A stretch of DNA of 64,000 nt. It comes from a phage. This document shows positions 1 to 64,000 of the stretch, piece by piece; within the stretch, counting starts at the first letter, position 1; every line of letters starts with the position of its first letter. The notes beneath the pieces were generated by a model. It was given only the letters and a program-made list of their open reading frames with translations. It ran no database searches and had not been told where the DNA came from. Position numbers and translations under genes: made by a program. The DNA lies in the sequence record PZ256263.1. The stretch is one strand, 5' to 3'.

Positions 1-92
1 AGCCGCTCCGCGCGCGTTTCCTAAAAAGGGGGAGTCCTCAAATAAAAAAGGGTTATTGGCAATGCCTTTACACCTCCTTCAACGTTCCAGCG

Positions 93-557
93 TTTCCCCG
101 TGCCTACTCCCCGTTATTCTTTCCCCGTGTATACTACCCAATACATTACCTACCCGTTTATTTAGTTCCCCTTTAAAGAGTGAGAGAAAGGCTATACTCT
201 GATAAGGCACAATCATAACAGGTCTAATAATACCGTATTGTTACCATTCAGCTCCCCATAGTTTGAGTGTAAATAGTTTCAATAGTAATAATTATGAGTG
301 CAATAATGATGTATGTATTAATTAAGTGGATGATTGTATTTCTTTTAATTGTTTCTTTTATTACTTTCTTTTTCAGCGTGCCTTTGTGAGTACGAAGTAC
401 GAACGTCTTTGATGTTTGAGTTATACAATTATTTAAGTGGTATATTATTACCGCACTATCTTGCATGTTTCCCCGTGGTCTGTCCTGCGGTTGTGTGTTC
501 CCCGTTCGTCCTGGTCTGTTGGTCTGCTACCCGTAGCGCCAGCGTAACACCCGTAGG
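93..557. repeat. Cluster of short CCCCGT-containing direct repeats (TTTCCCCGTG at 93-102, 120-129, 468-477; variants near 107, 154, 498, 529, 549)
   Basis: Direct reading of the non-coding region at the window start; no convincing ORF/RBS. Possible terminal, packaging or origin-associated iterons. Confidence 0.45.
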
Positions 558-671
558 ATTAGTGTTATAAAGTAACAATAGTCAGTAAGATAATCCCCTG
601 AATGCAGAAAGTTTAGTAAATTAAATTCCTTTAGTTTTCAGTAGGATGCAAGAAAGTTAGAAAATAAATGG

Positions 672-699
672 TTGACAGGCTTTTCCTTTATTATATAGT
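672..699 (+). promoter_or_regulatory. Host sigma70-like promoter (TTGACA, 16-nt spacer, TATAGT)
   Basis: -35 TTGACA at 672-677 and -10 TATAGT at 694-699, AT-rich upstream, about 45 nt before the first gene. Confidence 0.6.
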
Positions 700-743
700 T
701 GCGATTGTAGTTCGTAGTTTTCATCAACCGTAAGGAATATCAA

Positions 744-1616
744 ATGTCTAAAGTAGCAATTAACCACTTGAACAAAGCAAACGAAAGCCTTTCCTCTTTG
801 GGCTTGTCTGTTGGTAGTCCTGATGCGTGGATGGAAAACGAAAGCGCACGTAAAGGATTCAAAAACTCTGTAATGCTGGCTTGCTTGATCATTAATTCCA
901 CTGCGAACGCTTTACAGTGTGAAGATGAAAGCACGTTCAAAGAAAACGGTTTTACCGATATGCAGGACGCTATCAATTGCTACATTCAAGCAAATTTAGA
1001 TAGTTGGAATCAGAAAGATTGGCCTGAATCATGCCGCGATGTGAAAGCTGAATTATCCCGCTTGTCTGTCATGGTTGAAGCATGGAACAAGAAAAACAAG
1101 AAACAGCCAATCAAGCCTACTGTTGCAAGTAAGATTATGAAGTCTGTTAATCTGGCAAGTTATGCACTGGTTGCAGCTATTGGTGTTAGTGCACTGGTCA
1201 CATCTCTTTCTGATAAGGCTATCGCTAGTCCTACTCCTGCAACTGATGCCGCTGATGTTTTCGCTAGTTCCATCAATAAGGGTTGGATGATTTGCAACGG
1301 TGCGGATAGTGATGGAAGTACTATTGTATTAAAAATGAAGTTTAGCAACGTAACTAATGATGGCGTTCTCTTTCAGTCTAAGACACTAGACAATCAGCCT
1401 AACAATGATCTAGTTCTCAAGCGCACCGATAGTGACTCGGATATGGTTACATTTGGCACTGTACAACGTTACGAAGACGTTAAAGCTGTAACCAATCTAG
1501 TGAGTTATGGCCCGATCAATGAGTCGATGATTGCTACCACTGTTTACAATAACGCTGATAACGCTGTTTATACCGTTCACGTTAATTTAGCCAACTGTAT
1601 TAAGGCTAGTAAGTAA
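744..1616 (+). CDS. Hypothetical early protein (290 aa) with a central hydrophobic segment
   Basis: Long ORF directly downstream of the sigma70-like promoter; putative TM segment VNLASYALVAAIGVSALVTSL; no recognisable motif. Confidence 0.6.
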   Translation: MSKVAINHLNKANESLSSLGLSVGSPDAWMENESARKGFKNSVMLACLIINSTANALQCEDESTFKENGFTDMQDAINCYIQANLDSWNQKDWPESCRDVKAELSRLSVMVEAWNKKNKKQPIKPTVASKIMKSVNLASYALVAAIGVSALVTSLSDKAIASPTPATDAADVFASSINKGWMICNGADSDGSTIVLKMKFSNVTNDGVLFQSKTLDNQPNNDLVLKRTDSDSDMVTFGTVQRYEDVKAVTNLVSYGPINESMIATTVYNNADNAVYTVHVNLANCIKASK

Positions 1617-1641
1617 ATAACCTATTTTTGGGAGTGTAAAA

Positions 1642-1905
1642 ATGGCTATTAAAGAAATTAAGCTGGCTAATGGTTTTTCTTGCTTCGTTGGTCGTTCTGA
1701 AATCATGTTTAACACGCTTGATGGTCAGATAACCTTGCCTATTATCACTTTTTGCAAGATGGAATTTCAGCCTCTTAAGGATTGGTTAGCATTTGCTGAC
1801 CTTGAAATTACCCGTGAAGACTTCAAATCAATTTATATTGACGGTGATTTATCACTGGCTAACCTGCTTAATCATGGGCTAATTAAGGGTGATATTAATG
1901 GCTAA
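1642..1905 (+). CDS. Hypothetical protein (87 aa)
   Basis: ORF with GGGAG-like RBS upstream, tightly packed in the early operon. Confidence 0.5.
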   Translation: MAIKEIKLANGFSCFVGRSEIMFNTLDGQITLPIITFCKMEFQPLKDWLAFADLEITREDFKSIYIDGDLSLANLLNHGLIKGDING

Positions 1906-2119
1906 CCGTATCGTGATTAATAAATCAGTATCTTTAAACGGTTGTATCGTTGAAGTGCTAGGATGTTATGGCGAAAGCAGGTTATCCGCTCCCGCGCTAT
2001 GCAATTTGTCAGAATACAAAGCACGCATAACCGTTGCCTATTTAGGCGGTGAGTTATCATCTGACGATTATCAGGCACTAGTTAATCATTATGAGGATTG
2101 GAAACGTTATGGGAAATGA
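1898..2119 (+). CDS. Hypothetical protein (73 aa)
   Basis: ATG at 1898 preceded by AAGGGTGA; the track start at 1889 is an in-frame GTG. Confidence 0.45.
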   Translation: MANRIVINKSVSLNGCIVEVLGCYGESRLSAPALCNLSEYKARITVAYLGGELSSDDYQALVNHYEDWKRYGK

Positions 2120-2372
2120 AACTATCGCGTTAATTGATACGCATAATTACGGTGGCGTTACACTATCCTTTGATGAATCAACCGACGTTGGTTATTTGTC
2201 TTTTCTTTCCAAAGGTGAGATACAAAATATACGCTTTCCTATTGTCTGCTTAGTGCAAGATTATCTAACTATTGGGAAGTATTTAGCCCAGCGTGGGATT
2301 TTGTTGTCGCTGGAAGAAGTGGAACAAATCAGCGTATCATTTTTTGGCGAGGGTAGCAATGAAGAAGAATGA
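2109..2372 (+). CDS. Hypothetical protein (about 87 aa)
   Basis: ATG at 2109 overlaps the upstream stop (coupled arrangement); alternative start 2091. Confidence 0.45.
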   Translation: MGNETIALIDTHNYGGVTLSFDESTDVGYLSFLSKGEIQNIRFPIVCLVQDYLTIGKYLAQRGILLSLEEVEQISVSFFGEGSNEEE

Positions 2373-2464
2373 TTATTTTTGGCGTTGCTTGTTCGTTGTT
2401 ACAGTGGCGTTATTCGTCGCTGATATGCTTTATTCTTATATTCTCTAACTAAAGGTTTATTATC

Positions 2465-2830
2465 ATGGGTATTATCAAATTTGTAGTAAAAGTATTCGTA
2501 GGCTTCTTTCTGGTTGTTCTTCTGTTAGGTGTCCTGTTATCGGCTATGGGTAGCGTTAAGGCTGCAACATTCTCCCCTGCTACGGTGGAAGGTTTACAGT
2601 GCACCTATTTGATAGAAAATTATGATACCGGTAAAAAGTCACCTAAAGTTATTATTTTGCATGTAAATGATTTCGATCATGTGCAATCAGATAGTAAAAC
2701 TATTCTACTGGTAAATGAAACTACTGGTAAACAAATAACGGTCGATCACTTGATGCGCTCATCGTTAACGCTCTTTGATGAGTCTATGAATGAAATTGAG
2801 TCCGGTAATGGTCAATGTGTAAATCCATAG
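2465..2830 (+). CDS. Small membrane or secreted protein (121 aa)
   Basis: N-terminal hydrophobic stretch FVGFFLVVLLLGVLLSAMG; RBS-like AAAGG upstream. Confidence 0.55.
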   Translation: MGIIKFVVKVFVGFFLVVLLLGVLLSAMGSVKAATFSPATVEGLQCTYLIENYDTGKKSPKVIILHVNDFDHVQSDSKTILLVNETTGKQITVDHLMRSSLTLFDESMNEIESGNGQCVNP

Positions 2831-2906
2831 GCTTAATCTTTCTCCTGTATTGTGCCGTGGTCATGCCTATGGTCATAATCTATCTGATGCTTTAAATCCT
2901 TCCTGT

Positions 2907-2936
2907 AAGCCTCCTAGTGAGGCTTTTCTATTTTCT
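2907..2936 (+). terminator. Rho-independent terminator-like hairpin
   Basis: AAGCCTC / GAGGCTT stem with 5-nt loop followed by TTCTATTTTCT. Confidence 0.55.
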
Positions 2937-3107
2937 AAGGTGATTGTATACCTTACTCCCTTTTAGCTCATTGTGATGCGTTATAGGCCGCTTGTTATCG
3001 CTTTACAAGCCTTTTCCTATGATGTATCACGTTCGCCCGCTCTTTTACCTTCCCATAGTGAAAAAGTTTAAAATATTTTGTTTTACCCTATTGCATCCCT
3101 CACTGAT

Positions 3108-3116
3108 TAATGTATA
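3108..3116 (+). promoter_or_regulatory. TAATGTATA motif (candidate promoter for the phage sigma factor)
   Basis: Exact TAATGTATA; the same motif recurs upstream of several genes. No ORF lies immediately downstream, so function here is uncertain. Confidence 0.3.
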
Positions 3117-3216
3117 CTTCATTTCATCGGGTACGATGTAAAACATACAAGGCAAGGAAACTTGCCCCGCTCTTTAAAAATCAGGCTAGAAAGTGAAAAT
3201 ATTCTTAAAAAGAGTA

Positions 3217-3245
3217 TTGACACCGAAAACAGCCTGATATATAGT
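3217..3245 (+). promoter_or_regulatory. Strong host sigma70-like promoter (TTGACA, 17 nt, TATAGT)
   Basis: Consensus -35 at 3217-3222, 17-nt spacer, -10 TATAGT at 3240-3245; AT-rich UP-like sequence upstream. Confidence 0.65.
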
Positions 3246-3848
3246 GAGCATAGTCAGCGATGACTTAAAAAATCCCGCTCTTTAAAAATATGATTTGTCT
3301 TACGGGTGGCGGCGACGTCATTACTATAAGGCGCTCAGTTAATCGGTAGAATTGATTCCTGATTCATACGTGACGCAGGCGGACAATAAGCAATATCAAT
3401 AAGCCTTATTTGTTCGATACTTTCAAAAGATTAATGCTTGAAAGCGCACTAGATTCCCTGAAAGACAAATCAGACTTATCATCTTGCCCTTTCGCATAGA
3501 TTCACGCGAGATAAGGGAAAGGAATTAAAAGAAGATGATAAAAAGAGTTGCAAACGTGGTTAAAGTAGTCCATACTAACCACAAGTTAGCAAAACATCGC
3601 TAACTAGTTCCCAAATCAACGTATCGCGGGAAAGGTGGCACATAGTGCAGCGATTAGTTCAGGTGTAGGCGGCCTGTTAATGAATCAGTAAGCCTTCAAT
3701 GTGACAGTGATTAGCAGACACTTTAAAAGGCTAAACGCTCTTTAACAATATGAATCATAAGTTAAGCCTCACCGCTTAATCTTCAATCAAATAAAGCTGA
3801 TTGATATATCCTCCCAATAGTGGGAACGACGAAAAAGATTAAAAAGCG

Positions 3849-3877
3849 GTTGACAGCGAAAACAACATGATTCATAA
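3849..3877 (+). promoter_or_regulatory. Strong host sigma70-like promoter (TTGACA, 17 nt, CATAAT)
   Basis: Consensus -35 at 3849-3854, 17-nt spacer, -10 CATAAT at 3872-3877; flanks resemble the promoter at 3217. Confidence 0.65.
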
Positions 3878-4801
3878 TGAGCACTCACTAAGCAAATCAT
3901 CGCTTCAGTGAAAAGCGTAACAACGGCTAACAGTTGCATAGTGTGAGAAAGCACACTGATAGATTTACCGCTCTTTAATAATTTAAACATTCTCCTATAT
4001 CGGTTGAATATGTTAGATGATAATAACCATCGGATAACATACCAGATAAAACGGCGTAAAACTCCCTAAATTATCAGGGTAAACAGTTTTACATTCCCTT
4101 ACTGGAAACGTCACCACTGATAAACAGATTCATCGAGTACACGCAAAGACTTAAGCTAATCGCCCACGGTTAAGGGTAGCGGCGGTCATCGCTAACATGG
4201 TGCTACGGTGAAAGAAGTTAATCAGGGTAGGCAATCCCGACGAATTAACGCTCAATTGAGAGCGGCGGGGAGTGGTTAAAAAGTGGCAAATTGCTATTTA
4301 ACAATAAGGTTTAGTGTGAACGTTTACGATGTGAACGGCTTGAGATTCATCTTATGATGAAAGTACATAGTCGGTTTATGTAGTAAACTTGCCGAAAGAT
4401 ATAAAACGTCGGAACATTAGACGGTCAATGACTCTTTCGCAATAGTATCCCGTAGTGGGCGATGACTAGCGATTGAGAGTTGATATAAAAGGATAGGCGA
4501 GAGCGAAAGCAAAGTAAACGATATTGCCGACGGTTACAATAACGTAACTAATTAGAGTCGGACGCACTGCCTTATTGTGATGATTGATCATCGCTATCAG
4601 GTCGGCTTCGTTTATAGCGACTAATTAAAGATACCAGATGAAACATCACGGATAAGGGGGCGGCAAGGTTAACTCCTGATAAGACCGCCCCACTTACCTA
4701 TAACTACTGAATAGTTAGCGGTTATAGTTAAGTTAATAGCGACTTAAACAAGCTCATAGAGAGCGGGGCAATAGCGCCCTTATAATTGAAAGGTGAATAT
4801 C

Positions 4802-5701
4802 ATGGCTAAAATCTTTAATCTGGTAAAAGAATCTGGTTTTAACGCACTGGCTAACAACATTCGTAGCAATAATGCGGCGATCAAACAAGATGTTTCTAAC
4901 TTCCTGTTAGGGCACTTGCAGCACTTCCGCAGTAACGGTAAAAAGCTGGACGTATTGCAGACGGCTGTTGACTTCCTGTTAACTGAACGTTTTCGTGATA
5001 TGGATGTTATCGCTACCGCAATTACTTTCTTAACTCCTATCAAGTTTAACACCGATGCGGCAAATGGTCGTAAAAAGTGGATTAATCTGGAAGGTGAGGC
5101 GAAAGCTAAAGAAGACGCGAAAGAAGCACAAATTAAGGCCAAAATGGAACAAAACCGCGCTCGCTGGTCAAACGCTTTCGAAAACTTCGCGTTAGGTCGT
5201 GAAATTGAAGTCGATAATCCTAACTTCTTCAAAGGTTGCAATGACAACGTAGCGGCACACCTGCAAATTCCGGCAAAGAATAAAGAAGACTTTAACCAAG
5301 ATATTTACGCTTTGGTTGAACGCTTGAATGCAATCCGTATTGAAGCCAAATTACTGGCTGATGAGCGCAACGGCGCAACTAGTGATAACACTATTGCCCT
5401 GAGCGAAGAGGTAGGAAAGGTTAAGAAATCTTTTGATTCACTCATCAAGAAAGTCACGGCCTCAACGGTAGCGATCTCTGATGACTACCTGATGAACGCA
5501 TCAAGCAAGGAATTGGAATCTCTCGATTCATACGCTGATGAAATGGAAAAGACTGTTGCAGCTATGCAGGAGAAGTTAGAAAGTCTGCGCGGTCGTATCT
5601 CTTCAACGGTTGCTACCCGTACCGAACAAGCGGCGAAAGCAGAAGAAGAAGAAGTATTGCGCAAAGCGGCTGAAATTATGGCAGCACGTCAGGCTGCATA
5701 A
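4802..5701 (+). CDS. Hypothetical early protein (299 aa), predicted helical/coiled-coil
   Basis: ATG at 4802 with AAAGGTGA RBS 6 nt upstream; followed by a strong terminator, suggesting a discrete highly expressed early unit. Confidence 0.7.
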   Translation: MAKIFNLVKESGFNALANNIRSNNAAIKQDVSNFLLGHLQHFRSNGKKLDVLQTAVDFLLTERFRDMDVIATAITFLTPIKFNTDAANGRKKWINLEGEAKAKEDAKEAQIKAKMEQNRARWSNAFENFALGREIEVDNPNFFKGCNDNVAAHLQIPAKNKEDFNQDIYALVERLNAIRIEAKLLADERNGATSDNTIALSEEVGKVKKSFDSLIKKVTASTVAISDDYLMNASSKELESLDSYADEMEKTVAAMQEKLESLRGRISSTVATRTEQAAKAEEEEVLRKAAEIMAARQAA

Positions 5702-5723
5702 GTAAGACAATTCAAATAAACAT

Positions 5724-5759
5724 AAGGCGCTATCTTAACGGGTAGCGCCTTTTCTTTTA
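5724..5759 (+). terminator. Rho-independent terminator
   Basis: Perfect 9-bp stem AAGGCGCTA / TAGCGCCTT followed by a T-run. Confidence 0.7.
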
Positions 5760-5812
5760 TCAGTGCATTGATTCAGTGCATTAATCAAAGAATCTAATCA
5801 AAGGTGATGATC

Positions 5813-6031
5813 ATGTTAATTACGCATACCACGATTTATCGGAATCTTGTCAACGGTCAACATTACCGCCTATCTAAAAAGTATGGCGTTGAATGTAAAT
5901 GTGTTATTACCGGTGAATGGTATCCGTCGCCAATGAAGATTGAAGCATTGGAACGTGAAGCGATCAGCTATATTATCACGCAAGAAACAACGTTAGGCCG
6001 TATCTTAAGAAAGTTGGGATTGAGAAAATGA
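5813..6031 (+). CDS. Hypothetical protein (72 aa)
   Basis: ATG at 5813 with AAGGTGA 5 nt upstream; tandem 13-bp direct repeat just upstream. Confidence 0.5.
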   Translation: MLITHTTIYRNLVNGQHYRLSKKYGVECKCVITGEWYPSPMKIEALEREAISYIITQETTLGRILRKLGLRK

Positions 6032-6252
6032 TATTCAGTAGCAATTTTGGCAAGTGTCCTATTTGTGAGAAACATCGCAGCACGGGAAACCATCGCAAAT
6101 GTAGTAAGATATTACAGCGCCAACGTGATAACAATCATTGGGAAACTGTACACACTAATCAGCGTAAAGAAGAAGTTAGAAAAATGGCTGTTAAAGCGTC
6201 ATTTGCTCAATCCACCCGTATTGAACACATTCAAAGGTATCAAGCATCATGA
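6028..6252 (+). CDS. Hypothetical Cys/His-containing protein (74 aa)
   Basis: ATGA start/stop overlap with the upstream gene; CPICEKH motif; preferred over the overlapping other-frame ORF 6047-6259. Confidence 0.45.
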   Translation: MIFSSNFGKCPICEKHRSTGNHRKCSKILQRQRDNNHWETVHTNQRKEEVRKMAVKASFAQSTRIEHIQRYQAS

Positions 6253-6458
6253 TCACTAATATTTCAGAGTTTAAGAAAGCTCCTTCCCGACTGTTAGGCC
6301 GTCGTGTTGTATATCTTTACAGCAACAAAGGTAAATGTACAACCGGAAGAATTACAACGGTGAGTAGTACCAACAAAACACTACTAAAGTTATGCGTGGC
6401 TATGGATGACGGTACAATCCTGCTACGAAGTTGGAAATCTTTCGGTTTACTTGATTGA
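6249..6458 (+). CDS. Hypothetical protein (69 aa)
   Basis: ATGA overlap with the upstream gene (translational coupling pattern). Confidence 0.45.
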   Translation: MITNISEFKKAPSRLLGRRVVYLYSNKGKCTTGRITTVSSTNKTLLKLCVAMDDGTILLRSWKSFGLLD

Positions 6459-6527
6459 GTTGTTTGTTCAAGCCTGTCACCTTGATGGGCTTGCCCGATA
6501 TAACTTATCACTAAAAGGAATAAGATT

Positions 6528-6971
6528 GTGGCTAAATCAAAAATCAGCATGAAGGGTGGGCGTTGTTTTTCTATCTCTGAACTGGAGAAAGAGAAGCCGA
6601 AGGCAACCAATCACGTCAGTAAGCGTAGTTTAAAACGTCGTGCTGCAAAGGCTGAAGCTGAATCCCATATTCCTTCTAGTGTGGCAAAGCGTATAGGCCA
6701 TCGTGTTCATCGTGCTGATGCGTTATTGTTAGCCGATCATAAACGTTCTTTATTACAGAGCGGGGGAGCTAAAACAGAAGAGGAGAAGAAGTTAGAAATC
6801 TTCTGTAATGGTCGCACCCGTGGTAAACAGAAGTTTAAGGGTAGCACTAAAGACCCTCAAGCATTTCCTAAGACAAGTCAGTGTGCGCCTGATGTTTTCT
6901 ACGCAGATAGTAAACACAAATGGGGAGTTGAAAAATACATTGACCCCATCAAAGAGGCAAGGGTTAAATAG
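6528..6971 (+). CDS. Hypothetical basic protein (147 aa)
   Basis: GTG start; Lys/Arg-rich sequence. Confidence 0.45.
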   Translation: MAKSKISMKGGRCFSISELEKEKPKATNHVSKRSLKRRAAKAEAESHIPSSVAKRIGHRVHRADALLLADHKRSLLQSGGAKTEEEKKLEIFCNGRTRGKQKFKGSTKDPQAFPKTSQCAPDVFYADSKHKWGVEKYIDPIKEARVK

Positions 6972-7051
6972 TAGGAATATAGCCCCCTCTTTTAGTACTA
7001 TGACGCTCTTTCTGTCGCGTCGTGCCCTCTCCCCATTTGAAGCTTCCGCAT

Positions 7052-7074
7052 AGCCGCCTTTGAGCGGCTTTTTG
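7052..7074 (+). terminator. Rho-independent terminator-like hairpin
   Basis: GCCGC / GCGGC stem followed by TTTTT. Confidence 0.55.
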
Positions 7075-7136
7075 CGTTGCTGTAAGTGCATTTGCGAGTG
7101 TATTTATAGCAACGGTCATGTGTTGCTTTCAGGTTT

Positions 7137-7163
7137 GCCCCGGCTACGGCTGGGGCTTTTTTA
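7137..7163 (+). terminator. Rho-independent terminator
   Basis: GCCCCGGC-tacg-GCTGGGGC stem (one G-U pair) followed by TTTTTTAT. Confidence 0.6.
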
Positions 7164-7211
7164 TGCCCGTAAAACAGGAGGTAGCAAGTTCTGATAACAA
7201 CGGCCCAGCTA

Positions 7212-7601
7212 ATGTTGACATTGACTATTTATTATGAGGCAGGGAATCAGCCAACCGCATGTAAAGCTATGGTTGCGGATACCGTGATAAATAGAATGGC
7301 CCAACGAAAACTGACCGCTGAACAGGTGATAAGACAAAAGAACCAGTTTGAGTGGATTCCGGTACTATTAAAACAGGAGAAACCTTATAAACGTTATGTA
7401 AAGCTGATTCGTGATAAAAATCCGATGACTAAGAAGGCCATTGGAGAAAGCGAGCGGCTGGCTAAACGTGCCCTTAAGAAGAATTATGTTCCGCTGTACA
7501 GTGGGACTTACTTTCAGAGTAAGAGCGAAGGGGTGCCAAAATGGTATGCCAATCCTATGTATTGTGGTGATTTAGTGTTCGATAATAGCTCTAGGGAATA
7601 A
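7212..7601 (+). CDS. SleB/CwlJ-like cell-wall hydrolase domain protein (129 aa)
   Basis: YYEAGNQ...VADTVINRM...VIRQKNQFEWIP...PKWYANP resembles the Hydrolase_2 (SleB/CwlJ) pattern by eye; start codon uncertain. Confidence 0.5.
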   Translation: MLTLTIYYEAGNQPTACKAMVADTVINRMAQRKLTAEQVIRQKNQFEWIPVLLKQEKPYKRYVKLIRDKNPMTKKAIGESERLAKRALKKNYVPLYSGTYFQSKSEGVPKWYANPMYCGDLVFDNSSRE

Positions 7602-7800
7602 TCACTAGTGCCAGATTTGACAAACTAAATTCCTTTATAAACCAACCACTTAGTAAATTTATTGAAAAAGATGGTAGTATTCTGGGACTATGGGTAATGC
7701 TCTGTATATAGACCCTTTGAAAATTTCTTAGAAAATAAGTTTACTAAATATAACTTACTTAAATAATATTACTTTTAATCTCTGATAAAGGGTAAACAAT

Positions 7801-8097
7801 ATGACTTTAGAAGTATATAAATTCCTTTTTGTAAGCTGTTTAACTATCAGCGTTCTAGGGTTTATTATTCTCAGAAACAAAGCAGCAAGCTGGGAGAGAA
7901 TGTACAAATCTCTAGTCCGAGTGGATGAGATGTATAATGAGAAAGTTAAAGCAACTCTTAACGATCTTATTATGCAAGTTGAGGACAGAAACAAGCGTCT
8001 TCAGAATCTCAACCATGAAGTATTACGCCTTGCTCGTGCTAATGAAGATTTGCGAGTAGCCATTGCTAAACAGCAGGAGATTAACAGTGAAGCATGA
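7801..8097 (+). CDS. Hypothetical membrane-anchored coiled-coil protein (98 aa)
   Basis: N-terminal hydrophobic segment then a heptad-like charged region. Confidence 0.5.
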   Translation: MTLEVYKFLFVSCLTISVLGFIILRNKAASWERMYKSLVRVDEMYNEKVKATLNDLIMQVEDRNKRLQNLNHEVLRLARANEDLRVAIAKQQEINSEA

Positions 8098-8344
8098 TAT
8101 CAATACAGCACCTGTGGTTAAGCAGCTTAAAGATCTAAGAGTGGGGGATGTTTTTGAAACTGTACCACATAAGAATAAGTTGTATCTTGTAGTAAAACTC
8201 GATTCTTCAACTGTTTATCAAGCCCAATGGAAACCTGATAAAAAGGTAGTAGTAGATCTTACTTCAGATAGAGTAACAATGTTGAGAAAAGATACTGTTG
8301 TTCAAATAGTTGATAATGTTCGTCTTACTAATAAGGTGGATTAA
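8087..8344 (+). CDS. Small paralogous protein, family A member 1
   Basis: Shares GDVF ... aromatic pair ... NLxTG-like pattern with 10 other ORFs; GTG at 8087 with CAGGAGA RBS (track start 8063). Confidence 0.5.
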   Translation: MKHDINTAPVVKQLKDLRVGDVFETVPHKNKLYLVVKLDSSTVYQAQWKPDKKVVVDLTSDRVTMLRKDTVVQIVDNVRLTNKVD

Positions 8345-8346
8345 CA

Positions 8347-8583
8347 GTGAAAGTTAATATTAAATCCGATCGTACAATGCTTCGCTTAAATAATATGAAG
8401 CCGGGCGTTCTATTTGAGCGTAAAGATTCCCTTTACATCAGAACCGACACTCTGTACGCAGATAATTATATCAACTGTGTTGATGTAGTAACTGGAAAGC
8501 TCATGCCTTTTAAACGGGATGAAGTCTGCCAAGTTCGTAGCGATCTCCACATAACTAACATAGAGGCTAAAGATGAAGATTGA
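8347..8583 (+). CDS. Small paralogous protein, family A member 2
   Basis: GTG start after AAGGTGGA; family A pattern (PGVLFERK ... LYIRT ... VDVVTGKL). Confidence 0.5.
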   Translation: MKVNIKSDRTMLRLNNMKPGVLFERKDSLYIRTDTLYADNYINCVDVVTGKLMPFKRDEVCQVRSDLHITNIEAKDED

Positions 8584-8824
8584 TCTTGAGATGAAAGCTA
8601 AAGAGTTGTGTGTGGGTGATTTGAAACTTGGTGATGTATTCCAAGTTAAGGCAACATGTATTGATTATTACATGATCGTTCAGCTATATACACCACATGT
8701 GTCAGAGACTGATCTTCGGAATGGTTGTGTAGTGCTTAGTTTAAGCACCAATCAAGTAATGAAGCTAGATTCAAACTTACCTGTTTCAGTTATCCATGAT
8801 GCAGTAATTACCAATCGGAAGTGA
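8573..8824 (+). CDS. Small paralogous protein, family A member 3
   Basis: LGDVFQV ... DYYMIV ... family A pattern. Confidence 0.55.
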   Translation: MKIDLEMKAKELCVGDLKLGDVFQVKATCIDYYMIVQLYTPHVSETDLRNGCVVLSLSTNQVMKLDSNLPVSVIHDAVITNRK

Positions 8825-8826
8825 AC

Positions 8827-9039
8827 ATGAACATTGAAAAGAAGGTTGTTGACGAGGCTGTTCAGTTACGATCTCTTGAAACACATGATGTATTTGTGTG
8901 GGGAGGTAGTCTGTTTCAGAAATCTGCTTATGCTGTAGAGGGTGGGGTTCGTTGTTTTAATATCTTCAACAATGAGATGCAAATCCTACCTAACTTCGCT
9001 CATGTGAATAAACTTATCCACCTTTCTATTTATCAATAA
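8827..9039 (+). CDS. Small paralogous protein, family A member 4 (divergent)
   Basis: ATG at 8827 after GGAAGTGA; weaker family A pattern (HDVFVWG). Confidence 0.45.
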   Translation: MNIEKKVVDEAVQLRSLETHDVFVWGGSLFQKSAYAVEGGVRCFNIFNNEMQILPNFAHVNKLIHLSIYQ

Positions 9040-9049
9040 GGGCAATTAG

Positions 9050-9268
9050 ATGGAAATTAAAGTAGTTGATTACCCTAAATATGCAAACGCAGAAGATGTC
9101 AAGGGCGGTGATGTTTTCTCTTACGATAGACGTTTCTGGCTGATGTTAGAAGATAAAACTCCTGATGGTTTGTGTAAGGCCGCTAACTTGAACAGTGGTT
9201 CTGTTGAAGTCTTTGGTCTATCAACAACTGTTATGCCACGTCCTGATCTGTGTTTATCTCAAAAGTAA
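9050..9268 (+). CDS. Small paralogous protein, family A member 5
   Basis: GGDVFSY ... FWLML ... ANLNSGSV family A pattern. Confidence 0.55.
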   Translation: MEIKVVDYPKYANAEDVKGGDVFSYDRRFWLMLEDKTPDGLCKAANLNSGSVEVFGLSTTVMPRPDLCLSQK

Positions 9269-9626
9269 CACCGACTTATAGCCCTTGTGCTTATCAGAGG
9301 GCTATGTGAGGGTGTTCCTCATTAACTTATTAATTCAGGCATATGCCACACCGCTAGGGAGAGCTTGCTCGAACATCCGGTGTTAGACTAAAACCTGTTA
9401 ATTTTCGAAAGACTTTCTGATATGTAGGGGTACATATTAGTTTGGGATTCAGGAGACTTCCTAGGGGTAGGGAGTCTTCACCAGTTGGAATAAGAGATAG
9501 CTCTAGAACCTGAACTCTTAGGCAGAGAAGGTCGGCAATGAGTACGCGGTCAGAATTAGTCTACTGACTAGGGCTATCCCTTATATCAACTGGCAATAAT
9601 GCCTCCACTAACAAAGAGAGATAGGT

Positions 9627-9767
9627 ATGAAAGTATCAACCAAACGTATGAACCGCCCTGAACGTATGGATGCAGTAGCTAACGGTGCTCTGAAACTGGA
9701 AGGCTTCTGGGTTCATGCAATGTCAGCCATCCGTAACAAGCAAGGTAATTGGACCTATGCCGGTTAA
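9627..9767 (+). CDS. Small hypothetical protein (46 aa)
   Basis: ATG preceded by a GAGAGA-like RBS; below the ORF-track size cutoff. Confidence 0.35.
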   Translation: MKVSTKRMNRPERMDAVANGALKLEGFWVHAMSAIRNKQGNWTYAG

Positions 9768-9789
9768 ATCAGTCCATGTAATAGGTATG

Positions 9790-9966
9790 CGAGAGATCAT
9801 TCGCATTGCCTTAATGGAACACACTGATCGCAACGCTCAACTAACGCAAATCTCTAAGTGTCTTAACTGTTCGAGAGATGTGGCTAAGGAATTAATGTTC
9901 GCATTCCTTTATAATGCAGAAGACGAAACGCTACAGAATCATCTGATTCGTGGTGTGAGTCAATAA
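9790..9966 (+). CDS. Small hypothetical protein, possible HTH (58 aa)
   Basis: Internal ATG of track ORF 9715-9966 chosen to avoid overlap; start uncertain. Confidence 0.35.
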   Translation, partial: REIIRIALMEHTDRNAQLTQISKCLNCSRDVAKELMFAFLYNAEDETLQNHLIRGVSQ

Positions 9967-9971
9967 AGAGA

Positions 9972-10000
9972 GGCTGCCTTCGGGCGGCCTTTGTTGTTTT
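9972..10000 (+). terminator. Rho-independent terminator
   Basis: GGCTGCC-ttcg-GGCGGCC stem (one G-U pair) followed by TTTGTTGTTTT. Confidence 0.6.
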
Positions 10001-10043
10001 AATTAAGGGACAACTCTTACTTAAACTAACAAGAGGTGCTTAT

Positions 10044-10391
10044 ATGAGATGCATAGTTAAAAGTTGGGAAACTAAATCGGGTCTTCGTGCTGTGATTATG
10101 CACATGAACAATTCCCACTTATGTGGGTATGTAGAGTTACCAGATAGTTTGAAACATAAAAACTTCACCGGATATAACGGAGAGGAAAAGGTTGTTTGTT
10201 ATGTGAACGTTCATGGTGGTGTCACATGGCAAGACACACTTGAAGAGATGGGTGGTTTGGATACAATCGGATTTGATTGTGCCCATGCAGGCGATAAGAC
10301 ACAGTTCAACCCTAACGGGGTTCCAAGAACAGAAGCGTTCTGCATCAACGAGTGCGAACAAATGGCTGAACAACTGAGAGATCTTGAATAA
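10044..10391 (+). CDS. Hypothetical protein (115 aa)
   Basis: ORF with AAGAGG RBS; His/Cys/Asp-rich, possible metal site; no confident family. Confidence 0.5.
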   Translation: MRCIVKSWETKSGLRAVIMHMNNSHLCGYVELPDSLKHKNFTGYNGEEKVVCYVNVHGGVTWQDTLEEMGGLDTIGFDCAHAGDKTQFNPNGVPRTEAFCINECEQMAEQLRDLE

Positions 10392-10569
10392 AATGTCTAA
10401 GCAAACAATCAAAAATACGCAAGCTGGTTACTCTTATGTTAACTCTCCTTGCTGTGGTGCTCGTGTTAATCTGGTTAAGGAAGAGGTTCGTATCGTTCAG
10501 CGTGGCGCTACTGTTGTTCGTTCATGCTGTGTCTGTGGTAATGATATCTTTATTAAAGGTAAAGTATGA
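10384..10569 (+). CDS. Small zinc-ribbon-like protein (61 aa)
   Basis: Two Cys pairs (CCGAR ... CCVCGND). Confidence 0.45.
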   Translation: MNKMSKQTIKNTQAGYSYVNSPCCGARVNLVKEEVRIVQRGATVVRSCCVCGNDIFIKGKV

Positions 10570-10817
10570 AAAACTTCCAAGCTGCACCAATAACTAAAGT
10601 GATCGAAGTTGATGATGCGATGATGACTGTTCCTCTGAACACTCGTTACATTGCAATTGACAAGATGGGTTATGTATGGGCTTGGAAGATTAAGCCTAGT
10701 TATAACGCATTGTTTGATGAGTTTGTTTGTACTGGTACTTACAGTCCTACATTCTTGGGTTTATTTGGAGAGTTTGATGGTAAGCATAAAATCATCACTC
10801 TCCCTGCTTGTGCTTGA
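10566..10817 (+). CDS. Hypothetical protein (83 aa)
   Basis: ATGA overlap with the upstream gene. Confidence 0.45.
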   Translation: MKNFQAAPITKVIEVDDAMMTVPLNTRYIAIDKMGYVWAWKIKPSYNALFDEFVCTGTYSPTFLGLFGEFDGKHKIITLPACA

Positions 10818-10824
10818 GGTTATT

Positions 10825-10989
10825 ATGTTCAAGTGGTTTAAACGTTTCTTCCATCTCCATGATTGGGAGACAATAAAAGAAATTCGTTTACACATATATA
10901 ATGAGATTGGTCAAATAGAAGACACAGGTACTCGTTATATACTTCGATGTAAAACATGTGGTCATATCACCAAGCGAGATATGATCTAA
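10825..10989 (+). CDS. Small hypothetical protein (54 aa) with C-terminal CxxC
   Basis: ATG at 10825 after GAGGTTATT; ends just upstream of the tRNA. Confidence 0.4.
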   Translation: MFKWFKRFFHLHDWETIKEIRLHIYNEIGQIEDTGTRYILRCKTCGHITKRDMI

Positions 10990-10997
10990 ATAATTCT

Positions 10998-11073
10998 GCG
11001 CTCTTAGCTCAATGGATAGAGCAGTAGCCTTCTAAGCTATTGGTTACAGGTTCGAGTCCTGTAGGGCGCACCA
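10998..11073 (+). tRNA. tRNA-Arg (anticodon UCU), 76 nt including CCA
   Basis: Hand-folded cloverleaf: acceptor GCGCTCT/AGGGCGC, D-arm GCTC-AATGGAT-AGAGC, anticodon loop CTTCTAA, T-arm ACAGG-TTCGAGT-CCTGT, discriminator A then CCA. Confidence 0.85.
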
Positions 11074-11093
11074 AAATCAAATAGGAGGTGGTT

Positions 11094-11393
11094 ATGAGTT
11101 GGGGTGGTGTAATATCCTTAATCTGTATCTTCCTTGTCTGTGTGGCCCTTACAGGCTGCGTACAGAGCCGTCCTGATGGGTGGTGTGCAGTAGCAGTGGA
11201 TGGTATTTGTGTATCTCGCTGGCATAAAGGTGAGAAGGTTCCTTCTGGTGAGATTGATATGCGCTGGAACGGGGCAACCTGCTCTAATGCTAACCCTTCT
11301 ATTAATGAAGAGAAGTCTACGCCAGACAATGTTGTGATTGATACAGCGTTGTGGTGTGGTGGCTCTACGATTACAACCGGTAAGGAGTGGTAA
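11094..11393 (+). CDS. Cys-rich lipoprotein (99 aa)
   Basis: AGGAGG RBS; signal peptide with lipobox LTGC (ICIFLVCVALTGC); about 10 Cys in the mature part. Confidence 0.55.
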   Translation: MSWGGVISLICIFLVCVALTGCVQSRPDGWCAVAVDGICVSRWHKGEKVPSGEIDMRWNGATCSNANPSINEEKSTPDNVVIDTALWCGGSTITTGKEW

Positions 11394-11394
11394 T

Positions 11395-11643
11395 ATGACA
11401 GCTCATTATTGGAATACAAAGAAGCTTCTTGAAGAGATGGCTGGGGGTAGTAGAGTACAGCTGATTTCTATGCTTAGGATGGATGCTCGCTCTTTACGTT
11501 TCCAAGTAAAGATTGGTAACTTCAGTGATGGTCTTTATTACACACTGAAGGAAAGAATTAAGAAGACTCACTTTATTATGTACGGAATCAAACCGAGAAC
11601 ATATGTTAACTACATGTATTGGGATACATGCTACGATAATTGA
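11395..11643 (+). CDS. Hypothetical protein (82 aa)
   Basis: ATG at 11395 after AAGGAG. Confidence 0.5.
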   Translation: MTAHYWNTKKLLEEMAGGSRVQLISMLRMDARSLRFQVKIGNFSDGLYYTLKERIKKTHFIMYGIKPRTYVNYMYWDTCYDN

Positions 11644-11649
11644 GGTTAT

Positions 11650-11872
11650 TATGTTATTAGAAGCTAAGCAAACATTACCAGTAGTTCCTTTGTCTACACT
11701 TCTTAGTGGGAGTGCTTTTAGACATGATAATGGTTTTTGGATTAAGGGCGACCAAGAGGTTGGAGGATATATTACCTGCATCAACATCTGCAACGGCGTT
11801 GTTGACGGATTTCGTCCAGCCGCTGAAGTCACTCCTCAATCCAACGCAAAGGTTGTAGGTTTGGTATATTAA
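11650..11872 (+). CDS. Small paralogous protein, family A member 6
   Basis: About 60 percent identical by eye to 11882-12103 (FWIK, GYITC, NG-VDG-RP, VGLVY). Confidence 0.55.
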
Positions 11873-11881
11873 GGAACTTAT

Positions 11882-12103
11882 ATGAAATTAGATTCTAAAC
11901 AATCCCTTAAAACTGTTGAACTGTCCACACTGCCAAACGGAAGTATTTTTGGTCATGATAAACACTTCTGGATTAAAACAGACTACTTGAACGATGGGTA
12001 TATTACCTGCGTCAACCTTTGGAATGGTTCAGTGGATGGCTATCGCCCTAGTGCAAAAGTAGTCCCTCAGCCTGATGCAAAGGCTATAGGTTTGGTCTAC
12101 TAA
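11882..12103 (+). CDS. Small paralogous protein, family A member 7
   Basis: Tandem duplicate of 11650-11872. Confidence 0.55.
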   Translation: MKLDSKQSLKTVELSTLPNGSIFGHDKHFWIKTDYLNDGYITCVNLWNGSVDGYRPSAKVVPQPDAKAIGLVY

Positions 12104-12112
12104 GGAGTTCAT

Positions 12113-12286
12113 ATGAGCTGTTATGGTGGAGGTGAAGTTTATGATGACGATGATATGGAATCTAATGGGGAATGCCCCGATTGCGGGTGTGAGACGTTTG
12201 ATGGTGTATCAGTGTACCCTACCTGTAGTTACTCACCAGTGATTTGTAAAACATGTGGAGATCAACCTTGTGATCAGTCCTGTTAG
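12113..12286 (+). CDS. Small Cys-rich protein (57 aa)
   Basis: AAGGAG RBS; CPDCGC ... CKTCGDQPCDQSC; acidic DDDD run. Confidence 0.5.
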   Translation: MSCYGGGEVYDDDDMESNGECPDCGCETFDGVSVYPTCSYSPVICKTCGDQPCDQSC

Positions 12287-12287
12287 T

Positions 12288-12503
12288 ATGTTAATTATTT
12301 ACCTGATAGGTGTGGTGTTATCAGGTGTGTTCGTTAAGGTTGTTGATATTAAAGATGATCAAGTCTTCAGACATTGGAGCGGATATCCAAATCTCAGCAA
12401 AATAGCAATTGTCCTTTTCTTGTGGCCTATCATTGTTGCGTTGCTTATAATTATAGGACTTTGGACTTTGCTATGGGAGTTAATTCTTCCTGTCAAAAAG
12501 TAA
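12288..12503 (+). CDS. Small membrane protein (about 71 aa, two predicted TM helices)
   Basis: Hydrophobic segments IIYLIGVVLSGVFV and IAIVLFLWPIIVALLIIIGLWTLLW. Confidence 0.45.
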   Translation: MLIIYLIGVVLSGVFVKVVDIKDDQVFRHWSGYPNLSKIAIVLFLWPIIVALLIIIGLWTLLWELILPVKK

Positions 12504-12798
12504 GAGCTTATCGTGAAGGATTCTTACGAGAGTCCTTTGAGATAGGACTTCAGATCTCCTATCAAACTAACATTCATGTAACTAGCCCATAAGGGCGTTA
12601 CCCTTTAATAACCCAGCCCACTAAGGGGGCGGGAGTTTAGTGCTGGATGAGCATAACGCTTATTCCTACAAAGGCAACCGATTGTTAGATCTTACATGCA
12701 AACTTAATTAATAGGATAAGGGAGGATTCGTCCCCTCCCCCTATTTTATTGAATCTTTATCTAAGCAAGTCTTATATAAATGTTTAATTGGGGGATGT

Positions 12799-13110
12799 AT
12801 GAAAGCTCGAAGAACTATATGGACTCCGATACAGATTGAAAATCTTCGGAGATTAATCAAAGAATACTCTGTCCAAGAGATTGCTCAGATTATGAATGTA
12901 ACGGAGAATGCAGTTAATACAGCTTGCACTAAGTTCGGAATCTCTAGAGCTGTAATCCGAGTTAAGTGGTCTAAAGAAGAAGATCAGTTCCTTATCCGTA
13001 ATGCTGGGTTCATGTCTATTCAGAGAATGGCTGACATGCTCGGTAGAAGTTATGCTGCTGTACAGAACAGGGCATGTATGCACCTTAACATTAGCCTCAA
13101 ACTTAAATAG
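12799..13110 (+). CDS. Putative DNA-binding protein with two HTH-like repeats (103 aa)
   Basis: Internal duplication W..x..L..Lxxxxxx..IAxxM.....AV. reminiscent of sigma region 4 / Myb-like HTH. Confidence 0.45.
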   Translation: MKARRTIWTPIQIENLRRLIKEYSVQEIAQIMNVTENAVNTACTKFGISRAVIRVKWSKEEDQFLIRNAGFMSIQRMADMLGRSYAAVQNRACMHLNISLKLK

Positions 13111-13118
13111 GAATCAAT

Positions 13119-13373
13119 ATGAAAGTTAATGAGTTAAACAAAACTACCAAGACTGTGAAACTGCACACTCTGAAAAAGGGTGATACATTCCGTTTAGAGG
13201 AGAATGGTCCAATCCATATGGTTTGTACTGCGGCATCTACTAACTGGGTAGAAGTTGCACGAGATCGAGTAGTGTGTGTCAGGCTGGAAGATGGTAGTCT
13301 GAGCGGTCCAGTTGAAGGTATCTCTGTTATTCCTGTTAAGGTTGAAGCTAACGTTATTAAGGACTCTAAATGA
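13119..13373 (+). CDS. Small paralogous protein, family A member 8
   Basis: KKGDTFRLE ... family A pattern. Confidence 0.5.
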   Translation: MKVNELNKTTKTVKLHTLKKGDTFRLEENGPIHMVCTAASTNWVEVARDRVVCVRLEDGSLSGPVEGISVIPVKVEANVIKDSK

Positions 13374-13615
13374 AGATCATCCCAAAGAAAAAGGATAATA
13401 CGGTACGGTTGGAAACGATCATTCCCGGAAACCCCTTCGTGGTTCAGCACGGAAGTGCCTCTCCTCAATATTATATGAGGGTTGAAAATGCTTCTGGTAA
13501 TATCCGTATAGCCAGTGGCTGGGTTCCTGTGGTAAACCTTTCCACAGGTGTACTATCTGTTAAAGGTCTTGATGATCAGGTAGAAATGATTCGTATGTCA
13601 GTGGTTCAGGAGTAG
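13370..13615 (+). CDS. Small paralogous protein, family A member 9
   Basis: QYYMRV ... VVNLSTGVL family A pattern. Confidence 0.55.
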   Translation: MKIIPKKKDNTVRLETIIPGNPFVVQHGSASPQYYMRVENASGNIRIASGWVPVVNLSTGVLSVKGLDDQVEMIRMSVVQE

Positions 13616-13617
13616 GT

Positions 13618-13866
13618 ATGAGCATCATTAATATTAAGGTTAAGGGCAAGGAGGAAATAGTCCTCCGTGTTAGAGATCTAAATATGTCAGATGTGTTCAC
13701 TCTCCAAGAGTGTCAGAATCAAAAGATTTATATGCTTACAGCTAAAAGCAGGGGCTGTCAACCTGCTGGAGCTGTTAACCTAGGCACTGGAGAACTACGT
13801 GTCATCTCTGGTGATATGGTTGTTGGTGAGAAGTTTATTAAGGCTGAAATCATCTTAACTTCATAG
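13618..13866 (+). CDS. Small paralogous protein, family A member 10
   Basis: SDVFTLQ ... IYMLT ... AVNLGTGEL family A pattern. Confidence 0.55.
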   Translation: MSIINIKVKGKEEIVLRVRDLNMSDVFTLQECQNQKIYMLTAKSRGCQPAGAVNLGTGELRVISGDMVVGEKFIKAEIILTS

Positions 13867-13874
13867 GTGATCTA

Positions 13875-14087
13875 ATGACACAAGAAGAGAAAGATATACT
13901 CATCCAGAATGCGTATCTACTGTTTTCCTCTGAGGATGTTCTGTTCGATCAGCTTTCTAAATTGTGGAAAGTGTCCGAAGAAGAGACTAAAGAGAAGTTT
14001 TATTCTGGCATAACAGAAGATTACAAATCTTTTCTTGGTGAGGTGCTGAGAGATCGGCATGTGTATCTAAGTAATTACGCCTGTTAA
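13875..14087 (+). CDS. Hypothetical acidic protein (70 aa)
   Basis: ORF with GGTGA-like RBS. Confidence 0.45.
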   Translation: MTQEEKDILIQNAYLLFSSEDVLFDQLSKLWKVSEEETKEKFYSGITEDYKSFLGEVLRDRHVYLSNYAC

Positions 14088-14320
14088 TAGGAAAACAAGT
14101 GATCACATTTAATGATTCTACAGAAGAAATGACCAACATGAAAGGCTTCGGTCAACGACAGCCTGACGGTTCAATTATCTGGTTCGTAAATGGACAGAAA
14201 AAGGTAGCTAAATAAGCCCTCTTCTCTCCTCCTTTTAGTACTATGACGCCTCTCTGTGGGCGGCCCAATTTGCGTAGGGAATTCCCTCTACGCAGTCATG
14301 ATTTTTAAGGAATTTCCCCT

Positions 14321-14554
14321 ATGTCTAAAGTAAGTGCAATTGATGCAATCCGTCAACCGTTCCAGTTCCAATCCAAATCAACCCAAACCTTCAGCGAGCC
14401 TAAGCAAATTCGCTTGGGTGGCACAGAGAAGACTGTGTTTGATCTGGCTAAAAACAAGAGCGTTACCGTAGTTGATGGTGGCACTCTGGTTAACGTTTCC
14501 CATCGTATCCGCACTGGCAAAACTGCCAAAGATCGTGCTAAGAAAGGTGAGTAA
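14321..14554 (+). CDS. Hypothetical protein (77 aa)
   Basis: ORF with AAGGAA RBS. Confidence 0.45.
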   Translation: MSKVSAIDAIRQPFQFQSKSTQTFSEPKQIRLGGTEKTVFDLAKNKSVTVVDGGTLVNVSHRIRTGKTAKDRAKKGE

Positions 14555-14796
14555 TGAAAATAGGGAAACCAGCTAAGGATGTTCTAGCGAAGATTGGTGA
14601 TATCTCTATTGGGGAAGTTTTCTCAGCTGAGCACTTTTCAAGTTACTACATGAGAATCCCTGACACTAAAGTTGAGGGTTGCATCATCCCTGCCAACGCA
14701 GTTAACCTGAACACAGGACACCTGTCTGCATTCAAACCTGATTCACAGGTTACTGAAATCAAAGATGCCTACCTCGCCTTTGGTGGGGATAAGTAG
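14554..14796 (+). CDS. Small paralogous protein, family A member 11
   Basis: IGEVFSAE ... SYYMRI ... AVNLNTGHL family A pattern. Confidence 0.55.
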   Translation: MKIGKPAKDVLAKIGDISIGEVFSAEHFSSYYMRIPDTKVEGCIIPANAVNLNTGHLSAFKPDSQVTEIKDAYLAFGGDK

Positions 14797-15027
14797 AGTA
14801 ACATCTATAGCCTTCTTCTGAGGGCTATGTGAGTTATTCTGACTCAACTAACCTAATCTTAATATATTTCCCGTATGGGGCCGATGCTAGGGCGAGGAAT
14901 GTTCCTCAAACATCCGTCGGATAGATATTTTAAGAGCAGGTTATCCACAGATATTGGGTAATATCTTTTTGGATTTAAAGCTTGGCTCTTTTCGGAGAGT
15001 CCTTTTTTAAATTCAATGAGAGGAAAT

Positions 15028-15180
15028 ATGTCTAAATTAGATTTAAAACTGCTAGCAGCAGCGATAGTGATTTGTGCACTAGCACTGGTAACGCAGAGAA
15101 CATCTGGATTTATTCAGTGTTTCTTTTCTGGGCAATCCACTTATCAGTGGGTTATTGACGAGTGTAAACAACAGGAGTAA
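15028..15180 (+). CDS. Small membrane protein (50 aa)
   Basis: GAGAGGAAAT RBS; hydrophobic LLAAAIVICALALV. Confidence 0.4.
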   Translation: MSKLDLKLLAAAIVICALALVTQRTSGFIQCFFSGQSTYQWVIDECKQQE

Positions 15181-15182
15181 GT

Positions 15183-15545
15183 ATGAATACACGTCCCATC
15201 AAGGGCAACGTTAATATTGAAACTCTGAACAAGGTTGCATCAAACCTCGGTGGAATGTCCAACGATGAGCTTGAGCAAGAACTTGCTTGGATTGCAAGTG
15301 GTATCAAAGTTGCTAAAGGTAAGATTGCTCGTGAGCAAAGCAACATGAAAGCTCACAAGTATGTCATCCGTCATGCAAACATGTTACCAGAGCGGGTTGT
15401 ACATCTTGCCCGTAAAAACTACGCAGAAGCAAAGAAAGCTCTGGAAGAAGCTACTTTCCAGAAGCATCAATTTATGAACAACTATAGAAACTTCCGAGAT
15501 ATTCTTTATATCCGTAAGTCGATTGAGTTGATTAAAAACCAATAG
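15183..15545 (+). CDS. Hypothetical protein (120 aa)
   Basis: ORF with GGAG RBS; helical, charged. Confidence 0.5.
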   Translation: MNTRPIKGNVNIETLNKVASNLGGMSNDELEQELAWIASGIKVAKGKIAREQSNMKAHKYVIRHANMLPERVVHLARKNYAEAKKALEEATFQKHQFMNNYRNFRDILYIRKSIELIKNQ

Positions 15546-15556
15546 AGGTTGGTATA

Positions 15557-16750
15557 ATGTTTCCAGTAACATTAGAAGATACTGAAGGTAATGTTTTAAC
15601 GGTCAACCCTCCTTGTTATGGGTTCCTTCAGCTTCGCAACTATAACGGTGGCGTTGATGAAGATGATGACGAAGATGAATACTTCGACCCTAACATGTAT
15701 GAGGCAACTCATGGGTGGAATATGCACGTTCGAGTGTGGCATGAAGAAGCTAACGTTCGTAGTGCTGATGGGGAAGAGTTCCTGTTGAGCCGAGAGATGG
15801 ATATGTGTAAAATCAAGCATATCTGGAACTCCGGAACTCACATGAAGATGTTAGGTTTTAGACGTTGGCGTGATGAAAAACCTGTATCCGCAGCTTTAGG
15901 TTGGGGTGCTATTGATTACGAAGGCGAGCTTAAAAACAACATTGAACGTTGGAATGACAAAAACCCTGAACATCGAACCACACCTCGTGCTGTACTGGAA
16001 GCTATGGAAGCATTTGTGGACAAAGATCGTCCCTCCTGTTTACGCTGGCACGATAAAGGTTTTATGGGGGTAGCAACTGAAAATGTTCCTGCTGATCGTT
16101 GTCTATTCTATTTGATGTTAGATCGAACCTTCTATTGTGAAGATGAAGAGAGTCAAGTTGAAACCTTCCTCCACAAATGGTTGGTTGAAGGCTGGACAAT
16201 CCTTCAGTCTTATGTTTACTCACGAATGGTTAGCACTTACACTAACCTCTTGGGTGAAACGAAAGCAACTCTGGTTGGTAATGATTGGGATGCTTGTATC
16301 TTCCCAGCGTCACTATTTACAGTCGGCATGGCTGATAAATACGCTGAAGCATTTCAAGTGCCTTGGCGTCAACAGTCGTATAGAGACGGGTGTGGTCACT
16401 TCCGTGATGAAGACTTTAAGTGGATTCATTATGAGAACGATGAAACAGCAGAATTGCGAGTTAACAACTCAATGTTCTTGCCAGTGATGCACCCCGATCT
16501 AGTAAAAGATGGGTCAGAGATACTTAAAGGTGATAATCTTTTGGTTAACTTTACCCGTCGCGTGTCTAAAAATGAGAGAACAGCTAACAGGCTAATCTAC
16601 GGCATTCGTGCCGAGGCTAAAGACCTGTTCAACATCTACAACATTATTCAGCGATTTAGTAGTGGAACTCTGGACCAAAGTTCGGAGTATTCAGTGATTC
16701 CATCCTCTGAGTGGGATGGTATTATGAGCGGATTATTTTTAGGAAAATAA
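15557..16750 (+). CDS. Hypothetical protein (397 aa), first gene of the amidoligase module
   Basis: Acidic DEDDDEDE run and conserved Cys/His/Trp; no family recognised by eye; contiguous with downstream module genes. Confidence 0.55.
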   Translation: MFPVTLEDTEGNVLTVNPPCYGFLQLRNYNGGVDEDDDEDEYFDPNMYEATHGWNMHVRVWHEEANVRSADGEEFLLSREMDMCKIKHIWNSGTHMKMLGFRRWRDEKPVSAALGWGAIDYEGELKNNIERWNDKNPEHRTTPRAVLEAMEAFVDKDRPSCLRWHDKGFMGVATENVPADRCLFYLMLDRTFYCEDEESQVETFLHKWLVEGWTILQSYVYSRMVSTYTNLLGETKATLVGNDWDACIFPASLFTVGMADKYAEAFQVPWRQQSYRDGCGHFRDEDFKWIHYENDETAELRVNNSMFLPVMHPDLVKDGSEILKGDNLLVNFTRRVSKNERTANRLIYGIRAEAKDLFNIYNIIQRFSSGTLDQSSEYSVIPSSEWDGIMSGLFLGK

Positions 16751-16760
16751 AAGGTTAGTT

Positions 16761-17732
16761 ATGTCAATCTCCACAACGATCGTACCTCAGAATCTTCAAC
16801 AAGATTTAGGGGAACAGAAGTTCTTAGGTCGTGGGTGCTTCGGTATTCACAACTACATGCAAGGCCAGTGTGTAAATGACATTAATGGTGAAGTTATCAC
16901 GGAAGAAGGGCGCTATCGTCGCTTCAACCGCGATATCAACTTGCAACTGGAGATGTTGAATTACTGGACTCACTCTTTTCATGGTCATGTTGCATCCGAT
17001 ATTGAAAAGAACTTGATTGAAACAGCGGACATTATGAACTCTATGTCTTGCTATCGTGATGTATTTACAATCACTTCAGCGAACAGTGTTGCTGTCAATC
17101 TTCGTGAGCATCCAGCAGATCAGATCTTCACAGGACTTATGCTCTTCCGTAGCATTCTGGAAGGGCAGTATCGTGGAATGGATTTCCTAGCAGAAGGAAT
17201 TGAAGACAGGGAAGAGTGGCTGAAGCGTAAACGCATCGGAATCGCTCTAGTGTTAGCTGGGTTAGGTCGTGACTTCTTCGGTGGGTGGTCTCAACGAGGA
17301 ATAGCCAATGGGAATAGCGAGAGCACCTCTATTGTTATTAATAACAATATGTCAGCAGCAGCATTCCTTCCTTTGGTTGTAGACTCTGATGAATACACGA
17401 AACAAGTATGGGTTCAAAATCCCTTCGGTGTTGGTGACAATGAGAATGGTTATGTTCGTAACCATAACCCAGAGGCCTTACGAAGATTTGCTCGTGCTAA
17501 AGATCAAGACCCAACTGAGTATGCAACAATGTCAGAGTGGTTAAGACTCTGGTCCATCTGTTATGGTCACAAACGTGAAGCAATAGACGACAAGTTGGGA
17601 AACATTACAGTACAAAACTTTACAGCCCGACTGATTCAAAGAACTGGAGCAGATTCCGGTCTTACTCTTGAAGAAGTTGGTAACACAATCTCATCTCTCT
17701 TTTCTGAACTAGTGGAGTATTACAATGACTAA
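16761..17732 (+). CDS. Hypothetical protein (323 aa), amidoligase module
   Basis: Tight spacing with neighbours; no recognisable motif. Confidence 0.55.
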   Translation: MSISTTIVPQNLQQDLGEQKFLGRGCFGIHNYMQGQCVNDINGEVITEEGRYRRFNRDINLQLEMLNYWTHSFHGHVASDIEKNLIETADIMNSMSCYRDVFTITSANSVAVNLREHPADQIFTGLMLFRSILEGQYRGMDFLAEGIEDREEWLKRKRIGIALVLAGLGRDFFGGWSQRGIANGNSESTSIVINNNMSAAAFLPLVVDSDEYTKQVWVQNPFGVGDNENGYVRNHNPEALRRFARAKDQDPTEYATMSEWLRLWSICYGHKREAIDDKLGNITVQNFTARLIQRTGADSGLTLEEVGNTISSLFSELVEYYND

Positions 17733-27697: not shown

Positions 27698-29011
27698 ATG
27701 ATTGTTATCCCGATTAACCAAATTGAAGATAAGGTTGCTCAACAACCTGATATCTCTGTTGGTCGTCACTTCATTGAACAGTTGATTAACAACAACTTGA
27801 TTCCAGATGGTATCTGTCCCATCATTACTGGTGGGGCTGTTCGTGATGCTGTCCTTAATAACATAGCTCCACATGACATTGATATCTTTATTGTCAGAGG
27901 ACAAACACCAAGAACTCAAAACACTTTCATCCCAACTGATCGTTGGCAAGAGCTTGGACGGGAGATTGAAAGTAATGTGAAGGAATGGCTAGAGTCACAA
28001 GATATTGAATATGCATCACTTCTTGCTGAAGCTACAAACGAATCCTATGCTGGGGGTTCTCAATTAACATTCACTGATATTATTGAGTTTCAGTGGAATG
28101 GGGTTCGTATCCAATTCATGTTTAATTATCCTACTTCTATTGAAGAGGTATTGGATAATTTTCCTATGATGTGCCGTGGTGCGATGACTCTTGACAACTT
28201 ATTCATGACTTCTCACGGATATTTGGCTATGACTTCCCCTTGTCCAGTGGTTGTCTCTAGTCGTGAAATCAGGTATGTTCACAAGAAGTGGCCTAACTCA
28301 CAAGTGTTGAGATTTTCCTCTCCAGCAGTTGCGCATCAATACATGGCCCAAACTCGATATCTTCCCACACCTCAGCCAGTTAGTCATCTAGTCAATGGAT
28401 TAGGTCAGGTTTCTCTTATTGAAGATACAACAAGTGCTCTATATTGTGTTAACCGAGACATGAGTCGATTCTTTGGAATCCCTTATGAAGAGATTCAGAT
28501 TATGTCTAGTCTTCACGGTTCTGGTCAGATTCATGCGTATTGGTCTGAGGGGTTGACAAATTTAACGACTAACACGGGTGGTGATCTGCTTGGTCGAGAA
28601 GAGGAACCTAACCGACACAATGCAATTGAAGGGGTGTTTGTAGCCCCTGCAATGCGTCGAGCACAAGAGTCACGAAGAGAAAGCCCTACTCGTAGAACAT
28701 CTTTTGAAGAAGCTCTTGGTATTACAAGTGATTCTATGGAGCGATGGATGGCTAGACCCTCTCGTGGTCGACCAAACGGCTTAACTGTTAGCGCACGTCA
28801 GTTCTCTGGTCAGGGTTTCGCTGTTGGTGATATCAACGCACCTGTTAGGGCTGTGTGGGCTGATGAAGATATGGAACAGGATTTGGGAGATAGTCTCGCT
28901 GATCAATTTGTTGCCAACAACCCTGAAGTATTAGAACCTCAAACCCGTACAGTTCGGTTTGCCGATGAAGCGGGTCGTGGAATCTCTTTTGAAATAGACG
29001 AAAATAACTAA
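27698..29011 (+). CDS. Pol-beta-superfamily nucleotidyltransferase-like protein (CCA-adding / poly(A) polymerase-like head), 437 aa
   Basis: N-terminal IITGGAVRDAVL ... DIDIFIV resembles the GGAVRD / DxD head motif of class-II tRNA nucleotidyltransferases; the rest is unrecognised. Confidence 0.45.
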   Translation: MIVIPINQIEDKVAQQPDISVGRHFIEQLINNNLIPDGICPIITGGAVRDAVLNNIAPHDIDIFIVRGQTPRTQNTFIPTDRWQELGREIESNVKEWLESQDIEYASLLAEATNESYAGGSQLTFTDIIEFQWNGVRIQFMFNYPTSIEEVLDNFPMMCRGAMTLDNLFMTSHGYLAMTSPCPVVVSSREIRYVHKKWPNSQVLRFSSPAVAHQYMAQTRYLPTPQPVSHLVNGLGQVSLIEDTTSALYCVNRDMSRFFGIPYEEIQIMSSLHGSGQIHAYWSEGLTNLTTNTGGDLLGREEEPNRHNAIEGVFVAPAMRRAQESRRESPTRRTSFEEALGITSDSMERWMARPSRGRPNGLTVSARQFSGQGFAVGDINAPVRAVWADEDMEQDLGDSLADQFVANNPEVLEPQTRTVRFADEAGRGISFEIDENN

Positions 29012-29020
29012 GGAATAAGA

Positions 29021-29554
29021 ATGGGTTTACTAGGAAGTATTGAACTGCACGATGTAATTGACAATGGTTATCTGGGTGCGGAGCATAAATATGTTAACGC
29101 TGCTAGTGTGGATATCCGTATTGGTGATACTATCCTTGTTGAAGAACAGGCTGATGGCATCGTTGATATTGATGCGAAAGAGAATCTTCAGTGGAAGGAA
29201 GTAAAGATTCCTGAAGAAGGTTTGGTTATCACTCCGGGTCAGTTCTTCTTGGCTCACTCTATGGAGGAGTTTAATCTTCCAGATAACATCTCAAGTCTGT
29301 TTGTTCTGCGTTCGTCTATGGCTCGTTGTGGTTTGAACCACCTTCACGCCGGTTGGGCAGATGCAGGATTTAATAGTAGTAAGCTGACATTTGAATTCCA
29401 TAACGTAACCAAGCACCACAGCTTACGAGTTCGTGCTGGTATGCGTGTTGGTCAGATGGTTATGTTTGAGCACTCTCATGCAGGGGAACATTCCTACGCA
29501 GTGAAGGGTCGTTATAATAACTCTGAAGGTGTGGTTGCATCTAAAGGTGTGTAA
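29021..29554 (+). CDS. dcd: dCTP deaminase (dUTPase-superfamily)
   Basis: AASVDIRIG, LRSSMARCGL, DAGF, GMRVGQMVMFE align by eye with Dcd. Confidence 0.75.
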   Translation: MGLLGSIELHDVIDNGYLGAEHKYVNAASVDIRIGDTILVEEQADGIVDIDAKENLQWKEVKIPEEGLVITPGQFFLAHSMEEFNLPDNISSLFVLRSSMARCGLNHLHAGWADAGFNSSKLTFEFHNVTKHHSLRVRAGMRVGQMVMFEHSHAGEHSYAVKGRYNNSEGVVASKGV

Positions 29555-29752
29555 ATGAAAAAGTGGATTGTTCGTGTACATGATAACACGACTGGAGAGT
29601 TAGTAGCTGTAGATTTTGTTAAGACTCGAGAACACGCACGTAGGGTCAAAAATCAATACAAATCTACTTTTAGACTTAATAAGGTTACACTAGGAAAAGC
29701 TATCGTGAATAGTGAAGGTGCTTTTTGTGTTAACAGTAAGGTTTATTATTAA
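29555..29752 (+). CDS. Small paralogous protein, family B member 1 (65 aa)
   Basis: Three tandem 65-69 aa ORFs with shared basic pattern and C-terminal aromatic pair; TAATG start/stop overlaps. Confidence 0.5.
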   Translation: MKKWIVRVHDNTTGELVAVDFVKTREHARRVKNQYKSTFRLNKVTLGKAIVNSEGAFCVNSKVYY

Positions 29753-29961
29753 TGAGACCAATCACCATGAGACAATTTTGGTTAGCAAAGATTAAGTGGG
29801 CATCAGGTGGCATGACTATGACTGCACTACCCACTCGCCAACAAGCTCGAGATTTTAAAAAGACTATGCTTACTGGTGACGTGGTCAACAGTATCAGTAT
29901 CCATAAGGCCAAGGAGTATTCTTCTGGTCGTGTTTATATCAGCGGAAAGGTACATTACTAA
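29752..29961 (+). CDS. Small paralogous protein, family B member 2 (69 aa)
   Basis: Same pattern as 29555-29752; TAATG overlap. Confidence 0.5.
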   Translation: MRPITMRQFWLAKIKWASGGMTMTALPTRQQARDFKKTMLTGDVVNSISIHKAKEYSSGRVYISGKVHY

Positions 29962-30170
29962 TGAAAAAGATGTGGGCTATTCATGTTGTTTGGGATCTTG
30001 AGCAACACACGAGAAAAGATAACATCAAATTGTTTGACACTCGCAAAGAGGCTCGTATTGCTAAGAAACAGTTGAAGACTCTGGGCACAATAGTAAAAAG
30101 CGCTGACATACATCGCTGGTATGAAGACCCTAACACTGGTTCTTTTATGTCTAAAGTAATTTACTACTGA
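29961..30170 (+). CDS. Small paralogous protein, family B member 3 (69 aa)
   Basis: Same pattern; TAATG overlap. Confidence 0.5.
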   Translation: MKKMWAIHVVWDLEQHTRKDNIKLFDTRKEARIAKKQLKTLGTIVKSADIHRWYEDPNTGSFMSKVIYY

Positions 30171-30194
30171 TTGGTAGTAGATATGATAACTCTC

Positions 30195-30203
30195 AAATGT
30201 ATA
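30195..30203 (+). promoter_or_regulatory. AAATGTATA motif (candidate phage-sigma promoter)
   Basis: Near-consensus motif 40 nt upstream of the ATG at 30243. Confidence 0.35.
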
Positions 30204-30242
30204 TAGAGTACAATAAGAATTTGTATTTTACAGGAGAGAGTT

Positions 30243-30569
30243 ATGTTAGATTTGAGTAAAGTGGCCCCGCCCACTGAAGAGATTACAAAATCCAAGGTGA
30301 TGCAACAGTTTTATCATCGTGATATGCTTGGTCGCTTTATCAAGAATCGTGATGTTGTTGCTTGGTCTATTGGTAATCAGGGATATCTGTTGAAGGTTCT
30401 TCAGGTTACAGGTTCAACTGCTAAGCGGGTTAAGGTGTATGACCCTGAAATGGGGCGTTCTAAGTCAGTAGACCCACAGAACTGCATCGTAATTACCCAG
30501 CAGGTGATAGCAAATCTAGAAAGAAATGTAGCAAACTCTACTGAGTTAGAAGGAGAAGACCCTAAGTGA
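30243..30569 (+). CDS. Hypothetical protein (108 aa)
   Basis: GGAGAGAG RBS. Confidence 0.5.
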   Translation: MLDLSKVAPPTEEITKSKVMQQFYHRDMLGRFIKNRDVVAWSIGNQGYLLKVLQVTGSTAKRVKVYDPEMGRSKSVDPQNCIVITQQVIANLERNVANSTELEGEDPK

Positions 30570-31060
30570 TTCCAAAGGAATTGGAAGGGAAGATTGATGT
30601 AACAGAAGATGGTAGAGTATTTACTATAAAGAGTGGAAGGTTTTTAACCCTCCACACTAATGGTGCCTATTACAGAGTTACTATTTACTTTCCTGAAGGA
30701 TTAAAGAATTTCTATGTCCACAGGCTGGTTGCTAGTAAGTACATACCGAACCCTGATAATCTTCCATGTGTCAACCATAAGGATGGCAATAAACTCAACA
30801 ATCATAAAGATAATCTTGAATGGTGTACCCACCGAGAAAACTCTCAACATGCATCATCATTAGGTCTGATGGTACAGAGGTTTGGAGAAGACAATCCACA
30901 GTCTAAACTTACTCTAGAAGATGTAGAGTACTGTAGGAGAGTTTATATCCCTCGAGATAAAGAGTTTGGAGGCTCTGCCCTTGCAAGACGTTTTGGTGTC
31001 TCTCAGCAAGTGATATCAAAAGTTCTACTTAATCAAACTTGGAGGGAATATAATGCATAA
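30566..31060 (+). CDS. HNH homing endonuclease (164 aa)
   Basis: NHKDGNKLNNHKDNLEWCTHRENSQHA HNH signature plus C-terminal HTH-like region. Confidence 0.8.
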   Translation: MIPKELEGKIDVTEDGRVFTIKSGRFLTLHTNGAYYRVTIYFPEGLKNFYVHRLVASKYIPNPDNLPCVNHKDGNKLNNHKDNLEWCTHRENSQHASSLGLMVQRFGEDNPQSKLTLEDVEYCRRVYIPRDKEFGGSALARRFGVSQQVISKVLLNQTWREYNA

Positions 31061-31616
31061 GAATGTCTTTGATTTACCTGAGATTGGTCGTGTCGAATAC
31101 AATATGTTAGACCGATCTGAGCTTTCAATCTCTCGTCTTGAAACGATGCAGGGTATGATTAGCGGAAACAGCCTAGAACACATCCTGAGCTGCTTACAAG
31201 CTAACATGGAACTCTTGCATATCAAAGCTAAAAACTACCACTGGAACGTCTCTGGTGCAGGATTTCAGGGTGTTCATGGTATGTTTGATGAGCTGGAAGA
31301 TTACGCACGACAGGTAGGAGATCGTATTGCTGAACGTATGCGTTACCACTGTGTTAAAGTGGATGCTACAGCAGCTAACTACCTCTCTCATGCTTGGTTC
31401 TCAGAGGGTAATGCTGATCTGGACATGGACGGTATGCTCTCTGATATGTGCATGACCTTGATGTGTATTATTGAGAAGATGGATGAGTTTGATGGTGATT
31501 TAGCCACCTACCCTGTCGATCAGAGTATGCTTCAAGAAATTAATGAAGGTCTTGGCAAGTATTGCTACTTCGTCAAGAGCAACATGTCCCATTCAAGTGG
31601 TGACGTGTCTTACTAA
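31053..31616 (+). CDS. Dps-like ferritin-fold protein (187 aa)
   Basis: HIKAKNYHWNVSGAGFQGVHGMFDELEDYARQVGDRIAERM matches the Dps ferroxidase-centre signature by eye. Confidence 0.65.
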   Translation: MHKNVFDLPEIGRVEYNMLDRSELSISRLETMQGMISGNSLEHILSCLQANMELLHIKAKNYHWNVSGAGFQGVHGMFDELEDYARQVGDRIAERMRYHCVKVDATAANYLSHAWFSEGNADLDMDGMLSDMCMTLMCIIEKMDEFDGDLATYPVDQSMLQEINEGLGKYCYFVKSNMSHSSGDVSY

Positions 31617-31677
31617 AAACCTCCGCCCTGTCTCCTAACCCGAGGTGGGGCGAACTTATTTATAAGGATATAGATAT

Positions 31678-31857
31678 ATGTTATCAGCAATCGTATGGGG
31701 TATTTGGGCTATCTTTATTGGTGGTGGTATTTATTGGGCTTCTGGTAAGCTTATTGAAGAAACTCCTGATAAGAAAGGTGAGATTCAAACAGCATCAACT
31801 ATCATGGTTATCGTAGCTGTTGTTATCCCATTCCTGCTTCACCTCCTGACTGCATAA
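31678..31857 (+). CDS. Small two-TM membrane protein (59 aa)
   Basis: Two hydrophobic helices (AIVWGIWAIFIGGGIYWA; IMVIVAVVIPFLLHLL). Confidence 0.4.
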   Translation: MLSAIVWGIWAIFIGGGIYWASGKLIEETPDKKGEIQTASTIMVIVAVVIPFLLHLLTA

Positions 31858-31865
31858 GGATTTAC

Positions 31866-32141
31866 ATGTCTAAAGTAATTAAGTTTTATAGTGATCAGTG
31901 TGCTCCATGTAAAGCAATGGCTCCTACCTTTGAGAAGGTTGTTAAGGAGTTTGATGTAGAAGTGGAAGAGATTAACATCCTTGAAGGTGATGGTCGTGAA
32001 CAAGCTGTTAAGTATGGTGTACGAAGTATCCCTGCTTTCGTTGTGCCTGACCGTAACAGTGGTGCACACTACAGCCTCTCCGGTATGCAGACTGAAGCAA
32101 ACCTGAAAGCATTTTTGGACACAGCCCTGAGAAATAAGTAA
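31866..32141 (+). CDS. Thioredoxin-fold protein (CAPC active site), 91 aa
   Basis: FYSDQCAPCKAMAP active-site region and thioredoxin-like length. Confidence 0.7.
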   Translation: MSKVIKFYSDQCAPCKAMAPTFEKVVKEFDVEVEEINILEGDGREQAVKYGVRSIPAFVVPDRNSGAHYSLSGMQTEANLKAFLDTALRNK

Positions 32142-32156
32142 TAAGGATATTCACGG

Positions 32157-32813
32157 ATGAATGAACAACTACAAGCAACATTAATTGAAGCTATGGGAAG
32201 TGATCGTAGCGTAGTAAACGCAGCTCGAGTTTCCTTTGGCGTAACCCGTGAAGGTGATTTAAATGAACGTGATGAACGTCTCATCAACTTTCTCGCAAGA
32301 GAGAAGCATGTTACCCCATTCCGACACCCGCAAGTCAGTTTCCGATGCAAAGCACCTATTGCAATTGCGAGACAGTTGGGCAAGCATCAGGTTGGATTCT
32401 CGTGGAACGAAATGTCCCGGCGGTATAAAGATGGAGCAGTTGAAGTCTTCATCCCTAAAGAGATTTTTGCGAGACCTTCGGACCTCCATGCAGGTTCAGG
32501 GGTTCAACTCATCGACGGAGAGCGAGCTGAAGCATTAATGCTGATTAACGATTCATATGAAGCTTCTCTAGCAGCATATGACAAGTTGATTGAATTTATT
32601 GCACCAGAGCAAGCTCGATTTGTTCTTCCTCAGGGGATGATCACTGAGTGGGTGTGGACCGGTTCTTTGTATGGCTGGTTTGAGTTGTGTCGTCAGCGAC
32701 TCTCCTCTCACGCTCAATATGAAGTTCGAGTGTTTGCTAAATCTCTAGATGAAGAGATGGCTAAGCTCTACCCAATCTCGTGGGCAGCTCTGAAGAAAAC
32801 TTTGGAGAGTTAA
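32157..32813 (+). CDS. thyX: Flavin-dependent thymidylate synthase (ThyX-like)
   Basis: FRHPQVSF ... GFSWNEMSRRY resembles the ThyX RHR...S.RY signature; by eye. Confidence 0.65.
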   Translation: MNEQLQATLIEAMGSDRSVVNAARVSFGVTREGDLNERDERLINFLAREKHVTPFRHPQVSFRCKAPIAIARQLGKHQVGFSWNEMSRRYKDGAVEVFIPKEIFARPSDLHAGSGVQLIDGERAEALMLINDSYEASLAAYDKLIEFIAPEQARFVLPQGMITEWVWTGSLYGWFELCRQRLSSHAQYEVRVFAKSLDEEMAKLYPISWAALKKTLES

Positions 32814-32829
32814 TATCAGAGGCTTTCTG

Positions 32830-33063
32830 ATGAAAATCAAACATATTACAGATATTCAGGAGGCATTTAGAATGCTTCCTCGAAGAGAGAAGGATAAGAT
32901 TAAAAAGCTTATTCAAGTTTATGGTCATACATCTAAAGATGATGTAGACTATATGCCTTCTACTTTCGTAGAGTGTGGGATTGCTCGCGGTTTCACATTC
33001 GACCATAAAGTGTTTCAGCAATTCGTTGACCACTGGAGAAAAGATGGAAAAGAAAGTCTGTAG
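32830..33063 (+). CDS. Hypothetical protein (77 aa)
   Basis: ORF with RBS-like sequence. Confidence 0.45.
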   Translation: MKIKHITDIQEAFRMLPRREKDKIKKLIQVYGHTSKDDVDYMPSTFVECGIARGFTFDHKVFQQFVDHWRKDGKESL

Positions 33064-33229
33064 CTTCTGTAAGAAAGAGAAGCCTATCATCAATTTTAAG
33101 CCCAATCCTGTGACTGGTTTGTCTCATGTTATGTGCCACTCCTGTAGGACATACCTTGAAATAAAACACACTATCAATAGGTTGCATTATTATCACCCAA
33201 CAACATTCAAATTTAAGGTTGTGAAATGA
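33044..33229 (+). CDS. Small zinc-ribbon protein (61 aa)
   Basis: GGAGAAAAG RBS; CSFCKK ... CHSCRT. Confidence 0.45.
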   Translation: MEKKVCSFCKKEKPIINFKPNPVTGLSHVMCHSCRTYLEIKHTINRLHYYHPTTFKFKVVK

Positions 33230-33429
33230 AAACTTTGTGGACTCTTGACTGCCAAGACGATGACGGAGAGCGTTGGACTTGGAAATATTTCCTAGGGAAA
33301 CCGACACCTGATAACCCTGCTTTGGATTGTGCTTCATATGAAGACGCCAAGAAATTGGTAAACGGAGAGAAAGTTTGGTCTCCGGATAATGAAGTTATGT
33401 ACTTTTTAACAGAACGGAAATTTTCATAA
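33226..33429 (+). CDS. Hypothetical protein (67 aa)
   Basis: ATGA overlap. Confidence 0.45.
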   Translation: MKTLWTLDCQDDDGERWTWKYFLGKPTPDNPALDCASYEDAKKLVNGEKVWSPDNEVMYFLTERKFS

Positions 33430-33758
33430 TGATCGATGGTAATACATTTAGGACTTCAAATGGAAGTGAAATAAGTCCCGCTGAAGTAATCAATCGGCAT
33501 AGAAGGCAATTGATCATCCATTCCTATTTGTATTACTGGTTGGATGACCCTATCTGGTCTGATGATAAATGGCAACAAGTTGCTAATGATTTGGTTGAGT
33601 TGCAAGCCTTATATCAAGAGCCTACCGGAGTCTTTGACAATGAGTTCAAAGATTGGGATGGTTCTACAGGAATGCATCTCCCACACAACGAGGCTGTTGC
33701 TTGTATGGCGACAGCTGTTTACAGGATTCATAAAGATATGAACCATGAAGTGCTCTAA
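33429..33758 (+). CDS. Hypothetical protein (109 aa)
   Basis: TAATG overlap. Confidence 0.5.
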   Translation: MIDGNTFRTSNGSEISPAEVINRHRRQLIIHSYLYYWLDDPIWSDDKWQQVANDLVELQALYQEPTGVFDNEFKDWDGSTGMHLPHNEAVACMATAVYRIHKDMNHEVL

Positions 33759-33930
33759 ATGTGAAGGAACAAACCTTCATTTAAGTAATAAGGTTATCAG
33801 AGAGCTTGCCAAAGGCTCTCCAACCAAAGGGAAGAACAAACGATTTACTAACGTCAGGGTTTATACAGCAATCTGTAAAGACTGCTTAACTACTGAGTGT
33901 CATTACGAAGAAATTGGAGAGCGTAAATGA
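33745..33930 (+). CDS. Small zinc-ribbon protein (61 aa)
   Basis: CSKCEG ... CKDCLTTEC. Confidence 0.45.
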   Translation: MKCSKCEGTNLHLSNKVIRELAKGSPTKGKNKRFTNVRVYTAICKDCLTTECHYEEIGERK

Positions 33931-34664
33931 GTCGTCGTCAATCACGGAAAGAATCACGGAAAGACCTTCGTCGGGAAGCACTTGTCACTCGTAAGGGTAA
34001 GCGAGAGTTTGAAGAGGTGGTTTTAGCAAAGCCTGTAGTCCCTCAGAACCAGTTTCAGTCTGAGCTACTCAATGCTATTAAGACTAAACAAGTTGTGTTC
34101 ACAGACGCTCCTGCGGGCTGTGGTAAGACCTTTGTAATCACTTCCACAGTTATTGATGCACTGAAGAGTGGTAAGATTCAGAAGATCATTCTGAGTCGTC
34201 CTTCAGTTGGTATGGGCAATTCTCTTGGGTTGCTTCCGGGAGGGATGCGTGAGAAGTTTGAACCTTACCTGATGCCTATCATTGATGTTATTACTCAGCG
34301 ATATGGTAAGGGGTTCTATGAATGCCAGCTCGGTAACAGTAACATTGAGTTCGTACCTCTGGAATATCTCCGTGGTCGTTCTTTCAATGATGCTATTGTT
34401 ATTGTTGATGAGTTCCAGAACACAACTAAAGATGAAGCCTTCTCAATCATGACTCGATTGGGAGAAACCTCTCAGCTGTTCTGCATGGGTGATACTAACC
34501 AGCATGATATGCGTGGTCGTGAGAGTGGTCTTACTTGGGCTACTAACTTTATTGATGAACATGATCTGTATGAGTTCGCTGAGATTGTAGACGGAGAATC
34601 AGATGACATTGTTCGTTCTGGTTTTTGTAAGGCGATTGTTAAAGCAATGGAAAAGAAAGCTTAA
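33927..34664 (+). CDS. phoH: PhoH-like P-loop ATPase (245 aa)
   Basis: Walker A DAPAGCGKTF, Walker B IVIVDEFQN and overall PhoH-like layout. Confidence 0.75.
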   Translation: MSRRQSRKESRKDLRREALVTRKGKREFEEVVLAKPVVPQNQFQSELLNAIKTKQVVFTDAPAGCGKTFVITSTVIDALKSGKIQKIILSRPSVGMGNSLGLLPGGMREKFEPYLMPIIDVITQRYGKGFYECQLGNSNIEFVPLEYLRGRSFNDAIVIVDEFQNTTKDEAFSIMTRLGETSQLFCMGDTNQHDMRGRESGLTWATNFIDEHDLYEFAEIVDGESDDIVRSGFCKAIVKAMEKKA

Positions 34665-34675
34665 ATAGTAACTTA

Positions 34676-34698
34676 TAATGTATACTCCTTAATGTACA
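34676..34698 (+). promoter_or_regulatory. Tandem TAATGTATA / TAATGTACA motifs (candidate phage-sigma promoters)
   Basis: Exact consensus at 34676-34684 and a near copy at 34690-34698, 37 nt upstream of an AAGGAG RBS and the ATG at 34721. Confidence 0.4.
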
Positions 34699-34720
34699 CT
34701 GATATATTAAGGAGTTTTAA

Positions 34721-35035
34721 ATGGCAGACCATGTAGGAAAGAGAGATTATGCACAAGAAAGACGTACCGCAATTGCCCGTGGTGAGACAGGCGTTGGGAG
34801 CAAGAGCGGAGATGCTCAGCGCCACCGTGCACGTCGCATCGTTGAAAAGCGCGATGGAAAAGCTGCTGTCAGAGGTAAAGATGTTGGACACAAACGAGCT
34901 GTCAAGTCTGGAGGCTCTAATGCGTCAAGCAACTTACGTGTTGAATCAGTCAGCTCAAACCGTTCAAACGGCGGCAAAAGTGGTGATCGAGCTGGAAAAG
35001 CAGCTGGAGCACGCAAAGGAGCTTTAAGCTCATAA
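34721..35035 (+). CDS. Highly basic Gly/Ser/Arg/Lys-rich protein (104 aa), likely abundant
   Basis: Consensus AAGGAG RBS at ideal spacing; third-position A/T bias matches other genes, unlike the G-rich third positions of overlapping ORF 34749-35027. Confidence 0.5.
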   Translation: MADHVGKRDYAQERRTAIARGETGVGSKSGDAQRHRARRIVEKRDGKAAVRGKDVGHKRAVKSGGSNASSNLRVESVSSNRSNGGKSGDRAGKAAGARKGALSS

Positions 35036-35045
35036 AGAGGTTATA

Positions 35046-35339
35046 GTGTCAGCAGAAACAAAAAGATGTACAATTCACACTTATTGTAAATTCTGTAAAG
35101 CAGAGGGTGTAAAAAGAGTTGCAACTTTAATGACCAAGTATTCTCCAAGTAGAGGATACAGGGACCACTATAAGCACTACTCTTGTAGTGATCACTCCCA
35201 TCTATTAGAAGATACAGACCCGAATAGAACAAGGAGAGAGCATAACATCGATCTGAGAGCTACTCTCAAGGAAATGAAAAATAACTCTCGGAACAACCAT
35301 TACACTGAAGCTGACTATCAAACTTGGCTTCGTCTCTAG
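35046..35339 (+). CDS. Hypothetical Cys/His-rich protein (97 aa)
   Basis: GTG start after AAAGAGG; CxxC ... C.DH.H. Confidence 0.45.
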   Translation: MSAETKRCTIHTYCKFCKAEGVKRVATLMTKYSPSRGYRDHYKHYSCSDHSHLLEDTDPNRTRREHNIDLRATLKEMKNNSRNNHYTEADYQTWLRL

Positions 35340-35344
35340 AACAA

Positions 35345-35379
35345 AGGCTGCCTAATCAGGTGGCCTTTTCTTTTTTATA
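35345..35379 (+). terminator. Rho-independent terminator
   Basis: AGGCTGCC-taatca-GGTGGCCT stem (two G-U pairs) followed by TTTTCTTTTTTAT. Confidence 0.55.
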
Positions 35380-35408
35380 AACCAAATTAAACTTCTTAGG
35401 TAATAAAT

Positions 35409-35663
35409 ATGTCTATTGTAAAAATCGTAAATATCATTGATGTAACTCGTACCGGTAAGACTATCAGTTGGAAATTCACCAATAAGCATAGAGGTTCAGA
35501 GAACATCATTCGTTATATGATTCAACAAAACCCAAATACAGCTCGCACTAACGTACTCCTTCGAGGAGCTGATGGAAAATTTATTTCTTATAAGAATAAG
35601 AACGTAGAAAAATCTTTCCGTGTTGCAGTAGAAAACCTCATCCCATTCCCTAAAGGAGTTTAA
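35409..35663 (+). CDS. Small paralogous protein, family C member 1 (84 aa)
   Basis: Shares TARTNVLLRGADGKFISYK ... ENLIPFPKG with 35665-35949. Confidence 0.5.
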   Translation: MSIVKIVNIIDVTRTGKTISWKFTNKHRGSENIIRYMIQQNPNTARTNVLLRGADGKFISYKNKNVEKSFRVAVENLIPFPKGV

Positions 35664-35664
35664 T

Positions 35665-35949
35665 ATGAATAAGTTAGCTATGGTTCAGATTCGAGACACA
35701 TACCCTAATCGCCCAGAACAGAAACCACGTACTTGGTCTTACCTACTAGCTGAGAGTAAGACTATTGACAACTTCTCTGTAGGGATTGATACTATCCCGA
35801 CCAGTATCACTTTGCTTCCTCACAAAACAGCCAGAACTCATGTGATGTTACGAGACAGCAAAGGTAAATTTATCTCTTATCGTGATTCACGAATCAATAA
35901 TGAGATTAAATCTGCTATGGAATTTTTGATGCCATTCCCAAGAGGTTGA
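35665..35949 (+). CDS. Small paralogous protein, family C member 2 (94 aa)
   Basis: TARTHVMLRDSKGKFISYR ... EFLMPFPRG. Confidence 0.5.
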   Translation: MNKLAMVQIRDTYPNRPEQKPRTWSYLLAESKTIDNFSVGIDTIPTSITLLPHKTARTHVMLRDSKGKFISYRDSRINNEIKSAMEFLMPFPRG

Positions 35950-35952
35950 GCG

Positions 35953-36111
35953 ATGAAAGAATACATTTATGTAGGACAGCGCTGGTTCGGTGATGAATGG
36001 GAAGGTGGATATAGCGTTGTGAAAGCTTTTAAGTCTGAGGAAGATGCCAAGGCATGGGTCTTAAAAGATGACGTTGGCGAGAGAACTTATATTGAAGTCG
36101 AGGTAGAGTAG
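35953..36111 (+). CDS. Small acidic protein (52 aa)
   Basis: ATG 3 nt after the upstream stop; below the ORF-track cutoff. Confidence 0.35.
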   Translation: MKEYIYVGQRWFGDEWEGGYSVVKAFKSEEDAKAWVLKDDVGERTYIEVEVE

Positions 36112-36112
36112 G

Positions 36113-36535
36113 ATGCCATTACCAGCTAGACATCAAAACCGTTTCCTAGTTCTCAAGTGGGATGATATCGAAATGAATCTCACTGAACACGAACTTGATT
36201 TGTTCCATGAACTACTGTCAGAGATTCGCTCTGGTATCCCTGATCGTCAGTATGTAGTTATCAGTGATAAGCACCCTCAAGAGTTTGAAGAAGCTTGGGG
36301 TATGAAGCTGGCTTATATTCAGAGAGCTATTCGAGAAAGAGAAGAAGTCGCTAACCAAAGGGTTGTGGCTCATTTAGTACGAGAGCAACCTCGTGAAGCT
36401 AGGGCTAACCATGCACCACCCCCACCCCCTCCTTGGACAGTTGTCAACGGGACAGTTAGGGCTTACAGTGATGAAGCTACCATGTTAGATGTAGTAGAAG
36501 ACAACCAAGCATTTACAGATTTACTTTACCAATAA
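36113..36535 (+). CDS. Hypothetical protein with poly-Pro tract (140 aa)
   Basis: ORF abutting the upstream gene; PPPPPPPW tract. Confidence 0.5.
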   Translation: MPLPARHQNRFLVLKWDDIEMNLTEHELDLFHELLSEIRSGIPDRQYVVISDKHPQEFEEAWGMKLAYIQRAIREREEVANQRVVAHLVREQPREARANHAPPPPPPWTVVNGTVRAYSDEATMLDVVEDNQAFTDLLYQ

Positions 36536-36551
36536 TTTAAAGGAGTATAAA

Positions 36552-38396
36552 GTGAGCAACCCGGACGCTCTCCCATTTTTGACAGAGATGACTGTCGCTG
36601 ATATAATCTCTAAGCAAGCAAAGCACGGAGTGAGTTTCAACCGAAGAAATGCTCGGTGGTATGTTCACCTCCTTAAAGAGATTATTGTTAATATTGACAA
36701 AGAACTGATTCCTCTCTTACCTAAGATGAGATTAGATGGCTCAACTTATATGAAGCCGTTTAAGAAGTCTGGAGCTTTACAGAAGTGGCCTCAAGCCTAT
36801 TGCGATAGAGTTGGCCTCAAGAGAGAAGACATTGGTGGAGCATTCACCTGTGTCGAGTACGTAGACTTTGACCCATCGAAAGATGCACGAGTTAAAGAAG
36901 CCCTTATGGATGAGGGTTTTCTTCCTCCAGAGTTTAACGTATCTAAAAAGCCTTGGAACACTTTCGAAATTAAGAAAGACATGCGAAAGTATGGAACATA
37001 CCAAGCATGGTACACCGCTTGGATGCGAGGCAATGCTAAACAGAAACAGACAGCCGAGATGGTTGACGCTGATATTAAGAAGTTCTTAGAGAAACACTTT
37101 AGGTTCAAGACTAAGAACTACATGAAGGCTTATGTGTTTGGTTTGGGATTAAACCCTAACCGACGTAACCCTGTAACATTTGACGAGATTAAGAAAGCAC
37201 TAGCTACCTCAAACAAGTGGCCTACAGCTCCTACAAACCTCGAGGAGACTCTTGAAGAAGGGTTAGGGGGTGAGCTAGGGAGTGTCGGAAGTTTGCTTAA
37301 GAGACGTGTTGTAGCGGCTCACAGGCTAGGTCTTATTAGTGGACTTATAGCAAAGGAGCGCGAAGATGGTAAACTTTCGGCAGAAGCTAACAGCTGCGCT
37401 ACGCCGACTTTTCGATTCAAACATCGTATCGTGGTTAATATTCCCTCCCGTGGTTTGTTTGGTCATGAGTGTCGCAGTTTGTTTGAGTCTGACTATAACT
37501 CAGATGATGATCACTCTCGTCCTTTCGTTATTACTAACGTTGTTCCTGATGGTTGTTATATACGAAAAGGTACTAACGTAATTTATGAAAAAGGTAAGCC
37601 GGGGAAGAAAGATAAGCCTGTAGGTGCTTACAAATATTACATACCCGCTGGTAAAGAAGTATTCTTAGGGTATGATGGTTCTGGATTAGAGTTGCGTATG
37701 CTTGCACACTACCTCATTAAAGAGTGTAGAGATATGCTTGCTGAAGCAATAGAAGAAAACAATCCAGCTAAGAAAGCTCTGGCAGAACGTGGTTTAGCTT
37801 CTGCTATTATGTATCGTGATATTCTCCTTGAAGGTGATATCCACTCTCACAACCAGAAACTTGCTGGTCTTCCTACTCGTGACAACGCTAAGACATTTAT
37901 CTACGCATTCAACTATGGTGCTGGTGATGCTAAGCTCGGTTCAATTGTAGGTGGTGGGGCTGACGAAGGTTCAGTGATGCGAGCACGTTTCTTGGCAGAG
38001 AACCCGTGTATTGCAATCCTCATTGATCGTATGACAGAGAAAGCTGCTCAAGGATACTTGATTGGTGTTGATGGTCGTAAGATTACAATGAGACGGGATG
38101 CCACTGGTAAGGTTATGGTTCATAAAGCACTTAACACCCTCCTGCAATGTGCTGGTGCTGTTGTTATGAAATATGCTATGATGTTCCTTAACAAGTGGAT
38201 TGAGAGAGATGGGGTTCGTTGTGCTAAGGTAATTGATATGCACGATGAGGGCCAGTTCTCAGTGAACCGTAATGATGTACAGAAACTCAAAGAACACACC
38301 GAGCTTTGTGTTAAGAAGGCTGGTGAGTATTTGAACATGGAATGTCCTCTGGCATCTGATTGTCAGATTGGACTTAACTGGATGCATACACACTAA
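36552..38396 (+). CDS. Family-A DNA polymerase, polymerase-domain subunit (614 aa)
   Basis: Motif A LGYDGSGLELRMLAHY, motif B RDNAKTFIYAFNYGAGDAKLG, motif C VIDMHDEGQF; no exonuclease motifs in this ORF. Confidence 0.85.
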   Translation: MSNPDALPFLTEMTVADIISKQAKHGVSFNRRNARWYVHLLKEIIVNIDKELIPLLPKMRLDGSTYMKPFKKSGALQKWPQAYCDRVGLKREDIGGAFTCVEYVDFDPSKDARVKEALMDEGFLPPEFNVSKKPWNTFEIKKDMRKYGTYQAWYTAWMRGNAKQKQTAEMVDADIKKFLEKHFRFKTKNYMKAYVFGLGLNPNRRNPVTFDEIKKALATSNKWPTAPTNLEETLEEGLGGELGSVGSLLKRRVVAAHRLGLISGLIAKEREDGKLSAEANSCATPTFRFKHRIVVNIPSRGLFGHECRSLFESDYNSDDDHSRPFVITNVVPDGCYIRKGTNVIYEKGKPGKKDKPVGAYKYYIPAGKEVFLGYDGSGLELRMLAHYLIKECRDMLAEAIEENNPAKKALAERGLASAIMYRDILLEGDIHSHNQKLAGLPTRDNAKTFIYAFNYGAGDAKLGSIVGGGADEGSVMRARFLAENPCIAILIDRMTEKAAQGYLIGVDGRKITMRRDATGKVMVHKALNTLLQCAGAVVMKYAMMFLNKWIERDGVRCAKVIDMHDEGQFSVNRNDVQKLKEHTELCVKKAGEYLNMECPLASDCQIGLNWMHTH

Positions 38397-38405
38397 AGGT
38401 GAGTG

Positions 38406-38771
38406 ATGAGAGAAACCAATATCATCTACAGAACATTGAGATGTTTAGCTAAAGAGAGGGGGATGGAGGATTTCCTCCTCCAATATTATGAAATAGCTAA
38501 GACTGGAATTTATCCAAAATGGTTTAGTGAAGATCAAGGATTATGCTTCAACTTCCGCTGTTATAAGAGATATTATTATTTCACAAAGCATTTAGATATT
38601 GACGACATGAAGAATATGTTTAATCAAGAAGAGTTCTTTGACCCAACATATCCCTTCGGATGTGATCAATATTTTAGAGATAGAGACAACGGGGCACATC
38701 ATAAGAATCCAAAACGACGGGCTTGGATTAAAAATACACTGAAAACTCTATATAGTATTGAGGTTGAGTGA
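38406..38771 (+). CDS. Hypothetical protein (121 aa)
   Basis: AAAGGTGAG RBS; ATG at 38406. Confidence 0.5.
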   Translation: MRETNIIYRTLRCLAKERGMEDFLLQYYEIAKTGIYPKWFSEDQGLCFNFRCYKRYYYFTKHLDIDDMKNMFNQEEFFDPTYPFGCDQYFRDRDNGAHHKNPKRRAWIKNTLKTLYSIEVE

Positions 38772-38962
38772 TGAGTATTAAGGGTTATTATGAATCTTGG
38801 GCCGTCTTCAGTGGTGGCTCCACTCTCGTAGCATTAAATGGTCAACTGTGTATCTTTGAGACAGAGAACTTAGCAATAACCAAAGCAGCAGAGCTAGTTC
38901 GAAAGTTTCCAAACAAGACATTCACAGTTAAAAGGATAGAAGTACCTGCATTGGTAGAGTGA
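38768..38962 (+). CDS. Hypothetical protein (64 aa)
   Basis: GTGA overlap. Confidence 0.4.
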   Translation: MMSIKGYYESWAVFSGGSTLVALNGQLCIFETENLAITKAAELVRKFPNKTFTVKRIEVPALVE

Positions 38963-39145
38963 ATAAATAAGACGAATGAACTATTCTTATTGATTGGTTC
39001 GTAACAAGGAGATTGAAGTGGAAGAGATGCCATCGGATTGGTGTTATCGTCAGAGCGCCATCTGTAATGAACAAGGTCGTCCTGATGAGGCTGAGTTCTA
39101 TCTAGAGCTAGCCGAACTGTGGAAAGAGCGAGAGGAGAAAGAGTG

Positions 39146-39313
39146 ATGGAAGGTATTTACCGTAAACCACCTCCGAAATACAACATCCTTTATACTGATA
39201 CAACAGGTGAGTTTAGAAGTGTGTTAGTTTACACGGATGAAGAACGAAACCGAATGGTTGCTGCTATTGAAGCCAATGGTGGTACAATCATGCGAATTTA
39301 TAACATAACATAA
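39146..39313 (+). CDS. Small hypothetical protein (55 aa)
   Basis: ATG after GGAGAAAGAG; the track ORF starts further upstream. Confidence 0.4.
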   Translation: MEGIYRKPPPKYNILYTDTTGEFRSVLVYTDEERNRMVAAIEANGGTIMRIYNIT

Positions 39314-39322
39314 GGAATATCA

Positions 39323-39499
39323 ATGACTGCTTCTGAATTAAAAGAAACCCTGTCCACTGAAGAAGGTAAAGCTTTCTTCTTATCTCAAGTACACTCTATG
39401 GGTAAAGATGCCCTTCGCCAAGCAGTCGTTGAGCTTACTGGTGTAGTGATTGACTTGAGTATCGAAAATGAAGCACTTGAAGCTAAAGTGACCGACTAA
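39323..39499 (+). CDS. Small hypothetical protein (58 aa)
   Basis: TAAGGAA RBS; followed by a terminator. Confidence 0.4.
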   Translation: MTASELKETLSTEEGKAFFLSQVHSMGKDALRQAVVELTGVVIDLSIENEALEAKVTD

Positions 39500-39505
39500 A
39501 TAAAG

Positions 39506-39530
39506 AGCTGCCTTAGGGCGGCTTTTCTTG
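39506..39530 (+). terminator. Rho-independent terminator
   Basis: AGCTGCC-ttag-GGCGGCT stem (one G-U pair) followed by TTTCTTG. Confidence 0.5.
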
Positions 39531-39938
39531 TCTAAAGGATTTGACATGAATATTGGTTTAGATTATGATGACACTTACACAGCAGATAGACGTCTGTGGA
39601 GAGATGTGATAGGCTTGATGAAAGAGTATGGACATGATGTAAGATTCGTGACTTTCCGTTTCTCAGAGCCTAATGGTTATGATAACGTGGGTATCTTATA
39701 TGATGCAGAGACTCTGCAAATACCTGTCATCTTTTGCAATGGCGTTCAGAAAGATGACGTGTGTCGTCAGTTAGGTTTCTTTGTAGATATCTGGATTGAC
39801 GACTTCCCTGTTGGAATCCCTAAGAAAGACCACCTAGATGGGATGCTGAAGGGCGTAAGACTTAATGACCTTAGAGCAGCACCCCCTGTAGAAATAGCCG
39901 CTCCTGTGTACTCTGAAGAGCCTCTGGTGATTCGATGA
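39528..39938 (+). CDS. HAD-superfamily phosphatase-like protein (136 aa)
   Basis: N-terminal IGLDYDDTYT (DxDxT-like motif I) and C-terminal FVDIWIDDFP (motif IV-like); by eye. Confidence 0.45.
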   Translation: MSKGFDMNIGLDYDDTYTADRRLWRDVIGLMKEYGHDVRFVTFRFSEPNGYDNVGILYDAETLQIPVIFCNGVQKDDVCRQLGFFVDIWIDDFPVGIPKKDHLDGMLKGVRLNDLRAAPPVEIAAPVYSEEPLVIR

Positions 39939-40111
39939 AGAAGATAATCCTTTGGGCTTTAGGTATAGCTCTATTCCTGTATCTGATTGATATCGGAGGA
40001 GATGCCAGTAGAGAAGACTGTGAAGTTAGGTTGTCTCAGGAATTTAAGTCAGAGACAAAGTGGGTTAACGGTCGATGCTATGTAAAAGATTGGGGAAGAA
40101 CTTCTCGATGA
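39935..40111 (+). CDS. Small membrane protein (58 aa)
   Basis: ATGA overlap; N-terminal hydrophobic IILWALGIALFLYLI. Confidence 0.4.
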   Translation: MKKIILWALGIALFLYLIDIGGDASREDCEVRLSQEFKSETKWVNGRCYVKDWGRTSR

Positions 40112-40275
40112 AAAAGTATAGCGTATGGATTAACGAGGAAGAAGAAGGTTTTGATGAGGCTGGAGGGTGGGTAAATATTCTAAACACTGACGACATAGAA
40201 GAGGCCGAGAAGTGCGCCCTAAACTACAACTCTGGGTATTATGAAAGAAATTGGGAATATGAGGAAGAAGAATGA
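40108..40275 (+). CDS. Small acidic protein (55 aa)
   Basis: ATGA overlap with the upstream ORF. Confidence 0.4.
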   Translation: MKKYSVWINEEEEGFDEAGGWVNILNTDDIEEAEKCALNYNSGYYERNWEYEEEE

Positions 40276-40493
40276 TTTGGGTTCACACTTATAGAATTGG
40301 AAAGAAAGGGCTTACTACTATTCACACATCTGAAGATAGTGCTAAAGCATCTCAGGCTGTACTGAAAGGAAAGATCACACCTTATGTAGTCGCTGAAGAA
40401 AAGAAGAATCCTCCAGTTCTAGAATATCTAGGAACAGGTAAAGCTTATACAGCACTGGATGTTATTAACAATAAACAAGGAGATGTGGTATAA
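40272..40493 (+). CDS. Hypothetical protein (73 aa)
   Basis: ATGA overlap. Confidence 0.45.
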   Translation: MIWVHTYRIGKKGLTTIHTSEDSAKASQAVLKGKITPYVVAEEKKNPPVLEYLGTGKAYTALDVINNKQGDVV

Positions 40494-40494
40494 A

Positions 40495-40710
40495 ATGGAA
40501 TACATTGATAAATATTCAAGTGAAGATTCAAAAGACGCTGATGTTTTATTCATATTGAAAACAGACTGTCTAGAACACGGACAGCTTATTAACTTTATGG
40601 AATTGGCAAAGCTTAAAGAAGAGATTGATCAACTGTACAGTGATGAGCAATCCAGATTACTTTCTCTGTCTCTACTAGGTGATCTAACTTGTGATGGATG
40701 TACAATTTAA
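40495..40710 (+). CDS. Hypothetical protein (71 aa)
   Basis: ATG at 40495; C-terminal CDGC. Confidence 0.4.
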   Translation: MEYIDKYSSEDSKDADVLFILKTDCLEHGQLINFMELAKLKEEIDQLYSDEQSRLLSLSLLGDLTCDGCTI

Positions 40711-40719
40711 GAGGTCTTT

Positions 40720-41223
40720 ATGGCTGAAGTTTATTTTGCAGGAGATGGTCACTTAGGCCATCGCAACATCTGTAGTTTTCGTAAGCAATTTAAAAACATC
40801 GAAGAACATGACAAAGCAATTCTGGCTGCTTTTGACCACGTAACCAAACGTGATAAAATCTTCTTTACTGGTGATTGGGTATTTGAAAAGTATGCCCTTG
40901 ATATTATCTCTGAAGTGAAAGGAGAGAAGCATCTGGTCTTAGGGAACCATGATAGGTTAGAACTTCTCCCTGATATGATGAAAGTCTTTCGTAGAATCTC
41001 TGGTGATTATAAGTATAAGGAGTTTTGGATAACTCATATTCCTATTCACACTGATGAGATGAGAGGGAAGTTTAATATTTATGCTCATACACATAACCAT
41101 GTAATTGATGATTGGAGGTATTTCTGTACATCAATGGAGCAAATTAACTATAAAGCTGTTTCTCTGCAAGAGATTAGGAAGATTTTTGATGAAAGAAGAA
41201 AAGAACAAGATCTCATTATTTAA
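40720..41223 (+). CDS. Calcineurin-like metallophosphoesterase (167 aa)
   Basis: GDGHLGH, FTGDWV, LGNHD, AHTHNH are the conserved metallophosphatase motifs. Confidence 0.75.
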   Translation: MAEVYFAGDGHLGHRNICSFRKQFKNIEEHDKAILAAFDHVTKRDKIFFTGDWVFEKYALDIISEVKGEKHLVLGNHDRLELLPDMMKVFRRISGDYKYKEFWITHIPIHTDEMRGKFNIYAHTHNHVIDDWRYFCTSMEQINYKAVSLQEIRKIFDERRKEQDLII

Positions 41224-41692
41224 AGAACCTGTAGTTTATAAAGACTCTATCAGAGATCAATATAATGAGATGTTAAAGAAACAAGCTGATTCTAATCTTC
41301 GTTATCAGAGGATAGTAGAACAATCTAACTTTAAAGGTTTACTTGAATGGTAACTTATATCCTTTACTTCTTAGCTTTCTTAGGAATAGTCTTTTTATCT
41401 ATTATTCTTGAATTTGGTTTAAGTAAGTTAGTTAATTATTTAGGTAGTAAGTAATTAATATTCTTTTAAATAGAGAATCAAAGTCCCTAGGAGTCCCCAC
41501 AACCTAAATCAAGGATTCCTTAATTCTCTATTTTTATCTCGCAGGTGGCTCCTGCCCTTCGGTACTTGCAAGGGATTCTATGAATTGCCCAATGTACAAG
41601 CCTGCAAGAGTTATTCTCTAACTCTACCTTATATACATTACCGTTAGTGAGTATCTACTACCAATAAAATGATACTTATCTTACAAAAGTTA

Positions 41693-41701
41693 TAATGTAT
41701 A
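41693..41701 (+). promoter_or_regulatory. TAATGTATA motif (candidate phage-sigma promoter)
   Basis: Exact motif 60 nt upstream of the ATG at 41761, inside a 400-bp AT-rich intergenic region. Confidence 0.4.
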
Positions 41702-41760
41702 TTATACATAACCGCTCAAAGAGAGCAACAATCTATCAAATTAAATAAGGAAATTAAAAT

Positions 41761-42507
41761 ATGTCTATGATTCCAACTATCGCAACTTCTTCCCGTAAAT
41801 CCAACTACGACATCATCCCTGATGGTGAGTATGAAGCACGTATTGTTCGTGTAGTAGGTTTGGGTGTTCACAATCGTGACCCTTGGGTTGACCCGAAGAC
41901 CAAAGCAGTAACTCCTAAGAATCCAGCTTTCCGTATGGATTTGGCTTTCGAGCTGATTGGTGTTGATGCTACTGGTAAAGATTCCGATGGTAAGGCATTA
42001 GAACCACGTCCTGCTTGCCAGTTCAAGAGTTATGATGTAAACCCACGAGCTAAGAACTCTGGTATTCTTGATCTCTGCAAGATGATTGACCCAAGCATTC
42101 AAGCACTGAAAGGTGATCTGTCTTGGTTTAAGGATGTGCTGTTAGGTCAGCCTGTTAACATTCTGGTTAACTCTTACACTAACAAAGCTGGTGAAGTTAA
42201 AAACTCCATCAAGACCATTTCTCCAATCCCAACCAAATATCGTGCAGCAGTTGGTGAAGCTCGTAGCCCTCTGGTATTCTTCGAACCGTATGCTGAAACC
42301 GATGAGAACGTAGCATCCTATCAACTGATGTTCCCGTTCCAGCGCAACCTGCTTACTCAAGCTAATGACGCTAAGAACATGCCTCTGGCTGGTCGTGAAA
42401 TTACTCGTGCTTCTGAAACAGAGCAGAAAGAAGCTACCCCTTCAATCCCTACGATTGATAAAGAGCCTGCTTCTACTTACGAAGACGACAACGATAGCCC
42501 ATTCTAA
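41761..42507 (+). CDS. Putative single-stranded DNA-binding protein (248 aa)
   Basis: Acidic C-terminal tail ending ...YEDDNDSPF (compare E. coli SSB ...DDDIPF and T7 gp2.5 terminal Phe); AAGGAAA RBS; own promoter motif and terminator. OB fold not verified. Confidence 0.5.
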   Translation: MSMIPTIATSSRKSNYDIIPDGEYEARIVRVVGLGVHNRDPWVDPKTKAVTPKNPAFRMDLAFELIGVDATGKDSDGKALEPRPACQFKSYDVNPRAKNSGILDLCKMIDPSIQALKGDLSWFKDVLLGQPVNILVNSYTNKAGEVKNSIKTISPIPTKYRAAVGEARSPLVFFEPYAETDENVASYQLMFPFQRNLLTQANDAKNMPLAGREITRASETEQKEATPSIPTIDKEPASTYEDDNDSPF

Positions 42508-42528
42508 TAACTCTCCTTGTTATAGCTT

Positions 42529-42552
42529 AGCCACCTCCGGGTGGCTTTTTTC
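42529..42552 (+). terminator. Rho-independent terminator
   Basis: AGCCACC-tccg-GGTGGCT stem followed by TTTTTT. Confidence 0.7.
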
Positions 42553-42564
42553 GTTGGAGACAAC

Positions 42565-42915
42565 ATGCAAAACACATTAAGTGATAACTTAGGGTTTATC
42601 GTTTTCTCGGCTCTTGTATTCTTTGGTGGTATGAAGTTTAACGAGTACCAAACAGACAGCAGTAATCTGGACAAAGAGAAGCACCAGCAAGAGTTAGAGA
42701 TTGAAAGAAGTAGAGCAGCTGATGAAGTTGCTCAGAGGGTTCTTACCGGTTTATCTAACTGGAAGAAGAACACGGAAACCGTTTATAAAGAGATGCATTA
42801 TGAGAAAACTAAACCAGTTTTTTATAATGTCTGCGCTAGTGATGAGTATGTCAGCTTGTTCAATGAGCGACAACAGCAGGCAATCAATGCCCTTACCAAC
42901 AAACCTAAAAGCTGA
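42565..42915 (+). CDS. Putative i-spanin (Rz-like), 116 aa
   Basis: N-terminal TM LGFIVFSALVFFGG then charged helical domain; embedded lipoprotein ORF in the +1 frame. Confidence 0.45.
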   Translation: MQNTLSDNLGFIVFSALVFFGGMKFNEYQTDSSNLDKEKHQQELEIERSRAADEVAQRVLTGLSNWKKNTETVYKEMHYEKTKPVFYNVCASDEYVSLFNERQQQAINALTNKPKS

Positions 42916-43059
42916 ATGTAGGGTTGACCTGCCTCTTTTAGAAAGTGCTCAAGGAAAAGCACTAGCCACTACGTTGGAGTGGTATCAGGACCAGTACACA
43001 GAATGTGCTGCCAATCACAATGGATTGCTAGAAGCTCTGAAAGAGCGTGGAATAGAATA

Positions 43060-43060
<1 letters not shown>
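42800..43060 (+). CDS. Putative o-spanin (Rz1-like lipoprotein), 86 aa, overlapping the i-spanin
   Basis: AAAGAG RBS; signal peptide MRKLNQFFIMSALVMSMSAC with Cys, Pro-containing mature region; starts inside and extends past 42565-42915. Confidence 0.4.
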
Positions 43061-44546
<1,486 letters not shown>

Positions 44547-44556
<10 letters not shown>

Positions 44557-45158
44557 ATGGTGAGTCTAAACCTTTAGTAGTAATTCTTAATGGACCTCCG
44601 GGTTGTGGGAAAGATACAATAGCTAGTGCTTGGGTTAATGCACATTCATACCATCACAATCATTTAACCAAATCCTTCAAGGAGCCGATGTATAGAGTGG
44701 CTGCTGCTGCACTAGGAATGCCTCTAGAAAACTTCCTAGCACGCTATGAAGATCGTGAATGGAAAGAAAAATCTAGACCAGAGTGGGGAGGGAAGTCTGT
44801 AAGAGATTTGATGATTTCTACAAGTGAAGACTTCTTAAAACCTATGTTTGGCAACAATCATATGGGGAACCTCGCTGTAAAGAGCATCAAACAAGAGGAG
44901 TTAGGTCAGGATGACATTATTGTTTTTACTGACGGAGGTTTTGATGCAGAGGTACGAGAACTAGAAAAGAATTTCCATGTCCAAGTTGTCCAAGTGCTTA
45001 GAGATGGTTGCTCTTTTAATGGAGACTCTCGTTCATACATTGAAGGGGAGCAGAGAAAAACATATCTGCTGTTTAACGACTCAACTATTGAATCAGCAGT
45101 GTTAGATCTAGATTGGATTATCGCTCAAGCTCAGGATGATATTTATGGAAGAAGTTAA
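44547..45158 (+). CDS. P-loop nucleotide kinase (dNMP-kinase-like), 203 aa
   Basis: Walker A ILNGPPGCGKDT; size and layout resemble T4 gp1-type kinases. Confidence 0.55.
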
Positions 45159-45963
45159 GCTCCCTGAAGTAGCTATAGTGGACGCTGACGTTCTTCGATA
45201 TGAAGTAGGTGCTCTTACTCAAGAGCATCCCTTTCTTGACACAGGACGTGTTCCCGTTGATTACAATTTCATGATTGAACGACTTCAGTACAAGATAGAT
45301 ACTATCATTGCTCGCTCAGGTTGCAGTAAGGTTGTGTTCTACTTCAGCGAAGGTGGTAACTTCCGCTTCGATGTTGCTAAGCAGCAAGACTACAAAGCAA
45401 ATAGACCTCCCGGAGAAAGACCTTTTCACTGGCAAAATGTTGGTGATTATATTAAAGGTAAATATGAATACATAGATGTATTTGGGAGAGAGGCTGATGA
45501 TGCATTAGCTGAAAGGCAACGTAGGGATAAGAACACTATCATCTGTACTAGAGACAAAGATTTGTTAATAACTCCCGGATGGCATTACCGTTGGGCTTGT
45601 GGAGAAAGACAAAAAGAGGTTCCCCCTCACTATGTATCTGATTTAGTTTCATGGCAAAACTTCTTCTATCAGATGTTGATTGGAGATGGTACAGATAATA
45701 TCCCCGGATGTGGAGAACGTAAAGAAGTTATGTGGGGCGGTAAGCTCCAGCTTCGACGTCAAGGAATAGGGAAGAAAGCAGCAGCTAAACTATTGGCTGG
45801 TGTTACAGATAAGTGGACCATGTATCATATAGTACGAATGGAATATTATAAGAAGTTCGATACTGAAGATGAAGAGAAAATGCTTGAGAATGCTCGGCTG
45901 CTCTTTGTTGGTCAGACTCCGGAAGACCTGTTCGACTGGACATGGTTAGATAAATCTTGGTAA
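45136..45963 (+). CDS. 5'-3' exonuclease / flap endonuclease (FEN/PIN family), 275 aa
   Basis: GREADDALA, TRDKDL and helix-hairpin-helix GDGTDNIPGCGE ... GIGKKAAAKLL motifs. Confidence 0.8.
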   Translation: MIFMEEVKLPEVAIVDADVLRYEVGALTQEHPFLDTGRVPVDYNFMIERLQYKIDTIIARSGCSKVVFYFSEGGNFRFDVAKQQDYKANRPPGERPFHWQNVGDYIKGKYEYIDVFGREADDALAERQRRDKNTIICTRDKDLLITPGWHYRWACGERQKEVPPHYVSDLVSWQNFFYQMLIGDGTDNIPGCGERKEVMWGGKLQLRRQGIGKKAAAKLLAGVTDKWTMYHIVRMEYYKKFDTEDEEKMLENARLLFVGQTPEDLFDWTWLDKSW

Positions 45964-45976
45964 TAAGGATATTATA

Positions 45977-46156
45977 ATGGGTAAATTTGATTATCGTTCA
46001 TATGATGAAAACTCCTCCAATCGTGAATCTCGTAAAGATCAAAAGATTAAACATCAACTGTTTGATCAGCGAACTGGTCGTATTCCTCGTGAGGGCAAAG
46101 TGAGCCATCGTGTAAACAAACGAGTTTGGGAAGAAGCTGATTATGGCGAAGTCTGA
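45977..46156 (+). CDS. Small basic protein (59 aa)
   Basis: ATG after TAAGGA; below the track cutoff. Confidence 0.35.
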   Translation: MGKFDYRSYDENSSNRESRKDQKIKHQLFDQRTGRIPREGKVSHRVNKRVWEEADYGEV

Positions 46157-46544
46157 GAAGACTCGCTGTAGTGGAATGTGGACTGAAGCTCGTTATAACT
46201 CTTTCATCAAGTCAGGGATTCGTTCTCTGACTAGAAAGTGGAAGCCCATGTTTGATGCACTAGCAGACGCCAAGACAGAGCAGAAGATTAATCCAAAGAC
46301 AGGAAGACTGGCAATGCACTTTAAGTGTGCCATGTGTGGTAATGACCACCCTGTAAAGGATATGGCTATTGACCATATAGAGCCTATAGTCCCTCTTGAC
46401 CATGAAGCAACTTGGGATGAAATTATCTCTCGTGCTCTATGTGAGAAAGAAGGTTTTCAGGTTCTATGTAAAGACCCTTGTCATAAGATTAAAACAAAAG
46501 AAGAGAATGATGCAAGAAAACAATTCAAAAAAGGAAATGAGTGA
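46143..46544 (+). CDS. HNH endonuclease (133 aa)
   Basis: CAMCG ... DHIEPI ... CHKIKT HNH-type motif. Confidence 0.7.
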   Translation: MAKSEKTRCSGMWTEARYNSFIKSGIRSLTRKWKPMFDALADAKTEQKINPKTGRLAMHFKCAMCGNDHPVKDMAIDHIEPIVPLDHEATWDEIISRALCEKEGFQVLCKDPCHKIKTKEENDARKQFKKGNE

Positions 46545-46764
46545 TGATCAAAAATCTACGCAACAAGTACTTCGCTTTCGCTATCGCAATTGGAGAGGCG
46601 AGATTGCTGACCGGTCCGTTATTCCACTCCGAACCTCCGTTGCTAGCTCCCGTTTTCATAACGGTGGCAAACCTTGTTGGATTATGACAGCGATTGATGT
46701 AGAGAAAGATGAGATTAGAGAGTTCAAGCTCTCAGATATTATTCAATATTATGATTTGATCTAG
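46537..46764 (+). CDS. Hypothetical protein (75 aa)
   Basis: Internal ATG of track ORF 46396-46764 chosen to limit overlap; start uncertain. Confidence 0.35.
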   Translation: MSDDQKSTQQVLRFRYRNWRGEIADRSVIPLRTSVASSRFHNGGKPCWIMTAIDVEKDEIREFKLSDIIQYYDLI

Positions 46765-47025
46765 GAGGGAATATGGTCTATGATCAAGATATTCTAGACG
46801 AATTGCTTAAAATGGCAAATCGCCTTACAGAGATTATCGAAGAAATAAAAGTCAGAGAAGAGTCTTACTTAGCAGCCGAGGAAAATTGGGATGTATGAGG
46901 ATGAATTTGATGGATTTTGAAAAGATAAAACAGATCAAAATTGATATGATGAAAAAGTTCAAAGCGGCTTATGATAAAGCTGTTAAAGAAGGAACTATCA
47001 CTTACAAGAAAATCTAGAAACAAAT

Positions 47026-47063
47026 AAAGCCCTCTTGGATTTCTCCTTGAGGGCTTTTCTTTT
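47026..47063. terminator. Bidirectional rho-independent terminator between convergent units
   Basis: Perfect 9-bp stem AAAGCCCTC / GAGGGCTTT with T-rich runs on both strands; between the last plus-strand ORF and the stop of the minus-strand gene at 47065. Confidence 0.7.
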
Positions 47064-47064
47064 A

Positions 47065-50000
47065 TCACTCCTTAGGTCGAACTCTTACACGGAGTCTCGA
47101 TTGACGCTTACTGCGTTCAAGCTTCTCTGACAATGAGCCACGTTTAATCTTCGGCTTCCCTTCGTCATTAAACTTCTCCAAGAACTGCAAGTACTCAGTA
47201 CGATTAGTTGTCTTGTAAGAAGGAATCTTAATATCAGGGTTCTCTTCAATCACACGTCTAATCTTCGCTACATCATCCCTACCAAGCAACTTACTCTTAG
47301 CCTGTTCAGCTGTAGAACCAAAGATCTTCTCCAGTGCTCTGGATTTGTTACCACCTGCGGAAGAAGCACCAAGTTTAGCAATGGCAGAGTAATCATCAGC
47401 ACTAAACCAAGCTACTGGATTATCACCATACTTCTTCTTGTTTTCAGCAGCAGTCTGCAATGCACGTACAAATCGACGGTTGTTACCAGCCTTATCTGCA
47501 CCATGAACCCTGTCTAAAACTTCAGCCACACTAGCCAACTCATCCAAGCTCTTCCCACTCAAGAAAGCTTTCTCTACTTTATCAGCAAATACCTCTTCCT
47601 GTTGTTTAATGCTTTCCAAGATATCAGAATTTGCTTGAGATCTTTCATCATCAGGCAGAGCAGAACGAATCTTCTCCATCTCCAACTCTTCCTCTTGCAG
47701 TTTCTTAATATCAGAGTCAACCTTCTGAGCCTCCTCAACAGCCTTCCTAGTATCCGCATCCAAGTTATCAAGCTTACCTTCAGTATCTCCAGTAACCTTA
47801 ACAATCTCTTTCTCGATAGGAGTCATTGATTCGTACTTCTTAGCAAACTTCTCAACATCAGCTTCGATACGAGAACGAGCATTCTGATGTTCAGTAGGAG
47901 TCATAGGCTTCTCAAGAAGTGCATAACGGTTATCCATATAGGAACCAGCAAATGCTTCAGCATCCTCTCTAGATATGCCCTTATCTTCCATAGTACGCAT
48001 CAGGCGGCGATGAATGTCATCACGTTGACGTTGTACTGCCATAAGGTCATTCTCACGCTCTTGAGCTGCTTTAAGCTCTTCACTGCGCTTAACTCTCTTG
48101 TCCACATCAAACTTACGGTTCATCTCTTCCGCTTGCTCATACATCTTGTTCAACTTGGCCTGACGAGCATCTTCCTCTGCATCAGTTAAACGACGCTGAC
48201 GATCAAGGTAATCTGACTCGGCGTTGTGGATACGTTCAATATAACTACGGAACTTCTCTGGAGGAACTGGAGAGTTCTTGTCATGGTGAGCAGCCAACTG
48301 TTTCAATGTACGAGATTCCTGAGCCTCACGAACAGGTTTAGGTAAACCTTCCATCATCTTCTCAATCTCACTCTTCTGAGCTGCAATAGCCTCTAGAGTT
48401 TTACGTTCATTCTCAACAGCAGCCTTAGCATCTGAACGAGCCTGAGCCTTTTTCCTGAGGGTAGCAAGACGTTCTTCACGAGCCTGTAAGTGCTTAGCAG
48501 CAGCTTCGTACTGAGAGTTCTTGTTAGCTTTGTTGAAGGCATTCACTTCTCTGTTGTAGGTGTTGATAAACCCATCCCAAATATCCTTCATCTGACCAAC
48601 TTCCAAAGCCTCTTCCCTACCAGCCTTCTCTGAAGATTTAAACTTCCCATCTACAAAGTCATTCATCAGCTTACGCATAGCATCTTTCTGAGCAGGACGT
48701 AAAGGTTCTGAATCAATCAAAGTATCAATCTCAGACTGAAGCTCTTTCTTCTGGTCAACCAGTTTAGGAGCATCCTTCTTATCGAAAGCTTTGTTTTCTT
48801 CTAGAGCTTGTTGATACAGTCTATCAAACTCATCCTCACGCTGCTTCTGATACAACCTTTCAGCACGACGTTTCAGACTATCTAAGTTAGTTACGTTCCC
48901 ACCTAAACCTTTCTCTTCAGCACGTAATGCCTTAGTAGCAATATCTTCTGGCAGACCACGTTCCTTAACCCATTCAGCAAAATTAGTTCGTACAGTGTTG
49001 TTCTTAGCAGTAGCAATACCTTGCTGAGAAGCCAGCTGGTTACGAGCCATTTCTTCATGACGTTCAGTGTTGATAGCATTATCTTCCTGACGAATACGAC
49101 GCATCAATTCCTTAGGATCACCCTTATAAGCCAAGAAGTTTTCAGCAGTAGCCTTAGCCTTAGCAGCCTTAGAGTACAGAGAACGAGCAAAACGTTCTGC
49201 ACGATCTTTAGTAGCCTGACGAGCAGCACTAGACATAGCAGCTAAACGTTCTACACCACTTGCCGGTTTAACGTCCTGTACAGCTTCCTTAGGAGCTTTA
49301 GGAGCACGGGCAGGTAATGGCTCAGCTTTGACTGTTGGTTCCTCTACGGTAGGTTCTGGAGCCTGTGCGGCCTCTTCTTGAGCACGTTGCTGTTCCATTG
49401 CACGACGCTCCTCTAAAGGGTTACGAGCAGGGAGAGGTTCAGCCTGTGGAGCTTGTTCGACCGGAGCTTCTTGAGCAGCTGCTGCCTCTTCTTCAGCGCG
49501 ACGCTGTTCAGCCTGACGGATAGCACGTCTTTGCGCAACTAAATCACGAGCTGTGAGAGAAGTTTCTTGAGGAGCAGAAGAAGGAAGATTTTCTTCCGTC
49601 ACAGTACTAGAAGAAGGCTCCCGAACCGGTTCGGTTTCCACGTCATTTTGCGTCTTAAATTTAATGTCATCAACAACTGGTTCTTCTTCCATCTTAGCAC
49701 GAGCTTCATCAGCAGTAGACTTAGCACGAGCAACTTCCAAATCACCACGAGCCAGAGAGCGGATAGCTTCACTGTTAGACTCTTGTTGCTTAACACGTTG
49801 AGAACGGGCACGCTGAGAAGAGAAGCGATTCAGAGCATACTTAGCAGCACCGAGAGTGTTCATTACCAGGCTAGGTGAAGAAGCCTCACGGAATCCATCA
49901 TCAGTCAGGGAAGTCCAACCACGATCTTGGTTACTCATAAACTTAGCCGTATTGTTCAGAGTGTAAGCATCTTGGATAGGATTAAAACCTTCAGGCATAC

Positions 50001-51486
50001 CTTTCAGTTTCTTCAACCCACCAATAGCTTTCTTCATCTCTGGAGAAACATTATCAGCCATCTTCTGTAGTTCAGCAGCTTTCTCTACAAAGTTATTAAA
50101 GTCTTCACCATCACGAGCTTTGAATCGATTTGCTTCATTGTAGAAAGTCTTGTAAGCATCAATGAAATCACGGTCGGCTTGTGTACGGTTCTTAATATCA
50201 ATTGGACTACCAGTAAAATCACCAGAAGCTCGGAGAGAAGTTAATTCACGGTCTAGGTTATCTAGAACATCTGTAAGAGCTTTCGTGTTGTCTTTGGTGT
50301 AGTCAGCCATTGCATCCTTCATAGCAACAGCCTGCTTCTGGTTGTGCTCATTATCAGCAAATGCTTTACCACGAGTCTTAGCAGGAGAAGCTAAAGGATT
50401 AAGGCCCGGAATGTTGGAATGTTCTTTCTGAACAGAAGCAGCTTTCTCAGCACGAGCTTGGTCAGTATTAAGAATACGCTGAGCAGCAGGAGAATCCACA
50501 GCAACAGCATCTGTAATACGGAATCCATTCTCATCCAGAAGATTCAGAGCAGAAGCAGCGTTAGCAGTTTCAGCTTTAGAGTAAGCTTCTTTCAGTTCAT
50601 CAATGTTCTTAGCACTACGAATTAGTTCATCATCAGCAGCAATATCAGTCTTCGCATACTCTGGAGTATTCTTGAAGACAGCAGAATCCGGACGGCTAAT
50701 CAATCCATGAACCCCACCAACTGCACCACCGAATGCAGCACCCATAGCACCTTCTTCGATAGCACCTTCTAATACATTAGCAAAGGTTGTGTCATCTCCG
50801 TGCTTATTCTGAGCTTCAGCAGCACCTACAAGAGCACCACCTTTAGCACCAGCCACTGCGTTACTAGCAACGTTCTGACCAATACGTCCAAGTGTGGACT
50901 CAGCTGTACCAACAGCACCCGGAAGGATTCTCTGAGCCGCATAGTTAGCACCACCAACTAAGGCTGCATCTAGAATAGACTTATCTTCTCCCTCTTCAGG
51001 GGTTTGGTCTGCATATGCGCGACCTGTCTCACGACCTGCTATGATAGCAGCAGCAGCCAATGGGTTAGCAACTGTCAAACCGATATCACCAGCAACGCCA
51101 GCATACTGACCGACAGTTTTACCAATCCCATCCTCAATCTTATCCATACGTTCTTTCAGAAGGTTCTGAGAGTTCTCTTGGATACGCTTACCATAACTAG
51201 TCTGTGCTCCAGCTAGATTCTCACCAATCTCAACTAAACCACCAATACCTTTAGCAGCACTAGCTGCAATGTTTGCACCACCGGATTGAAGAGCATTTGA
51301 CACACCTTGAGCAAACTCACCTATAGCACCACGTTCTTCTTGTTGTGGTTGTGCTACTGGTTGTTCCTCAGGAATAGAGCCACCTGCTGCCTTATATTGT
51401 TCTCTCATTTGAGCTTGTTGCTCCGGAGAGGCATTCAGATACGCAGGAGCTTTGGAAGCTTCTTCCCACGGTTTAATGTTAGCCAT
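47065..51486 (-). CDS. Large virion-associated protein (about 1474 aa); internal/ejection or tape-measure-like
   Basis: Very long charged, Ala/Glu/Lys-rich ORF; second in-frame ATG at 51486 has a GGAG RBS (track start 51531). Confidence 0.6.
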   Translation of the reverse strand: MANIKPWEEASKAPAYLNASPEQQAQMREQYKAAGGSIPEEQPVAQPQQEERGAIGEFAQGVSNALQSGGANIAASAAKGIGGLVEIGENLAGAQTSYGKRIQENSQNLLKERMDKIEDGIGKTVGQYAGVAGDIGLTVANPLAAAAIIAGRETGRAYADQTPEEGEDKSILDAALVGGANYAAQRILPGAVGTAESTLGRIGQNVASNAVAGAKGGALVGAAEAQNKHGDDTTFANVLEGAIEEGAMGAAFGGAVGGVHGLISRPDSAVFKNTPEYAKTDIAADDELIRSAKNIDELKEAYSKAETANAASALNLLDENGFRITDAVAVDSPAAQRILNTDQARAEKAASVQKEHSNIPGLNPLASPAKTRGKAFADNEHNQKQAVAMKDAMADYTKDNTKALTDVLDNLDRELTSLRASGDFTGSPIDIKNRTQADRDFIDAYKTFYNEANRFKARDGEDFNNFVEKAAELQKMADNVSPEMKKAIGGLKKLKGMPEGFNPIQDAYTLNNTAKFMSNQDRGWTSLTDDGFREASSPSLVMNTLGAAKYALNRFSSQRARSQRVKQQESNSEAIRSLARGDLEVARAKSTADEARAKMEEEPVVDDIKFKTQNDVETEPVREPSSSTVTEENLPSSAPQETSLTARDLVAQRRAIRQAEQRRAEEEAAAAQEAPVEQAPQAEPLPARNPLEERRAMEQQRAQEEAAQAPEPTVEEPTVKAEPLPARAPKAPKEAVQDVKPASGVERLAAMSSAARQATKDRAERFARSLYSKAAKAKATAENFLAYKGDPKELMRRIRQEDNAINTERHEEMARNQLASQQGIATAKNNTVRTNFAEWVKERGLPEDIATKALRAEEKGLGGNVTNLDSLKRRAERLYQKQREDEFDRLYQQALEENKAFDKKDAPKLVDQKKELQSEIDTLIDSEPLRPAQKDAMRKLMNDFVDGKFKSSEKAGREEALEVGQMKDIWDGFINTYNREVNAFNKANKNSQYEAAAKHLQAREERLATLRKKAQARSDAKAAVENERKTLEAIAAQKSEIEKMMEGLPKPVREAQESRTLKQLAAHHDKNSPVPPEKFRSYIERIHNAESDYLDRQRRLTDAEEDARQAKLNKMYEQAEEMNRKFDVDKRVKRSEELKAAQERENDLMAVQRQRDDIHRRLMRTMEDKGISREDAEAFAGSYMDNRYALLEKPMTPTEHQNARSRIEADVEKFAKKYESMTPIEKEIVKVTGDTEGKLDNLDADTRKAVEEAQKVDSDIKKLQEEELEMEKIRSALPDDERSQANSDILESIKQQEEVFADKVEKAFLSGKSLDELASVAEVLDRVHGADKAGNNRRFVRALQTAAENKKKYGDNPVAWFSADDYSAIAKLGASSAGGNKSRALEKIFGSTAEQAKSKLLGRDDVAKIRRVIEENPDIKIPSYKTTNRTEYLQFLEKFNDEGKPKIKRGSLSEKLERSKRQSRLRVRVRPKE

Positions 51487-51524
51487 AACGTCTCCTTTTA
51501 TAAATAAAAATGTCCTACCCCCTA

Positions 51525-51533
51525 TATACATTA
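51525..51533 (-). promoter_or_regulatory. TAATGTATA motif (candidate phage-sigma promoter)
   Basis: Minus-strand CTATAATGTATATA, 39 nt upstream of the ATG at 51486. Confidence 0.4.
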
Positions 51534-51553
51534 TAGAAGGCAGGACTTAGGTC

Positions 51554-53209
51554 TTATTGCGTGAACCAGCTAGTGTCTTCGACAGCTGATAAAGCACCGT
51601 TCAGTTTAGGATTGGTTGCTGCACCACCAACTGCTTCTTCTGCTTGTTCAGAGAAAACACCTAGAGGGTCATAGAAACCACCAGAAGGGATTGCACGGTT
51701 AACCAATGCAGTAGCTCTCTTCTTATCCATACCAGAACCGATGTACGCTTCGATAGTAGCTCTCTTAGCATCAGCAACACCTTTCATTGCAGAGGTGTGA
51801 CCAACGTTAGCTTGCTTACGAGCATAAGCAAGAGCAGAATCAGTAGGACGCCATCCAGATTTCAGTGCAAACTTGTTGCCAACACGAACGAAGATTGATG
51901 GGTCTTCTGCAAAGTGCCCCAAGTCTTCTTCGGTAAGAGAACGAGTAGCACCGATTTCAGCTCTTGCGGAGTTCATGATAGCTTGCATGTAAGCAGAACG
52001 AGCTGTCTGATAGTCTTTATCTTTAACCGCTTTGTCAGCCAAATCCAAATCTTTGTTGGACTGGTTAAACAGACCACCTTTCTCTGCCCACTGCTTAGCA
52101 ACTGTACCTTCAGCTGTGTTCTGAGCAAGACGAACTTCTTTAGGGTTAAAGTTAAAACTCTGAGCAGCTTGTTCAGCACGTTCAGCCTTAACTTTATCAC
52201 GATAACCAATCAACTCTTTCTGACGTTCAAAGTTCATGTTAGCTCTTTCTTCAGCGGCACGACGAGTTTCATCAGCACGCTCACGCATAGTTTGCTCTTG
52301 AATCTGTTGACGTCTATCCCATTCAGCATTTTGTCGTTCTTCACGAGCAGCATACAGCGCTTCTTTCTGAGCAGGGTCTACAGCTCTCATCTTCAGTAGA
52401 GAAGGGTCTCCGTTAGCAATAGCAGCTGCGATCGAGTCTTGAGAGAAGCCTTGTTCAATCAGAGCATCACGGTTAGCTTCCAGTTGCTTCTTAGTCTCAT
52501 CTTGATTAGCCATTCCCTGACCAATCTGGAAAGCTTCAATAGGAGATTTACCTGACATAATGGAAAGACCTACACCCATCAAACCTGTGTAGAAACTAGA
52601 GTTCTGATAGAATGGTTCTTTCTGTAGCTTGTTCCAAGCTTCCGAAGGGTCTTTAGCTTTCGCAACTTGCAAGATATCATTGTTAACACGTTCCTGATCT
52701 TTAGCACGAGTAGCAGCAGCCATTCCATCACCAGTATCTTGTCCTTGAGCAAGAGTATTAATCACACCTTGTGCCTGTTCCACCTGAGAAGGAGTAAACT
52801 CCATAGGACCAGCTTCTAACGGTTTAGTAGGAGGTGTTACCGGAAGAGGGTCACTAGGCATAAGCCCAGCATCCTGTAAACCTTGATCAGTGGATAGGTT
52901 AGGGTTAGACGCTACAGGGGCCGGTGCTCCAATATCAATACCCTGAAGACTGGTAGGAGTCCCTTGATTCTGCTGTTCCATAAGACGTTGCTGGAATCCC
53001 GGATTAACCATAGCATTCTGATCTTCTTCTGCCTGAGAGACAAGACCCGCAAGAGATGAAGGTACAGCAGGACGTTGATACATAGAAATATCTGCTGTCT
53101 GAGTTGGTCTAGCCATATAAGGAGAGGCCGAAGCCGCTCCCGGATTAACACCATAGAAAGTATTTCTCGGGTCACGACTTCTGACCTGAGCGTAAGTTGT
53201 CTGTTGCAT
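51554..53209 (-). CDS. Virion-associated protein (551 aa)
   Basis: AGGAGA RBS; Gln/Ala-rich with a helical charged C-terminal half; within the late cluster. Confidence 0.55.
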   Translation of the reverse strand: MQQTTYAQVRSRDPRNTFYGVNPGAASASPYMARPTQTADISMYQRPAVPSSLAGLVSQAEEDQNAMVNPGFQQRLMEQQNQGTPTSLQGIDIGAPAPVASNPNLSTDQGLQDAGLMPSDPLPVTPPTKPLEAGPMEFTPSQVEQAQGVINTLAQGQDTGDGMAAATRAKDQERVNNDILQVAKAKDPSEAWNKLQKEPFYQNSSFYTGLMGVGLSIMSGKSPIEAFQIGQGMANQDETKKQLEANRDALIEQGFSQDSIAAAIANGDPSLLKMRAVDPAQKEALYAAREERQNAEWDRRQQIQEQTMRERADETRRAAEERANMNFERQKELIGYRDKVKAERAEQAAQSFNFNPKEVRLAQNTAEGTVAKQWAEKGGLFNQSNKDLDLADKAVKDKDYQTARSAYMQAIMNSARAEIGATRSLTEEDLGHFAEDPSIFVRVGNKFALKSGWRPTDSALAYARKQANVGHTSAMKGVADAKRATIEAYIGSGMDKKRATALVNRAIPSGGFYDPLGVFSEQAEEAVGGAATNPKLNGALSAVEDTSWFTQ

Positions 53210-53222
53210 ATTTATCTCCTAA

Positions 53223-54191
53223 TTAAGTACTAGCCAACCCACCGATTACACCCCCAGCTAATGCACCCCAAGGCCCAAAGGAAGAGCCAGCTGCTGCACC
53301 ACTCATAGTTCCACCAAGGAAACCACCTTTGCCACCAGATGTTTTAGTAGTTGTAGTTTGTCCGAGAGCACCGTTAAGTACACCTGCTGCACCGAGTTGG
53401 TTATTGATATCTTGCCATCCCCAATTAGCTGCGTTCTGAGCATTCTGGTAGGCATTATCATATTCATTCTGTTGTTGCTGTTGTTGCTGCAACCCTGCAT
53501 TCCATTGATTCATTATTTGCTGTTGAGACAAATTAGCACCCTGCTGACCTAGGTTAGAAAGGTTAGAACCAATATTAGAAAGACCAGAGAGAGCAGCTGC
53601 CTGATTCTGTCTATTACCAGAGAGGATGCTTTCAGCTTGGCTAATAGCCGAGTTATAGGCACTATTGGTAATATCTGTTGCTTGGCCTTGCATCTGATTC
53701 AGAGCATCACCTTGGGCAAAAGACTTAGCCATACGAGCACCTGAACCTTGTTGACCAGCATACTGTTGAGCTAACTGAGGAAGAGCATTACGTGCCAAGT
53801 TCTGTTGAACCTGTTCATTATTAGCTGTAATGGCTGCTTGCACAGCGTCATCATCATACAGTTGACCAGCGAGAGCACCAATCTGTTCTCCAGTAATCCC
53901 ACCTTGTCCAGAGAGGCTCTGATAGCCTTTATAGGCATTATCCAGATACCCTAACCCTTGACCTGCTGCATCCATGTATTGCTGTGAGAGAGTGCCTAAA
54001 GCGCCAGATTGTGCTAGGTTATTAAGTGCCTCTGTCTGATTATTATTAAACCCTACATTGTCACGATAAACATAATCCCCTGAACTAGTATTACCAATCT
54101 GTTGGTTAAGCTGGTCAATATACTGTTGAATGTATTCAGGGCGAATCATTTGGGAAGTAGTTTTACTACCCCCGCCTCCGAAAAGTCCCAT
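53223..54191 (-). CDS. Q/N/G/A-rich low-complexity virion protein (322 aa)
   Basis: Strong compositional bias (QQQQQ, GxG runs). Confidence 0.5.
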   Translation of the reverse strand: MGLFGGGGSKTTSQMIRPEYIQQYIDQLNQQIGNTSSGDYVYRDNVGFNNNQTEALNNLAQSGALGTLSQQYMDAAGQGLGYLDNAYKGYQSLSGQGGITGEQIGALAGQLYDDDAVQAAITANNEQVQQNLARNALPQLAQQYAGQQGSGARMAKSFAQGDALNQMQGQATDITNSAYNSAISQAESILSGNRQNQAAALSGLSNIGSNLSNLGQQGANLSQQQIMNQWNAGLQQQQQQQNEYDNAYQNAQNAANWGWQDINNQLGAAGVLNGALGQTTTTKTSGGKGGFLGGTMSGAAAGSSFGPWGALAGGVIGGLAST

Positions 54192-54203
54192 ATCAAATCT
54201 CCT

Positions 54204-55256
54204 TTAGTTTGCTCCAAATGCCCCTAAGACACCACCTAAGATATTACTACCTGCTGTGGATAACCAGTTAGACTGACCTTTCTGTTGAGAAAGGTTAGAA
54301 CCTCCAATCATAGGACCAGCCATTCCAGATTGCCCACCTGAGTTGTTATAGGAACTCCAAGCATTCTGAGTCTGTTGGTTAGGAGAGAAAGCACCCATAC
54401 GACCTGCAATACCTAATCCAGTGATACCAGCACCTAGGAGCTGTTGTCCAGTATTAACCCCCGGAGCAGCATTCTTAATCGTGTACCCAGCCATTGGGCT
54501 TACACTATTTAATACATTAAGTTGGTTGTTAAGCTGATTCCACCCATACTGTTGAGAGCCAATAGCGTTCTGCCAATTAATATCAGCTTGAGCTTGGGCT
54601 TGTTGCTGTTGTAGATTACCAGCCATGAGTTGATTCTGGATAGCTTGTTGAGTTGCCTGAACACCTTGAGCACCAAGATTGAGATTCTGTCCAGCCAATC
54701 CTGACTGAGCACCAAGTAAGCCCCTCTGGAAGTTTTGGTCTTGTTGAAGAGCACTGATTCCCATATTCTTGCCACTGATAGTACGAGCTAAGTTTGTATT
54801 AGCACTGTTCAGAGCAGCACCTTGAGCAGCAGCTCTACGGAGAGAACCTGAATCAGAACCATTTCCGAGGGATACATTGGAAGCTGCTTTGCTAGTAGCT
54901 TGTGCAAGGGCTGAGTTATTCAAACCTTTACTAAAGTTATTAACCCCTTCAGCTGTTACTCCACCACCATTGACAATATTCTGATACTGCTGTGCAAGAG
55001 AGTTTAATTGGTCCAACCCTTGCTGTGTACGAGGCGTGTACATATCAGCCAATTGCTTCTGAGTAGTAGAAGCTGCTAAGTTGTTCAGAGCACCCTGTTG
55101 GTTGCCATTAAACCCAGCCAGTTGTTGGGAGATGAATCCCGGATCGTTGTTCTGCATATTCTGAGCATTAGCAACAATCTGCTTCAGCAGGGCATCAACC
55201 TGAGAGGAAGGGGCCACTGTGGTTTTGCTAGAAGCTGATTTTCCAAATAAAGACAT
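54204..55256 (-). CDS. Q/N/G/A-rich low-complexity virion protein (350 aa)
   Basis: Same composition as 53223-54191; possible paralog. Confidence 0.5.
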   Translation of the reverse strand: MSLFGKSASSKTTVAPSSQVDALLKQIVANAQNMQNNDPGFISQQLAGFNGNQQGALNNLAASTTQKQLADMYTPRTQQGLDQLNSLAQQYQNIVNGGGVTAEGVNNFSKGLNNSALAQATSKAASNVSLGNGSDSGSLRRAAAQGAALNSANTNLARTISGKNMGISALQQDQNFQRGLLGAQSGLAGQNLNLGAQGVQATQQAIQNQLMAGNLQQQQAQAQADINWQNAIGSQQYGWNQLNNQLNVLNSVSPMAGYTIKNAAPGVNTGQQLLGAGITGLGIAGRMGAFSPNQQTQNAWSSYNNSGGQSGMAGPMIGGSNLSQQKGQSNWLSTAGSNILGGVLGAFGAN

Positions 55257-55275
55257 AAGTCCTCCTTAAAGATTA

Positions 55276-56058
55276 TTACTTTACACCAATGCTAGCCAGA
55301 CGTCTGAGCACTGCTTGTGTTTGTGGACTGTACTGAGAACCTGCTGCATGTGGTGCACTTGCCCTCTGAACTGTTTGAGAAGTGGGAGGTTTACCAGCAA
55401 GCATAGCAGCTACCCCTAATACTGCATTACCAAAGTTCTGTTGAGGTTTCTGATTTTCGCCTTCCTGCACTTCATCAGAGTAAAACTCTACTGGATTTCC
55501 ACCTAAAGCACCTGTCTTAGAAGCAGCAATCTCTGCCTGAGTTGGAGCTTGTGCGGCCTTCTCTCTATCTAACAAGTCAGGACTAAACTGATTGACTGGT
55601 TGAACAGCTTGCAAAGCTCCAACAGGGTTAGCAATCTGAGAAGCTGCATCACCATAGAAAGGAAGAAAGTGTTTGTTGTTCATTGAGTCAAGGGCTTGAG
55701 GTGTAAATCCCTTTTTACCAGCGAACATTTGCTTAGCACCACCGATACCTTCTGAGTAACCAACCATTGCTTTCTTAACATCACCATTAAAAGCCTTTAA
55801 GTTATCTCTAATATAACGAGCACCCATATCAATATTCTTTGCTGGGTCAAGTCTGTCTTCTAGTTTGTAACCGTAATCTTTAGCCAACCCTTTACTAATC
55901 TGCATTAAACCTACAGGACCAGTTCCAGAAGCCACTGTAGGACGACCACTAGACTCTCTTTGGATTACAGCATGAATCAAAGCAGCAGGAATCCCATACT
56001 TCTTTGAAGCCTGTTGAACCATTGGGTCTAGTTCTTCAATACCCATTCTAATTGACAT
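55276..56058 (-). CDS. Lytic transglycosylase (SLT domain) virion protein (260 aa)
   Basis: IQRESSGRPTVASGTGPVGLMQISKGLAKDYGY is a classic SLT/goose-lysozyme-like motif. Confidence 0.8.
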   Translation of the reverse strand: MSIRMGIEELDPMVQQASKKYGIPAALIHAVIQRESSGRPTVASGTGPVGLMQISKGLAKDYGYKLEDRLDPAKNIDMGARYIRDNLKAFNGDVKKAMVGYSEGIGGAKQMFAGKKGFTPQALDSMNNKHFLPFYGDAASQIANPVGALQAVQPVNQFSPDLLDREKAAQAPTQAEIAASKTGALGGNPVEFYSDEVQEGENQKPQQNFGNAVLGVAAMLAGKPPTSQTVQRASAPHAAGSQYSPQTQAVLRRLASIGVK

Positions 56059-56067
56059 AATAACTCC

Positions 56068-57102
56068 TTATTGTATACTCCTGAATATTTTCCTAGCATC
56101 TAATATCGGAATGCTTAATCCGAGAGCACCACCCCCTCCTAAATCATATTGACTACTCCAAGAGTAAATCATCCTTCCGAAACCTGTACCGAAAGAAGAG
56201 CCATTCATCATGTGAGATCTTGTGTGTTGAAAATACCAACCACTAGCCTTACCTCTTATTGCTCCAGCACCATAAGATAGAGGTATCATTGGATAGGCCA
56301 AAGATGTGTTACCACCACTCATAGGCATAAATCCCTCAACATTAAAAGGGGTTCTATATGTAGAAAAAACACACTGAGACCCATTTGGAGAAAAGATATT
56401 TAAACCTCCATTGTGGGTTGGTACTCCCGAACCATCACAGAAGACGGCAATCCTAACACCACCAATGTACCCTGTTTGGTTTGTGTTACCATTATCATGA
56501 GATCTGTTCTGGTACACATAAACAACCCTATTAGATGGGTTGTATAGTAGCCCTGCTCCGCCGTTACTCCAATTCGCGTAGACAGTTGCTCGGCTCATGT
56601 CAAAACCACCAATATCTGGTATTTGAAGAGAACCGTTTATATCACCCTCCCAAGCCCAAATACATTGACCAACAACTCCAGAATCAGAGATTGAGAAATA
56701 GTCAGCAGAGTTGGAGAATGTGATTCCATAGTTCCTGTTAGCTCTAGGCCATATTTGATACACATTAAAAGCCATATCAAATACCCAACCATTTACGTTA
56801 TAGTCCATAGTAACTCTGAAGGTTGAGTTATTAATAACAGATATATCCGTTAGCCAATATACATCAGACGTTACATTAGGAGGTATATATCTCTCCCAAA
56901 CAACAGACCCTGTTGGAACTACAACTATCTGACCACTACCATCCCAACCACTTATAGGCAAATCACAGGTATTTCCGCTAAAAGAGAAATTCCCACTGAC
57001 TCTATTTCTGAGTTGAGGGAATGTGCTACCACTATCAATATAAATATCAGCAGGGGCCGCTGGACCCGGACCAACCGGGCGTGTCCATATTCCATATGCC
57101 AT
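56068..57102 (-). CDS. Putative tail protein (344 aa)
   Basis: Gly/Asn/Ser/Trp-rich beta-type composition; 1-nt gap to the upstream tail gene. Confidence 0.45.
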   Translation of the reverse strand: MAYGIWTRPVGPGPAAPADIYIDSGSTFPQLRNRVSGNFSFSGNTCDLPISGWDGSGQIVVVPTGSVVWERYIPPNVTSDVYWLTDISVINNSTFRVTMDYNVNGWVFDMAFNVYQIWPRANRNYGITFSNSADYFSISDSGVVGQCIWAWEGDINGSLQIPDIGGFDMSRATVYANWSNGGAGLLYNPSNRVVYVYQNRSHDNGNTNQTGYIGGVRIAVFCDGSGVPTHNGGLNIFSPNGSQCVFSTYRTPFNVEGFMPMSGGNTSLAYPMIPLSYGAGAIRGKASGWYFQHTRSHMMNGSSFGTGFGRMIYSWSSQYDLGGGGALGLSIPILDARKIFRSIQ

Positions 57103-57103
57103 G

Positions 57104-58072
57104 TTACCAACTCCCTATTCTTATGCGAAGAGTTCCACTCCCATCATAAAAATCTATTCTATTACCATTCATCCACAACTGAGAACCACCTGTACCACCC
57201 ATAACAAAATCACCACCAACAGTAAGTCTCCAGTTAGAACCCCACATAGAACCAGCAGTGATTTTATCCGCTGATAAGTTCTGAATCTGAGCATTGGAGA
57301 TGGATACGTTATCAATCTGTGCCCATTGGATTCTAGCGTTAGCTATCTGAGCTGTTGTGATATTGACGTTCTTTATATCAGCAAACTCCATCCTAGCCCT
57401 ACCACCCTCAAACACAAAAGGTGTGTTACCAGAGCTGCCATCACCAACAATAAACTTGTTAGCTGTTACTTGGAATTGACTGTTTGTTCCATTGTTAGTT
57501 AACTTGACCCCAGCATACCTTCCGTTGACTGTAGAGTTAACACCCCACGTAGCTTCATACTCAGAGAGTTTCATATACTGAGAGAGGCTTCCGTTGATAT
57601 TTTGTAGTTCTGTCTGAACAAGAGCAATCTCTTGACCTTGATCATTAACAATACCTTCTACTGTCTGAATCTTAGTTGTGTTGCCTTCGATGCTAGTCTT
57701 AAAACCAGATACAGTGCTTTCTAGTTTTACAGGAGGTTGAACAGAGTTATCCCAAATGTCCTCAGTGGACAGATTCCCCATCTGGGTTTGGATATCTGCA
57801 ATAGCTGTTTCTATCTCTGTAGTAATTCTATTCTCAAGCTCATCAAATTGAAGATTCATTGCATTAAGAGCTTTAATACGAACATCAATCTCTTCGTGAA
57901 TTTCATCTATAGCTTGGAACATTTGGTTAGTAGCTGTGCTAACTTTTTGTAATTCATCATACACTGCTACGTTATATGTTTCTGTGTCCTGTACATTATT
58001 GAGAAACCCAACGTTGTACGGGAGTGTGGTGTTGTTGCGACCAGTGTTCTTACGAAAACCACCTGCACCCAT
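57104..58072 (-). CDS. Putative tail fiber/tail protein (322 aa)
   Basis: ATG at 58072 with GGAGGA RBS (track start 58138 would overlap); coiled-coil N-half and beta-rich C-half. Confidence 0.5.
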   Translation of the reverse strand: MGAGGFRKNTGRNNTTLPYNVGFLNNVQDTETYNVAVYDELQKVSTATNQMFQAIDEIHEEIDVRIKALNAMNLQFDELENRITTEIETAIADIQTQMGNLSTEDIWDNSVQPPVKLESTVSGFKTSIEGNTTKIQTVEGIVNDQGQEIALVQTELQNINGSLSQYMKLSEYEATWGVNSTVNGRYAGVKLTNNGTNSQFQVTANKFIVGDGSSGNTPFVFEGGRARMEFADIKNVNITTAQIANARIQWAQIDNVSISNAQIQNLSADKITAGSMWGSNWRLTVGGDFVMGGTGGSQLWMNGNRIDFYDGSGTLRIRIGSW

Positions 58073-58115
58073 AAGTTCCTCCAAAACAATAAAAGGGGCA
58101 CGAAGCCCCTTGTTG

Positions 58116-61100
58116 TTATCTCCGCCCGCCAACAGCAAACTCTATCGTTAAACCATTGATAGCAGCATTACTGTTAACATCATTATCTATAACATTATAG
58201 AAAAGGTATGGATGGTTCAGTCTCACCGAGACATGCCTGTCAACACCGATCGTATATGTTTTAGATGTGTGTGGGTGTCCATATTCATTTGAGAATTGAC
58301 TACCACCAGCTTCAAATATGTAAGTACCTGAACCAGTTGTCTGAGGTCGGAACCTGTTAATATGCTTCTGATTCCACTCATTCGTCACATTATCAAAATC
58401 TATACCAGTCCTCTCCAACCTCATTTCCAGAGGTTTCTCTATAACAACATCGTTTAGCCTGTCATAGAAATAATCAAGAGCGCCTACATCCACCTGATAG
58501 AATCCCTTCAAGAATGAACCTACTATCGTAACCCTCTGTCTAAAGTTTGTTGCATCCTTTCTCCAAACGAGTTCTTTAATAGATGGGTCATCCCAAGTGA
58601 TTTCTTGGAAGTCAGACCAGATTGGACCTCTTTCTAAAACAGGAGGATCAACCAGACCAATACACTGAGCATATGGGATAGTACGGAAAGACCAAGTATC
58701 AAACTCATAATTCCATACAGCAGCTTTAGTACAAGCGAAGCTTTCTTTTGGCTCCCCCGGACCTACATACAGAACCCAAACTTCTTTCTTATCCTGATGC
58801 AAGTGTACTCGAGTTGCTAGAGGGTTAACCAGACACACCTCGTTAATCAGCATGTTTTTGACACGGTTAGATGCAATTGACTTCTTGGTTGCACCATTAT
58901 GTAAGATCACATCGTTCTGAGTAACTACGAAGTGACTACCTTCTACTTCAACCACACACTCAGGAGCAAGGATACCAGAGTCGTTAAAGAGTTTCTTGAA
59001 CATTAGAGGTTGGTACGTGTTATTAGTCGGAGAACCAATATACGTTTCAAACTCTGTATAAACAAACAAGTAGTCTTTAAGAGGTAGGATATCAATCAAG
59101 CTACCATTAGAATCTGCTAAGTCGATGTAACCAGCATACCCATTCTCTAGAGCCTGAGTCTGCCCTACGATGTTAGAAGCTAAGTCCGAAGACACAACTC
59201 GATCATAGGCAAAGTCATCCCACAGTGTAGGAGCCTTGTTCTCGTTGGCAAAGTTAGACCAACGAAGACGAAGAGGGTAGTTAGTGGTAACACCAGAAGC
59301 ATTAGCCTCTCTCATATTCAGAGCAAAAAGACGGTTGTTAAAAGATCTTACTCTCTCACATTTCCAGTTAAACTTCTTGACTGAAGGGTTTCCATCATTA
59401 TCAACAACTGTTTGCTCACCCCACCCCGGAAGGTCTACAAAGTATTCTGATTCGAATTCTTTTACCTGAGGAGTTTCATAGTGAGTTGTAGCAACTGCAC
59501 AGTTAGAGATAACAGCGTGATACCAAGGGTAGTCATCAAAAGCATCGTAATCCTTCTGAGTCATCTGACTGACAGTACATGTTACGTTAATCTCTCCTTT
59601 ACGAAGAGCAACCAGTTTGATAGATTTACCAGTAACTGAGGTTGTAGAAACATAACCAGTTTTATCAACAGACCACTGATAAGAGTACTCACCTTCTGGA
59701 GAAGCTGTGGCTGTAATGACAATCTCTTCACCAACATCAAGAGAAGCGCTGACAATATCTAAGGTTACAGATGACAGAGGGGTTGCCAGTAAAGAAGCTC
59801 TTGCAAAACCTTCAATGTCATTCACGTTAGAGTAATCGTAGAAGTTATTACCTTCGTACATCCCTGACGTATCAATACCAGATGTAGGCTCAGCAAAATA
59901 AACCGTCTCTTCACTTTCAGGAGGAGTTACTACTTCTTCCTCTTGAGTTTCTACTGACTCTGACACAGGAGCGGCAAATGCCATAGCACTTGTTCTCATT
60001 GTCCTTCCAGCTAAATCCACACGTACAGTACAGACAGCAACTCTGCTACCTTCTTCAGTGGTAGCTGTAATCTCAGTAAAACCAGCAAGTAGAGCGTTGA
60101 TCGTCCCTTGTGTGCCAGTCCCTGATACTGTTGCAATATTTGGATTAGAAGAGGTCCAAGTAATATTTTGATTAGGGGCGTTAGCAGGAGAAAGGGTAGC
60201 AGTTAAGATATACTGAGAACCTCTACTCACAGTAACATCTGACTGGCTTAAAGAAATGCTATCAATCTGAGGGATAGAAACAACCTCACAAGAAGCAGTC
60301 TTAGTTCCGTTATCAGCAGTGATTGTTACGTTACCTTCTCCATTCGCTGTAATGACGGCAGTTAAAGAGTTGGCATTAGGGGTTACGGATACGATAGAAG
60401 CGTTATTGCTGGACCAAGTTACAGGAGTTTTGCCAGTAACAGCCGTGAGAGTAGTAGTCCCTCCTTTACGAATTGTAACAGTGTCTTGACTCAAGAAGAT
60501 GCCTGAATCACCATCAATGATATTAACAGCAATCTGAGCCACTACGGATTCATTGGCAGTAGAGATAGTTACTACAAGATTACCCTCTTTCTCAAAAGAT
60601 GTTAGAGTAGCAAGTTTAGAGTCACTAGGGTCTACCGTAACACTTCCATAGGCCGAGTTACTAACCTCCCAAATAAGATCAGTATTGTTAGCATCAGCAG
60701 GGAGAAGAGAAACCTCTAGATTCTTGGTCTGATTGAAGTTCATTGAGATAGTTGATTCTTTAGGAACGATCTGAGAAACAACTGGATAAATCTTAATTGA
60801 GGCAGAAGCCTTCTTAGTGACTGTAGCAACCTTACGGCTAATATCAGTCAAGCTTTCATCTGTCAGTTTATATAACTTCTTATCCGTACCTACAACAAGA
60901 AAGCTATTACCTGCGCTATAATAATCGAAAGGCATAGAAACGAAAGACAGAGGGGTTAAATCCTTATCTTCATCTACATAAGAAAGAGGGGCATTGCCCC
61001 CCGTCTTAAATACTCTCTGCTCAACAAATCGAGCATTTATAGCATTAGTGAAAGCATTAGGAGCTAAGTCTGTCGGAGCCTGATCAGCGATAACGCCTAC

Positions 61101-61133
61101 AGCACCTAGTGACTTTATTGGATACAGCGCCAT
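58116..61133 (-). CDS. Large tail protein with bacterial Ig-like (Big_2-type) repeats (1005 aa)
   Basis: Tandem about 80-aa repeats with TxxxVxV...AT/S patterns typical of Ig-like group 2 domains; position in late cluster. Confidence 0.55.
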   Translation of the reverse strand: MALYPIKSLGAVGVIADQAPTDLAPNAFTNAINARFVEQRVFKTGGNAPLSYVDEDKDLTPLSFVSMPFDYYSAGNSFLVVGTDKKLYKLTDESLTDISRKVATVTKKASASIKIYPVVSQIVPKESTISMNFNQTKNLEVSLLPADANNTDLIWEVSNSAYGSVTVDPSDSKLATLTSFEKEGNLVVTISTANESVVAQIAVNIIDGDSGIFLSQDTVTIRKGGTTTLTAVTGKTPVTWSSNNASIVSVTPNANSLTAVITANGEGNVTITADNGTKTASCEVVSIPQIDSISLSQSDVTVSRGSQYILTATLSPANAPNQNITWTSSNPNIATVSGTGTQGTINALLAGFTEITATTEEGSRVAVCTVRVDLAGRTMRTSAMAFAAPVSESVETQEEEVVTPPESEETVYFAEPTSGIDTSGMYEGNNFYDYSNVNDIEGFARASLLATPLSSVTLDIVSASLDVGEEIVITATASPEGEYSYQWSVDKTGYVSTTSVTGKSIKLVALRKGEINVTCTVSQMTQKDYDAFDDYPWYHAVISNCAVATTHYETPQVKEFESEYFVDLPGWGEQTVVDNDGNPSVKKFNWKCERVRSFNNRLFALNMREANASGVTTNYPLRLRWSNFANENKAPTLWDDFAYDRVVSSDLASNIVGQTQALENGYAGYIDLADSNGSLIDILPLKDYLFVYTEFETYIGSPTNNTYQPLMFKKLFNDSGILAPECVVEVEGSHFVVTQNDVILHNGATKKSIASNRVKNMLINEVCLVNPLATRVHLHQDKKEVWVLYVGPGEPKESFACTKAAVWNYEFDTWSFRTIPYAQCIGLVDPPVLERGPIWSDFQEITWDDPSIKELVWRKDATNFRQRVTIVGSFLKGFYQVDVGALDYFYDRLNDVVIEKPLEMRLERTGIDFDNVTNEWNQKHINRFRPQTTGSGTYIFEAGGSQFSNEYGHPHTSKTYTIGVDRHVSVRLNHPYLFYNVIDNDVNSNAAINGLTIEFAVGGRR

Positions 61134-61142
61134 AATTCCTCC

Positions 61143-61946
61143 TTAGCTAATACGTCTCCAAATGTGAGCTGCTCTGAATGGTGGCAAAGTGTTAATAGGT
61201 TGACGAGAGATATCATCACGACCAAGACTTACACTACCAGAGATTGTATGAGTGTGAGTATCATTATCAGTTCTCTGACTATATCCACCACCCGGACTAT
61301 ACCAGTTTGGCGAGCTGTTATGACCACTAGCATCTCCACGACCAAATACCATATTGTGACTGTGAGTATTACTGGATAGAGAGAAGCTGGAGCCATTAAC
61401 TGTCATCAAAGGTACGTTCTCAGTTCGAATAGTATTGAAGACACGACCACCAGTACCACCTGCTTGGAACTCAACTCTTTGAGCGTTAGGAACAGAACCA
61501 TCAGGGTTTACTACACCAGTACCCATGATAACACCAGTCACTTTAGCCCAAGAGCCAAACCCTAAGGAGATTGAATCACCGGGGTTAATGTCTTCTTCAG
61601 TGATGTAATAAGAACCGATTCGATAGAGCTTATTCTCCATCCAGTTCTTCATGAACGCTTCCATCTGGCCTTTAGTAACAACATCCTTGTCACCAGTTCC
61701 CGGAGTAACATTCTTGATCATAAGACCACCAACATCCATTGCATCACCAGTAAACTTGAGCTTCTCTGACATGATCTTAAAGGTGTCAGAATCTATATCA
61801 ACTGGCTCTGTAACATTGGGGAATGTGTTCTGTAACGTTTGTTTAATGAGGCGGATTTGAGCCGCCCCTTCGTAGATGTAATCCCTGTCTCTAGGATAGA
61901 GTGGGTTTAAGTCGGTAATAACTACCGCATTAGTTTCGATAGCCAA
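61143..61946 (-). CDS. Putative tail fiber / receptor-binding protein (267 aa)
   Basis: Gly/Ser/Thr-rich C-terminal region; between the large tail protein and the endolysin. Confidence 0.4.
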   Translation of the reverse strand: MAIETNAVVITDLNPLYPRDRDYIYEGAAQIRLIKQTLQNTFPNVTEPVDIDSDTFKIMSEKLKFTGDAMDVGGLMIKNVTPGTGDKDVVTKGQMEAFMKNWMENKLYRIGSYYITEEDINPGDSISLGFGSWAKVTGVIMGTGVVNPDGSVPNAQRVEFQAGGTGGRVFNTIRTENVPLMTVNGSSFSLSSNTHSHNMVFGRGDASGHNSSPNWYSPGGGYSQRTDNDTHTHTISGSVSLGRDDISRQPINTLPPFRAAHIWRRIS

Positions 61947-61958
61947 AAGGCACCTCCA

Positions 61959-62450
61959 TTAATATTTACCTTCGGTGTAAAGATTAGCTTCTGCAACTCT
62001 TCTATTATGAAGACCCTGACTTCTCTGCTTCTCTCCCTTGACCGTTATTTTATCCCAACGAAGAAATTCGGAATAAACATCCCCCTTAACATCTCCATTG
62101 ATTACCTTCCTTAACTTAGATGTGCTCAAAGCCCCACTGCCAACATTGAAGTTGAAAGAAGTGAGTGCATCAAACTCATGAACTAGTAAAGGAACCTTTA
62201 TGTTCTTCTGAGTAGCACGAACAGAGTCTTGTGTGTCTCTATCTAGCAGAGCTAGACAATCCTCTATAGAATACGTTAATCCTTGTCTAACCGGATAACC
62301 ATTCATATCGCGCGTAGCCCCTACACATATAGTCCAGATACCTGCGGAATCTTTATAAGCCTTTGTTCTCATACCCTCATGCTTCATGATGAATTCCATT
62401 CCAGCTGGGCTTAAGTTTAGTTGTACAGGTGGCAATGCGACGTTATCCAT
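61959..62450 (-). CDS. Endolysin, GH24 (T4-type) lysozyme (163 aa)
   Basis: FIMKHEGMRTKAYKDSAGIWTICVGAT catalytic E-D-T region and GLHNRRVAEANLY motif. Confidence 0.85.
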   Translation of the reverse strand: MDNVALPPVQLNLSPAGMEFIMKHEGMRTKAYKDSAGIWTICVGATRDMNGYPVRQGLTYSIEDCLALLDRDTQDSVRATQKNIKVPLLVHEFDALTSFNFNVGSGALSTSKLRKVINGDVKGDVYSEFLRWDKITVKGEKQRSQGLHNRRVAEANLYTEGKY

Positions 62451-62479
62451 TTCTAACCTCCTTTTGTAGTCCCTTTAAA

Positions 62480-62698
62480 TTAAGGTAGTATCTTTCTCAG
62501 AGCGTTAGATTCAGCATCAGGGCAAATAACAACTAAGTTATTTTGAATTGTTCTCTGCTTGCATTGAGAGCTAAGCTTCTCTACTGGAGCAGGGACAGTT
62601 ACTAATGGATGAACTGCGCCTACAGGAACTGCGGTGGATACCACAACACCTGCGCCTAAACATATTAAACCATATGCAGCTTGTTTCATCATTTTCAT
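62480..62698 (-). CDS. Small membrane/secreted protein next to the endolysin (possible holin or lysis accessory), 72 aa
   Basis: Basic N-terminus, one hydrophobic helix AAYGLICLGAGVVVSTAVPVGAV; GGAG RBS. Confidence 0.35.
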   Translation of the reverse strand: MKMMKQAAYGLICLGAGVVVSTAVPVGAVHPLVTVPAPVEKLSSQCKQRTIQNNLVVICPDAESNALRKILP

Positions 62699-62770
62699 TT
62701 GAGTGTCTCCTATATATTAACCTCTTGGGATATATTAGTTTCATTACTTACTAAGGGTACTCACTACTAA

Positions 62771-62786
62771 AGCCCCCGAAGGGGCT
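62771..62786 (-). terminator. GC-rich hairpin downstream of the tail fiber gene (weak terminator/attenuator)
   Basis: AGCCCC-cgaa-GGGGCT stem; flanking U-tract is weak on both strands. Confidence 0.35.
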
Positions 62787-62790
62787 TATA

Positions 62791-64000
62791 TTACCTCTCT
62801 GCTAGTTTTGCTTCTAGAACTTCAATACGCTTCAGAAGGTCTTGAACAACCTGCATAGTATCAAGGAGCATAGGAGCTGAGTCTAGCTCTTTCTGTTCTT
62901 GCTCTACACCATCATTGTCGTGGAACCTACGAGTCTTAACATAAAGAGGTTCTACCTTTTCTGCTTGCTGTGCAATAATACCACGACGAGTTCTTCCTTG
63001 CTCATCATTGTTATACACAAATGATTTGAAATCCAAACCTTTAATAGCTTTGATAGCTTTCTCAGGGGAAATATCTTGGATATCATGTTTTAATCTTTCA
63101 TCTGACACGGGATTCAGAGCAAGAGTGTATGTTCCAGTAGAGCCGGGTTGCCAAGTATAATATAAAATCTCATTCCTGTTTGGTCGAAGTGTTAGACGGC
63201 AACCGTATTTGTTGTCTTCATCACCTGCAACGTGCCAGCAAGAATCGGCAAAAGTTCCGGCGTCGTTGTGAATCATGCCAACATGAGTGGTGGTCTTGTA
63301 TCCCCCACTAGATGATTGAGAAGCACTTAGTATGGAATTGAAGGAGAAGTTAGACCCTAGCCCTTGGTTGTCCATGGAGAATGTTCCTTTCCTAGCTCCT
63401 GTTTCACTCCAAGACATCAAAGTGCCAAATCTAGAAACATACCTATCAGAATTCAGTGTACCAGAATCGTCGAAAGCTAACTGCTTGGTAACTCCTTTAG
63501 TTTTATTGTAGACGTCAATGATTCCATAGTAAGCTCCGTTGATGTAGGCATCAGTTTTGAGAGTAGTAGAAGCTTCTACTTCTGAACCGATTTTATACTC
63601 AGAGACAACTGACCCACTAGAAACTTTCGTTCCATTGGAAGGTCGTGTGGTGTCACTATTAATAACAGACCAAGAAGTATTAGCAGCAACAAATCCACCA
63701 TGAGCACGAATAGTCCAAACCCCCACAAAGTTTCTCGGTATAATGTTGTCAGAGATACTATAACGACCATAAACTGGGTTGGACCGGCTTGCGTCGAAGA
63801 CTAGAGTATTATTACGTCCATCAACTGCACCGGACCCCGGAGGTATAGTGTCCCCTCCACCAGCCGGATACAAACTGTTATCCGTATAGAATGAATCTTG
63901 CACAGACGTCCCGAATATCCCTGCATAAGTCCCGGCTGATACACCAGCGACCTTACCTTTGATATTGGGTGCAGCAGAATCATAGATAACACCATTGTTA
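62791..64000 (-). CDS. Tail fiber protein with C-terminal intramolecular chaperone (peptidase S74-like) domain; 5' end beyond the window
   Basis: C-terminal SDERLKHDIQDI ... GIIAQQAEKVEP ... LLKRIEVLEAKL matches the auto-cleaving chaperone domain of phage fibers/endosialidases. Frame stays open to position 64000; the track's M at 63903 is an internal GTG. Confidence 0.8.
   Translation of the reverse strand, partial: NNGVIYDSAAPNIKGKVAGVSAGTYAGIFGTSVQDSFYTDNSLYPAGGGDTIPPGSGAVDGRNNTLVFDASRSNPVYGRYSISDNIIPRNFVGVWTIRAHGGFVAANTSWSVINSDTTRPSNGTKVSSGSVVSEYKIGSEVEASTTLKTDAYINGAYYGIIDVYNKTKGVTKQLAFDDSGTLNSDRYVSRFGTLMSWSETGARKGTFSMDNQGLGSNFSFNSILSASQSSSGGYKTTTHVGMIHNDAGTFADSCWHVAGDEDNKYGCRLTLRPNRNEILYYTWQPGSTGTYTLALNPVSDERLKHDIQDISPEKAIKAIKGLDFKSFVYNNDEQGRTRRGIIAQQAEKVEPLYVKTRRFHDNDGVEQEQKELDSAPMLLDTMQVVQDLLKRIEVLEAKLAER

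Follow-up and report, generated by a model that had tools for sequence, protein, structure and literature searches.

What use could a phage make of eleven diverged copies of one small domain, laid out on one strand of its genome between positions 8087 and 14796? The question is raised by a stretch of phage DNA of 64,000 nucleotides (sequence record PZ256263.1; hereafter the window), which derives from a Kuravirus (phiEco32-like coliphage) and is 99% identical to phage ev_rybdy3. A cluster of three strong sigma70-like promoters on the + strand (3217-3245, 3850-3878 and 4757-4786, spanning 3217..4786, with 11/12, 11/12 and 10/12 matches to the sigma70 consensus, respectively) lies upstream of the early operon to which the family belongs. 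In position it matches the trio of early promoters known from phiEco32 and SU10 (PMC4281155, PMC8948821), and in these phages the family region belongs to the early class (PMC9965538, PMC4281155, PMC8948821). The family appears to be transcribed by the host sigma70 RNA polymerase from this early promoter cluster. The genes lie in an early region of the host-takeover type, on the same strand as the sigma70-like promoters upstream; such a region is commonly taken to be devoted to takeover of the host (PMC8948821). Among 20 neighbour genes, Pfam identified a cell-wall hydrolase, a phage lipoprotein and a double-HTH protein, the rest being unknowns.

An ORF check of the window recovered the eleven ORFs, all on the + strand and encoding 70-85 aa each. 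Ten sets of coordinates given previously were exact, while the start at 11650 proved to be out of frame, the ORF running from 11651 to 11872. Translation would start at GTG in the ORFs at 8087 and 8347 and at ATG in the other nine, and a purine-rich SD-like motif is found 5-12 nt upstream of the start in all eleven. Most pairs share just 16-26% identity. Leave-one-out profiles were run against the 640 six-frame segments of the window, and the held-out member was the best match outside the training set in 11/11 cases, with E values from 5e-14 to 7e-3, the best non-family segment reaching E 0.1-3; the weakest member (8827-9039) obtained 11.6 bits versus 4.4 bits for the top non-member. The recognisable pattern attributed to these proteins is thus shared far above chance: alignment yields a common profile that recovers every member, rules out chance similarity of motifs and defines one paralogous family built on a single small domain. 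The motifs named at first sight were also confirmed, with F23 invariant, G20 present in 9/11 members, an aromatic or hydrophobic triplet (YYM/FWI/IYM/LYL) and a (V)NLxTG-like turn. By sequence criteria, the eleven ORFs are real, conserved genes. In an all-vs-all BLASTP comparison of 323 window ORFs, seven of the nine significant paralog pairs belonged to this small-barrel family, and a broader profile run over the window revealed no twelfth member. Separately, a trio of small ORFs at 1642-2372 was considered as a second family and rejected, mutual BLAST similarity being absent.

The genes form three tandem arrays, of five (8087-9268), two (11651-12103) and three (13119-13866) members, plus a singleton (14554-14796), as had been proposed, and the tight coupling of starts and stops holds, with junctions that overlap by up to 11 nt or leave gaps of up to 10 nt, which suggests translational coupling. 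Orthologs were compared in five genomes (phiEco32, SU10, NJ01, Paul and EP335). Array A opens with member 1 (8087..8344; 85 aa, GTG start, leave-one-out E 4.8e-6), which shares 11 nt with the gene before it and matches phrog_9955; it is 87-88% identical to its ortholog in Paul, an allele of ~33-35% identity occupies the slot in SU10 and NJ01, and phiEco32 and EP335 lack an ortholog. Member 2 (8347..8583; 78 aa, GTG start, E 2.8e-7) has orthologs at 91-99% identity with dN/dS of 0.02-0.10 in the four Kuravirus genomes compared, and is overlapped by 11 nt by member 3 (8573..8824; 83 aa, E 2.8e-9), for which identity is 98% in Paul and NJ01 and 58-70% in SU10, phiEco32 and EP335. Member 4 (8827..9039; 70 aa, E 7e-3) is the most divergent, with THDVF in place of GDVF, and among the five genomes it has an ortholog only in NJ01 (100% identical). 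Member 5 (9050..9268; 72 aa, E 5.5e-8) is 97-99% identical in phiEco32, SU10, NJ01 and EP335, with dN/dS of 0.02-0.03.

Array B consists of members 6 (11651..11872; 73 aa) and 7 (11882..12103; 73 aa, leave-one-out E 8e-9), which at 59% identity are the only recent duplicate pair; with neither array-B member in the training set, member 6 was recovered at E 1.6e-4. Orthologs of member 7 show 81-100% identity and dN/dS of 0-0.14. In array C, member 8 (13119..13373; 84 aa, E 5e-6) lies directly 3' of the double-HTH gene (12799-13110), and its orthologs are 94-98% identical in SU10 and Paul and 60% in EP335; identity is only 29-30% in phiEco32 and NJ01, where the slot has been replaced. Member 9 (13370..13615; 81 aa, E 3.3e-8) overlaps member 8 by the 4 nt ATGA; its identity to orthologs is 96-99% for phiEco32, Paul and NJ01 and 68% for SU10 and EP335, and for member 10 (13618..13866; 82 aa, E 7e-6) identity falls from 94% to 48% across genomes. 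The singleton, member 11 (14554..14796; 80 aa, E 5.3e-14), shares 1 nt with the gene preceding it (14321-14554) and among the five genomes has its only ortholog in EP335 (92% identical).

Each member is predicted to be a free-standing protein of ~8-9.5 kDa with an SH3-like beta-barrel fold. The better of two AF2 models, that of member 7, shows a five-stranded barrel (pLDDT 87.5, pTM 0.71), and the model of member 11 reached a pLDDT of 77; the modelled fold has the 5-6 strands of an SH3-like small beta-barrel and superposes on known SH3-like domains. Searched with the profile, PDB sequences yielded no match better than chance (E >= 0.1). Across 125 diverse members, F23 is the sole invariant residue, with M1, G20, G49 and V60 nearly invariant, and no conserved active or ligand site was found; with pI values spread from 4.9 to 9.5, a shared charge is also lacking. 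The barrel would be held by around 24 positions conserved in its core and turns (L..L..G[DE].F, the aromatic triplet, NLxxG and a late V). The length of the beta3-beta4 hairpin is variable, and paralogs differ in the remaining surface and in the tails. In the 24 core columns paralogs are 42% identical to one another, against 12% in the remaining columns, and non-core positions are 68-87% conserved within each ortholog line; this is the pattern of a single scaffold with distinct, maintained surfaces.

That the copies are under diversifying selection, as was initially suggested, is not supported for any ongoing process, given that the orthologs are under purifying selection. Pooled ortholog dN/dS was 0.08 for pairs of at least 80% identity and 0.18 for pairs of 40-80%, no higher than the 0.10 and 0.28 obtained for neighbouring non-family early genes in the same two identity classes, and the conservation of non-core residues within each paralog line points the same way. 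What the comparative data show behind the eleven copies is old divergence and high turnover. An ortholog at 80% identity or more was present in 45% of the gene-by-genome cells for the family versus 70% of those for the remaining early genes (Fisher p = 0.004), and entire single-gene slots are replaced or missing between the genomes compared, as illustrated by NJ01, where identity over four adjacent genes is 97%, 30%, 99% and 55%. The set has probably grown by tandem duplication and is reshuffled slot by slot between related phages. Neither are eleven copies peculiar for such a genome, as had been thought, since Gordonclarkvirinae have 8-11. Copy number elsewhere is 2-4 in phage 7-11 and one in PaP3, and one clear member was found in LUZ24 (gp7, in a scan limited to the first 12 kb) and one in N4 (gp21, in a scan limited to the first 30 kb).

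The initial annotation did not recognise the family, and indeed no curated family covers it: scans of the eleven proteins with Pfam, NCBIfam and PADLOC (the latter at E <= 0.1) returned nothing, and the PHROGs that match bear no functional annotation. PHROGs 6570, 7431, 7832, 16423, 9955, 12612, 8365 and 33163, all annotated as 'unknown function', contain the same proteins, with each window member matching at least one of the eight (best E 4e-9 to 2e-53) and distant metagenomic relatives matching the same set. What PHROGs divides into at least 8 families, without function, fold or cross-link, is one superfamily, the eight being joined by a single profile in the present analysis. The profile of the eleven window proteins alone matches N4 gp21 (E 4e-9), PaP3 ORF.65 (E 2e-6), LUZ24 gp7 (E 1.8e-5) and Salmonella phage 7-11 gp112 (E 1.7e-6), as well as gp131 and gp133 of the latter; N4 gp21 and PaP3 ORF.65 were also BFVD Foldseek matches. 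As in Kuravirus, the ORFs are small and located in early or left-arm regions, but they occur singly in PaP3 and, within the portions scanned, in N4 and LUZ24, or as 2-4 dispersed copies in 7-11, rather than in the arrays of 8-11 of Gordonclarkvirinae. In public data the family amounts to 1,393 clusters at 50% identity, and it includes a tandem of three genes on a temperate siphophage-like contig, four domains in tandem on a contig with 29% GC and two-domain fusions in 16 of the top 150 representatives. By profile matching, then, this is a family widespread among phages, with tandem arrays that turn up again in contigs of unrelated phages.

Pfam gave nothing for 10 distant relatives or for four giant repeat proteins carrying the domain, tblastn with one metagenomic relative as query gave no match in phage genomes, and a second homolog search, based on the 125-sequence alignment, brought no further annotated or multi-domain relatives. 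None of the literature consulted describes this paralog family, and a preprint on a phage accessory-gene screen does not mention phiEco32-like or N4-like phages. PaP3 gp70.1, an RpoS binder of 131 aa, was considered as a relative and rejected, being unmatched by the family profile; the names 'DNA helicase', 'two-domain glycosyltransferase', 'endolysin' and 'ZP domain' that orthologs bear in GenBank/UniProt were rejected for want of profile support.

A possible cellular relative was found in the SprT-like metallopeptidases of Flavobacteriia, proteins of ~197 aa that consist of PF10263 and an unannotated C-terminal domain of ~55 aa. The family profile matches this domain in 85/89 proteins at about 20 bits, hhalign of the two gives a probability of 94% (E 1.5e-7 over 51 columns), and the reciprocal SprT-domain profile ranked two window members first, if weakly (E 2e-3, the second at 0.22); one protein, P0099, contains five tandem copies. 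These matches may reflect a remote homology between a cellular, protease-fused domain with a strongly basic hairpin and the phage members, which are free-standing.

The explanation that best fits these observations, to which we would give a little less than an even chance, is that the eleven early genes encode SH3-like barrels that most likely act as non-enzymatic binding modules with different partners. Binding as the activity, with a partner that changes from one paralog to another, is what we infer from the differing surfaces and tails and the variable hairpin, so that each paralog probably has its own partner, which would be a different host or host-defence macromolecule bound early in infection; the purpose is possibly host takeover or anti-defence. 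A further-reaching version, which is unlikely to hold as stated, would see the arrays as a battery of inhibitors that share one SH3-like scaffold and can be swapped like cassettes, each paralog binding and neutralising a different host defence or factor, with single slots exchanged between related phages to match the hosts met and the same strategy at work in unrelated array-bearing phages. If true, it would explain why Gordonclarkvirinae resist restriction-modification and other defence systems so broadly.

Other readings were weighed. The proteins could, though this is unlikely, be small nucleic-acid-binding barrels that work in the manner of KOW, Tudor, L2-C or EF-P domain I, binding RNA, DNA or the transcription/translation machinery and thereby modulating host or phage expression or coating phage DNA. 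The fold can be likened to the SH3-like barrels of the ribosomal L2 C-terminal domain, EF-P/eIF5A domain I (KOW-like) and Tudor, and also to the SH3-like RNA-polymerase-interacting domains of CarD/UvrD. None of the 11 members (at E <= 1) or of 10 distant relatives matches KOW PF00467 or the EF-P N-terminal KOW-like PF08207; there is no Pfam match to Tudor, nor a conserved set of four aromatics across the 125 members, where only F23 is invariant; and the combination of N-terminal alpha-helix, bent five-stranded sheet and Sm1/Sm2 motifs of Sm/Hfq (LSM) proteins was not found in the family. It is quite doubtful that the paralogs are subunits of one hetero-oligomer, produced in fixed ratios from coupled genes and assembled edge to edge as many small beta-barrels are, a proposal in keeping with the tight or overlapping junctions, the tandem arrays in unrelated phage contigs and the existence of two-domain fusions. 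Host shut-off toxins, each blocking one essential host process, would suit an early region assumed to serve host takeover (PMC8948821), and other small early proteins from regions of this kind, for example LUZ24 gp4, gp6, gp9 and gp11, do inhibit growth (PMC4635203). However, the only homolog tested, LUZ24 gp7, one of 13 early proteins assayed, inhibited neither growth nor biofilm (PMC4635203), which indicates that a family member is not a general toxin, and high slot turnover with presence/absence variation is unusual for indispensable phage functions, making this reading very unlikely. The chance that the motif similarity is accidental or the ORFs non-genes is negligible: most pairs are only 16-26% identical and the SU10 proteome lists no family member, but leave-one-out E values go down to 5e-14 against 0.1 or more for non-members, dN/dS is 0.08 at a dS of 0.35, the AF2 fold is confident and 1,393 related clusters exist in public data.

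The relevance of the family lies in its size (the 1,393 clusters), its absence from Pfam and NCBIfam and its arrays in unrelated phages, as well as in the link that a single profile establishes between eight PHROGs, N4 gp21, LUZ24 gp7, PaP3 ORF.65 and a cellular SprT-associated domain. Should the proteins be nucleic-acid binders or a hetero-oligomer, a function would be defined for a common phage domain. If they are diversified binders, they would offer eleven ready-made probes for E. coli targets and a concrete candidate for the resistance of phiEco32-like phages, used in therapy cocktails, to most tested defences.

For diversified binding modules, parallels among known systems are the VapX antitoxin and Nip of phage Phi3T, small binders of phages or mobile elements that are built on SH3-like barrels. 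The likeness would be an analogy of action and not of membership, as no sequence relation of the family to VapX or Nip was detected. Pairing of the VapX type was not seen, there being no VapD-like or other toxin gene among the 20 neighbour genes in the Pfam scan, and Nip, with 279 aa and an extra dimerisation domain, is unlike the family members of 70-85 aa. Circumstantial hints of an anti-defence role are the early expression context, the slot turnover and the reportedly remarkable resistance of Gordonclarkvirinae to restriction-modification systems with no known inhibitor (PMC11990801); Nip, a phage protein with SH3-like domains that inhibits a defence NADase through direct binding (PMC11984713), lends circumstantial support to binding modules of this kind.

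The eleven ORFs lie on the + strand of the window and encode products of 70-85 aa, arranged in arrays of five (8087-9268), two (11651-12103) and three (13119-13866) genes plus a singleton (14554-14796), with junctions that range from an 11-nt overlap up to a 10-nt gap. Nine start with ATG and two with GTG (8087 and 8347), and an SD-like purine run was located upstream of all of them. The coordinates in the initial annotation were exact for ten ORFs; the sixth, placed at 11650, corresponds to 11651-11872, since 11650 is out of frame. The motifs it had named, such as G(D/E)xF and the aromatic pair, are visible in the alignment of the eleven proteins. Chance similarity was evaluated with leave-one-out profiles, built from the remaining members and compared with every one of the 640 stop-to-stop segments in the six frames of the window. 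Each of the eleven was recovered as the top match outside the training set (E 5e-14 to 7e-3), while the best unrelated segment gave E 0.1-3, confirming the proposal of one real paralogous family. No twelfth member was found in the window with a broader profile. In an all-versus-all BLASTP of the 323 ORFs of the window, nine paralog pairs reached significance, seven of them within the family. Elsewhere in the window, the adjacent small ORFs 35409-35663 and 35665-35949 (+), both without a Pfam match, form a second tandem paralog pair (50% identity over 40 aa, BLASTP E 6e-12), and 53223-54191 and 54204-55256 (-) are adjacent late-strand paralogs (32% identity over 275 aa, E 3e-11).

In phages of the phiEco32/SU10 type, transcription of the early region is carried out by host sigma70 RNA polymerase and starts at a cluster of promoters; nearly all of the region has no known function (PMC9965538; PMC4281155; PMC8948821). 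Consensus matching predicted near-consensus sigma70-type promoters on the family strand (+) at 672, 3217, 3850 and 4757; the last three lie in an ORF-poor spacer of ~2 kb (2830-4790, +) and agree with the cluster described for phiEco32 and SU10, the first being located elsewhere. Pfam scans of the family neighbours identified a cell-wall hydrolase (7212-7601), a phage lipoprotein (11094-11393) and, directly upstream of the three-gene array, a double-HTH protein (12799-13110, +; Sigma70_r4_2 E 4e-8, plus HTH_11), with no match in the remaining ones. The double-HTH gene is named 'endonuclease' or 'D5-like transcriptional regulator', depending on the record. A tRNA-Arg(TCT) gene (10998-11073, +), kept in most related phages, is present in the early operon between the first two arrays. 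A module of COOH.NH2 ligase, amidoligase, glutamine amidotransferase, RimK-like ATP-grasp enzyme and gamma-glutamyl cyclotransferase (15557-17732 and onward) directly follows the small-ORF early block in Kuravirus, 7-11, PaP3 and LUZ24 alike. Escherichia phage ev_rybdy3 is 99.3% identical to this region, and its record labels all eleven ORFs as hypothetical proteins; other Kuravirus phages (e.g. DE5, SGF2, NJ01, Paul, SU10) show ~91-95% identity over 72-80% of the region length. The sole sizeable indel with respect to ev_rybdy3 across the 7 kb compared is the intergenic gap at 12503-12799, ~244 bp longer in that phage (7504-8044).

None of the eleven proteins matched Pfam, NCBIfam or PADLOC, and in PHROGs they are spread over eight families, all of unknown function. 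A word-indexed homolog search retrieved 98 clusters, none with a supported function, and those with source names or long contigs came from named Kuravirus-group phages or contigs of Kuravirus size (~70-80 kb). With an exhaustive profile search at E <= 1e-3, the number of cluster representatives rose to 1,393; the best 150 are mostly proteins of 66-90 aa, with 16 two-domain fusions and a few very large repeat proteins among them. The profile from the window proteins alone recognised N4 gp21 (E 4e-9), PaP3 ORF.65 (E 2e-6), LUZ24 gp7 (E 1.8e-5) and two proteins of Salmonella phage 7-11, in which four match the broader profile. Tandem multiplicity of the domain reaches beyond Kuravirus: a temperate siphophage-like contig (integrase and S24 repressor) carries three members in a row, and a 29%-GC contig four domains in a row, two of them fused. 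Three to five copies each are present in the giant metagenomic proteins P0102 (3223 aa), P0113, P0163, P0180 (rich in proline, glycine and alanine) and P0232, four of which lack a Pfam match, P0102 having marginal hits only. Partial matches were given by an unannotated LUZ24 ORF between gp13 and gp14 (5100-5330; weak, E 4.5e-5) and, in the N-terminal half only, by the 74-aa protein phi32_109 (phiEco32 21857-22081)/SU10 gp107/NJ01_125 (E ~1e-4), whose gene is missing from the window.

AlphaFold2 models of the 11882-12103 protein (125 diverse sequences; pLDDT 87.5, pTM 0.71, residues 10-60 above pLDDT 94) and of the 14554-14796 protein (27-sequence alignment; pLDDT 77) are both all-beta. Gaps between paralogs concentrate in the stretch modelled as the beta3-beta4 hairpin, after the aromatic triplet and before the NLxxG turn. 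Foldseek against BFVD returned the N4, PaP3, LUZ24 and 7-11 proteins found by profile, along with uncharacterised small proteins from phages of Vibrio, Dickeya, Klebsiella, Proteus, Morganella, Yersinia and Pseudomonas. We regard these proteins as a new sequence family with a common, predicted SH3-like fold, unusually expanded. It is not classed under KOW, Tudor or Sm because it failed the sequence tests of all three. A candidate cellular relative was found in flavobacterial SprT-like metallopeptidases (~197 aa), whose terminal unannotated domain of ~55 aa matches the family profile in 85 of 89 proteins (P0245-P0333), with an hhalign probability of 94% and a weak reverse search. Five copies of this domain are present in one chromosomal protein beside SusC/SusD-type genes (L012, 3583-5019).

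Copy number varies among relatives: nine in phiEco32 (two partial), nine in SU10, eight in Paul, ten in NJ01 and eleven in EP335, as in this phage. When these five genomes were compared, identity to the window slot by slot went from 100% down to ~30%, or the ortholog was missing, and breaks in identity coincided with gene borders; in NJ01, four adjacent genes show 97%, 30%, 99% and 55%. Orthologs of 8827-9039 and 14554-14796 were found only in NJ01 and EP335, respectively, and 11651-11872 is a duplicate of its neighbour (59% identical). Of the gene-by-genome cells, 45% of those for family slots kept at least 80% identity, compared with 70% of those for the remaining early genes (p = 0.004, with non-independent cells). 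Despite this turnover, family orthologs are under purifying selection, with pooled Nei-Gojobori dN/dS of 0.079 for pairs of at least 80% identity (25 pairs, dS 0.35) and 0.18 for those of 40-80% (16 pairs). Neighbouring non-family genes gave 0.10 and 0.28, so the diversifying selection suggested earlier is not supported at the gene level, although these pairwise, gene-wide values would allow positive selection at a few sites. Paralogs share 42% identity in 24 core columns and 12% in the others, while non-core positions are 68-87% conserved inside each ortholog line, and therefore each paralog retains its own surface.

Taken together, the small domain, the maintained paralog-specific surfaces, the early-operon setting and slot turnover agree with a collection of non-enzymatic binding modules that differ in their partners. 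We hold this reading as a whole tentatively, at somewhat under even odds; its structural and evolutionary components are firm, and the functional ones are inferred. No polar site is conserved across the family (F23 alone is invariant; G20, G49 and V60 nearly so), there is no common charge (pI 4.9 to 9.5), and no member is listed in the SU10 lysate proteome. Gene coupling, recurrent arrays and fusions would also suit subunits of a hetero-oligomer, an unlikely arrangement given that copy number varies and slots are replaced. A role as shut-off toxins seems more improbable still; LUZ24 gp7, the sole homolog with a functional assay, belonged to a set of 13 early proteins tested by expression in P. 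aeruginosa, where it impaired neither growth nor biofilm formation (PMC4635203). Chance similarity or non-coding ORFs are refuted.

These sequences are not new, as they are already in public databases as hypothetical proteins and have been grouped in PHROGs. We found no description of the proteins as a single family, of their predicted SH3-like fold, of their recurrent tandem organisation or of slot exchange under purifying selection, nor a published link to N4 gp21, LUZ24 gp7, PaP3 ORF.65 or the SprT-associated cellular domain. The initial annotation soundly recognised the family as well as the takeover or anti-defence setting in which it likely lies, and a role of these putative binding modules in countering host defences is an attractive idea with circumstantial support. 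The Gordonclarkvirinae, the subfamily of the phages compared, are reported to be remarkably resistant to restriction-modification systems, with no known mechanism (PMC11990801), and Nip, which is made early by a phage and contains SH3-like domains, inhibits a TIR NADase through binding (PMC11984713).

Follow-up and report, generated by a model that had tools for sequence, protein, structure and literature searches.

A conserved multi-hairpin RNA in two early-gene spacers of a phiEco32-like coliphage

Results

We examined two spacers in a window of 64,000 nucleotides (the whole stretch of DNA analyzed, record PZ256263.1) from a phiEco32-like coliphage. Both lie on the + strand within the early genes, copy 1 (e1) at 9264-9626 and copy 2 (e2) at 14797-15012, and each comes directly behind a family-A gene; the first of these genes (9050-9268) ends with TAA at 9266-9268 and the second (14554-14796) with TAG at 14794-14796. 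Since the copies follow paralogous genes, they must have arisen by segmental duplication. The spacers measure 358 nt (copy 1) and ∼220-230 nt (copy 2) and are non-coding, the longest ORF on either strand being ≤34 aa. CDS annotations that several GenBank records place over the element are probably spurious. The early polycistronic transcript that carries the element is made by the host sigma70 RNA polymerase. Early transcripts begin far upstream, at sigma70 promoters at 672, 3217, and 3850 of the window (PMC4281155), and the element lies 5-10 kb from these. Three terminator-like sites are found upstream of copy 1, and a tRNA-Arg (10998-11073) is located near the element.

An earlier note on this DNA had claimed that similar hairpins follow the stops at 9268 and 14796. 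We located them exactly there: the pattern TATAGCC...GGCTATGTGAG was matched twice, at 9277-9310 and 14806-14833, against 0 matches expected from 100 shuffles, and the hairpins start 8-10 nt past the stop codons. Pairwise alignment of the spacers gave a local score of 30, compared with 17.7 ± 2.1 (maximum 25) for shuffles. Two of the sequence blocks described as shared, GCTAGGG(A/C)GAG and AACATCCG, are indeed collinear in copies 1 and 2, and as a composite pattern they occur only at 9353-9379 and 14886-14916 (0 expected). The other block, TTCCTCA, did not hold up, as it occurs at the chance rate (12 found versus 12.1 expected) and is not collinear, forming the 3′ arm of H2 in copy 1 but part of the H4 inner hairpin in copy 2.

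Table 1 Features of the two copies of the element, in window coordinates
Copy	Feature	Coordinates	Strand	Remarks
1	AGTAACA lead motif	9264..9270	+	Its TAA (9266-9268) is the upstream family-A stop
1	H1, TATAGCCCT / AGGGCTATG, 12-nt loop	9277..9306	+	Pattern match and covariation
1	H2, TGAGG / CCTCA, includes TTCCTCA	9307..9321	+	Stem varies between copies
1	H3, GGC-ATAT-GCC, conserved xTAT loop	9338..9347	+	Stem variants pair
1	H4, outer stem ACACCG/CGGTGT, invariant internal loop CTAGGGA // GAACATC, inner hairpin GAG-CTTG-CTC	9348..9383	+	
1	H5, AT-rich ATATGTA/TACATAT, GGGG loop	9417..9440	+	3 pairs change on both sides, 8 phages
1	H6, GGAGACT/AGTCTTC, loop CCTAGGGGTAGG	9452..9479	+	4 pairs change on both sides
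1	H7, irregular ∼24-bp stem bearing an apical domain	9481..9592	+	Candidate RNase III-type processing helix
1	H7 apical three-way-junction module	9504..9570	+	Similar to P22-like N / gene 24 leader
1	H8, GGCA-ATAA-TGCC	9592..9603	+	Directly upstream of Shine-Dalgarno and ATG (9627) of phi32_112 homolog
2	AGTAACA lead motif	14797..14803	+	Immediately after TAG (14794-14796) of family-A gene 14554-14796
2	H1, TATAGCCTT / GAGGGCTATG, short loop	14806..14829	+	Pattern match and covariation
2	H2, TGAGT / ACTCA	14830..14846	+	
2	Linker, 5′ strand of long-range helix (UAACCU, AUCUUA, UAUAUU)	14848..14869	+	
2	H3, CCC-GTAT-GGG	14870..14879	+	
2	H4, outer stem CCGAUG/CGUCGG, internal loop CTAGGGC // AAACATC, inner hairpin GAGGA-ATGT-TCCTC	14881..14920	+	
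2	Tail after H4, 3′ strand of long-range helix (AGAUAU, UAAGAG, AGGUUA)	14922..14943	+	
2	DnaA-box consensus TTATCCACA, perfect	14941..14949	+	Overlaps long-range helix and H5
2	H5, AGATATT-GGGT-AATATCT	14949..14966	+	Counterpart of copy 1 H5
2	Intrinsic terminator, GGCTCTT-TTCG-GAGAGTC and T6	14984..15008	+	Flanked by complementary UUUAAAG and UUUUUUAAA

The two spacers are homologous over a core that consists, in order, of AGTAACA, H1, H2, a linker, H3, and H4 (Table 1). The H4 internal loop, whose consensus CUAGGGN // NAACAUC is invariant, has the collinear blocks GCTAGGG.GAG and AACATCCG as its two sides. Further copies were found in several phage groups, and we compared the core across 21 sequences comprising Kuravirus, Suseptimavirus, Nieuwekanaalvirus, Salmonella phage 7-11, Citrovirus, and one metagenomic phage. 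For the four-hairpin fold, 96-98% of cells were paired and 10-17 of the 26 pairs were altered on both sides (96% and 17/26 for the 21 sequences), whereas shuffled and slid controls reached only 31-46% paired. RNAalifold recovered the same H1-H4 helices independently. A covariance model trained solely on copy-2-type sequences retrieved copy 1 at full length (E about 1e-10) and found no third copy in the window, where the composite pattern likewise has two sites only.

Core stems vary freely provided that pairing holds, and the loop of H3 and the 7x7 H4 internal loop are fixed. For instance, six of the nine H1 pairs change on both sides when the Citrovirus copies and the metagenomic homolog L048 are counted, and the H1 loop ranges from 4 to 12 nt across copies. 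H2 appears as TGAGG/CCTCA (e1), TGAGT/ACTCA (e2), and TGAGC/GCTCA (SU7), and the H3 stem as GGC/GCC, GCC/GGC, CCC/GGG, or TGC/GCA with its xTAT loop conserved. All pairs of the H4 outer stem covary (4/4), the loop letters being invariant. L048 has wholly different stem sequences with pairing retained and loop motifs invariant. In addition, G.U wobbles favor the gene-sense strand (98.0% versus 92.2% paired), and the core is nearly invariant where flanking proteins fall to 23% identity. Taken together, these results show that one conserved structured RNA is present in the spacers as two paralogous copies, its fold being formed by the gene-sense strand of the early polycistronic transcript. The covariance model, the pairing of the stems relative to controls, and the sense-strand wobbles strongly support the functional-RNA half of the earlier note's proposal (a functional RNA or protein-binding element rather than spacer DNA); the RNA may act either as a free ncRNA or in cis on the mRNA. 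When we scanned the 64-kb window with Rfam 15, only the tRNA-Arg passed, and at E ≤ 10 over 9200-15300 neither element was matched; nothing similar was found in Rfam or in the literature searched. H1 is not an intrinsic terminator, as the hairpin is followed by GTGAGG/GTGAGT with no Ts and was not listed by a terminator scan.

Beyond the core, copy 1 contains four conserved hairpins (H5-H8); copy-1-type elements have neither a long-range helix around H3-H4 nor a terminator. A sequence resembling e1 H5 comes after H4 in L048, and hairpins with an AGGGGT-type loop occupy the position matching e1 H6 in L048 and Klyazma. H7 has an MFE of −43 kcal/mol (z = −5.2) and a covarying stem, which SU7-like phages keep without the apical insert. 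Copy 2 forms a compact fold of ∼210 nt (z = −5.1) ending in an intrinsic terminator, with an 18-bp (6+6+6) long-range helix around H3-H4. The long-range duplex was calculated at −15.7 kcal/mol, compared with −6.2 ± 2.2 for shuffled tails, and its middle segments covary between lineages. The hairpin at 14984-15008 has the defining features of an intrinsic terminator, with conservation extending to 7-11, and is annotated as a terminator in the 7-11 and SU7 records. Since the next gene, starting at 15016/15028, abuts this terminator and leaves no space for a promoter, read-through must be obligatory.

The apical module of H7 is 78-79% identical (22 identical bases) to the leader of N / gene 24 in P22-like phages, and the H7 tip is homologous to this leader in 27 such phages. 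In those leaders, an ∼18-bp stem located between nutL and N carries the module, which in phage L is found between the nutL boxB and gene 24. The tip is conserved and its supporting stem covaries. Because the module is absent from the SU7-like, Citrovirus, and L048 copies, we regard it as an accessory outside the core. Of the boxA (CGCTCTTA / YGCTCTTTA) and ∼15-nt boxB hairpin that mark a lambda-type nut site, we found neither on direct reading of H1-H4; the true P22 boxB GCGCTGACAAAGCGC was seen in L054 and L055. Four neighboring proteins, the phi32_112 and phi32_111 homologs and 7-11 gp135 and gp136, gave no Pfam N_peptide or Q match and no BLASTP similarity to P22-like N.

The element is found in three families whose phages bring their own sigma factor. 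In 25/25 copies examined, the stop codon upstream ends −4 to +5 nt from the element start, and the abutting ORF, whether of family A or not, is always early and small. Downstream genes are unrelated between lineages and the upstream gene is not conserved either; in some phages, an exchange at the AGTAACA junction has replaced the upstream gene, and in EcoN5 copy 2 is tandemly duplicated together with its neighbors. Because the element always abuts an early small-ORF stop and the genes downstream are unrelated, it belongs to the transcript and not to one gene. It lies 1-1.5 kb from an early promoter in Citrovirus and 18 kb from the promoters in 7-11, after other terminator-like sites. With only two copies in the window and none in E. 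coli chromosomes, it is not a dispersed repeat of the REP-like type or of the type of the PeSL-like cassettes of T4-type phages.

Discussion

We infer that the element most likely controls the fate of long early transcripts, and we tentatively favor a transcript-punctuation module that combines RNase III-type stems with a factor-binding core. The invariant H4 loop would be the docking site for a conserved, putative trans-acting factor of host or phage origin, and the long irregular helices on the core (the copy 2 long-range helix and copy 1 H7) would serve as RNase III-type processing stems. Cleavage at these helices would sever the early polycistronic RNA, and H1-H4 would remain as a stable 3′ end protecting the upstream small-gene mRNA. 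For the downstream cistrons, cleavage would also uncouple translation and stability, an effect that the structured leader of N has in lambdoid phages. In copy 2, a partial intrinsic terminator would be fused to the module, and the two may together control how much of the transcription of the host-takeover genes continues into the next early-gene block.

Several observations are consistent with transcript punctuation. The structure covaries on the sense strand and is conserved beyond the neighboring proteins, it is tied to the transcript and not to a particular gene, and the copy 2 terminator adjoins the next gene and is conserved to 7-11. RNase III sites are irregular helices of ∼two turns (about 20 bp), and the predicted long-range (6+6+6 bp) and H7 (∼24 bp) helices are of substrate size. 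The H7 tip is homologous to the P22-like N leader, and PMC5725501 (citing Wilson 1997 and 2002) describes the lambda N leader as highly structured and N translation as modulated there by RNase III. However, copy-1-type elements do without the long-range helix, and the apical module is missing from the SU7-like, Citrovirus, and L048 copies. Because RNase III is hardly sequence-specific, it cannot account for the invariant H4 loop, and 3′ protection does not obviously need four hairpins because a simple hairpin would do.

The main rival is put/nut-like processive antitermination, which we consider rather unlikely. Here, the nascent RNA of H1-H4 would bind the elongating host RNA polymerase, either by itself or together with Nus factors or a phage protein, and permit read-through of 14984-15008 and later terminators. 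Early transcripts from the far-upstream sigma70 promoters (PMC4281155) must cross several intrinsic terminators, that of copy 2 obligatorily; the order of element then terminator is conserved in 7-11, whose antitermination strategy "remains to be defined" (PMC8948821). Two copies per genome recall putL/putR and nutL/nutR, invariant loops would suit binding to a conserved host machine, the Citrovirus element is near its early promoter, and copy 1 is partly shared with a real nutL-N leader. Against this, terminator-like sites already precede copy 1 and the 7-11 element, Citrovirus early regions show no terminator excess downstream of the element, boxA and boxB are missing from H1-H4, the four neighboring proteins tested have no N or Q signature, and the architecture is unlike the two-hairpin put. 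It is conceivable, if rather unlikely, that H1-H4 is the RNA part of a previously unknown antitermination or elongation-control system, its H4 loop docking on RNA polymerase or a Nus factor for passage of the 14984-15008 terminator, in podophages that keep the host RNA polymerase and have their own sigma factor (Gordonclarkvirinae, Grimontviridae, and some Zobellviridae). If true, this would be the undefined antitermination strategy postulated for 7-11.

A trans-acting stable ncRNA or decoy, excised from the early transcript or ending at the copy 2 terminator, which sequesters or reprograms a conserved host protein in host takeover, is unlikely. The element does sit among host-takeover genes with neither flanking gene conserved across lineages, and G-rich motifs (CUAGGG, GUAGGGG, CUAGGGGUAGG) recur in its exposed loops; the copy 2 fold with its terminator resembles a 3′-UTR-derived sRNA, and the helix around H3-H4 resembles stems that excise stable RNAs. 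However, a conserved promoter of its own was not found, copy-1-type elements lack the terminator, and known protein-sponge motifs and Rfam families are unmatched.

Improbable, too, is a role at the DNA level as a DnaA site or replication origin, a protein operator on the H1 palindrome, or a recombination-promoting boundary between gene modules. One-strand G.U wobbles and compensatory changes indicate RNA, and an H1 loop of such variable length is unsuited to a dimeric operator. The swapping of upstream genes at AGTAACA and the EcoN5 duplication speak for a DNA-level role. The perfect TTATCCACA is kept in every copy 2 lineage including 7-11, but it is a single box present in copy 2 only, one half of it is base-paired within the long-range RNA helix, and this pairing accounts for part of its conservation. 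One perfect box with scattered one-mismatch sites is not the box cluster of a DnaA-dependent origin; GC skew tracks gene orientation, with no inflection at 9-15 kb. That the copies are a duplication remnant or neutral spacer, as their position behind paralogous genes might suggest, is scarcely credible given the extensive compensatory stem change and a core kept across three phage families whose flanking proteins have diverged beyond recognition.

Among known systems, HK022 put has a two-hairpin structure of about 70 nt near the promoter. Like putL/putR, the present copies are two paralogous multi-hairpin sense-strand RNAs of early transcripts, upstream of terminators, with structure conserved above sequence. 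Unlike put, whose two adjacent stem-loops act in cis on RNA polymerase and need no protein factors, they have four core hairpins and one to four more (4-8 hairpins over 125-350 nt) and lie kilobases (5-10 kb) from promoters, and they share no sequence similarity with it; in architecture they do not match put. The T7 RNase III sites (R0.3 to R1.3) are likewise related structured elements between early genes on a host-polymerase polycistronic transcript, and their cleavage leaves protective 3′ hairpins; each T7 site, however, is one irregular hairpin of about 60 nt that has no invariant loop motif, whereas the present element is larger and branched and has a sequence-invariant core. In the lambdoid N leader (lambda, P22, phage L), nutL is followed by a structured RNase III-sensitive region and N. 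Both this leader and our element are structured non-coding RNAs of an early operon that host RNA polymerase transcribes, both immediately precede a small early gene, and both have a long irregular stem (18-24 bp), but H1-H4 has no counterpart in the lambdoid leaders, and most members of our family lack the shared module. The large, ornate phage ncRNAs ROOL and GOLLD and other orphan structured motifs known from comparative genomics are, like our element, phage-borne and strongly covarying, and a tRNA gene is located nearby; our element is much smaller, embedded between operon ORFs instead of free-standing, and without a match to those Rfam models.

The element is a previously undescribed, strongly conserved multi-hairpin RNA, and enlarges the known set of structured phage RNAs by one well-supported family. 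No other non-coding feature of the early region is conserved in three phage families, and the element stands at a terminator that needs read-through and has a module in common with the leader of the classic N antiterminator gene. Concrete targets for mutation are the H4 loop, the long helices, and the terminator. phiEco32, SU10, 7-11, CVT22, and many therapy candidates are models of sigma-factor takeover of the host RNA polymerase, and the punctuation of their 20-40 kb early transcripts and passage through terminators is an acknowledged gap (PMC8948821).

Two copies of a common core in the early gene cluster

The window derives from a Kuravirus, a phiEco32/SU10-like coliphage; identity is 99% to Escherichia phages ev_rybdy3 and ev_rybdy8 and 92 to 95% to SU10, NJ01, KBNP1711, and SGF2. 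Both copies of the element lie on the + strand in the cluster of early genes, surrounded by homologs of phi32_90 to phi32_117. The region upstream carries strong sigma70-type promoters (at about 672, 3217, and 3850), in agreement with those reported for SU10 and phiEco32 (PMC4281155). Several sigma70-like hexamer pairs also occur in a 199-nt AT-rich intergenic gap (7602-7800) that follows terminators at 7052-7069 and 7137-7156; this gap probably serves as an internal promoter region for early genes and is unrelated to the element.

The earlier note had described similar hairpins directly after the stop codons of two gene arrays. We found exact matches to TATAGCC...GGCTATGTGAG at 9277-9310 and 14806-14833 only (0 expected by chance), and the hairpins start 8 to 10 nt past the stop codons at 9266-9268 and 14794-14796. 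The spacers are non-coding, as had been proposed, with ORFs of at most 34 aa in both. Among the three sequence blocks thought to be shared, GCTAGGG(A/C)GAG and AACATCCG are collinear, and their composite pattern occurs in the window only at 9353-9379 and 14886-14916 (0 expected). The third, TTCCTCA, has to be given up as a shared block since it occurs at the chance rate (12 found versus 12.1 expected) and occupies a different structural position in each copy.

Both copies present AGTAACA, H1, H2, an A/U-rich linker, H3, H4, and UAGA in the same order, H1 to H4 being the hairpins of the core, and the stem differences between copies preserve pairing. The hexamer CTAGGG is rarer in the window than expected (14 found, 21 expected), yet the copy 1 spacer has three occurrences and copy 2 has one. 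Those at 9354, 9461, and 14887 fall in a predicted loop or internal loop, and the one at 9568 forms the 3′ side of the uppermost part of the H7 stem. Three further readings of the core, each assessed by eye, were dropped. The H1/H2 sequence CTATGTGAG does not fit the promoter consensus of the phage sigma (gp36), tAATGTAtA, agreeing at 4 of 9 positions. A conserved internal sigma70 promoter was rejected because the −10-like TATATT of the copy 2 linker is retained in neither Salmonella phage 7-11 nor copy 1. Lastly, a pseudoknot joining the linker to the CUAGGG loop would have to pair in registers that are inconsistent among lineages.

Features of the element in the two copies and in L048, a locus from a metagenomic phage. 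H5 to H8 are hairpins 3′ of the core.
Feature	Copy or locus	Position	Strand	Sequence or description
Lead motif AGTAACA	Both copies			Overlaps or touches the upstream stop codon
H2 helix	Both copies			Copy 1 TGAGG/CCTCA; copy 2 TGAGT/ACTCA
H3	Both copies			Small hairpin, xTAT loop
H3 helix	Both copies			Copy 1 GGC/GCC; copy 2 CCC/GGG
H4	Both copies			Outer stem, symmetric internal loop CUAGGGN // NAACAUC, inner hairpin
H4 outer stem	Both copies			Copy 1 ACACCG/CGGTGT; copy 2 CCGAUG/CGUCGG
H4 inner hairpin	Both copies			Copy 1 GAG/CTC; copy 2 GAGGA/TCCTC
H5	Copy 1	9417-9440	+	GGGG loop
H6	Copy 1	9452-9479	+	Loop CCUAGGGGUAGG
H7	Copy 1	9481-9592	+	About 24-bp stem, z = -5.2
H8	Copy 1	9592-9603	+	
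H5	Copy 2			AGATATT-GGGT-AATATCT, 3′ of the long-range helix
Intrinsic terminator	Copy 2	14984-15008	+	Conserved; after H5
H1	L048			GTTAAGCG/CGCTTAAC
H2	L048			TATACA/TGTATA
H4 outer stem	L048			ATAGCG/CGCTAT

Homologs, covariation, and strand

The search for copies in related phages suggested by the earlier note was productive: 99 GenBank phage records contain copy 1 and 103 contain copy 2. Copy 2 is 73% identical in Salmonella phage 7-11, which is reported to share only about 40 CDSs with SU10 (PMC4281155). A covariance model trained on nine copy-2-type sequences only (R1) recovered copy 1 of the window at full length (56 bits, E 2.5e-10), matched every Kuravirus, Nieuwekanaalvirus, and Suseptimavirus locus that we fetched, and gave no third copy in the window. 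In phage vB_EcoP_EcoN5, copy 2 and its neighbors are tandemly duplicated (about 1.5 kb; L021 5774-5902 and 7292-7420), so that three elements are present.

Scanning for the H4 core in collections of viral, metagenome, and genome sequences added further members. In L048 (JBOFGJ010000684.1, 48.7 kb), all stem sequences differ yet pair, and the H3 loop and H4 internal loop are unchanged. This contig was binned as a Flavobacterium MAG, probably mistakenly, and resembles a CVT22-like (Zobellviridae) podophage; it carries small-gene arrays, an Srd/sigma70-decoy homolog, and a 446-aa protein 41% identical to its CVT22 counterpart. A second covariance model (R2) matched two Zobellviridae, Klebsiella phage Klyazma (33 bits, E about 3e-6) and Citrobacter phage CVT22 (24 bits, E about 1e-3), each match beginning at a stop codon that closes a small early ORF. 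Erwinia phage Pecta gave no R2 match, and neither did the half of GAP52 that was scanned (40-76 kb). Loci L009, L010/L018, L029, L034, L039, L046, and L047 were set aside as chance matches to the core pattern that failed the full model or had no flanking hairpins.

In alignments that are biased toward structure because they were fitted by covariance models, 98% of cells are paired and 10 of 26 pairs are altered on both sides among the 25 R1 hits, and 96.4% and 17 of 26, respectively, among 21 sequences from all lineages. The covariation scores were 0.341 versus 0.116 for shuffled alignments in the first set (0 of 500 reached 0.341) and 0.446 versus 0.145 in the second (0 of 500), with slid controls only 31 to 46% and 34 to 43% paired. 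The covariance check that the earlier note had called for thus supports the fold. RNAalifold independently yields the same helices, and the raw sequences and L048 give the same pairings unfitted.

Pairing also distinguishes the strands. On the + strand 98.0% of cells pair versus 92.2% on the − strand, and the 38 G.U wobbles of the + strand would become A.C mismatches if the − strand were the one that folds. Moreover, the H1 loop is 4 to 12 nt long, and this variable length makes a duplex operator ill-suited. Together, the wobbles, the strand difference, and the variable loop indicate that the element is an RNA fold of the gene-sense strand. Several GenBank genomes (e.g., PQ850593, PQ850610, NC_070989, MN045231, and NC_027395) have CDSs annotated across one of the two copies, labeled "hypothetical protein" or "membrane protein"; these are probably spurious since the RNA covaries and a conserved ORF is absent.

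Genes adjoining the element

The stop codon of the upstream ORF ends -4 to +5 nt from the element start in all 25 copies examined, and in most of them it is the TAA within AGTAACA. In 17 copies this ORF belongs to family A (phrog_6570 and relatives). The other eight, as well as the Citrovirus and L048 copies, follow unrelated ORFs, which rules out an obligatory family-A protein partner. Genes downstream are likewise unrelated from lineage to lineage, so the element is not the leader of a conserved downstream gene and is tied to the transcript rather than to any one gene. The family-A proteins beside the two copies in the window are 23% identical to each other whereas the core is nearly invariant, which argues that constraint acts on the RNA itself.

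In the window, family-A arrays at 8347-9268 and 13119-14796 (phrog_6570, 12612, 7431, 16423, and others) encode 70 to 84-aa all-beta proteins with the motif MKI...GDVF...VNL.TG.L. An AlphaFold model gave a five-stranded beta barrel (pLDDT 77), a fold uninformative as to function, with weak, generic SH3-like barrel matches (best E 0.047).

Structures beyond the core

Copy 2 (14797-15012, 216 nt; z = -5.1) contains a long-range helix of ∼18 bp that encloses H3 and H4 and is formed between the H2-H3 linker and the sequence following H4 (UAACCU/AGGUUA, AUCUUA/UAAGAG, and UAUAUU/AGAUAU). Its predicted energy was -12 to -16 kcal/mol in all 11 copy-2-type sequences tested versus about -6 ± 2 for shuffled tails, and comparison of Kuravirus, 7-11, and metagenomic relatives shows covariation in its middle segments. 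In copy-1-type elements, we found no significant helix around H3-H4, pairing being no better than in shuffled controls.

The T-run of the copy 2 terminator ends 8 nt 5′ of the earliest start codon that the next gene could use. This leaves no room for a promoter, and the downstream genes must therefore be read through the terminator. Attenuation by pairing of AAGAGC with GCTCTT of the terminator arm was rejected because AAGAGC is engaged in the long-range helix. Between H4 and the terminator lies a perfect DnaA-box consensus, TTATCCACA (14941-14949), kept in every copy 2 lineage including 7-11; the window has just one other perfect box, on the − strand (54255-54263). The AGGUUA strand of the long-range helix makes up half of the box at 14941-14949, and the remainder lies in a CCA...UGG mini-hairpin, so RNA pairing may account for its conservation. 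GC skew did not support a replication origin.

The remainder of the 358-nt copy 1 spacer is also conserved and structured, with nine pairs of H5 to H8 altered on both sides. By eye, H5- or H6-like features occur at corresponding places in L048 and Klyazma. A 58-nt insert at the H7 tip (9504-9570), missing from SU7-like phages, is 78 to 79% identical to a block in 27 P22-like phages, including 22 consecutive identical bases. There, the block forms part of the leader of gene 24, which encodes the N antiterminator (Pfam N_peptide, E 3e-44), and sits between nutL boxB and the gene 24 start codon, a layout borne out by the curated phage L record X94331. The P22-like block likewise caps a stem, of about 18 bp; this supporting stem covaries between Kuravirus and P22-like phages (TAGCTCTA/TAGGGCTA against TGCAGGTA/TATCTGCA) and the apical three-way junction is conserved. 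For lambda, a passage in PMC5725501, citing Wilson 1997 and 2002, describes the nutL-N region as highly structured, with RNase III modulating translational repression of N. In plasmid records, matches were confined to the apical module of copy 1 H7 and came from two P22-like phages whose genomes were deposited as plasmids.

Copy 1 was not found in 7-11, where the 711-nt gap beside the phi32_112 homolog carries tRNA-like sequence instead. This unannotated gap (L006 37134-37844; record 82134-82844, − strand) contains tRNA-like T-arm and acceptor 3′ ends (GGTTCGAATCC... and GGTTCGACTCC...CCGCTCCA) and a sub-threshold Rfam match to permuted tmRNA RF04321 (29.6 bits versus a gathering score of 47); ARAGORN called no gene in it. 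The initiation leader ACTAACAAAGAGAGAT is common to the phi32_112 homolog of the window (9608-9626) and the unrelated gp134 of 7-11 (L006 about 37140-37165).

Possible function and relation to known families

The analyses show the element to be a conserved fold of the sense-strand RNA whose internal loop does not vary and which follows a stop codon in the early polycistronic transcript, in agreement with the proposal of functional RNA over spacer DNA. The element is attached to helices of RNase III-substrate size and, in copy 2, fused to a terminator through which transcription has to pass. These features lead us to favor, tentatively, a module that punctuates the transcript. The long helices would serve as processing stems, the core could give the RNA a stable 3′ end and also offer a conserved factor a place to dock, and the terminator of copy 2 might set how much transcription enters the following block of genes.

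Its chief rival is an antitermination RNA of the put or nut type, which would account for the required read-through, suits the two-copy layout, and fits the knowledge gap stated for 7-11. We consider it less likely, however, given terminator-like sites upstream of copy 1, Citrovirus early regions without terminator enrichment downstream of the element, and the distance of the element from promoters in 7-11. The four adjoining proteins tested showed no N or Q signature. That the RNA is released to act as a decoy or ncRNA is less likely again, and a role at the DNA level is improbable.

No Rfam 15 family matches the element, literature searches found no description of it, and it is absent from E. 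coli chromosomes. It lacks the defining features of nut and put sites, plain terminators, DnaA origins, and dispersed repeats, and shares with RNase III sites only helix length. By these comparisons, the element is an undescribed family of a known general kind, the structured regulatory RNAs of phage early operons.

Follow-up and report, generated by a model that had tools for sequence, protein, structure and literature searches.

Rtp45, the superinfection-exclusion lipoprotein of phage Rtp, has been solved by cryo-EM in complex with LptDE-LptM, and the structure shows the block of the receptor-binding protein, with a disulfide joining Cys30 and Cys38 of Rtp45 and residues 30-35 forming a β-sheet with LptD (PMC12685063). 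SE-Oeko (bas18_0026) of the Dhillonvirus Oekolampad is cognate to a phage whose LptD dependence is experimental, and it is one of the exclusion lipoproteins encoded at loci of LptD-type receptor-binding proteins (Maffei 2021). Genetic dependence on LptD has been established for seven BASEL phages, including Bas01, Bas14 and Bas20 (PMC8594841). For the Gordonclarkvirinae, the terminal receptor is unknown, and the first receptor of kuraviruses is O-antigen (PMC11990801). Terminal recognition has been assigned to the short tail fibres by those who described SU10 as well as in the BASEL work, and current models involve these fibres and LPS. No link between kuraviruses and LptD was found in the searchable literature, and a paper on SU10/SU57 co-infection, which reports cross-resistance without receptor genetics, is a lead only.

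Here we analysed 64,000 nucleotides of phage DNA (record PZ256263.1; hereafter the window). The best matches were KBNP1711, NJ01, phiEco32, SU10 and Bas90, all of them Kuravirus/Gordonclarkvirinae, so that the window belongs to a Kuravirus (a prolate podovirus of the phiEco32/SU10 type) and an N4-like (Gamaleyavirus) identity was rejected. The open reading frame (ORF) at position 11094 probably encodes a small periplasmic lipoprotein of the Rtp45 type, anchored in the outer membrane, that would mask LptDE and exclude LptD-using phages, likely Kuravirus itself. The preliminary description had suggested superinfection exclusion or receptor masking by analogy; the homology to Rtp45, the membership of PF24052, a cognate DUF6453 homologue and the early location support that suggestion. 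Given the homology to Rtp45 and the presence of a homologue of the cognate receptor-binding protein in the genome, the predicted target can moreover be named as LptDE, not FhuA.

The gene occupies positions 11094-11393 on the + strand, from an ATG at 11094 to a TAA at 11391-11393, and encodes 99 aa according to the ORF list and our reading of the sequence. A Shine-Dalgarno sequence, AGGAGG (11083-11088, +), lies 5 nt 5' of this ATG, and the GTG at 11088, which the ORF tool listed, overlaps this site and is improbable as a start. A tRNA-Arg with the anticodon TCT (10998-11073, +) was predicted upstream by ARAGORN and was the sole match in an Rfam scan (RF00005, 72.4 bits); it is separated by 20 nt from the lipoprotein gene, and both are on the + strand. 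The consensus ribosome-binding site and the position directly 3' of a tRNA, both reported in the preliminary description, were thereby borne out. The same order of tRNA and lipoprotein gene was found in phiEco32 and ev_rybdy3, according to the annotations of PQ819470 and NC_010324, and the phiEco32 orthologue, phi32_106, is 73% identical to the lipoprotein. The neighbours of the gene are small early ORFs.

Two sigma-70 promoters with 11/12 consensus matches were predicted about 7 kb 5' of the lipoprotein gene (3217-3245 and 3850-3878, +). They are likely the early promoters of the operon that holds it, and early promoters of SU10 and phiEco32 have been described in the equivalent spacer (PMC4281155); early genes were assigned on the basis of this SU10 genome paper together with one published in NAR in 2025. 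Between a terminator-like hairpin (9969-9992) and the lipoprotein gene, no convincing sigma-70 promoter was found, and expression is probably achieved by read-through from the upstream early promoters. Nothing suggests middle or late expression, as no copy of the phiEco32 middle/late promoter motif, TAATGTATA, was found in its vicinity; on the + strand, the closest exact copy is at 3108. Its location and the phiEco32/SU10 maps in the literature suggest that the gene would be transcribed early by host sigma-70 RNA polymerase within a long early operon.

The signal peptide (aa 1-21, MSWGGVISLICIFLVCVALTG; 11094-11156, +) combines an n-region free of charge with a long hydrophobic core of 14 residues (mean Kyte-Doolittle 3.27), and a helix was predicted for aa 3-20 in the AF2 model. 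The core is followed by a lipobox, L19-T20-G21-C22 (11148-11159, +), whose Cys22 (11157-11159) is predicted to be the acylated residue 1 of the mature lipoprotein; the clear LTGC lipobox and the mature region of about 80 aa (78 aa by our count) had been recognized correctly from the start. Cys22 is invariant in two alignments of family members (19/19 and 22/22). Lipobox-type N-termini occur in three ORFs in the six frames of the window, compared with a mean of 0.07 in 30 shuffles, and are thus a non-chance feature. One of the other two ORFs of this type encodes a probable o-spanin. The n-region, MSWGG, contains neither Lys nor Arg and is atypical for a signal peptide; under the extra rule of PROSITE PS51257, an n-region without a basic residue would fail. 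In E. coli, Lol sorting follows a +2 rule, by which Asp at +2 decides against the outer membrane. The residue at +2 here is Val, not Asp, which predicts sorting to the outer membrane. These features suggest that Sec would export the pre-protein, that Cys22 would receive the lipid and signal peptidase II would make the cut, and that Lol would then place the lipoprotein in the outer membrane, on its inner leaflet. Of the seven cysteines in the whole protein, two belong to the signal peptide (C11 and C16) and one is the lipid anchor (C22); the other four (C31, C39, C63 and C88), which are free in the mature protein, most likely form two disulfides. The previous count of about 10 cysteines in the mature region was too high, and the label 'Cys-rich' was an overstatement.

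The lipoprotein matched PF24052 over the whole profile (positions 1-80 of 80; 117.1 bits versus a cutoff of 27, E=3.4e-34) as well as phrog_4281 (E=1.8e-33). In a phmmer search against all PDB chains, the only real match was Rtp45 (9RPS_D, E=1.2e-13, residues 6-66 of the lipoprotein), with RPDGWCA...G.CV..W..G..VP.GE.D.R..G conserved in the alignment. Matches of residues 64-98 to armadillo-repeat entries (best whole-sequence E 8e-7) were spurious, with about 4 bits per repeat and per-domain E of about 300. PF24052 is an already known family, to which the Kuravirus lipoprotein is a new addition. It is small and phage-restricted: an exhaustive search through 1.84 billion proteins gave 13 clusters (50% identity); a word-indexed protein search gave nine close relatives only, and it was the exhaustive search that made the family visible. 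The first-generation BASEL phages among the matches listed to the lipoprotein are Bas01, Bas14 and Bas20, all three of them LptD-dependent. About 90 Gordonclarkvirinae records carry the lipoprotein gene, and about 90 carry the DUF6453 gene. One relative, from the record of a T1-like phage, is annotated as 'u-spanin', and a small lipoprotein could in principle serve in lysis as an o-spanin of the Rz1 type. Such an identity is extremely improbable and is effectively refuted here, because the window has its own spanin pair at 42541-43060, consisting of an Rz-like i-spanin (42541-42915; phrog_1152, E=2.8e-37) and an overlapping lipoprotein ORF found in the lipobox scan (42800-43060, the probable o-spanin), whereas the gene at 11094 lies in the early region without an i-spanin partner and encodes a homologue of a protein solved bound to LptDE.

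Within the mature lipoprotein, a conserved core (aa 23-62, VQSRPDGWCAVAVDGICVSRWHKGEKVPSGEIDMRWNGAT; 11160-11279, +) aligned with residues 22-61 of Rtp45 in the phmmer comparison with 9RPS_D. C31 and C39, the counterparts of the disulfide-bonded Cys30 and Cys38 of Rtp45, are invariant in 19/19 sequences, and G29, G37, G52 and G60 are invariant in the family alignments. The core is followed by a variable loop reaching from C63 to C88 (aa 63-88; 11280-11357, +), which is an insertion relative to Rtp45 at the predicted tip of a long β-hairpin. Both C63 and C88 are present in 8 of the 19 sequences and neither in the remaining 11, with no sequence having a single one; they probably form a second disulfide. 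The C-terminal strand (aa 89-99, GGSTITTGKEW; 11358-11390, +) ends in the GKEW terminus that is common to Rtp45 (GSKEW), the Webervirus proteins and most of the family. The length of the variable loop differs among Kuravirus lineages (proteins of 93, 99 and 108 aa), and this variable middle region, together with the atypical uncharged n-region, might indicate a decaying or non-functional passenger left by horizontal transfer. We regard that as highly improbable, given that the gene is full length with a strong ribosome-binding site in every Kuravirus examined, that residues 1-60 are near-identical between Kuravirus lineages (P0001, P0002, P0005 and phiEco32), and that the Cys and Gly positions are kept even in relatives down to 31% identity.

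An AF2 model of the lipoprotein (pLDDT 70.9) has strands at residues 31-35, 38-44, 47-50, 52-65 and 86-98; the loop that joins the last two is of low confidence. Using this moderate-confidence model, Foldseek gave 9rps_D as the sole meaningful PDB match (prob 1.00, TMt 0.66, but E=2.5e-3 and rmsd 6.4, with 75 alignment columns for a 53-residue target). AlphaFold has been reported to mispredict Rtp45 (PMC12685063). On the basis of homology to the Rtp45-LptDE-LptM structure, the lipoprotein would, like Rtp45, attach to LptDE, the LPS translocon, at its periplasmic rim. The core, stapled by C31-C39, would add a strand to LptD, and the long β-hairpin would extend up the LptD lumen; extracellular loop 4 of LptD would then be displaced, leaving LptD-type receptor-binding proteins unable to bind. 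The extra C63-C88 loop at the predicted hairpin tip may extend deeper into the lumen, and because this insertion of about 25 residues sits in the part which, in Rtp45, enters LptD, the binding mode could differ from that of Rtp45. Infected cells and, later, envelope fragments would no longer be productive or wasteful targets for phages that complete adsorption on LptD.

The hairpin of Rtp45 fills the LptD lumen in its closed state (PMC12685063), which would also be compatible with a role in host takeover, whereby plugging of LptDE slows the export of new LPS and O-antigen or alters outer-membrane permeability, to the advantage of the phage, and exclusion is a side effect. The exclusion protein of Oekolampad was not expressible in E. 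coli (PMC12685063), as would fit toxicity, and O-antigen is the receptor that kuraviruses need first. Nevertheless, Rtp45 co-expressed with LptDE was well tolerated (PMC12685063), nothing shows inhibition of LPS transport by Rtp45, and the tight pairing with DUF6453 receptor-binding proteins in siphophages indicates a receptor-centred role, so that we consider host takeover decidedly unlikely.

The candidate cognate receptor-binding protein, a DUF6453 protein of 344 aa, is encoded at 56068-57102 (−), about 45 kb from the lipoprotein gene. It is a homologue of Rtp44 and RBP-Oekolampad and an orthologue of SU10_019 (61% identity). A tblastn search with Rtp44 hit this ORF with E=1.5e-14 over 286 aa, its product matched PF20051 (E=1.2e-24), and the sole phmmer match in the PDB was 9RPT_C (E=5.7e-9). 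Foldseek with the AF2 model (pLDDT 84.4, pTM 0.86) gave 9rpt_C as well (E=7.5e-13, TMt 0.80), the next match having E=0.17. The gene is located within the late tail/ejection block, directly after the tail needle gene (57104-58072, −), which corresponds to SU10 gp18 (PDB 7Z4B_EA, E=1e-209, query 23-344) and, read from its ATG at 58072, encodes 322 aa; a TTG at 58138 is the start chosen by the ORF tool. The needle matched PF09327 (Phage_Tail_Tip, E=1.1e-26), its C-terminal part being a lambda-J-like tail-tip domain, and blastp related it to the C-termini of the J-like proteins of T1 (E=4e-8) and Rtp (E=1e-5). We propose that this J-like tip domain is the docking site for the DUF6453 protein.

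For comparison of loci, 10 diverse family members were looked up, two of which gave uninformatively short contigs. The lipoprotein gene has a DUF6453 gene and a J-like gene with PF09327 as its immediate neighbours in four independent lineages of siphophages (Rtp, L010, L011 and L016). It lies apart from the DUF6453 gene, beside replication genes, in Klebsiella Webervirus and L014. No DUF6453-like ORF was found in the whole genome of T1. As the Kuravirus genome also encodes an Rtp44/RBP-Oekolampad-like protein after a J-tipped needle, the excluded phage is most likely Kuravirus itself, and LptD is thereby implied as its terminal receptor. The exclusion would also extend to Rtp-like phages, Dhillonvirus and further siphophages that depend on LptD.

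On the other hand, SU10_019 (gp19) is absent from the mass-spectrometry list of the SU10 virion, in which gp18 and gp20-24 are present, and is unmentioned in the SU10 cryo-EM paper and its supplements, and the virion location of the DUF6453 protein is therefore putative. These observations would also be expected if the lipoprotein blocked LptD solely against competing siphophages (Rtp-like, Dhillonvirus and Queuovirinae), while the short tail fibres of Kuravirus completed its adsorption through LPS or some other receptor and the DUF6453 protein was not a virion receptor-binding protein. The lack of linkage between the two genes, likewise seen in Klebsiella Webervirus and L014, agrees with that reading, as do the published models that place the terminal step with the short tail fibres. 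We nevertheless find it unlikely: the DUF6453 gene stands in a late tail/ejection block behind a needle homologous to the siphophage J tip, and its product retains the N-terminal MAxGI(Y/W) motif common to Rtp44 and RBP-Oekolampad and is 44-99% identical across the subfamily. Furthermore, we know of no precedent for a non-virion role of a DUF6453-type receptor-binding protein. The lipoprotein and DUF6453 sequences showed no co-variation, Bas90 being 96% identical in the former and 62% in the latter.

Returning to exclusion of Kuravirus by its own lipoprotein, we give roughly even chances to a wider proposal, in which kuraviruses, and probably all Gordonclarkvirinae, complete adsorption on LptD. 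The needle would act as a free-standing J tip carrying the DUF6453 protein (SU10 gp19, overlooked in the virion), a module borrowed from small siphophages, and the host would be guarded by an early, unlinked Rtp45-type lipoprotein with a disulfide-locked longer hairpin. If so, the LptD prediction would also apply to Klebsiella Webervirus, where the arrangement is likewise unlinked. Gordonclarkvirinae, which are common coliphages with a broad host range and resistance to restriction, are being considered for therapy, and since both halves of LptD recognition and exclusion are present in these genomes, a specific candidate for their terminal receptor becomes immediately testable with existing materials, namely the BASEL kuraviruses Bas86-93, published lptD receptor mutants and an LptDE expression system. 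Confirmation would mean that LptD, which is essential and conserved, is targeted by a second phage morphotype, bearing on resistance evolution and cocktail design, and that kuraviruses and LptD-dependent siphophages cross-exclude each other and select identical resistance mutations. The presence of both halves here also shows that modules for receptor binding and exclusion can pass from siphoviruses to podoviruses or the reverse, and that the two genes of such a module are separable. Two annotations can be corrected, namely 'membrane protein / moron', given to the DUF6453 gene, and 'hypothetical protein', given to the lipoprotein.

Among known systems, a podovirus precedent for O-antigen as first and LptD as second receptor is provided by the Pseudomonas phage DEV (Schitoviridae; fibre gp54-56), which differs in phage family, host and receptor-binding proteins; the text of the DEV paper does not mention a lipoprotein and has 'superinfection' in its reference list only (PMC12892993). 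Llp of T5 resembles the Kuravirus lipoprotein in being an early small outer-membrane lipoprotein that binds the periplasmic face of its own phage's receptor and alters extracellular loops (PMC12685063), but its target is FhuA and its mechanism is allosteric, via a TonB-dependent transporter. No FhuA-Llp chain was returned by phmmer at E<=10 from a PDB copy that may lack Llp. Cor of T1, phi80 and N15 is likewise a small lipoprotein; its gene adjoins the J/receptor-binding-protein locus, and it excludes phages sharing its receptor, yet it targets FhuA and has an unrelated mature sequence. T1 Cor scored 17.0 bits with the family HMM (E=2.7e-4 in a tiny database), compared with 87-119 bits for members, apparently because of the signal peptide and lipobox only. 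SE-Oeko shares the motifs G.C...Y/A.G.C, VPAGDVDMRF and S.EW in a published supplement alignment, but is a short form without the C63-C88 loop, and its gene adjoins that of its receptor-binding protein. Rtp45 (UniProt Q333D9; 9RPS chain D) differs in having 76 rather than 99 aa, as the Kuravirus protein, whose signal-peptide n-region is uncharged, has in addition the loop of about 25 residues with the second Cys pair. The Rtp45 gene adjoins the DUF6453 gene, whereas the gene described here is in a podovirus early region 45 kb away, and the complex with LptDE is solved for Rtp45 and predicted from homology for the Kuravirus lipoprotein. Both proteins nevertheless share PF24052, the lipobox position, the disulfide pair, the RPDGWC...VP.GE.D.R core and the GKEW end, and both phages also encode a DUF6453 receptor-binding protein.

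The preliminary description had placed a lipoprotein gene immediately downstream of a tRNA, and this arrangement was recovered in full. The ORF runs from ATG 11094 to TAA 11391-11393 (+, 99 codons), 20 nt downstream of tRNA-Arg(TCT) (10998-11073), with its ribosome-binding site (AGGAGG, 11083-11088) spaced 5 nt from the ATG. GTG 11088 overlaps the AGGAGG and is an unlikely start. The N-terminus, MSWGGVISLICIFLVCVALTGC, combines a hydrophobic core of 14 residues (mean Kyte-Doolittle 3.27) with the expected lipobox, L19-T20-G21-C22. Its n-region lacks a basic residue, which is unusual for lipoprotein signals. Lipobox-type N-termini were found in three ORFs across the six frames of the window, against a mean of 0.07 in shuffled sequence. 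The proposed count of about ten cysteines in the mature part was wrong, as the whole protein has seven (C11, C16, C22, C31, C39, C63, and C88) and the mature form of 78 residues has four free ones. The next gene (11395-11643, +; 82 aa, phrog_13462, function not known) begins 1 nt past the lipoprotein stop. Its AAGGAG sits within the final codons of the lipoprotein gene, which suggests that the two may be translationally coupled.

One of the other two lipobox-type ORFs is a probable o-spanin gene (42800-43060, +; 86 aa, lipobox MSAC, phrog_2425 'unknown function'). It overlaps, out of frame, an Rz-like i-spanin gene (42541-42915, +; phrog_1152), and by sequence 42541-43060 is a probable overlapped i-spanin/o-spanin pair. 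Because this separate Rz-like gene and overlapping lipoprotein ORF exist, a spanin role for the lipoprotein at 11094-11393 was excluded.

The lipoprotein matched PF24052 'Phage_lipoprotein' at 117 bits (cutoff 27) along the entire profile, and also phrog_4281. Its sole real match among all PDB chains, over residues 6-66, was 9RPS chain D (E=1.2e-13). This chain is Rtp45, a lipoprotein by which phage Rtp brings about superinfection exclusion, solved with Shigella LptDE-LptM (Dunbar et al., PNAS 2025, PMC12685063). In that structure Rtp45 occupies the periplasmic rim of LptD, flanked by LptE and LptM, and pairs with LptD 318-323 in a beta-sheet through its residues 30-35; it also carries a Cys30-Cys38 disulfide. 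Its long hairpin extends up the LptD lumen and shifts extracellular loop 4 as far as 20 Å, which prevents the receptor-binding protein from binding (PMC12685063). The AF2 model of the lipoprotein, of moderate confidence (pLDDT 70.9), had 9rps_D as its sole meaningful PDB neighbour (prob 1.00, TMt 0.66, E=2.5e-3, rmsd 6.4); AlphaFold is reported to mispredict Rtp45 (PMC12685063). The family is small, since searching 1.84 billion representative proteins exhaustively with HMMER yielded only 13 clusters. C22, G29, C31, G37, C39, G52, and G60 are invariant in its alignment. The lipoprotein and Rtp45 share a C-terminal GKEW, but Rtp45 lacks the C63-C88 insertion that Kuravirus proteins carry. Both cysteines are present in 8 of 19 sequences, both are absent from the other 11, and none has a single one; this joint pattern indicates a putative second disulfide, C63-C88. 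In the model the insertion is at the tip of the long hairpin (strands 52-65 and 86-98), where it might alter the binding mode. The family's Pfam entry and solved structure were already known; the Kuravirus lipoprotein adds a new member to it, one whose loop insertion is notable.

Over the 3 kb that surround the gene, the window shares 99% identity with Escherichia phage ev_rybdy3 and 89-96% with KBNP1711, NJ01, Paul, YF01, and Bas90. These relatives belong to Kuravirus/Gordonclarkvirinae, the prolate phiEco32/SU10 group. The phiEco32 orthologue, phi32_106 (73% identity), is also directly 3' of the tRNA, and its annotation as a lipoprotein ('putative phage lipoprotein') is of long standing. In the window the gene belongs to an array of small ORFs, all in the same orientation, and three near-consensus sigma-70 promoters (672-699, 3217-3245, and 3850-3878, all +), candidates for early promoters, are located upstream in the left spacer. 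This layout agrees with the published SU10/phiEco32 early region (CDS 69-125), which host sigma-70 polymerase transcribes until gp79 shuts that polymerase off (PMC4281155). Given this match in gene position and promoters, we infer that the lipoprotein is expressed early. The phiEco32 gp36-type motif TAATGTATA occurs in five exact copies (3108, 34676, and 41693, +; 41632 and 51525, -) whose positions fit middle/late promoters. Within the early array, about 350 nt (9270-9625, +) hold no ORF, and phiEco32 conserves this gap, there flanked by genes 112 and 113. The predicted RNA fold of the gap is stabler than 100 of 100 shuffles (z=-3.0) and no Rfam match was found for it, making it a candidate structured RNA or regulatory region.

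In small siphophages the exclusion lipoprotein gene adjoins that of the cognate receptor-binding protein (Maffei 2021), and we therefore searched the window with Rtp44, the receptor-binding protein of Rtp. It matched a 344-aa protein (56068-57102, -) that is a member of DUF6453/PF20051 (E=1.2e-24); the two share 24.5% identity across a 286-residue alignment (E=1.5e-14). The sole PDB sequence match of this protein was 9RPT chain C (E=5.7e-9), the Oekolampad receptor-binding protein on open LptDE. That chain was also the only match of its AF2 model (pLDDT 84.4, pTM 0.86) by fold, with E=7.5e-13 and TMt 0.80 against E=0.17 for the next hit. The N-termini are also alike (MAYGIW here, MAQGIY in Rtp44, and MGAGIL in RBP-Oekolampad). 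The protein's label in public records is 'membrane protein' or 'hypothetical', and its PHROGs class is 'moron/host takeover'. Directly upstream is the gene for the tail needle, SU10 gp18 (57104-58072, -; 7Z4B_EA, E=1e-209), for which the ORF tool chose TTG 58138, 22 codons upstream of the ATG 58072 used in the SU10 structure. The needle contains a lambda-J-type Phage_Tail_Tip domain (PF09327), and towards its C-terminus it can be aligned with the J-like central fibres of T1 and Rtp, over their last ~280 residues.

From sequence and published maps, the lipoprotein gene would be transcribed early and its product exported by Sec, acylated and cleaved at C22, and sorted by Lol to the outer membrane, with Val at +2. 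By homology to Rtp45, it would bind the periplasmic face of LptDE, and its hairpin would enter LptD and lock loop 4 against DUF6453-type receptor-binding proteins. LptD-dependent phages would be kept out of infected cells, and progeny would be shielded from envelope debris. The lipoprotein could possibly modulate LPS export instead, but this alternative is unsupported. Kuravirus itself is probably among the excluded phages, because it encodes a DUF6453 homologue behind the needle gene. That the lipoprotein excludes competitor phages only is the serious rival explanation. The SU10 orthologue of the DUF6453 protein, gp19 (SU10_019, 61% identity), was not found in the proteome of SU10 virions, in which gp18 and gp20-24 were detected; its usable tryptic peptides are about as numerous as those of gp21, itself detected. 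The SU10 cryo-EM paper and its supplements do not mention SU10_019, and in published models terminal recognition falls to the short tail fibres (PMC11990801). The lipoprotein and the DUF6453 protein showed no co-variation between Kuraviruses, and each gene is carried by ~90 Gordonclarkvirinae records at ≥57% identity. Use of LptD gains plausibility for podoviruses from a Pseudomonas schitovirus recently shown to rely on it (PMC12892993). No paper in the searchable literature links Kuravirus, Gordonclarkvirinae, phiEco32, or SU10 to LptD; these names co-occur with LptD only in unrelated passages of the BASEL paper, and DUF6453 is named once, in a single paper.

In three further mutually distant metagenome lineages (L010, L011, and L016), a PF24052 gene adjoins a PF20051 gene and a J-like PF09327 gene. 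In T1-like phages of the Webervirus type, Klebsiella Webervirus FZ10 (4995-5222) and locus L014 (6001-6243), the lipoprotein gene is between VRR-NUC and Dam genes and not beside tail genes. FZ10 also encodes a DUF6453-like protein, 10 kb from the lipoprotein gene, which hints that LptD might be a receptor for such Klebsiella phages too. Two other loci (L006 and L009) have family members in early-type arrays of small genes. Prophage members in bacterial assemblies (GCA_028069755.1, 1252-1551; GCA_900182065.1, 6001-6243) adjoin lambda-type terminase/portal genes. The first-generation BASEL phages among the listed matches to the Kuravirus DUF6453 protein are Bas01, Bas14, and Bas20, all of which belong to the seven that genetically need LptD (PMC8594841).

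FhuA-using T1 had no DUF6453 ORF at E≤1, and its FhuA-blocking lipoprotein Cor scored 17 bits against the family HMM, compared with 87-119 bits for members, so that by sequence the family is distinct from Cor. Compared with Rtp (rtp43-rtp44-rtp45), the late region of the window keeps the pair of a J tip followed by DUF6453, whereas the third gene, the lipoprotein, has shifted to the early region and is not beside the pair as in Rtp.

Follow-up and report, generated by a model that had tools for sequence, protein, structure and literature searches.

Small ORFan genes account for a large share of the coding capacity of lytic phages that is still unexplained, and this includes the Kuraviruses, which are under development for therapy. 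The window analysed here, a whole stretch of 64,000 nucleotides (record PZ256263.1), comes from a Kuravirus (phiEco32/SU10-like) podophage of E. coli with 97% identity to published genomes, and FS2B, Bas90, MN03 and others show 97% identity to the region under study; SU10 itself is classified as Gordonclarkvirinae; Kuravirus. A first-pass annotation had picked out two tandem sets of tiny ORFs in this region, three copies of a family B and two of a family C, in addition to a larger family A. Are these sets genuine gene families, when did they duplicate, and what might their products do?

We show that B1-B2-B3 and C1-C2 are real protein-coding genes and make up two independent families, each derived from an old tandem duplication within the non-structural replication/nucleotide-metabolism module of the Gordonclarkvirinae lineage. 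They are genuine, old tandem duplications kept by selection, and they are ordinary "hypothetical protein" families common to ~100 sequenced relatives. Combined with a putative accessory role of the products in phage DNA metabolism, discussed below, this forms our main reading, to which, taken jointly, we assign a probability of roughly 0.6.

Family B lies directly behind the dCTP deaminase gene (29021-29554; all features given here are on the plus strand), a conserved upstream neighbour of the array that is annotated in Bas90 and SU10 and for whose ortholog in the uncultured relative L013 a Pfam DCD domain is recorded. The stop codon of dCTP deaminase is followed at once by the B1 start (TAAATG), and the B1/B2 and B2/B3 junctions are one-base TAATG overlaps. 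B1 (29555-29752; 65 aa, pI 10.1) is an accessory member of the family, B2 (29752-29961; 69 aa, pI 10.4-10.6) is the core member, with a 64-aa form from an internal ATG at 29767, the Met at which many of its orthologs begin, and B3 (29961-30170; 69 aa, pI 9.8) closes the array; the three proteins end in VYY, VHY and IYY, respectively. All three match phrog_4939 over their full length (B1, residues 1-65 on profile positions 2-67 of 67, E=1.2e-27; B2, E=6.8e-28; B3, E=8.3e-28), and B1 matches the B-family HMM with E=7e-33. Pairwise hhalign comparisons of the B orthogroup profiles gave end-to-end alignments with P = 8e-6, 1.3e-7 and 2.4e-10, and local-alignment shuffle z-scores were 8.4 for B1-B2 and 9.7 for B2-B3, with 0/2000 shuffles reaching the observed score. 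Among 91 B sequences, W5, T-R-x-x-A-R-x-x-K and a C-terminal Tyr are invariant or near-invariant, a motif that we define here from the alignment; it recurs in the divergent representatives P0180-P0199 and is common to ~110 sequences. The unannotated phrog_4939 is also matched by a dispersed fourth copy, B4, in ECBP2 and by divergent copies in L013 and L009, and does not record the ordered orthogroups (B1-B4) or their tandem array after dCTP deaminase.

Family C follows a very basic 104-aa protein (34721-35035; phrog_4590), which is its conserved upstream partner in all relatives examined and which in L016-L018 stands immediately before C with 70-82% identity. Directly upstream of C1 lies a terminator-like hairpin (35343-35378; 11-bp stem and T run), and SU7 has an annotated terminator at the equivalent place. 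C1 (35409-35663; 84 aa, pI 10.6), which is universal and represents the ancestral type, is separated by 1 nt from C2 (35665-35949; 94 aa, pI 10.0), a second copy found in Kuravirus and Suseptimavirus. Both copies carry TART.V.LR...GKFISY...E.L.PFP(K/R)G and match the unannotated family phrog_6814 over their full length (C1, E=3.9e-38; C2, E=7.9e-37), and they find each other by BLASTP (E=7e-12) and with a shuffle z of 19.2 (0/2000 shuffles reach the observed score). Downstream, a 52-aa ORF, a 140-aa protein and DNA polymerase A (PolA, 36552-38396) extend over 35953-38396, and the order C, 140-aa family, PolA, after the 104-aa protein, is conserved in L016-L018. The label "autotransporter adhesin", carried by one C gene in a few GenBank records, finds no support in our analysis.

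The first-pass annotation had given the coordinates and TAATG junctions of the three 65-69 aa B ORFs (29555-30170), their aromatic C-terminal pattern and the shared motif of the two C copies (35409-35949) exactly as we find them, and it had staked these families on intra-family similarity, which is significant for all B orthogroups by profile comparison and, by shuffling, for every pair but B1-B3 taken alone. That pair, with a non-significant shuffle z of 2.0 and no BLASTP match, together with the shortness and lysine/arginine-richness of the proteins, would be expected if the similarity reflected chance or composition, or if the ORFs were not genes at all. We consider such an explanation close to negligible, since full-length profile-profile P values reach down to 2e-10, independent PHROG models recover both families, the invariant B motif is so widely shared, and genomic position is conserved. 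Moreover, dN/dS is well under 1, at 0.12-0.32 for the five genes (B1 0.27, B2 0.12, B3 0.23, C2 0.13) and 0.02-0.03 for two neighbouring genes, those of dCTP deaminase and PhoH, indicating that all five are coding genes under selection; a Shine-Dalgarno-like sequence precedes each B and C start. As judged by these ratios, the copies are shown to be retained by purifying selection. Within C1, a hypervariable N-terminal half (dN/dS 0.43) adjoins a conserved C-terminal half (0.08), and the N-terminal half has been exchanged between lineages (dN 0.38, dS 0.88).

Family A comprises 11 copies (8063-14796) that resemble B and C in their small size, tandem duplication and strand, and an iterated HMM search over the window recovered exactly 11 such ORFs. 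With three B and two C genes this amounts to 16, in agreement with the earlier count of at least 16 genes in small duplicated families, and the PHROG, hhalign and shuffle results, together with the family A count, support the accompanying proposal that tiny genes have commonly duplicated and diverged in this genome. Similar size (65-95 aa), a shared strand and tandem arrays could also mean that A, B and C all belong, as divergent branches, to one small-protein superfamily spread through the genome, the more so as family A alone spans several cross-hitting PHROGs. We regard this as highly improbable: hhalign probabilities are 0.5% for A vs B, 0.0% for A vs C and <1% for B vs C, the B and C HMMs, applied to all window ORFs, match nothing but their own members at E<=1, the B vs C shuffle z is ~0, no PHROG is held in common, and the predicted secondary structures of B and C differ. 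Family A further has a distinct pattern (GDVF...Y.M....VNL.TG) and lies in the early gene cluster, described as likely host takeover (PMC8948821), whereas B and C lie in the replication module. On these profile comparisons, the proposal is best qualified as concerning three unrelated families and not a single superfamily.

How old are the duplications? No DNA-level repeat is left among the copies, so that their similarity is visible in protein only, and the paralogs have diverged to 22-34% identity. By orthogroup-specific HMM scores, Kuravirus and KBNP1711 keep the order B1-B2-B3 and Suseptimavirus keeps B2-B3. Because orthogroups B1-B3 and C1-C2 keep their order in other genera, the duplications are, by this comparative evidence, ancient and older than the Kuravirus/Suseptimavirus split, which adds a second qualification, namely that they are not recent events in the window genome. 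Copy number varies across related phages, as the first-pass annotation had led one to look for, with 1-4 B and 1-2 C copies per genome: B2 is present in 99/99 records, B3 in 95, B1 in 65 of ~99 (by tblastn count) and C in 99. Phage LAMP and locus L005 have B2 as their sole tandem B copy, the single C copy of LAMP is C1, and those of L007 and L008 are closer to C1 than to C2; B2 and C1 are shown to be the universal copies. Three tandem B genes follow DCD in L013, and the dispersed B4 is present in NJ01, KBNP1711, ECBP2 and Paul.

Family B always follows dCTP deaminase, and family C is in every case found a short way upstream of DNA polymerase. In divergent relatives, dCTP deaminase retains 74-86% identity and a B-like ORF again comes directly after it, even in the 90-kb divergent contig L007. 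The DCD/B junction is at the same time an insertion hot spot, with unrelated small ORFs there in SU10 and ECBP2. Ancestrally, there appears to have been a single B gene right behind dCTP deaminase and a single C gene shortly upstream of DNA polymerase; in Kuravirus-like phages, B would then have grown to two or three copies in tandem, now and then joined by a dispersed fourth, and C to two, and some lineages would have lost copies again. Five small ORFans are now assigned to two paralog families, both old and with stable orthogroups; each of the two shows one universal copy, a defined invariant motif and a fixed place beside dCTP deaminase or DNA polymerase, so that fewer experiments should be needed to assign function and likely essential copies can be told apart from accessory ones. 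What this adds is a refinement, at the level of annotation, to a phage group already known; no new biological principle emerges.

In the intergenic gap between B3 and a 108-aa gene, a motif scan found AAATGTATA (30195-30203), which differs at one position from tAATGTAtA, the promoter element of the phiEco32 gp36 sigma factor (consensus from PMC8948821), and B3 is the last gene before it; this motif putatively marks the end of the transcription unit carrying B, and its position agrees with a middle promoter reported upstream of CDS68 in SU10 (PMC4281155). An exact gp36-type element, TAATGTATA (34676-34684), lies between PhoH and the 104-aa gene and is likely the middle promoter for the unit containing C1 and C2; in SU10, a promoter was placed between CDS56 and CDS57 (PMC4281155). 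In a genome-wide scan, the count of gp36-type motifs was not above chance. The SU10 study assigned CDS69-125 to the early class and detected neither B nor C among the proteins found by mass spectrometry (PMC4281155), and the YF01 study assigned the replication genes (gp23-81 in its own numbering) to the middle class.

The B and C products are stand-alone, lineage-restricted ORFans of 7.5-11 kDa and very basic (pI 9.8-10.6), and the homologs found are all stand-alone proteins of 62-109 aa on phage-sized contigs; a single 648-aa match proved to be spurious and of low complexity. The AF2 model of B3 (pLDDT 87.9, pTM 0.71) has a beta-beta-alpha-beta-beta topology, and family B is predicted with good confidence to form a four-stranded sheet packed on one helix, whose N-terminus bears the invariant T-R-x-x-A-R-x-x-K. 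Family C (AF2 model of C2, pLDDT 78.4) has a variable N-terminal half, then an invariant hairpin (TARTxVxLRxxxGKFISY) and a helix, with an invariant PFPxG tail behind them that is modelled with low confidence. Pfam-A and NCBIfam gave no match near the curated cut-off for the five proteins, nor for 91 B and 88 C homologs scanned singly. Profile searches against PDB sequences returned nothing significant (best E 0.11 for B, 0.08 for C), and Foldseek against the PDB returned no match at E<=0.001 (best E 0.45 for B, 0.61 for C).

What, then, might these proteins do? We tentatively propose, at somewhat less than even odds, that B and C are small proteins that assist phage DNA metabolism as accessory factors, in association with nucleic acid or the replisome; the circumstantial support comes from their basicity, their conserved basic helix or hairpin and their conserved place beside dCTP deaminase or DNA polymerase. 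Binding to nucleic acid, or to an acidic partner in the replisome, would go through the conserved basic surface (the helix of B; the hairpin and tail of C), and the divergent parts (the beta-hairpins of B and the N-terminal half of C1) would give each paralog its own partner or specificity. Tight TAATG translational coupling would supply the B paralogs in similar amounts, delivered late in a long early transcript, at about the time when replication starts. The coming and going of B1, B3 and B4 between genomes, the DCD/B insertion hot spot and the exchange of the C1 N-terminal half sit uneasily with a purely housekeeping form of such a role.

Alternatively, B and C may be host-takeover or anti-defence effectors, each paralog neutralising a different host protein or immune variant, with duplication, loss and mosaic exchange reflecting an arms race. 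Small, stand-alone, lineage-restricted ORFans of variable copy number (B1 in 65/99 records, B4 and C2 missing from some genomes) fit this description, as does the entry of unrelated small ORFs into the B slot of SU10 and ECBP2; B2 and C1, however, occur universally and keep their synteny across genera as well as in divergent relatives of 80-100 kb, which is unusual for anti-defence cargo. Evolutionary rates cut both ways, with dN/dS 5-15x above that of the neighbouring enzymes, dN and dS both raised in the hypervariable C1 N-terminal half and B3 orthologs with swapped C-terminal hairpins, but clear purifying selection (0.12-0.32) on all copies. Since both families also lie inside the replication/nucleotide-metabolism module, not in the early host-takeover cluster of family A, and match no characterised inhibitor, we consider this alternative unlikely. 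The accessory role could also be combined with features of the effector view, though we hold the combination to be a long shot: B and C would be two undescribed folds serving as small basic adaptors of a phiEco32-type replisome, whose invariant elements (the TRxxARxxK helix and terminal Tyr of B; the hairpin and flexible PFPxG tail of C) dock on a conserved phage or host replication component, and whose fast-evolving, recombining parts (the C1 N-terminal half and the B3 hairpin) would serve to recognise variable host factors or defence proteins. In that case, the arrays of paralogs would make up a modular system of specificity, and co-translation might allow the B paralogs to form hetero-oligomers.

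Two comparisons with known proteins bear on family B. Among the top non-significant Foldseek matches of B3 is p56, the Ung inhibitor of the phi29 family (TMq 0.42, E 0.8), which is of comparable size and likewise has a small alpha/beta architecture, with no sequence similarity to B. p56 mimics DNA and is acidic; the B proteins, by contrast, are strongly basic (pI ~10), and both this difference and the weakness of the match argue against an anti-defence function. Closer likenesses come from the BFVD, in which uncharacterised proteins of 73-80 aa from Salmonella SE131, Cronobacter GAP52 and CsaP_009 and Aeromonas LAh_8, other C3-morphotype podophages, have a predicted B3-like fold (TM 0.67-0.73, Foldseek E 1e-3 to 4e-2) and a similar size. 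Their identity to B is only 18-23%, and searches with the B HMM returned none of them as a named record. These fold matches suggest that the predicted B fold reaches into the wider phiEco32/7-11 phage group.

Families B and C are two independent, ancient and selected paralog families that encode compact, basic, stand-alone proteins on the + strand, comprising B1 (29555-29752), B2 (29752-29961) and B3 (29961-30170), and C1 (35409-35663) and C2 (35665-35949). The first-pass annotation had picked out both sets from the sequence, and its coordinates, lengths, two TAATG overlaps, aromatic C-termini and common C motif all match our results, as does its claim of intra-family similarity, which is significant in both families. 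C1 and C2 align by BLASTP with E=7e-12 and 50% identity across the C-terminal 40 residues (shuffle z-score 19). The B copies are far more diverged, at 22-28% identity; the B1-B2 and B2-B3 similarities are each significant alone (shuffle z 8.4 and 9.7), and the B1-B3 single-sequence comparison is not (shuffle z 2.0). Using 92 homolog clusters, which single linkage at 55% identity resolved into three orthogroups (the orthologs of B1, B2 and B3), we compared orthogroup profiles and found that hhalign aligns them end to end with P = 8e-6 (B1-B2), 1.3e-7 (B1-B3) and 2.4e-10 (B2-B3). All three B proteins are assigned to phrog_4939 (PHROGs v4, E~1e-27), and both C proteins to phrog_6814 (E~1e-37).

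HMM-HMM comparison across the small-gene families, including family A of the early region, found the B copies interrelated and A, B and C mutually unrelated, so that a single superfamily is rejected (hhalign probabilities for A-B, A-C and B-C all <1%). Among all ORFs of the window the B and C HMMs match their own members only, and no PHROG common to the three families was found; together, these results define three independent families. The earlier total of 16 small duplicated genes is correct, since an iterated HMM recovers exactly 11 family A ORFs, amid which lies a tRNA-Arg gene (anticodon TCT; 10998-11073, +). Separately, the late (structural) region carries on the - strand an adjacent paralog pair of 322 and 350 aa (53223-54191 and 54204-55256; BLASTP E=4e-11 with 31.6% identity over 275 aa), and both members lack a Pfam match.

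The segment 29000-36600 matches 100 records of the phage collection by megablast, nearly all of them Escherichia or Shigella phages, and the closest genomes, including FS2B, SkaterBoy_Bas90, MN03 and SU10, are 94-97% identical over ~90% of the query. SU10 is classified in Caudoviricetes, Gordonclarkvirinae, Kuravirus, and the window therefore derives from a phiEco32-like podophage of C3 morphotype. Both families lie in the non-structural module, and every gene from 5000 to 46000 is on the + strand. Genes for a primase/helicase, a Pol exonuclease subunit and a nucleotidyltransferase precede that for dCTP deaminase (29021-29554), which is followed by B1, B2, B3 and a 108-aa gene, and then by genes for an HNH_3 endonuclease, a Dps/ferritin-like protein, thioredoxin, ThyX, further genes and PhoH. 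Between PhoH and C1 come the genes of a basic 104-aa protein and of one of 97 aa, and beyond C2 come a 52-aa ORF and the genes of a 140-aa protein and of DNA polymerase A (PolA). The HNH_3 homing-endonuclease gene (30566-31060, +; Pfam E=7e-9) interrupts the interval between the 108-aa and Dps/ferritin-like genes; it is missing at the equivalent place in Bas90 and SU10, and SU7 has an HNH gene elsewhere, between thioredoxin and ThyX.

Across relatives the synteny is fixed, with family B adjoining dCTP deaminase and family C accompanying PolA and the 104-aa and 140-aa proteins. We tentatively read both families as accessory factors of phage DNA metabolism, to which we assign a probability of roughly 0.35-0.4. 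Of the neighbours of C, the 104-aa protein (34721-35035, +; phrog_4590) is very basic and Gly/Ser/Arg-rich, always lies directly upstream of C, and is 70-82% identical in divergent relatives (homologs at L016:6614-6928, L017:6636-6950 and L018:6349-6666 of the compared loci), where the C gene is merely ~35-55% identical. It contains a weak HNH-like motif, DVDH..GGSN..NL..N, that is below threshold (Pfam HNH E 0.15-0.23) and in which G replaces the first D in the window protein; a 92-aa ORF (34749-35027) overlaps its gene in a different frame. The 140-aa protein (36113-36535, +), always encoded between C and the DNA polymerase, has a PPPPPP run, a conserved N-terminal stretch of ~70 residues and an acidic, aromatic-ended C-terminus, and its versions in relatives reach 256-269 aa.

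Copy number varies among relatives, as the first-pass annotation had proposed to look for. Orthogroup-specific HMMs show the B1-B2-B3 order kept in Kuravirus and KBNP1711, B2-B3 in Suseptimavirus (SU7, ECBP2), and B2 as the sole array copy in LAMP, a reduced phage of 68.5 kb, and in the metagenomic locus L005. A dispersed fourth copy, B4 (phrog_4939), is absent from the window and is flanked by thioredoxin and ThyX in NJ01, KBNP1711, ECBP2 and L005, a metagenomic Kuravirus (B4 genes at L004:6575-6784, L006:6939-7148, L011:10081-10296 and L005:6026-6235), and tblastn matches downstream of B3 suggest that Paul and WFI101126 have it as well. An uncultured relative carries three tandem B genes in this slot, with dCTP deaminase on one side and the 108-aa/Dps pair on the other, and a more divergent 90-kb contig has one weak B-like ORF after dCTP deaminase and another after PolA. 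In the phage collection 99 records contain B2, 95 contain B3 and 65 contain B1. The C1-C2 order is kept in Kuravirus and Suseptimavirus, and LAMP and divergent 80-100 kb phages have one, C1-like copy. No DNA-level repeat is left among the paralogs, and this, the conserved order and the copy patterns of relatives argue that the duplications of both families are ancient and shared, with later losses and with B2 and C1 as the core copies.

The junction between dCTP deaminase and B is an insertion hot spot for small genes. SU10 and ECBP2 have gained unrelated small ORFs there: the one following dCTP deaminase in SU10 (L002:2054-2260) was rejected as a fourth B copy, belonging to phrog_2347, and that of ECBP2 (L011:7598-7789) is likewise unrelated to B (phrog_7508). 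Such a hot spot beside the B array, together with the variable presence of B1, B3, B4 and C2, favours the main rival explanation, that B and C are host-takeover or anti-defence proteins. We consider this rival unlikely, and less probable than a role in DNA metabolism, as B2 and C1 are universal, syntenic and located outside the early host-takeover cluster that holds family A; the remaining probability falls to roles other than these two.

Pairwise Nei-Gojobori comparisons among the orthologs of the window plus six to eight related loci gave dN/dS values of 0.27 (B1), 0.12 (B2), 0.23 (B3), 0.32 (C1) and 0.13 (C2), compared with 0.03 for dCTP deaminase and 0.02 for PhoH, such that all five genes are under purifying selection that is several-fold more relaxed than that on the enzymes. 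Each of the five starts is preceded by a Shine-Dalgarno-like sequence. Because numerous B2 orthologs begin at an internal Met (MRQFW... or MKKFW...), the real start of B2 in the window may be 29767 rather than the TAATG-coupled 29752.

The five proteins, of 7-11 kDa, are strongly basic (pI 9.8-10.6) and predicted to fold well, and AF2, given alignments of 91 (B) and 88 (C) sequences, returned two usable models. B3 (pLDDT 87.9, pTM 0.71) is predicted to form strands at 2-11 and 21-25, a helix at 28-40 and strands at 45-56 and 60-63, and C2 (pLDDT 78.4, pTM 0.68) three N-terminal strands, a helix at 41-49, a hairpin at 56-70, a helix at 79-88 and a low-confidence tail. Each family combines one conserved face with variable parts. 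Invariant residues of B, in B3 numbering, are M1, W5, T27, R28, A31, R32, K35 and the final one, Y69; on the model, surface conservation falls on the N-terminal half of its only helix, and the strands and hairpins vary. In C the N-terminal half is variable, and the invariant or nearly invariant positions are T55-Y72 (TARTxVxLRxxxGKFISY), A84, E86, L88 and the terminal P-F-P-x-G.

The fastest-evolving piece is the N-terminal half of C1 (35409-35540; dN 0.38, dS 0.88, compared with 0.005 and 0.17 for dCTP deaminase), which is hypervariable although the genomes are otherwise ~95% identical, C1 being present at 95% identity or more in just 6/99 phage records. Because dS is raised, the pattern points to recombinational exchange of old alleles more than to point-mutational change alone. 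Some B3 orthologs have swapped, partly B2-like C-terminal hairpins, with at least three alternative hairpin sequences in the orthogroup (P0079, P0082, P0083, P0088-P0090, P0092), one of which (…FEFSGNRGSYISGDVHY) is similar to the B2 C-terminus, suggesting recombination or gene conversion between paralogs. Hypervariability of the C1 N-half is a further point in favour of host takeover or anti-defence. If B and C are instead accessory factors of DNA metabolism, the conserved basic helix (B) or hairpin plus tail (C) would serve to bind either nucleic acid or an acidic component of the replisome, sub-functionalisation of the paralogs would have proceeded through their variable parts, and TAATG coupling would lead the B paralogs to be made in roughly equal amounts.

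The promoter element of gp36, the phiEco32 sigma factor, is tAATGTAtA (PMC8948821, PMC4281155). One such element, with one mismatch, lies at 30195 (+) in the gap directly 3' of B3, in agreement with the promoter upstream of SU10 CDS68, and an exact one at 34676 (+), between PhoH and the 104-aa gene, agrees with that between SU10 CDS56 and CDS57 (PMC4281155). Over the whole window the motif count is not above chance, and thus only this positional agreement with the literature carries weight. Further exact elements (TAATGTATA) occur at 3108-3116 (+), 41632-41640 (-), 41693-41701 (+) and 51525-51533 (-); the divergent pair at 41632/41693 lies a few kb upstream of the GC skew sign change (~46 kb), near the boundary of + strand non-structural and - strand late genes. 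Because a gp36-type element sits directly after B3, family B would close a long transcription unit running from early promoters through primase/helicase and dCTP deaminase. Family C would belong to a middle unit dependent on gp36, downstream of a terminator-like hairpin (35343-35368) with a T run. The SU10 paper classes as early those replication genes that lie upstream of gene 68 (PMC4281155), whereas the YF01 paper calls them middle; mass spectrometry of SU10 detected neither B nor C proteins (PMC4281155). A perfect sigma-70 consensus (TTGACA, 17 nt, TATAAT, upstream TG; 12/12) at 36579-36607 (+) lies inside the DNA polymerase ORF (start 36552), among its first ~20 codons.

Scanned one by one, the five proteins and ~180 homologs gave nothing reproducible in Pfam or NCBIfam, nor did the second PHROG matches of the five; DUF5893 was discarded as a B relative (3/91 members, best E 0.007, chance-level). 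For both families, PDB sequence profiles gave nothing below E 0.08, and Foldseek of the AF2 models against the PDB found no significant neighbour (best E 0.45 for B and 0.61 for C), leading us to reject, at E >= 0.45, the B candidates PsaD, p56, Cas2 and ERH and the C candidates ribosomal protein LX and FNIII. No result supports a likeness of the C hairpin to an AP2/integrase-type DNA-binding sheet, or of the C tail to an SSB-like C-terminal tip, and we claim neither. With the B profile, an index-free HMM search across 1.84 billion protein representatives returned 23 clusters only, stand-alone and 65-79 aa long save one spurious low-complexity 648-aa match, and among them no domain fusion hinting at function. 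The extended C profile returned 112 clusters, all of 62-109 aa and none with a Pfam domain, the significant ones on phage-sized contigs.

In ~100 public genomes the B and C genes carry the label of hypothetical proteins, and their paralogy is implicit in PHROGs; the SU10 (PMC4281155) and YF01 papers leave it unmentioned, the word 'paralog' occurring 0 times in either. That small ORFan genes form tandem families is well known from lytic phage genomes; our analysis adds a rigorous test of homology, the division into orthogroups, a copy-number map, invariant motifs, conserved synteny and confidently predicted folds that have no known neighbour. Against BFVD, Foldseek recovers the B paralogs themselves (TM ~0.8) and, beyond these, uncharacterised phage proteins only. 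Among them (TM 0.67-0.73) are proteins of 73-80 aa from phages of Salmonella (SE131), Cronobacter (GAP52, CsaP_009) and Aeromonas (LAh_8), and the predicted B fold thus probably extends, unannotated, across the wider phiEco32/7-11 group.

Follow-up and report, generated by a model that had tools for sequence, protein, structure and literature searches.

Gene 58 of phiEco32-like phages encodes a small, basic protein related to the HNH superfamily

Introduction

The window analysed here is a 64,000-nucleotide stretch of phage DNA (sequence record PZ256263.1), and a short interval within it (positions 34,676 to 35,035) raises the question of which protein it encodes and what that protein does. 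Two adjacent promoter-like motifs and an AAGGAG sequence precede an open-reading frame for an extremely basic 104-aa protein, and a second open-reading frame of 92 aa covers the same DNA in another frame. A sequence-only reading had described these features, all of which are present in the DNA, and had taken the motifs for tandem promoters and the basic protein for a protamine- or histone-like one, leaving room for dual coding. Below we identify the promoter, decide between the two frames, place the protein in a family and weigh what its function may be.

Results and discussion

A known middle promoter and a private variant

On its sequence we assign the window to an E. coli phage of the Kuravirus (phiEco32/SU10-like) type: a 2.7-kb segment around the locus shares 92–96% nucleotide identity with Kuravirus genomes infecting E. 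coli, among them SkaterBoy_Bas90, SU10, MN03 and phiEco32. The 104-aa open-reading frame (34721..35035, + strand) is the homologue of phiEco32 gene 58, and is annotated as a hypothetical protein in the records of its relatives and as similar to phi32_58 in the WFI101126 record. It lies in the rightward early/middle (replication) gene block, with a PhoH-like gene upstream (33927-34664; Pfam PhoH, E = 4e-56) and a family-A DNA polymerase gene downstream (36552-38396). More than 30 related loci have a family member upstream of a DNA polymerase gene, usually 1–2.5 kb from the family-A polymerase gene.

The first motif, TAATGTATA (34676..34684, + strand), matches exactly the consensus of the phage sigma factor gp36 and corresponds to P58, a middle promoter of phiEco32. 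In the promoter descriptions of PMC8948821, PMC4331800 and PMC12276001 this consensus is given as tAATGTAtA (core AATGTA), centred at -11.5 and with no -35 element; it is read in phiEco32 by the host RNA polymerase together with gp36 and stands upstream of genes 6, 13, 26, 40, 58 and 68, all six sites agreeing with experimentally detected promoters. According to these papers, transcription in phiEco32 has been mapped to a start 6–8 nt 3' of the element and depends on the gp36 holoenzyme; in the window we infer a start near 34691. The SU10 paper similarly lists three middle and three late promoters of the gp36 type. Exact copies of TAATGTATA number five in the window against 0.78 expected, a count reached in none of 100 shuffles. 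Ten of 13 related loci, phiEco32 (L006) among them, have the element at -46 relative to the ATG; the remaining three loci, which have no TAATGTATA, carry other genes inserted upstream.

The second motif, TAATGTACA (34690..34698, + strand), is a G->A variant (at 34692) of a conserved 5'-UTR sequence, the substitution restoring an AATGTA core 14 nt downstream of the first. All ten relatives that carry the promoter read TAGTGTACA at this site, and the 56-nt promoter stretch has no 100% match among 50,697 phage records (best, 55 of 56 bases), so the tandem arrangement is a private single-base variant. When one mismatch to TAATGTATA is allowed, the 20 occurrences in the window equal chance (19.2 expected), and the second copy thus has no statistical weight of its own. 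It is probably not productive as a promoter, and is unlikely to matter because a start from it would leave only 2–5 nt before the Shine-Dalgarno sequence AAGGAG (34709..34714, + strand), which stands 6 nt before the ATG at 34721 and is kept in relatives. The earlier view of the motifs as promoters can be retained for TAATGTATA, as a published gp36 consensus at P58, but the tandem pair comes down to a point mutation in this one phage.

Downstream, a 97-aa Cys/His-rich open-reading frame (35046..35339, + strand), which is co-transcribed, matches phrog_9585, a family annotated as of unknown function. It is missing from seven of the nine related loci tested and has a scattered occurrence in unrelated phage groups; it is an accessory gene, not a core partner of gene 58. 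After this one small gene the P58 unit ends at an intrinsic terminator, which a terminator scan places at 35343..35378 (+ strand; 35343-35368, with an 11-bp stem, followed by a T-run); WFI101126 has a terminator annotated at the equivalent site. Chance-level matches were all that an Rfam scan of 34000-36000 returned.

The 104-aa frame is the translated gene

Several lines of evidence identify the 104-aa open-reading frame as a real, translated gene. The codon third-position bias said to favour the basic-protein frame is confirmed both by GC content at codon positions 1/2/3 (0.63/0.58/0.32) and by a codon model trained on the long open-reading frames of the window, in which the 104-aa frame scored like a real gene. 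In nine pairwise comparisons of Kuravirus-like phages the dN/dS of this frame is 0.10–0.32 (0.10–0.20 where substitutions suffice), and in LUZ24-like phages it is 0.03–0.16, with synonymous sites saturated. The protein has tblastn matches in 254 phage records, from LUZ24-like Pseudomonas phages to phages of Aeromonas, Vibrio, Photobacterium, Salmonella, Cronobacter and Proteus, and among the matches listed most share 50–70% identity across residues 8–83 (60–70% for most of those listed from phages of hosts other than E. coli). Finally, SU10 CDS56, which is identical in sequence to the 104-aa protein, has been detected by mass spectrometry as a 10.8 kDa product (two peptides, 18% coverage) and is tabulated with the middle gene products (PMC4281155, Table 2).

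A conserved family with an HNH-like core

The 104-aa protein matches phrog_4590, a family labelled "unknown function", at E = 7e-41. The family comprises 200 clusters at 90% identity and 345 at 50%, nearly all with members of 85–115 aa. A conserved N-terminal module (R8, Y10, E13, R20-G-E-T within RGETG, and R34-H-R-A-R-R, or RHRARR) is followed by the pattern (D)H57-x6-GG-x-N-x3-N71-L-x7-N80, and over 149 sequences H57 is present in all, N80 in 147 and N71 in 144. We read this signature, from the arrangement of its residues in the sequence, as that of the HNH (beta-beta-alpha-metal) superfamily in its "H-N-N" form. The predicted beta-beta-alpha core spans residues 53–86 (34877..34978, + strand) and consists of a strand (53–57) ending in His57, then Gly64-Gly65 and Asn71, a second strand (72–76) and a helix (77–86) that bears Asn80.

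AlphaFold (AF2) models agree with this assignment. A model from 40 sequences (pLDDT 71) and one from 149 (pLDDT 81, pTM 0.61) have the same order of elements, namely helices at 10–20 and 30–45, the strands at 53–57 and 72–76, the helix at 77–86 and a C-terminal helix; block-mean pLDDT is 86–90 for residues 31–80, and the beta-beta-alpha unit in both models resembles solved HNH structures. The top matches in BFVD (predicted viral structures) are "HNHc domain" proteins of 73–100 aa, and some homologues are already labelled "HNH endonuclease" or "McrA" in their source databases. At the level of sequence profiles, 30 of 40 family members have sub-threshold Pfam HNH matches (best E = 5e-4), 14 match HNH_3 and two distant relatives (P0215 and P0221) exceed the Pfam cut-offs. 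The window protein has no Pfam match at E < 0.1 and so stays below the curated HNH cut-off; as it is the two distant relatives that pass it, the HNH link of the window protein is a transitive one. No match to the window protein was found in NCBIfam or PADLOC, nor in a PDB sequence search with the first family profile; a broader profile reached E = 0.22, the best value obtained, in an alignment that pairs the catalytic His with HNH domains in Cas8-HNH and Cas9. Taken together, we hold it very probable that both the gene call and the kinship with the HNH superfamily are right.

Within the phiEco32 / 7-11 / LUZ24 podophage group, gene 58 is a core gene passed on by vertical descent. The 41 genes common to 7-11 and phiEco32 include its 7-11 homologue, SaPh711_gp068. 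A role as a homing endonuclease was considered and rejected, as the gene is syntenic, vertically inherited and highly conserved and has no extra DNA-binding modules.

A candidate nicking nuclease and its rivals

The reading we prefer, with moderate confidence in the picture as a whole, is that P58 and gene 58 form a middle transcription unit whose product is a DNA-binding HNH nicking nuclease of the replication module. The single-element promoter would be recognised by the host RNA polymerase with gp36 as its sigma factor and transcribed from about 7 nt downstream, and the short leader with its consensus Shine-Dalgarno sequence would direct translation of the 104-aa frame. Three parts would make up the product: the N-terminal helical module, the HNH core (H57, N71, N80) and a tail rich in Lys, Arg and Gly. 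Both the N-terminal module, which is basic, and the tail may bind DNA, whilst the HNH site with a divalent metal may nick or cut it during replication, recombination or genome maturation. The proposed nicking rests on analogy with small phage HNH proteins, which, when tested, behave as strand-specific nickases (PMC3592412). Our literature search found no nuclease activity, substrate or phenotype reported for any member of the gene 58 family, and we put the chance that gp58 is an active nuclease at even or slightly better.

The active site of the E. coli clade bears directly on this estimate. All 13 copies from Kuravirus-like E. coli phages read KDVGH, with Gly56 directly before the catalytic His, and across 149 family members position 56 holds Asp 114 times, Gly 21 times and His 6 times. 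The Asp at the corresponding position coordinates the metal in Cas9, I-HmuI and T4 endonuclease VII. With Gly in place of Asp56, proteins of the E. coli clade may have weakened catalysis or none, and this opens an alternative in which the HNH fold is kept for a non-catalytic DNA- or RNA-binding role (architectural, regulatory or as an adaptor), at least in the Gly56 clade. Besides the substitution, the pI of 11.5 and the K/R/G-rich tail speak for such a role, as does expression from a strong promoter and Shine-Dalgarno sequence of its own. The strict conservation across distant hosts (60–70%) is unusual for a simple nuclease and would suit binding to a conserved partner. However, the Gly56 clade shows no variation at H57, N71 or N80, which is unexpected after a loss of catalysis, and Asp54, two residues earlier on the same strand, is retained in 16 of the 21 Gly56 members, where it could possibly supply a compensating carboxylate. 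We consider the non-catalytic role unlikely, if the most credible of the alternatives; it is also the nearest surviving version of the earlier idea of a DNA-binding basic protein.

A second alternative is that the protein is a terminase accessory, like HK97 gp74 or the GVE2 HNH protein, and would assist the large terminase in cutting concatemers to form the genome ends. Among the best structural matches are two small phage HNH nickases, those of GVE2 and Gme; the related phage PaP3 is a cos packager, and some distant relatives lie directly upstream of the large terminase and portal genes or within about 3 kb of TerL. These relatives belong to an 88-aa subfamily (MPSSPNYKRDYKQE...GKDVDHK.PL.KGG.N..SNLR...NRS) which has no GETGVGSKSGD insert and is found at several kinds of site: directly after PolA, near a PD-(D/E)XK nuclease, directly before the large terminase and portal genes, and among small genes. 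Its recurrent neighbours are DNA-replication and DNA-packaging enzymes, which fits a DNA-processing role in general terms; against a terminase role, some members adjoin PolA instead. Moreover, the window and the more than 30 related loci have the gene among replication genes, a long way from the terminase, and under a middle promoter. The zinc site of two CxxC pairs (or CxxC/CxxH) that defines the terminase-associated class is also absent: the window protein has no Cys at all, only 3 of 120 relatives contain any, and the family, being cysteine-free, has no [CxxC]2 zinc site. A terminase accessory is accordingly a good deal less plausible than a nuclease of the replication module, and we regard it as quite unlikely. 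Four large proteins (P0207, P0241, P0244 and P0250), considered as domain fusions, have no Pfam domains and so give no functional hint, and Pfam scans of the neighbouring genes in two loci (L012 and L039) were uninformative. One further protein, P0140, joins the N-terminal part of the family to the C-terminus of a nucleoside transporter.

The third alternative is the one put forward by the sequence-only reading, a protamine- or histone-like, low-complexity protein that condenses DNA or sits in the core of the virion. The description of the protein as extremely basic is accurate (pI 11.46, net charge about +15), its composition is dominated by Gly, Ala, Arg, Ser and Lys (69 of 104 residues), and the SU10 CDS56 peptides did come from a concentrated phage preparation. 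Low complexity, however, applies to the C-terminal ~20 residues and not to residues ~30–88, which are predicted to be folded and hold many invariant positions. A folded, conserved HNH-like core with an invariant catalytic-type His argues against a condensing protein, as does the position of the gene in the middle/replication block, not in the late structural block. The SU10 sample was PEG-concentrated and not CsCl-purified, and contained DNA polymerase, PhoH and the sigma factor as well (PMC4281155). We find a condensing or core protein very improbable.

The overlapping 92-aa frame

The remaining alternative concerns the DNA rather than the protein: the locus would be truly dual-coding, the 92-aa open-reading frame (34749..35027, + strand, +1 frame) also being translated, into an amphipathic or membrane peptide with a function. 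Kuravirus-like phages and most LUZ24-like ones have the +1 frame open over almost the entire gene, the LUZ24 annotation (gp26) uses it, and its stops are fewer than genome codon usage predicts (P 0.02–0.12 per locus). In some comparisons gene 58 also has a dS roughly half as large as that of PhoH, but in others it is above that of PhoH, and this pattern fits recombination mosaicism.

Conservation in related phages, proposed earlier as a check on both frames, separates them clearly: the main frame is conserved, and the 92-aa frame is found only in close kin. Its protein has tblastn matches in 99 close relatives and none outside the Kuravirus-like clade, and its identity drops to 66–73% in phages where the main frame stays at 88–94%. 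The dN/dS of the +1 frame is 1.4–2.8 in Kuravirus-like and 1.7–6.7 in LUZ24-like phages, and the saturation of main-frame synonymous sites in the latter likewise speaks against dual coding. In the codon model, the 92-aa frame scores best as the off-frame reading of a real gene.

The openness of the frame can be traced to the composition of gene 58. A +1 stop needs a main-frame codon with T at its second position, and just 13 of 104 codons qualify; a +1 frame open for at least 90 codons arose in 9% of synonymous resamplings drawn from genome codon usage and in 23% of permutations of the codons of gene 58 itself. The conserved core is free of +1 stops at 13 of 40 family loci, against 11 expected from the gene's own codon usage and 2.2 from genome usage, and 11 of the 40 have 2–7 stops within the frame. 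The ATG of the 92-aa frame arises from conserved main-frame Asp-Tyr-Ala codons (GAT TAT GCA). The RBS-like sequence ascribed to it is weak, and no Shine-Dalgarno sequence for it is conserved in the related loci aligned. We therefore judge the 92-aa frame to be a by-product of the composition of gene 58 and not a gene; the evidence argues strongly against dual coding, to which we attach the lowest probability of all the readings weighed here.

A lead from nicked phage genomes

In tf and related LUZ24-like phages, virion DNA bears strand-specific, sequence-specific nicks at TACTRTGMC (PMC3517423, PMC11780129); neither of these papers names a nickase. The gene 58 family is present in all tf/LUZ24-like Pseudomonas phages and is for this reason a candidate. 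That this mini-HNH family is the enzyme behind the TACTRTGMC nicks is a long shot, but if true, an undiscovered nicking system, or one derived from it, would be present in phiEco32-like phages. The motif itself is not enriched in the window (three exact copies; 30 with one mismatch, against 46 expected), and a de novo search of the window for strand-asymmetric, over-represented 8–10-mers (exact or with one degenerate position) gave nothing convincing. As to individual words from that search, TGTCTAAAGT (5:0 strand asymmetry) includes the ATG-Ser-Lys start of a gene (the open-reading frame at 744), and GCANTAGC (19:2) may reflect the coding bias of the gene-rich + strand.

Significance

The locus is that of phiEco32 P58 and gene 58, already sequenced, annotated (as hypothetical) and promoter-mapped, and is itself not new since both promoter and gene are on record. 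The analysis places in the HNH superfamily a "hypothetical protein" which is among the best-conserved of the phiEco32 / 7-11 / LUZ24 podophages, and which is best filed as an atypical member: zinc-free, very basic and of about 100 aa. Dismissal of the competing +1 frame flags LUZ24 gp26 as a wrong-frame annotation. The family also becomes a concrete candidate to account for the localized nicking in LUZ24/tf-like phages, or to act in replication or genome maturation, and an HNH nicking module that is small, soluble and free of Cys would be of some use as a tool.

Comparison with known systems

Small phage HNH nickases are one point of reference. The GVE2 HNH protein (5h0o), the Gme HNH protein (4h9d), N.phiGamma and HK97 gp74 (PMC3592412) have a [CxxC]2 zinc site and adjoin cos and the terminase genes. 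The gene 58 family, in contrast, is cysteine-free, differs in its conserved N-terminal module, ends in a basic tail, belongs to the replication block and shares only 15–16% sequence identity with them; its last catalytic position is Asn where theirs is His. Two features that define the terminase-associated zinc-ribbon HNH class were looked for and neither was found, so the gene 58 protein falls outside that class.

The pattern (D)H...N...N is one that the family has in common with I-HmuI, the Cas9 HNH domain and Cas8-HNH fusions. The family profile aligns with Cas8-HNH at "gkdvdHkkplkkGGsnsksNl", and the alignment with I-HmuI covers 68 residues at 24% identity. In these three systems, however, the domain is part of a large protein that supplies DNA or RNA targeting, whereas the gene 58 product is free-standing and of about 100 aa, and the E. 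coli clade differs from HNN-type HNH domains in having no Asp/His before the catalytic His.

Closer relatives are LUZ24 gp26 and its homologues in PaP3/tf-like Pseudomonas phages, which belong to the same family (61–63% identity) and are likewise found in the replication block, the LUZ24 homologue directly after DNA polymerase part I and about 2 kb upstream of part II. These LUZ24-like homologues keep Asp56, unlike the window protein, and the LUZ24 record gives gp26 in the +1 frame, with a "transmembrane domain". The closest of all are phiEco32 gene 58 and SU10 CDS56, whose proteins are 98–100% identical to that of the window; none of the records examined gives the gene a function. Both phages likewise have TAATGTATA at -46, PhoH upstream and the DNA polymerase downstream, and the window alone carries the G->A change that makes a second AATGTA core.

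Gene 58 family and annotation of its members

The extreme N-terminus MPSSPNY(K/V)RDY is kept across much of the wider gene 58 family (alignments A2 and A3), and is replaced in the E. coli clade by MADHVGK or MTDKAK. A 414-aa protein, P0253, consists of six HNH_3-like repeats in tandem. Some records give this gene another name: those of phages Ptacy1532 and Ptacy1479 (PQ863255.1 and PQ863256.1; matching records H98 and H174) call it 'Cas8 protein', and that of phage XT18 (OR757434.1; H42) has it as 'PhoH-like'. The family profile aligns weakly with the HNH part of Cas8-HNH fusions, and this resemblance is the probable origin of the 'Cas8' name.

In LUZ24 (locus L046, AM910650.1), gp26, described as 'hypothetical protein, contains transmembrane domain' (4014-4283 of the locus, 15668-15937 of the record), is the +1 frame of a conserved HNH-like open-reading frame, whose own sequence reads ...RNYKRERELAIRRGETGVGSKSGDAQRHRARR...VVDH.... 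Within the LUZ24-like clade the +1 frame exhibits a dN/dS of 1.7-6.7, which argues that the wrong frame was probably annotated.

Variable junctions and promoter elements

Gene 58 has an insertion hot spot at the junction on either side (window ~34665-34720 and ~35036-35400; related loci L002, L041, L044 and L045), with a homing-type HNH endonuclease gene inserted upstream of gene 58 in Bas86 and downstream of it in Bas89, and additional small open-reading frames upstream in WFI101126 and ES17. The gp36-sigma promoter element TAATGTATA is absent from its usual position in L042, L044 and L045, where genes are inserted directly upstream. Just 3' of the inferred transcription start (window 34688-34700), the 5' leader of relatives contains an 8-bp palindrome, GTGTACAC, which a G to A change private to the window (34692) cuts down to TGTACA. 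Besides the gene 58 copy, the window holds four remaining exact copies of TAATGTATA, at 3108 (+), 41632 (-), 41693 (+) and 51525 (-), presumably further gp36 promoters, and the central two are divergent with a spacing of only 61 nt.

In divergent comparisons (L007, L008, L041, L043 and L044) gene 58 has diverged at synonymous sites about half as much (dS 0.46-0.76) as its neighbour PhoH (0.84-1.33); in L042 and L045 gene 58 has the higher value. Recombination mosaicism is the likely source of this contrast, though an extra constraint is conceivable.

Immediately downstream, and co-transcribed with gene 58, lies a 97-aa Cys/His-rich open-reading frame (35046-35339, +; phrog_9585) with residues C8, C14, C17 ... 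C47, H50 and H52. Its spread is sporadic: it occurs in ~23 Kuravirus records, in N4-like Pectobacterium phages and Vi1-like Klebsiella myophages, and in an E. coli siphophage, where it adjoins PolI. Zinc-ribbon proteins are frequent neighbours of phage HNH genes (Xu & Gupta); the pairing of gene 58 with the 97-aa open-reading frame is not conserved.
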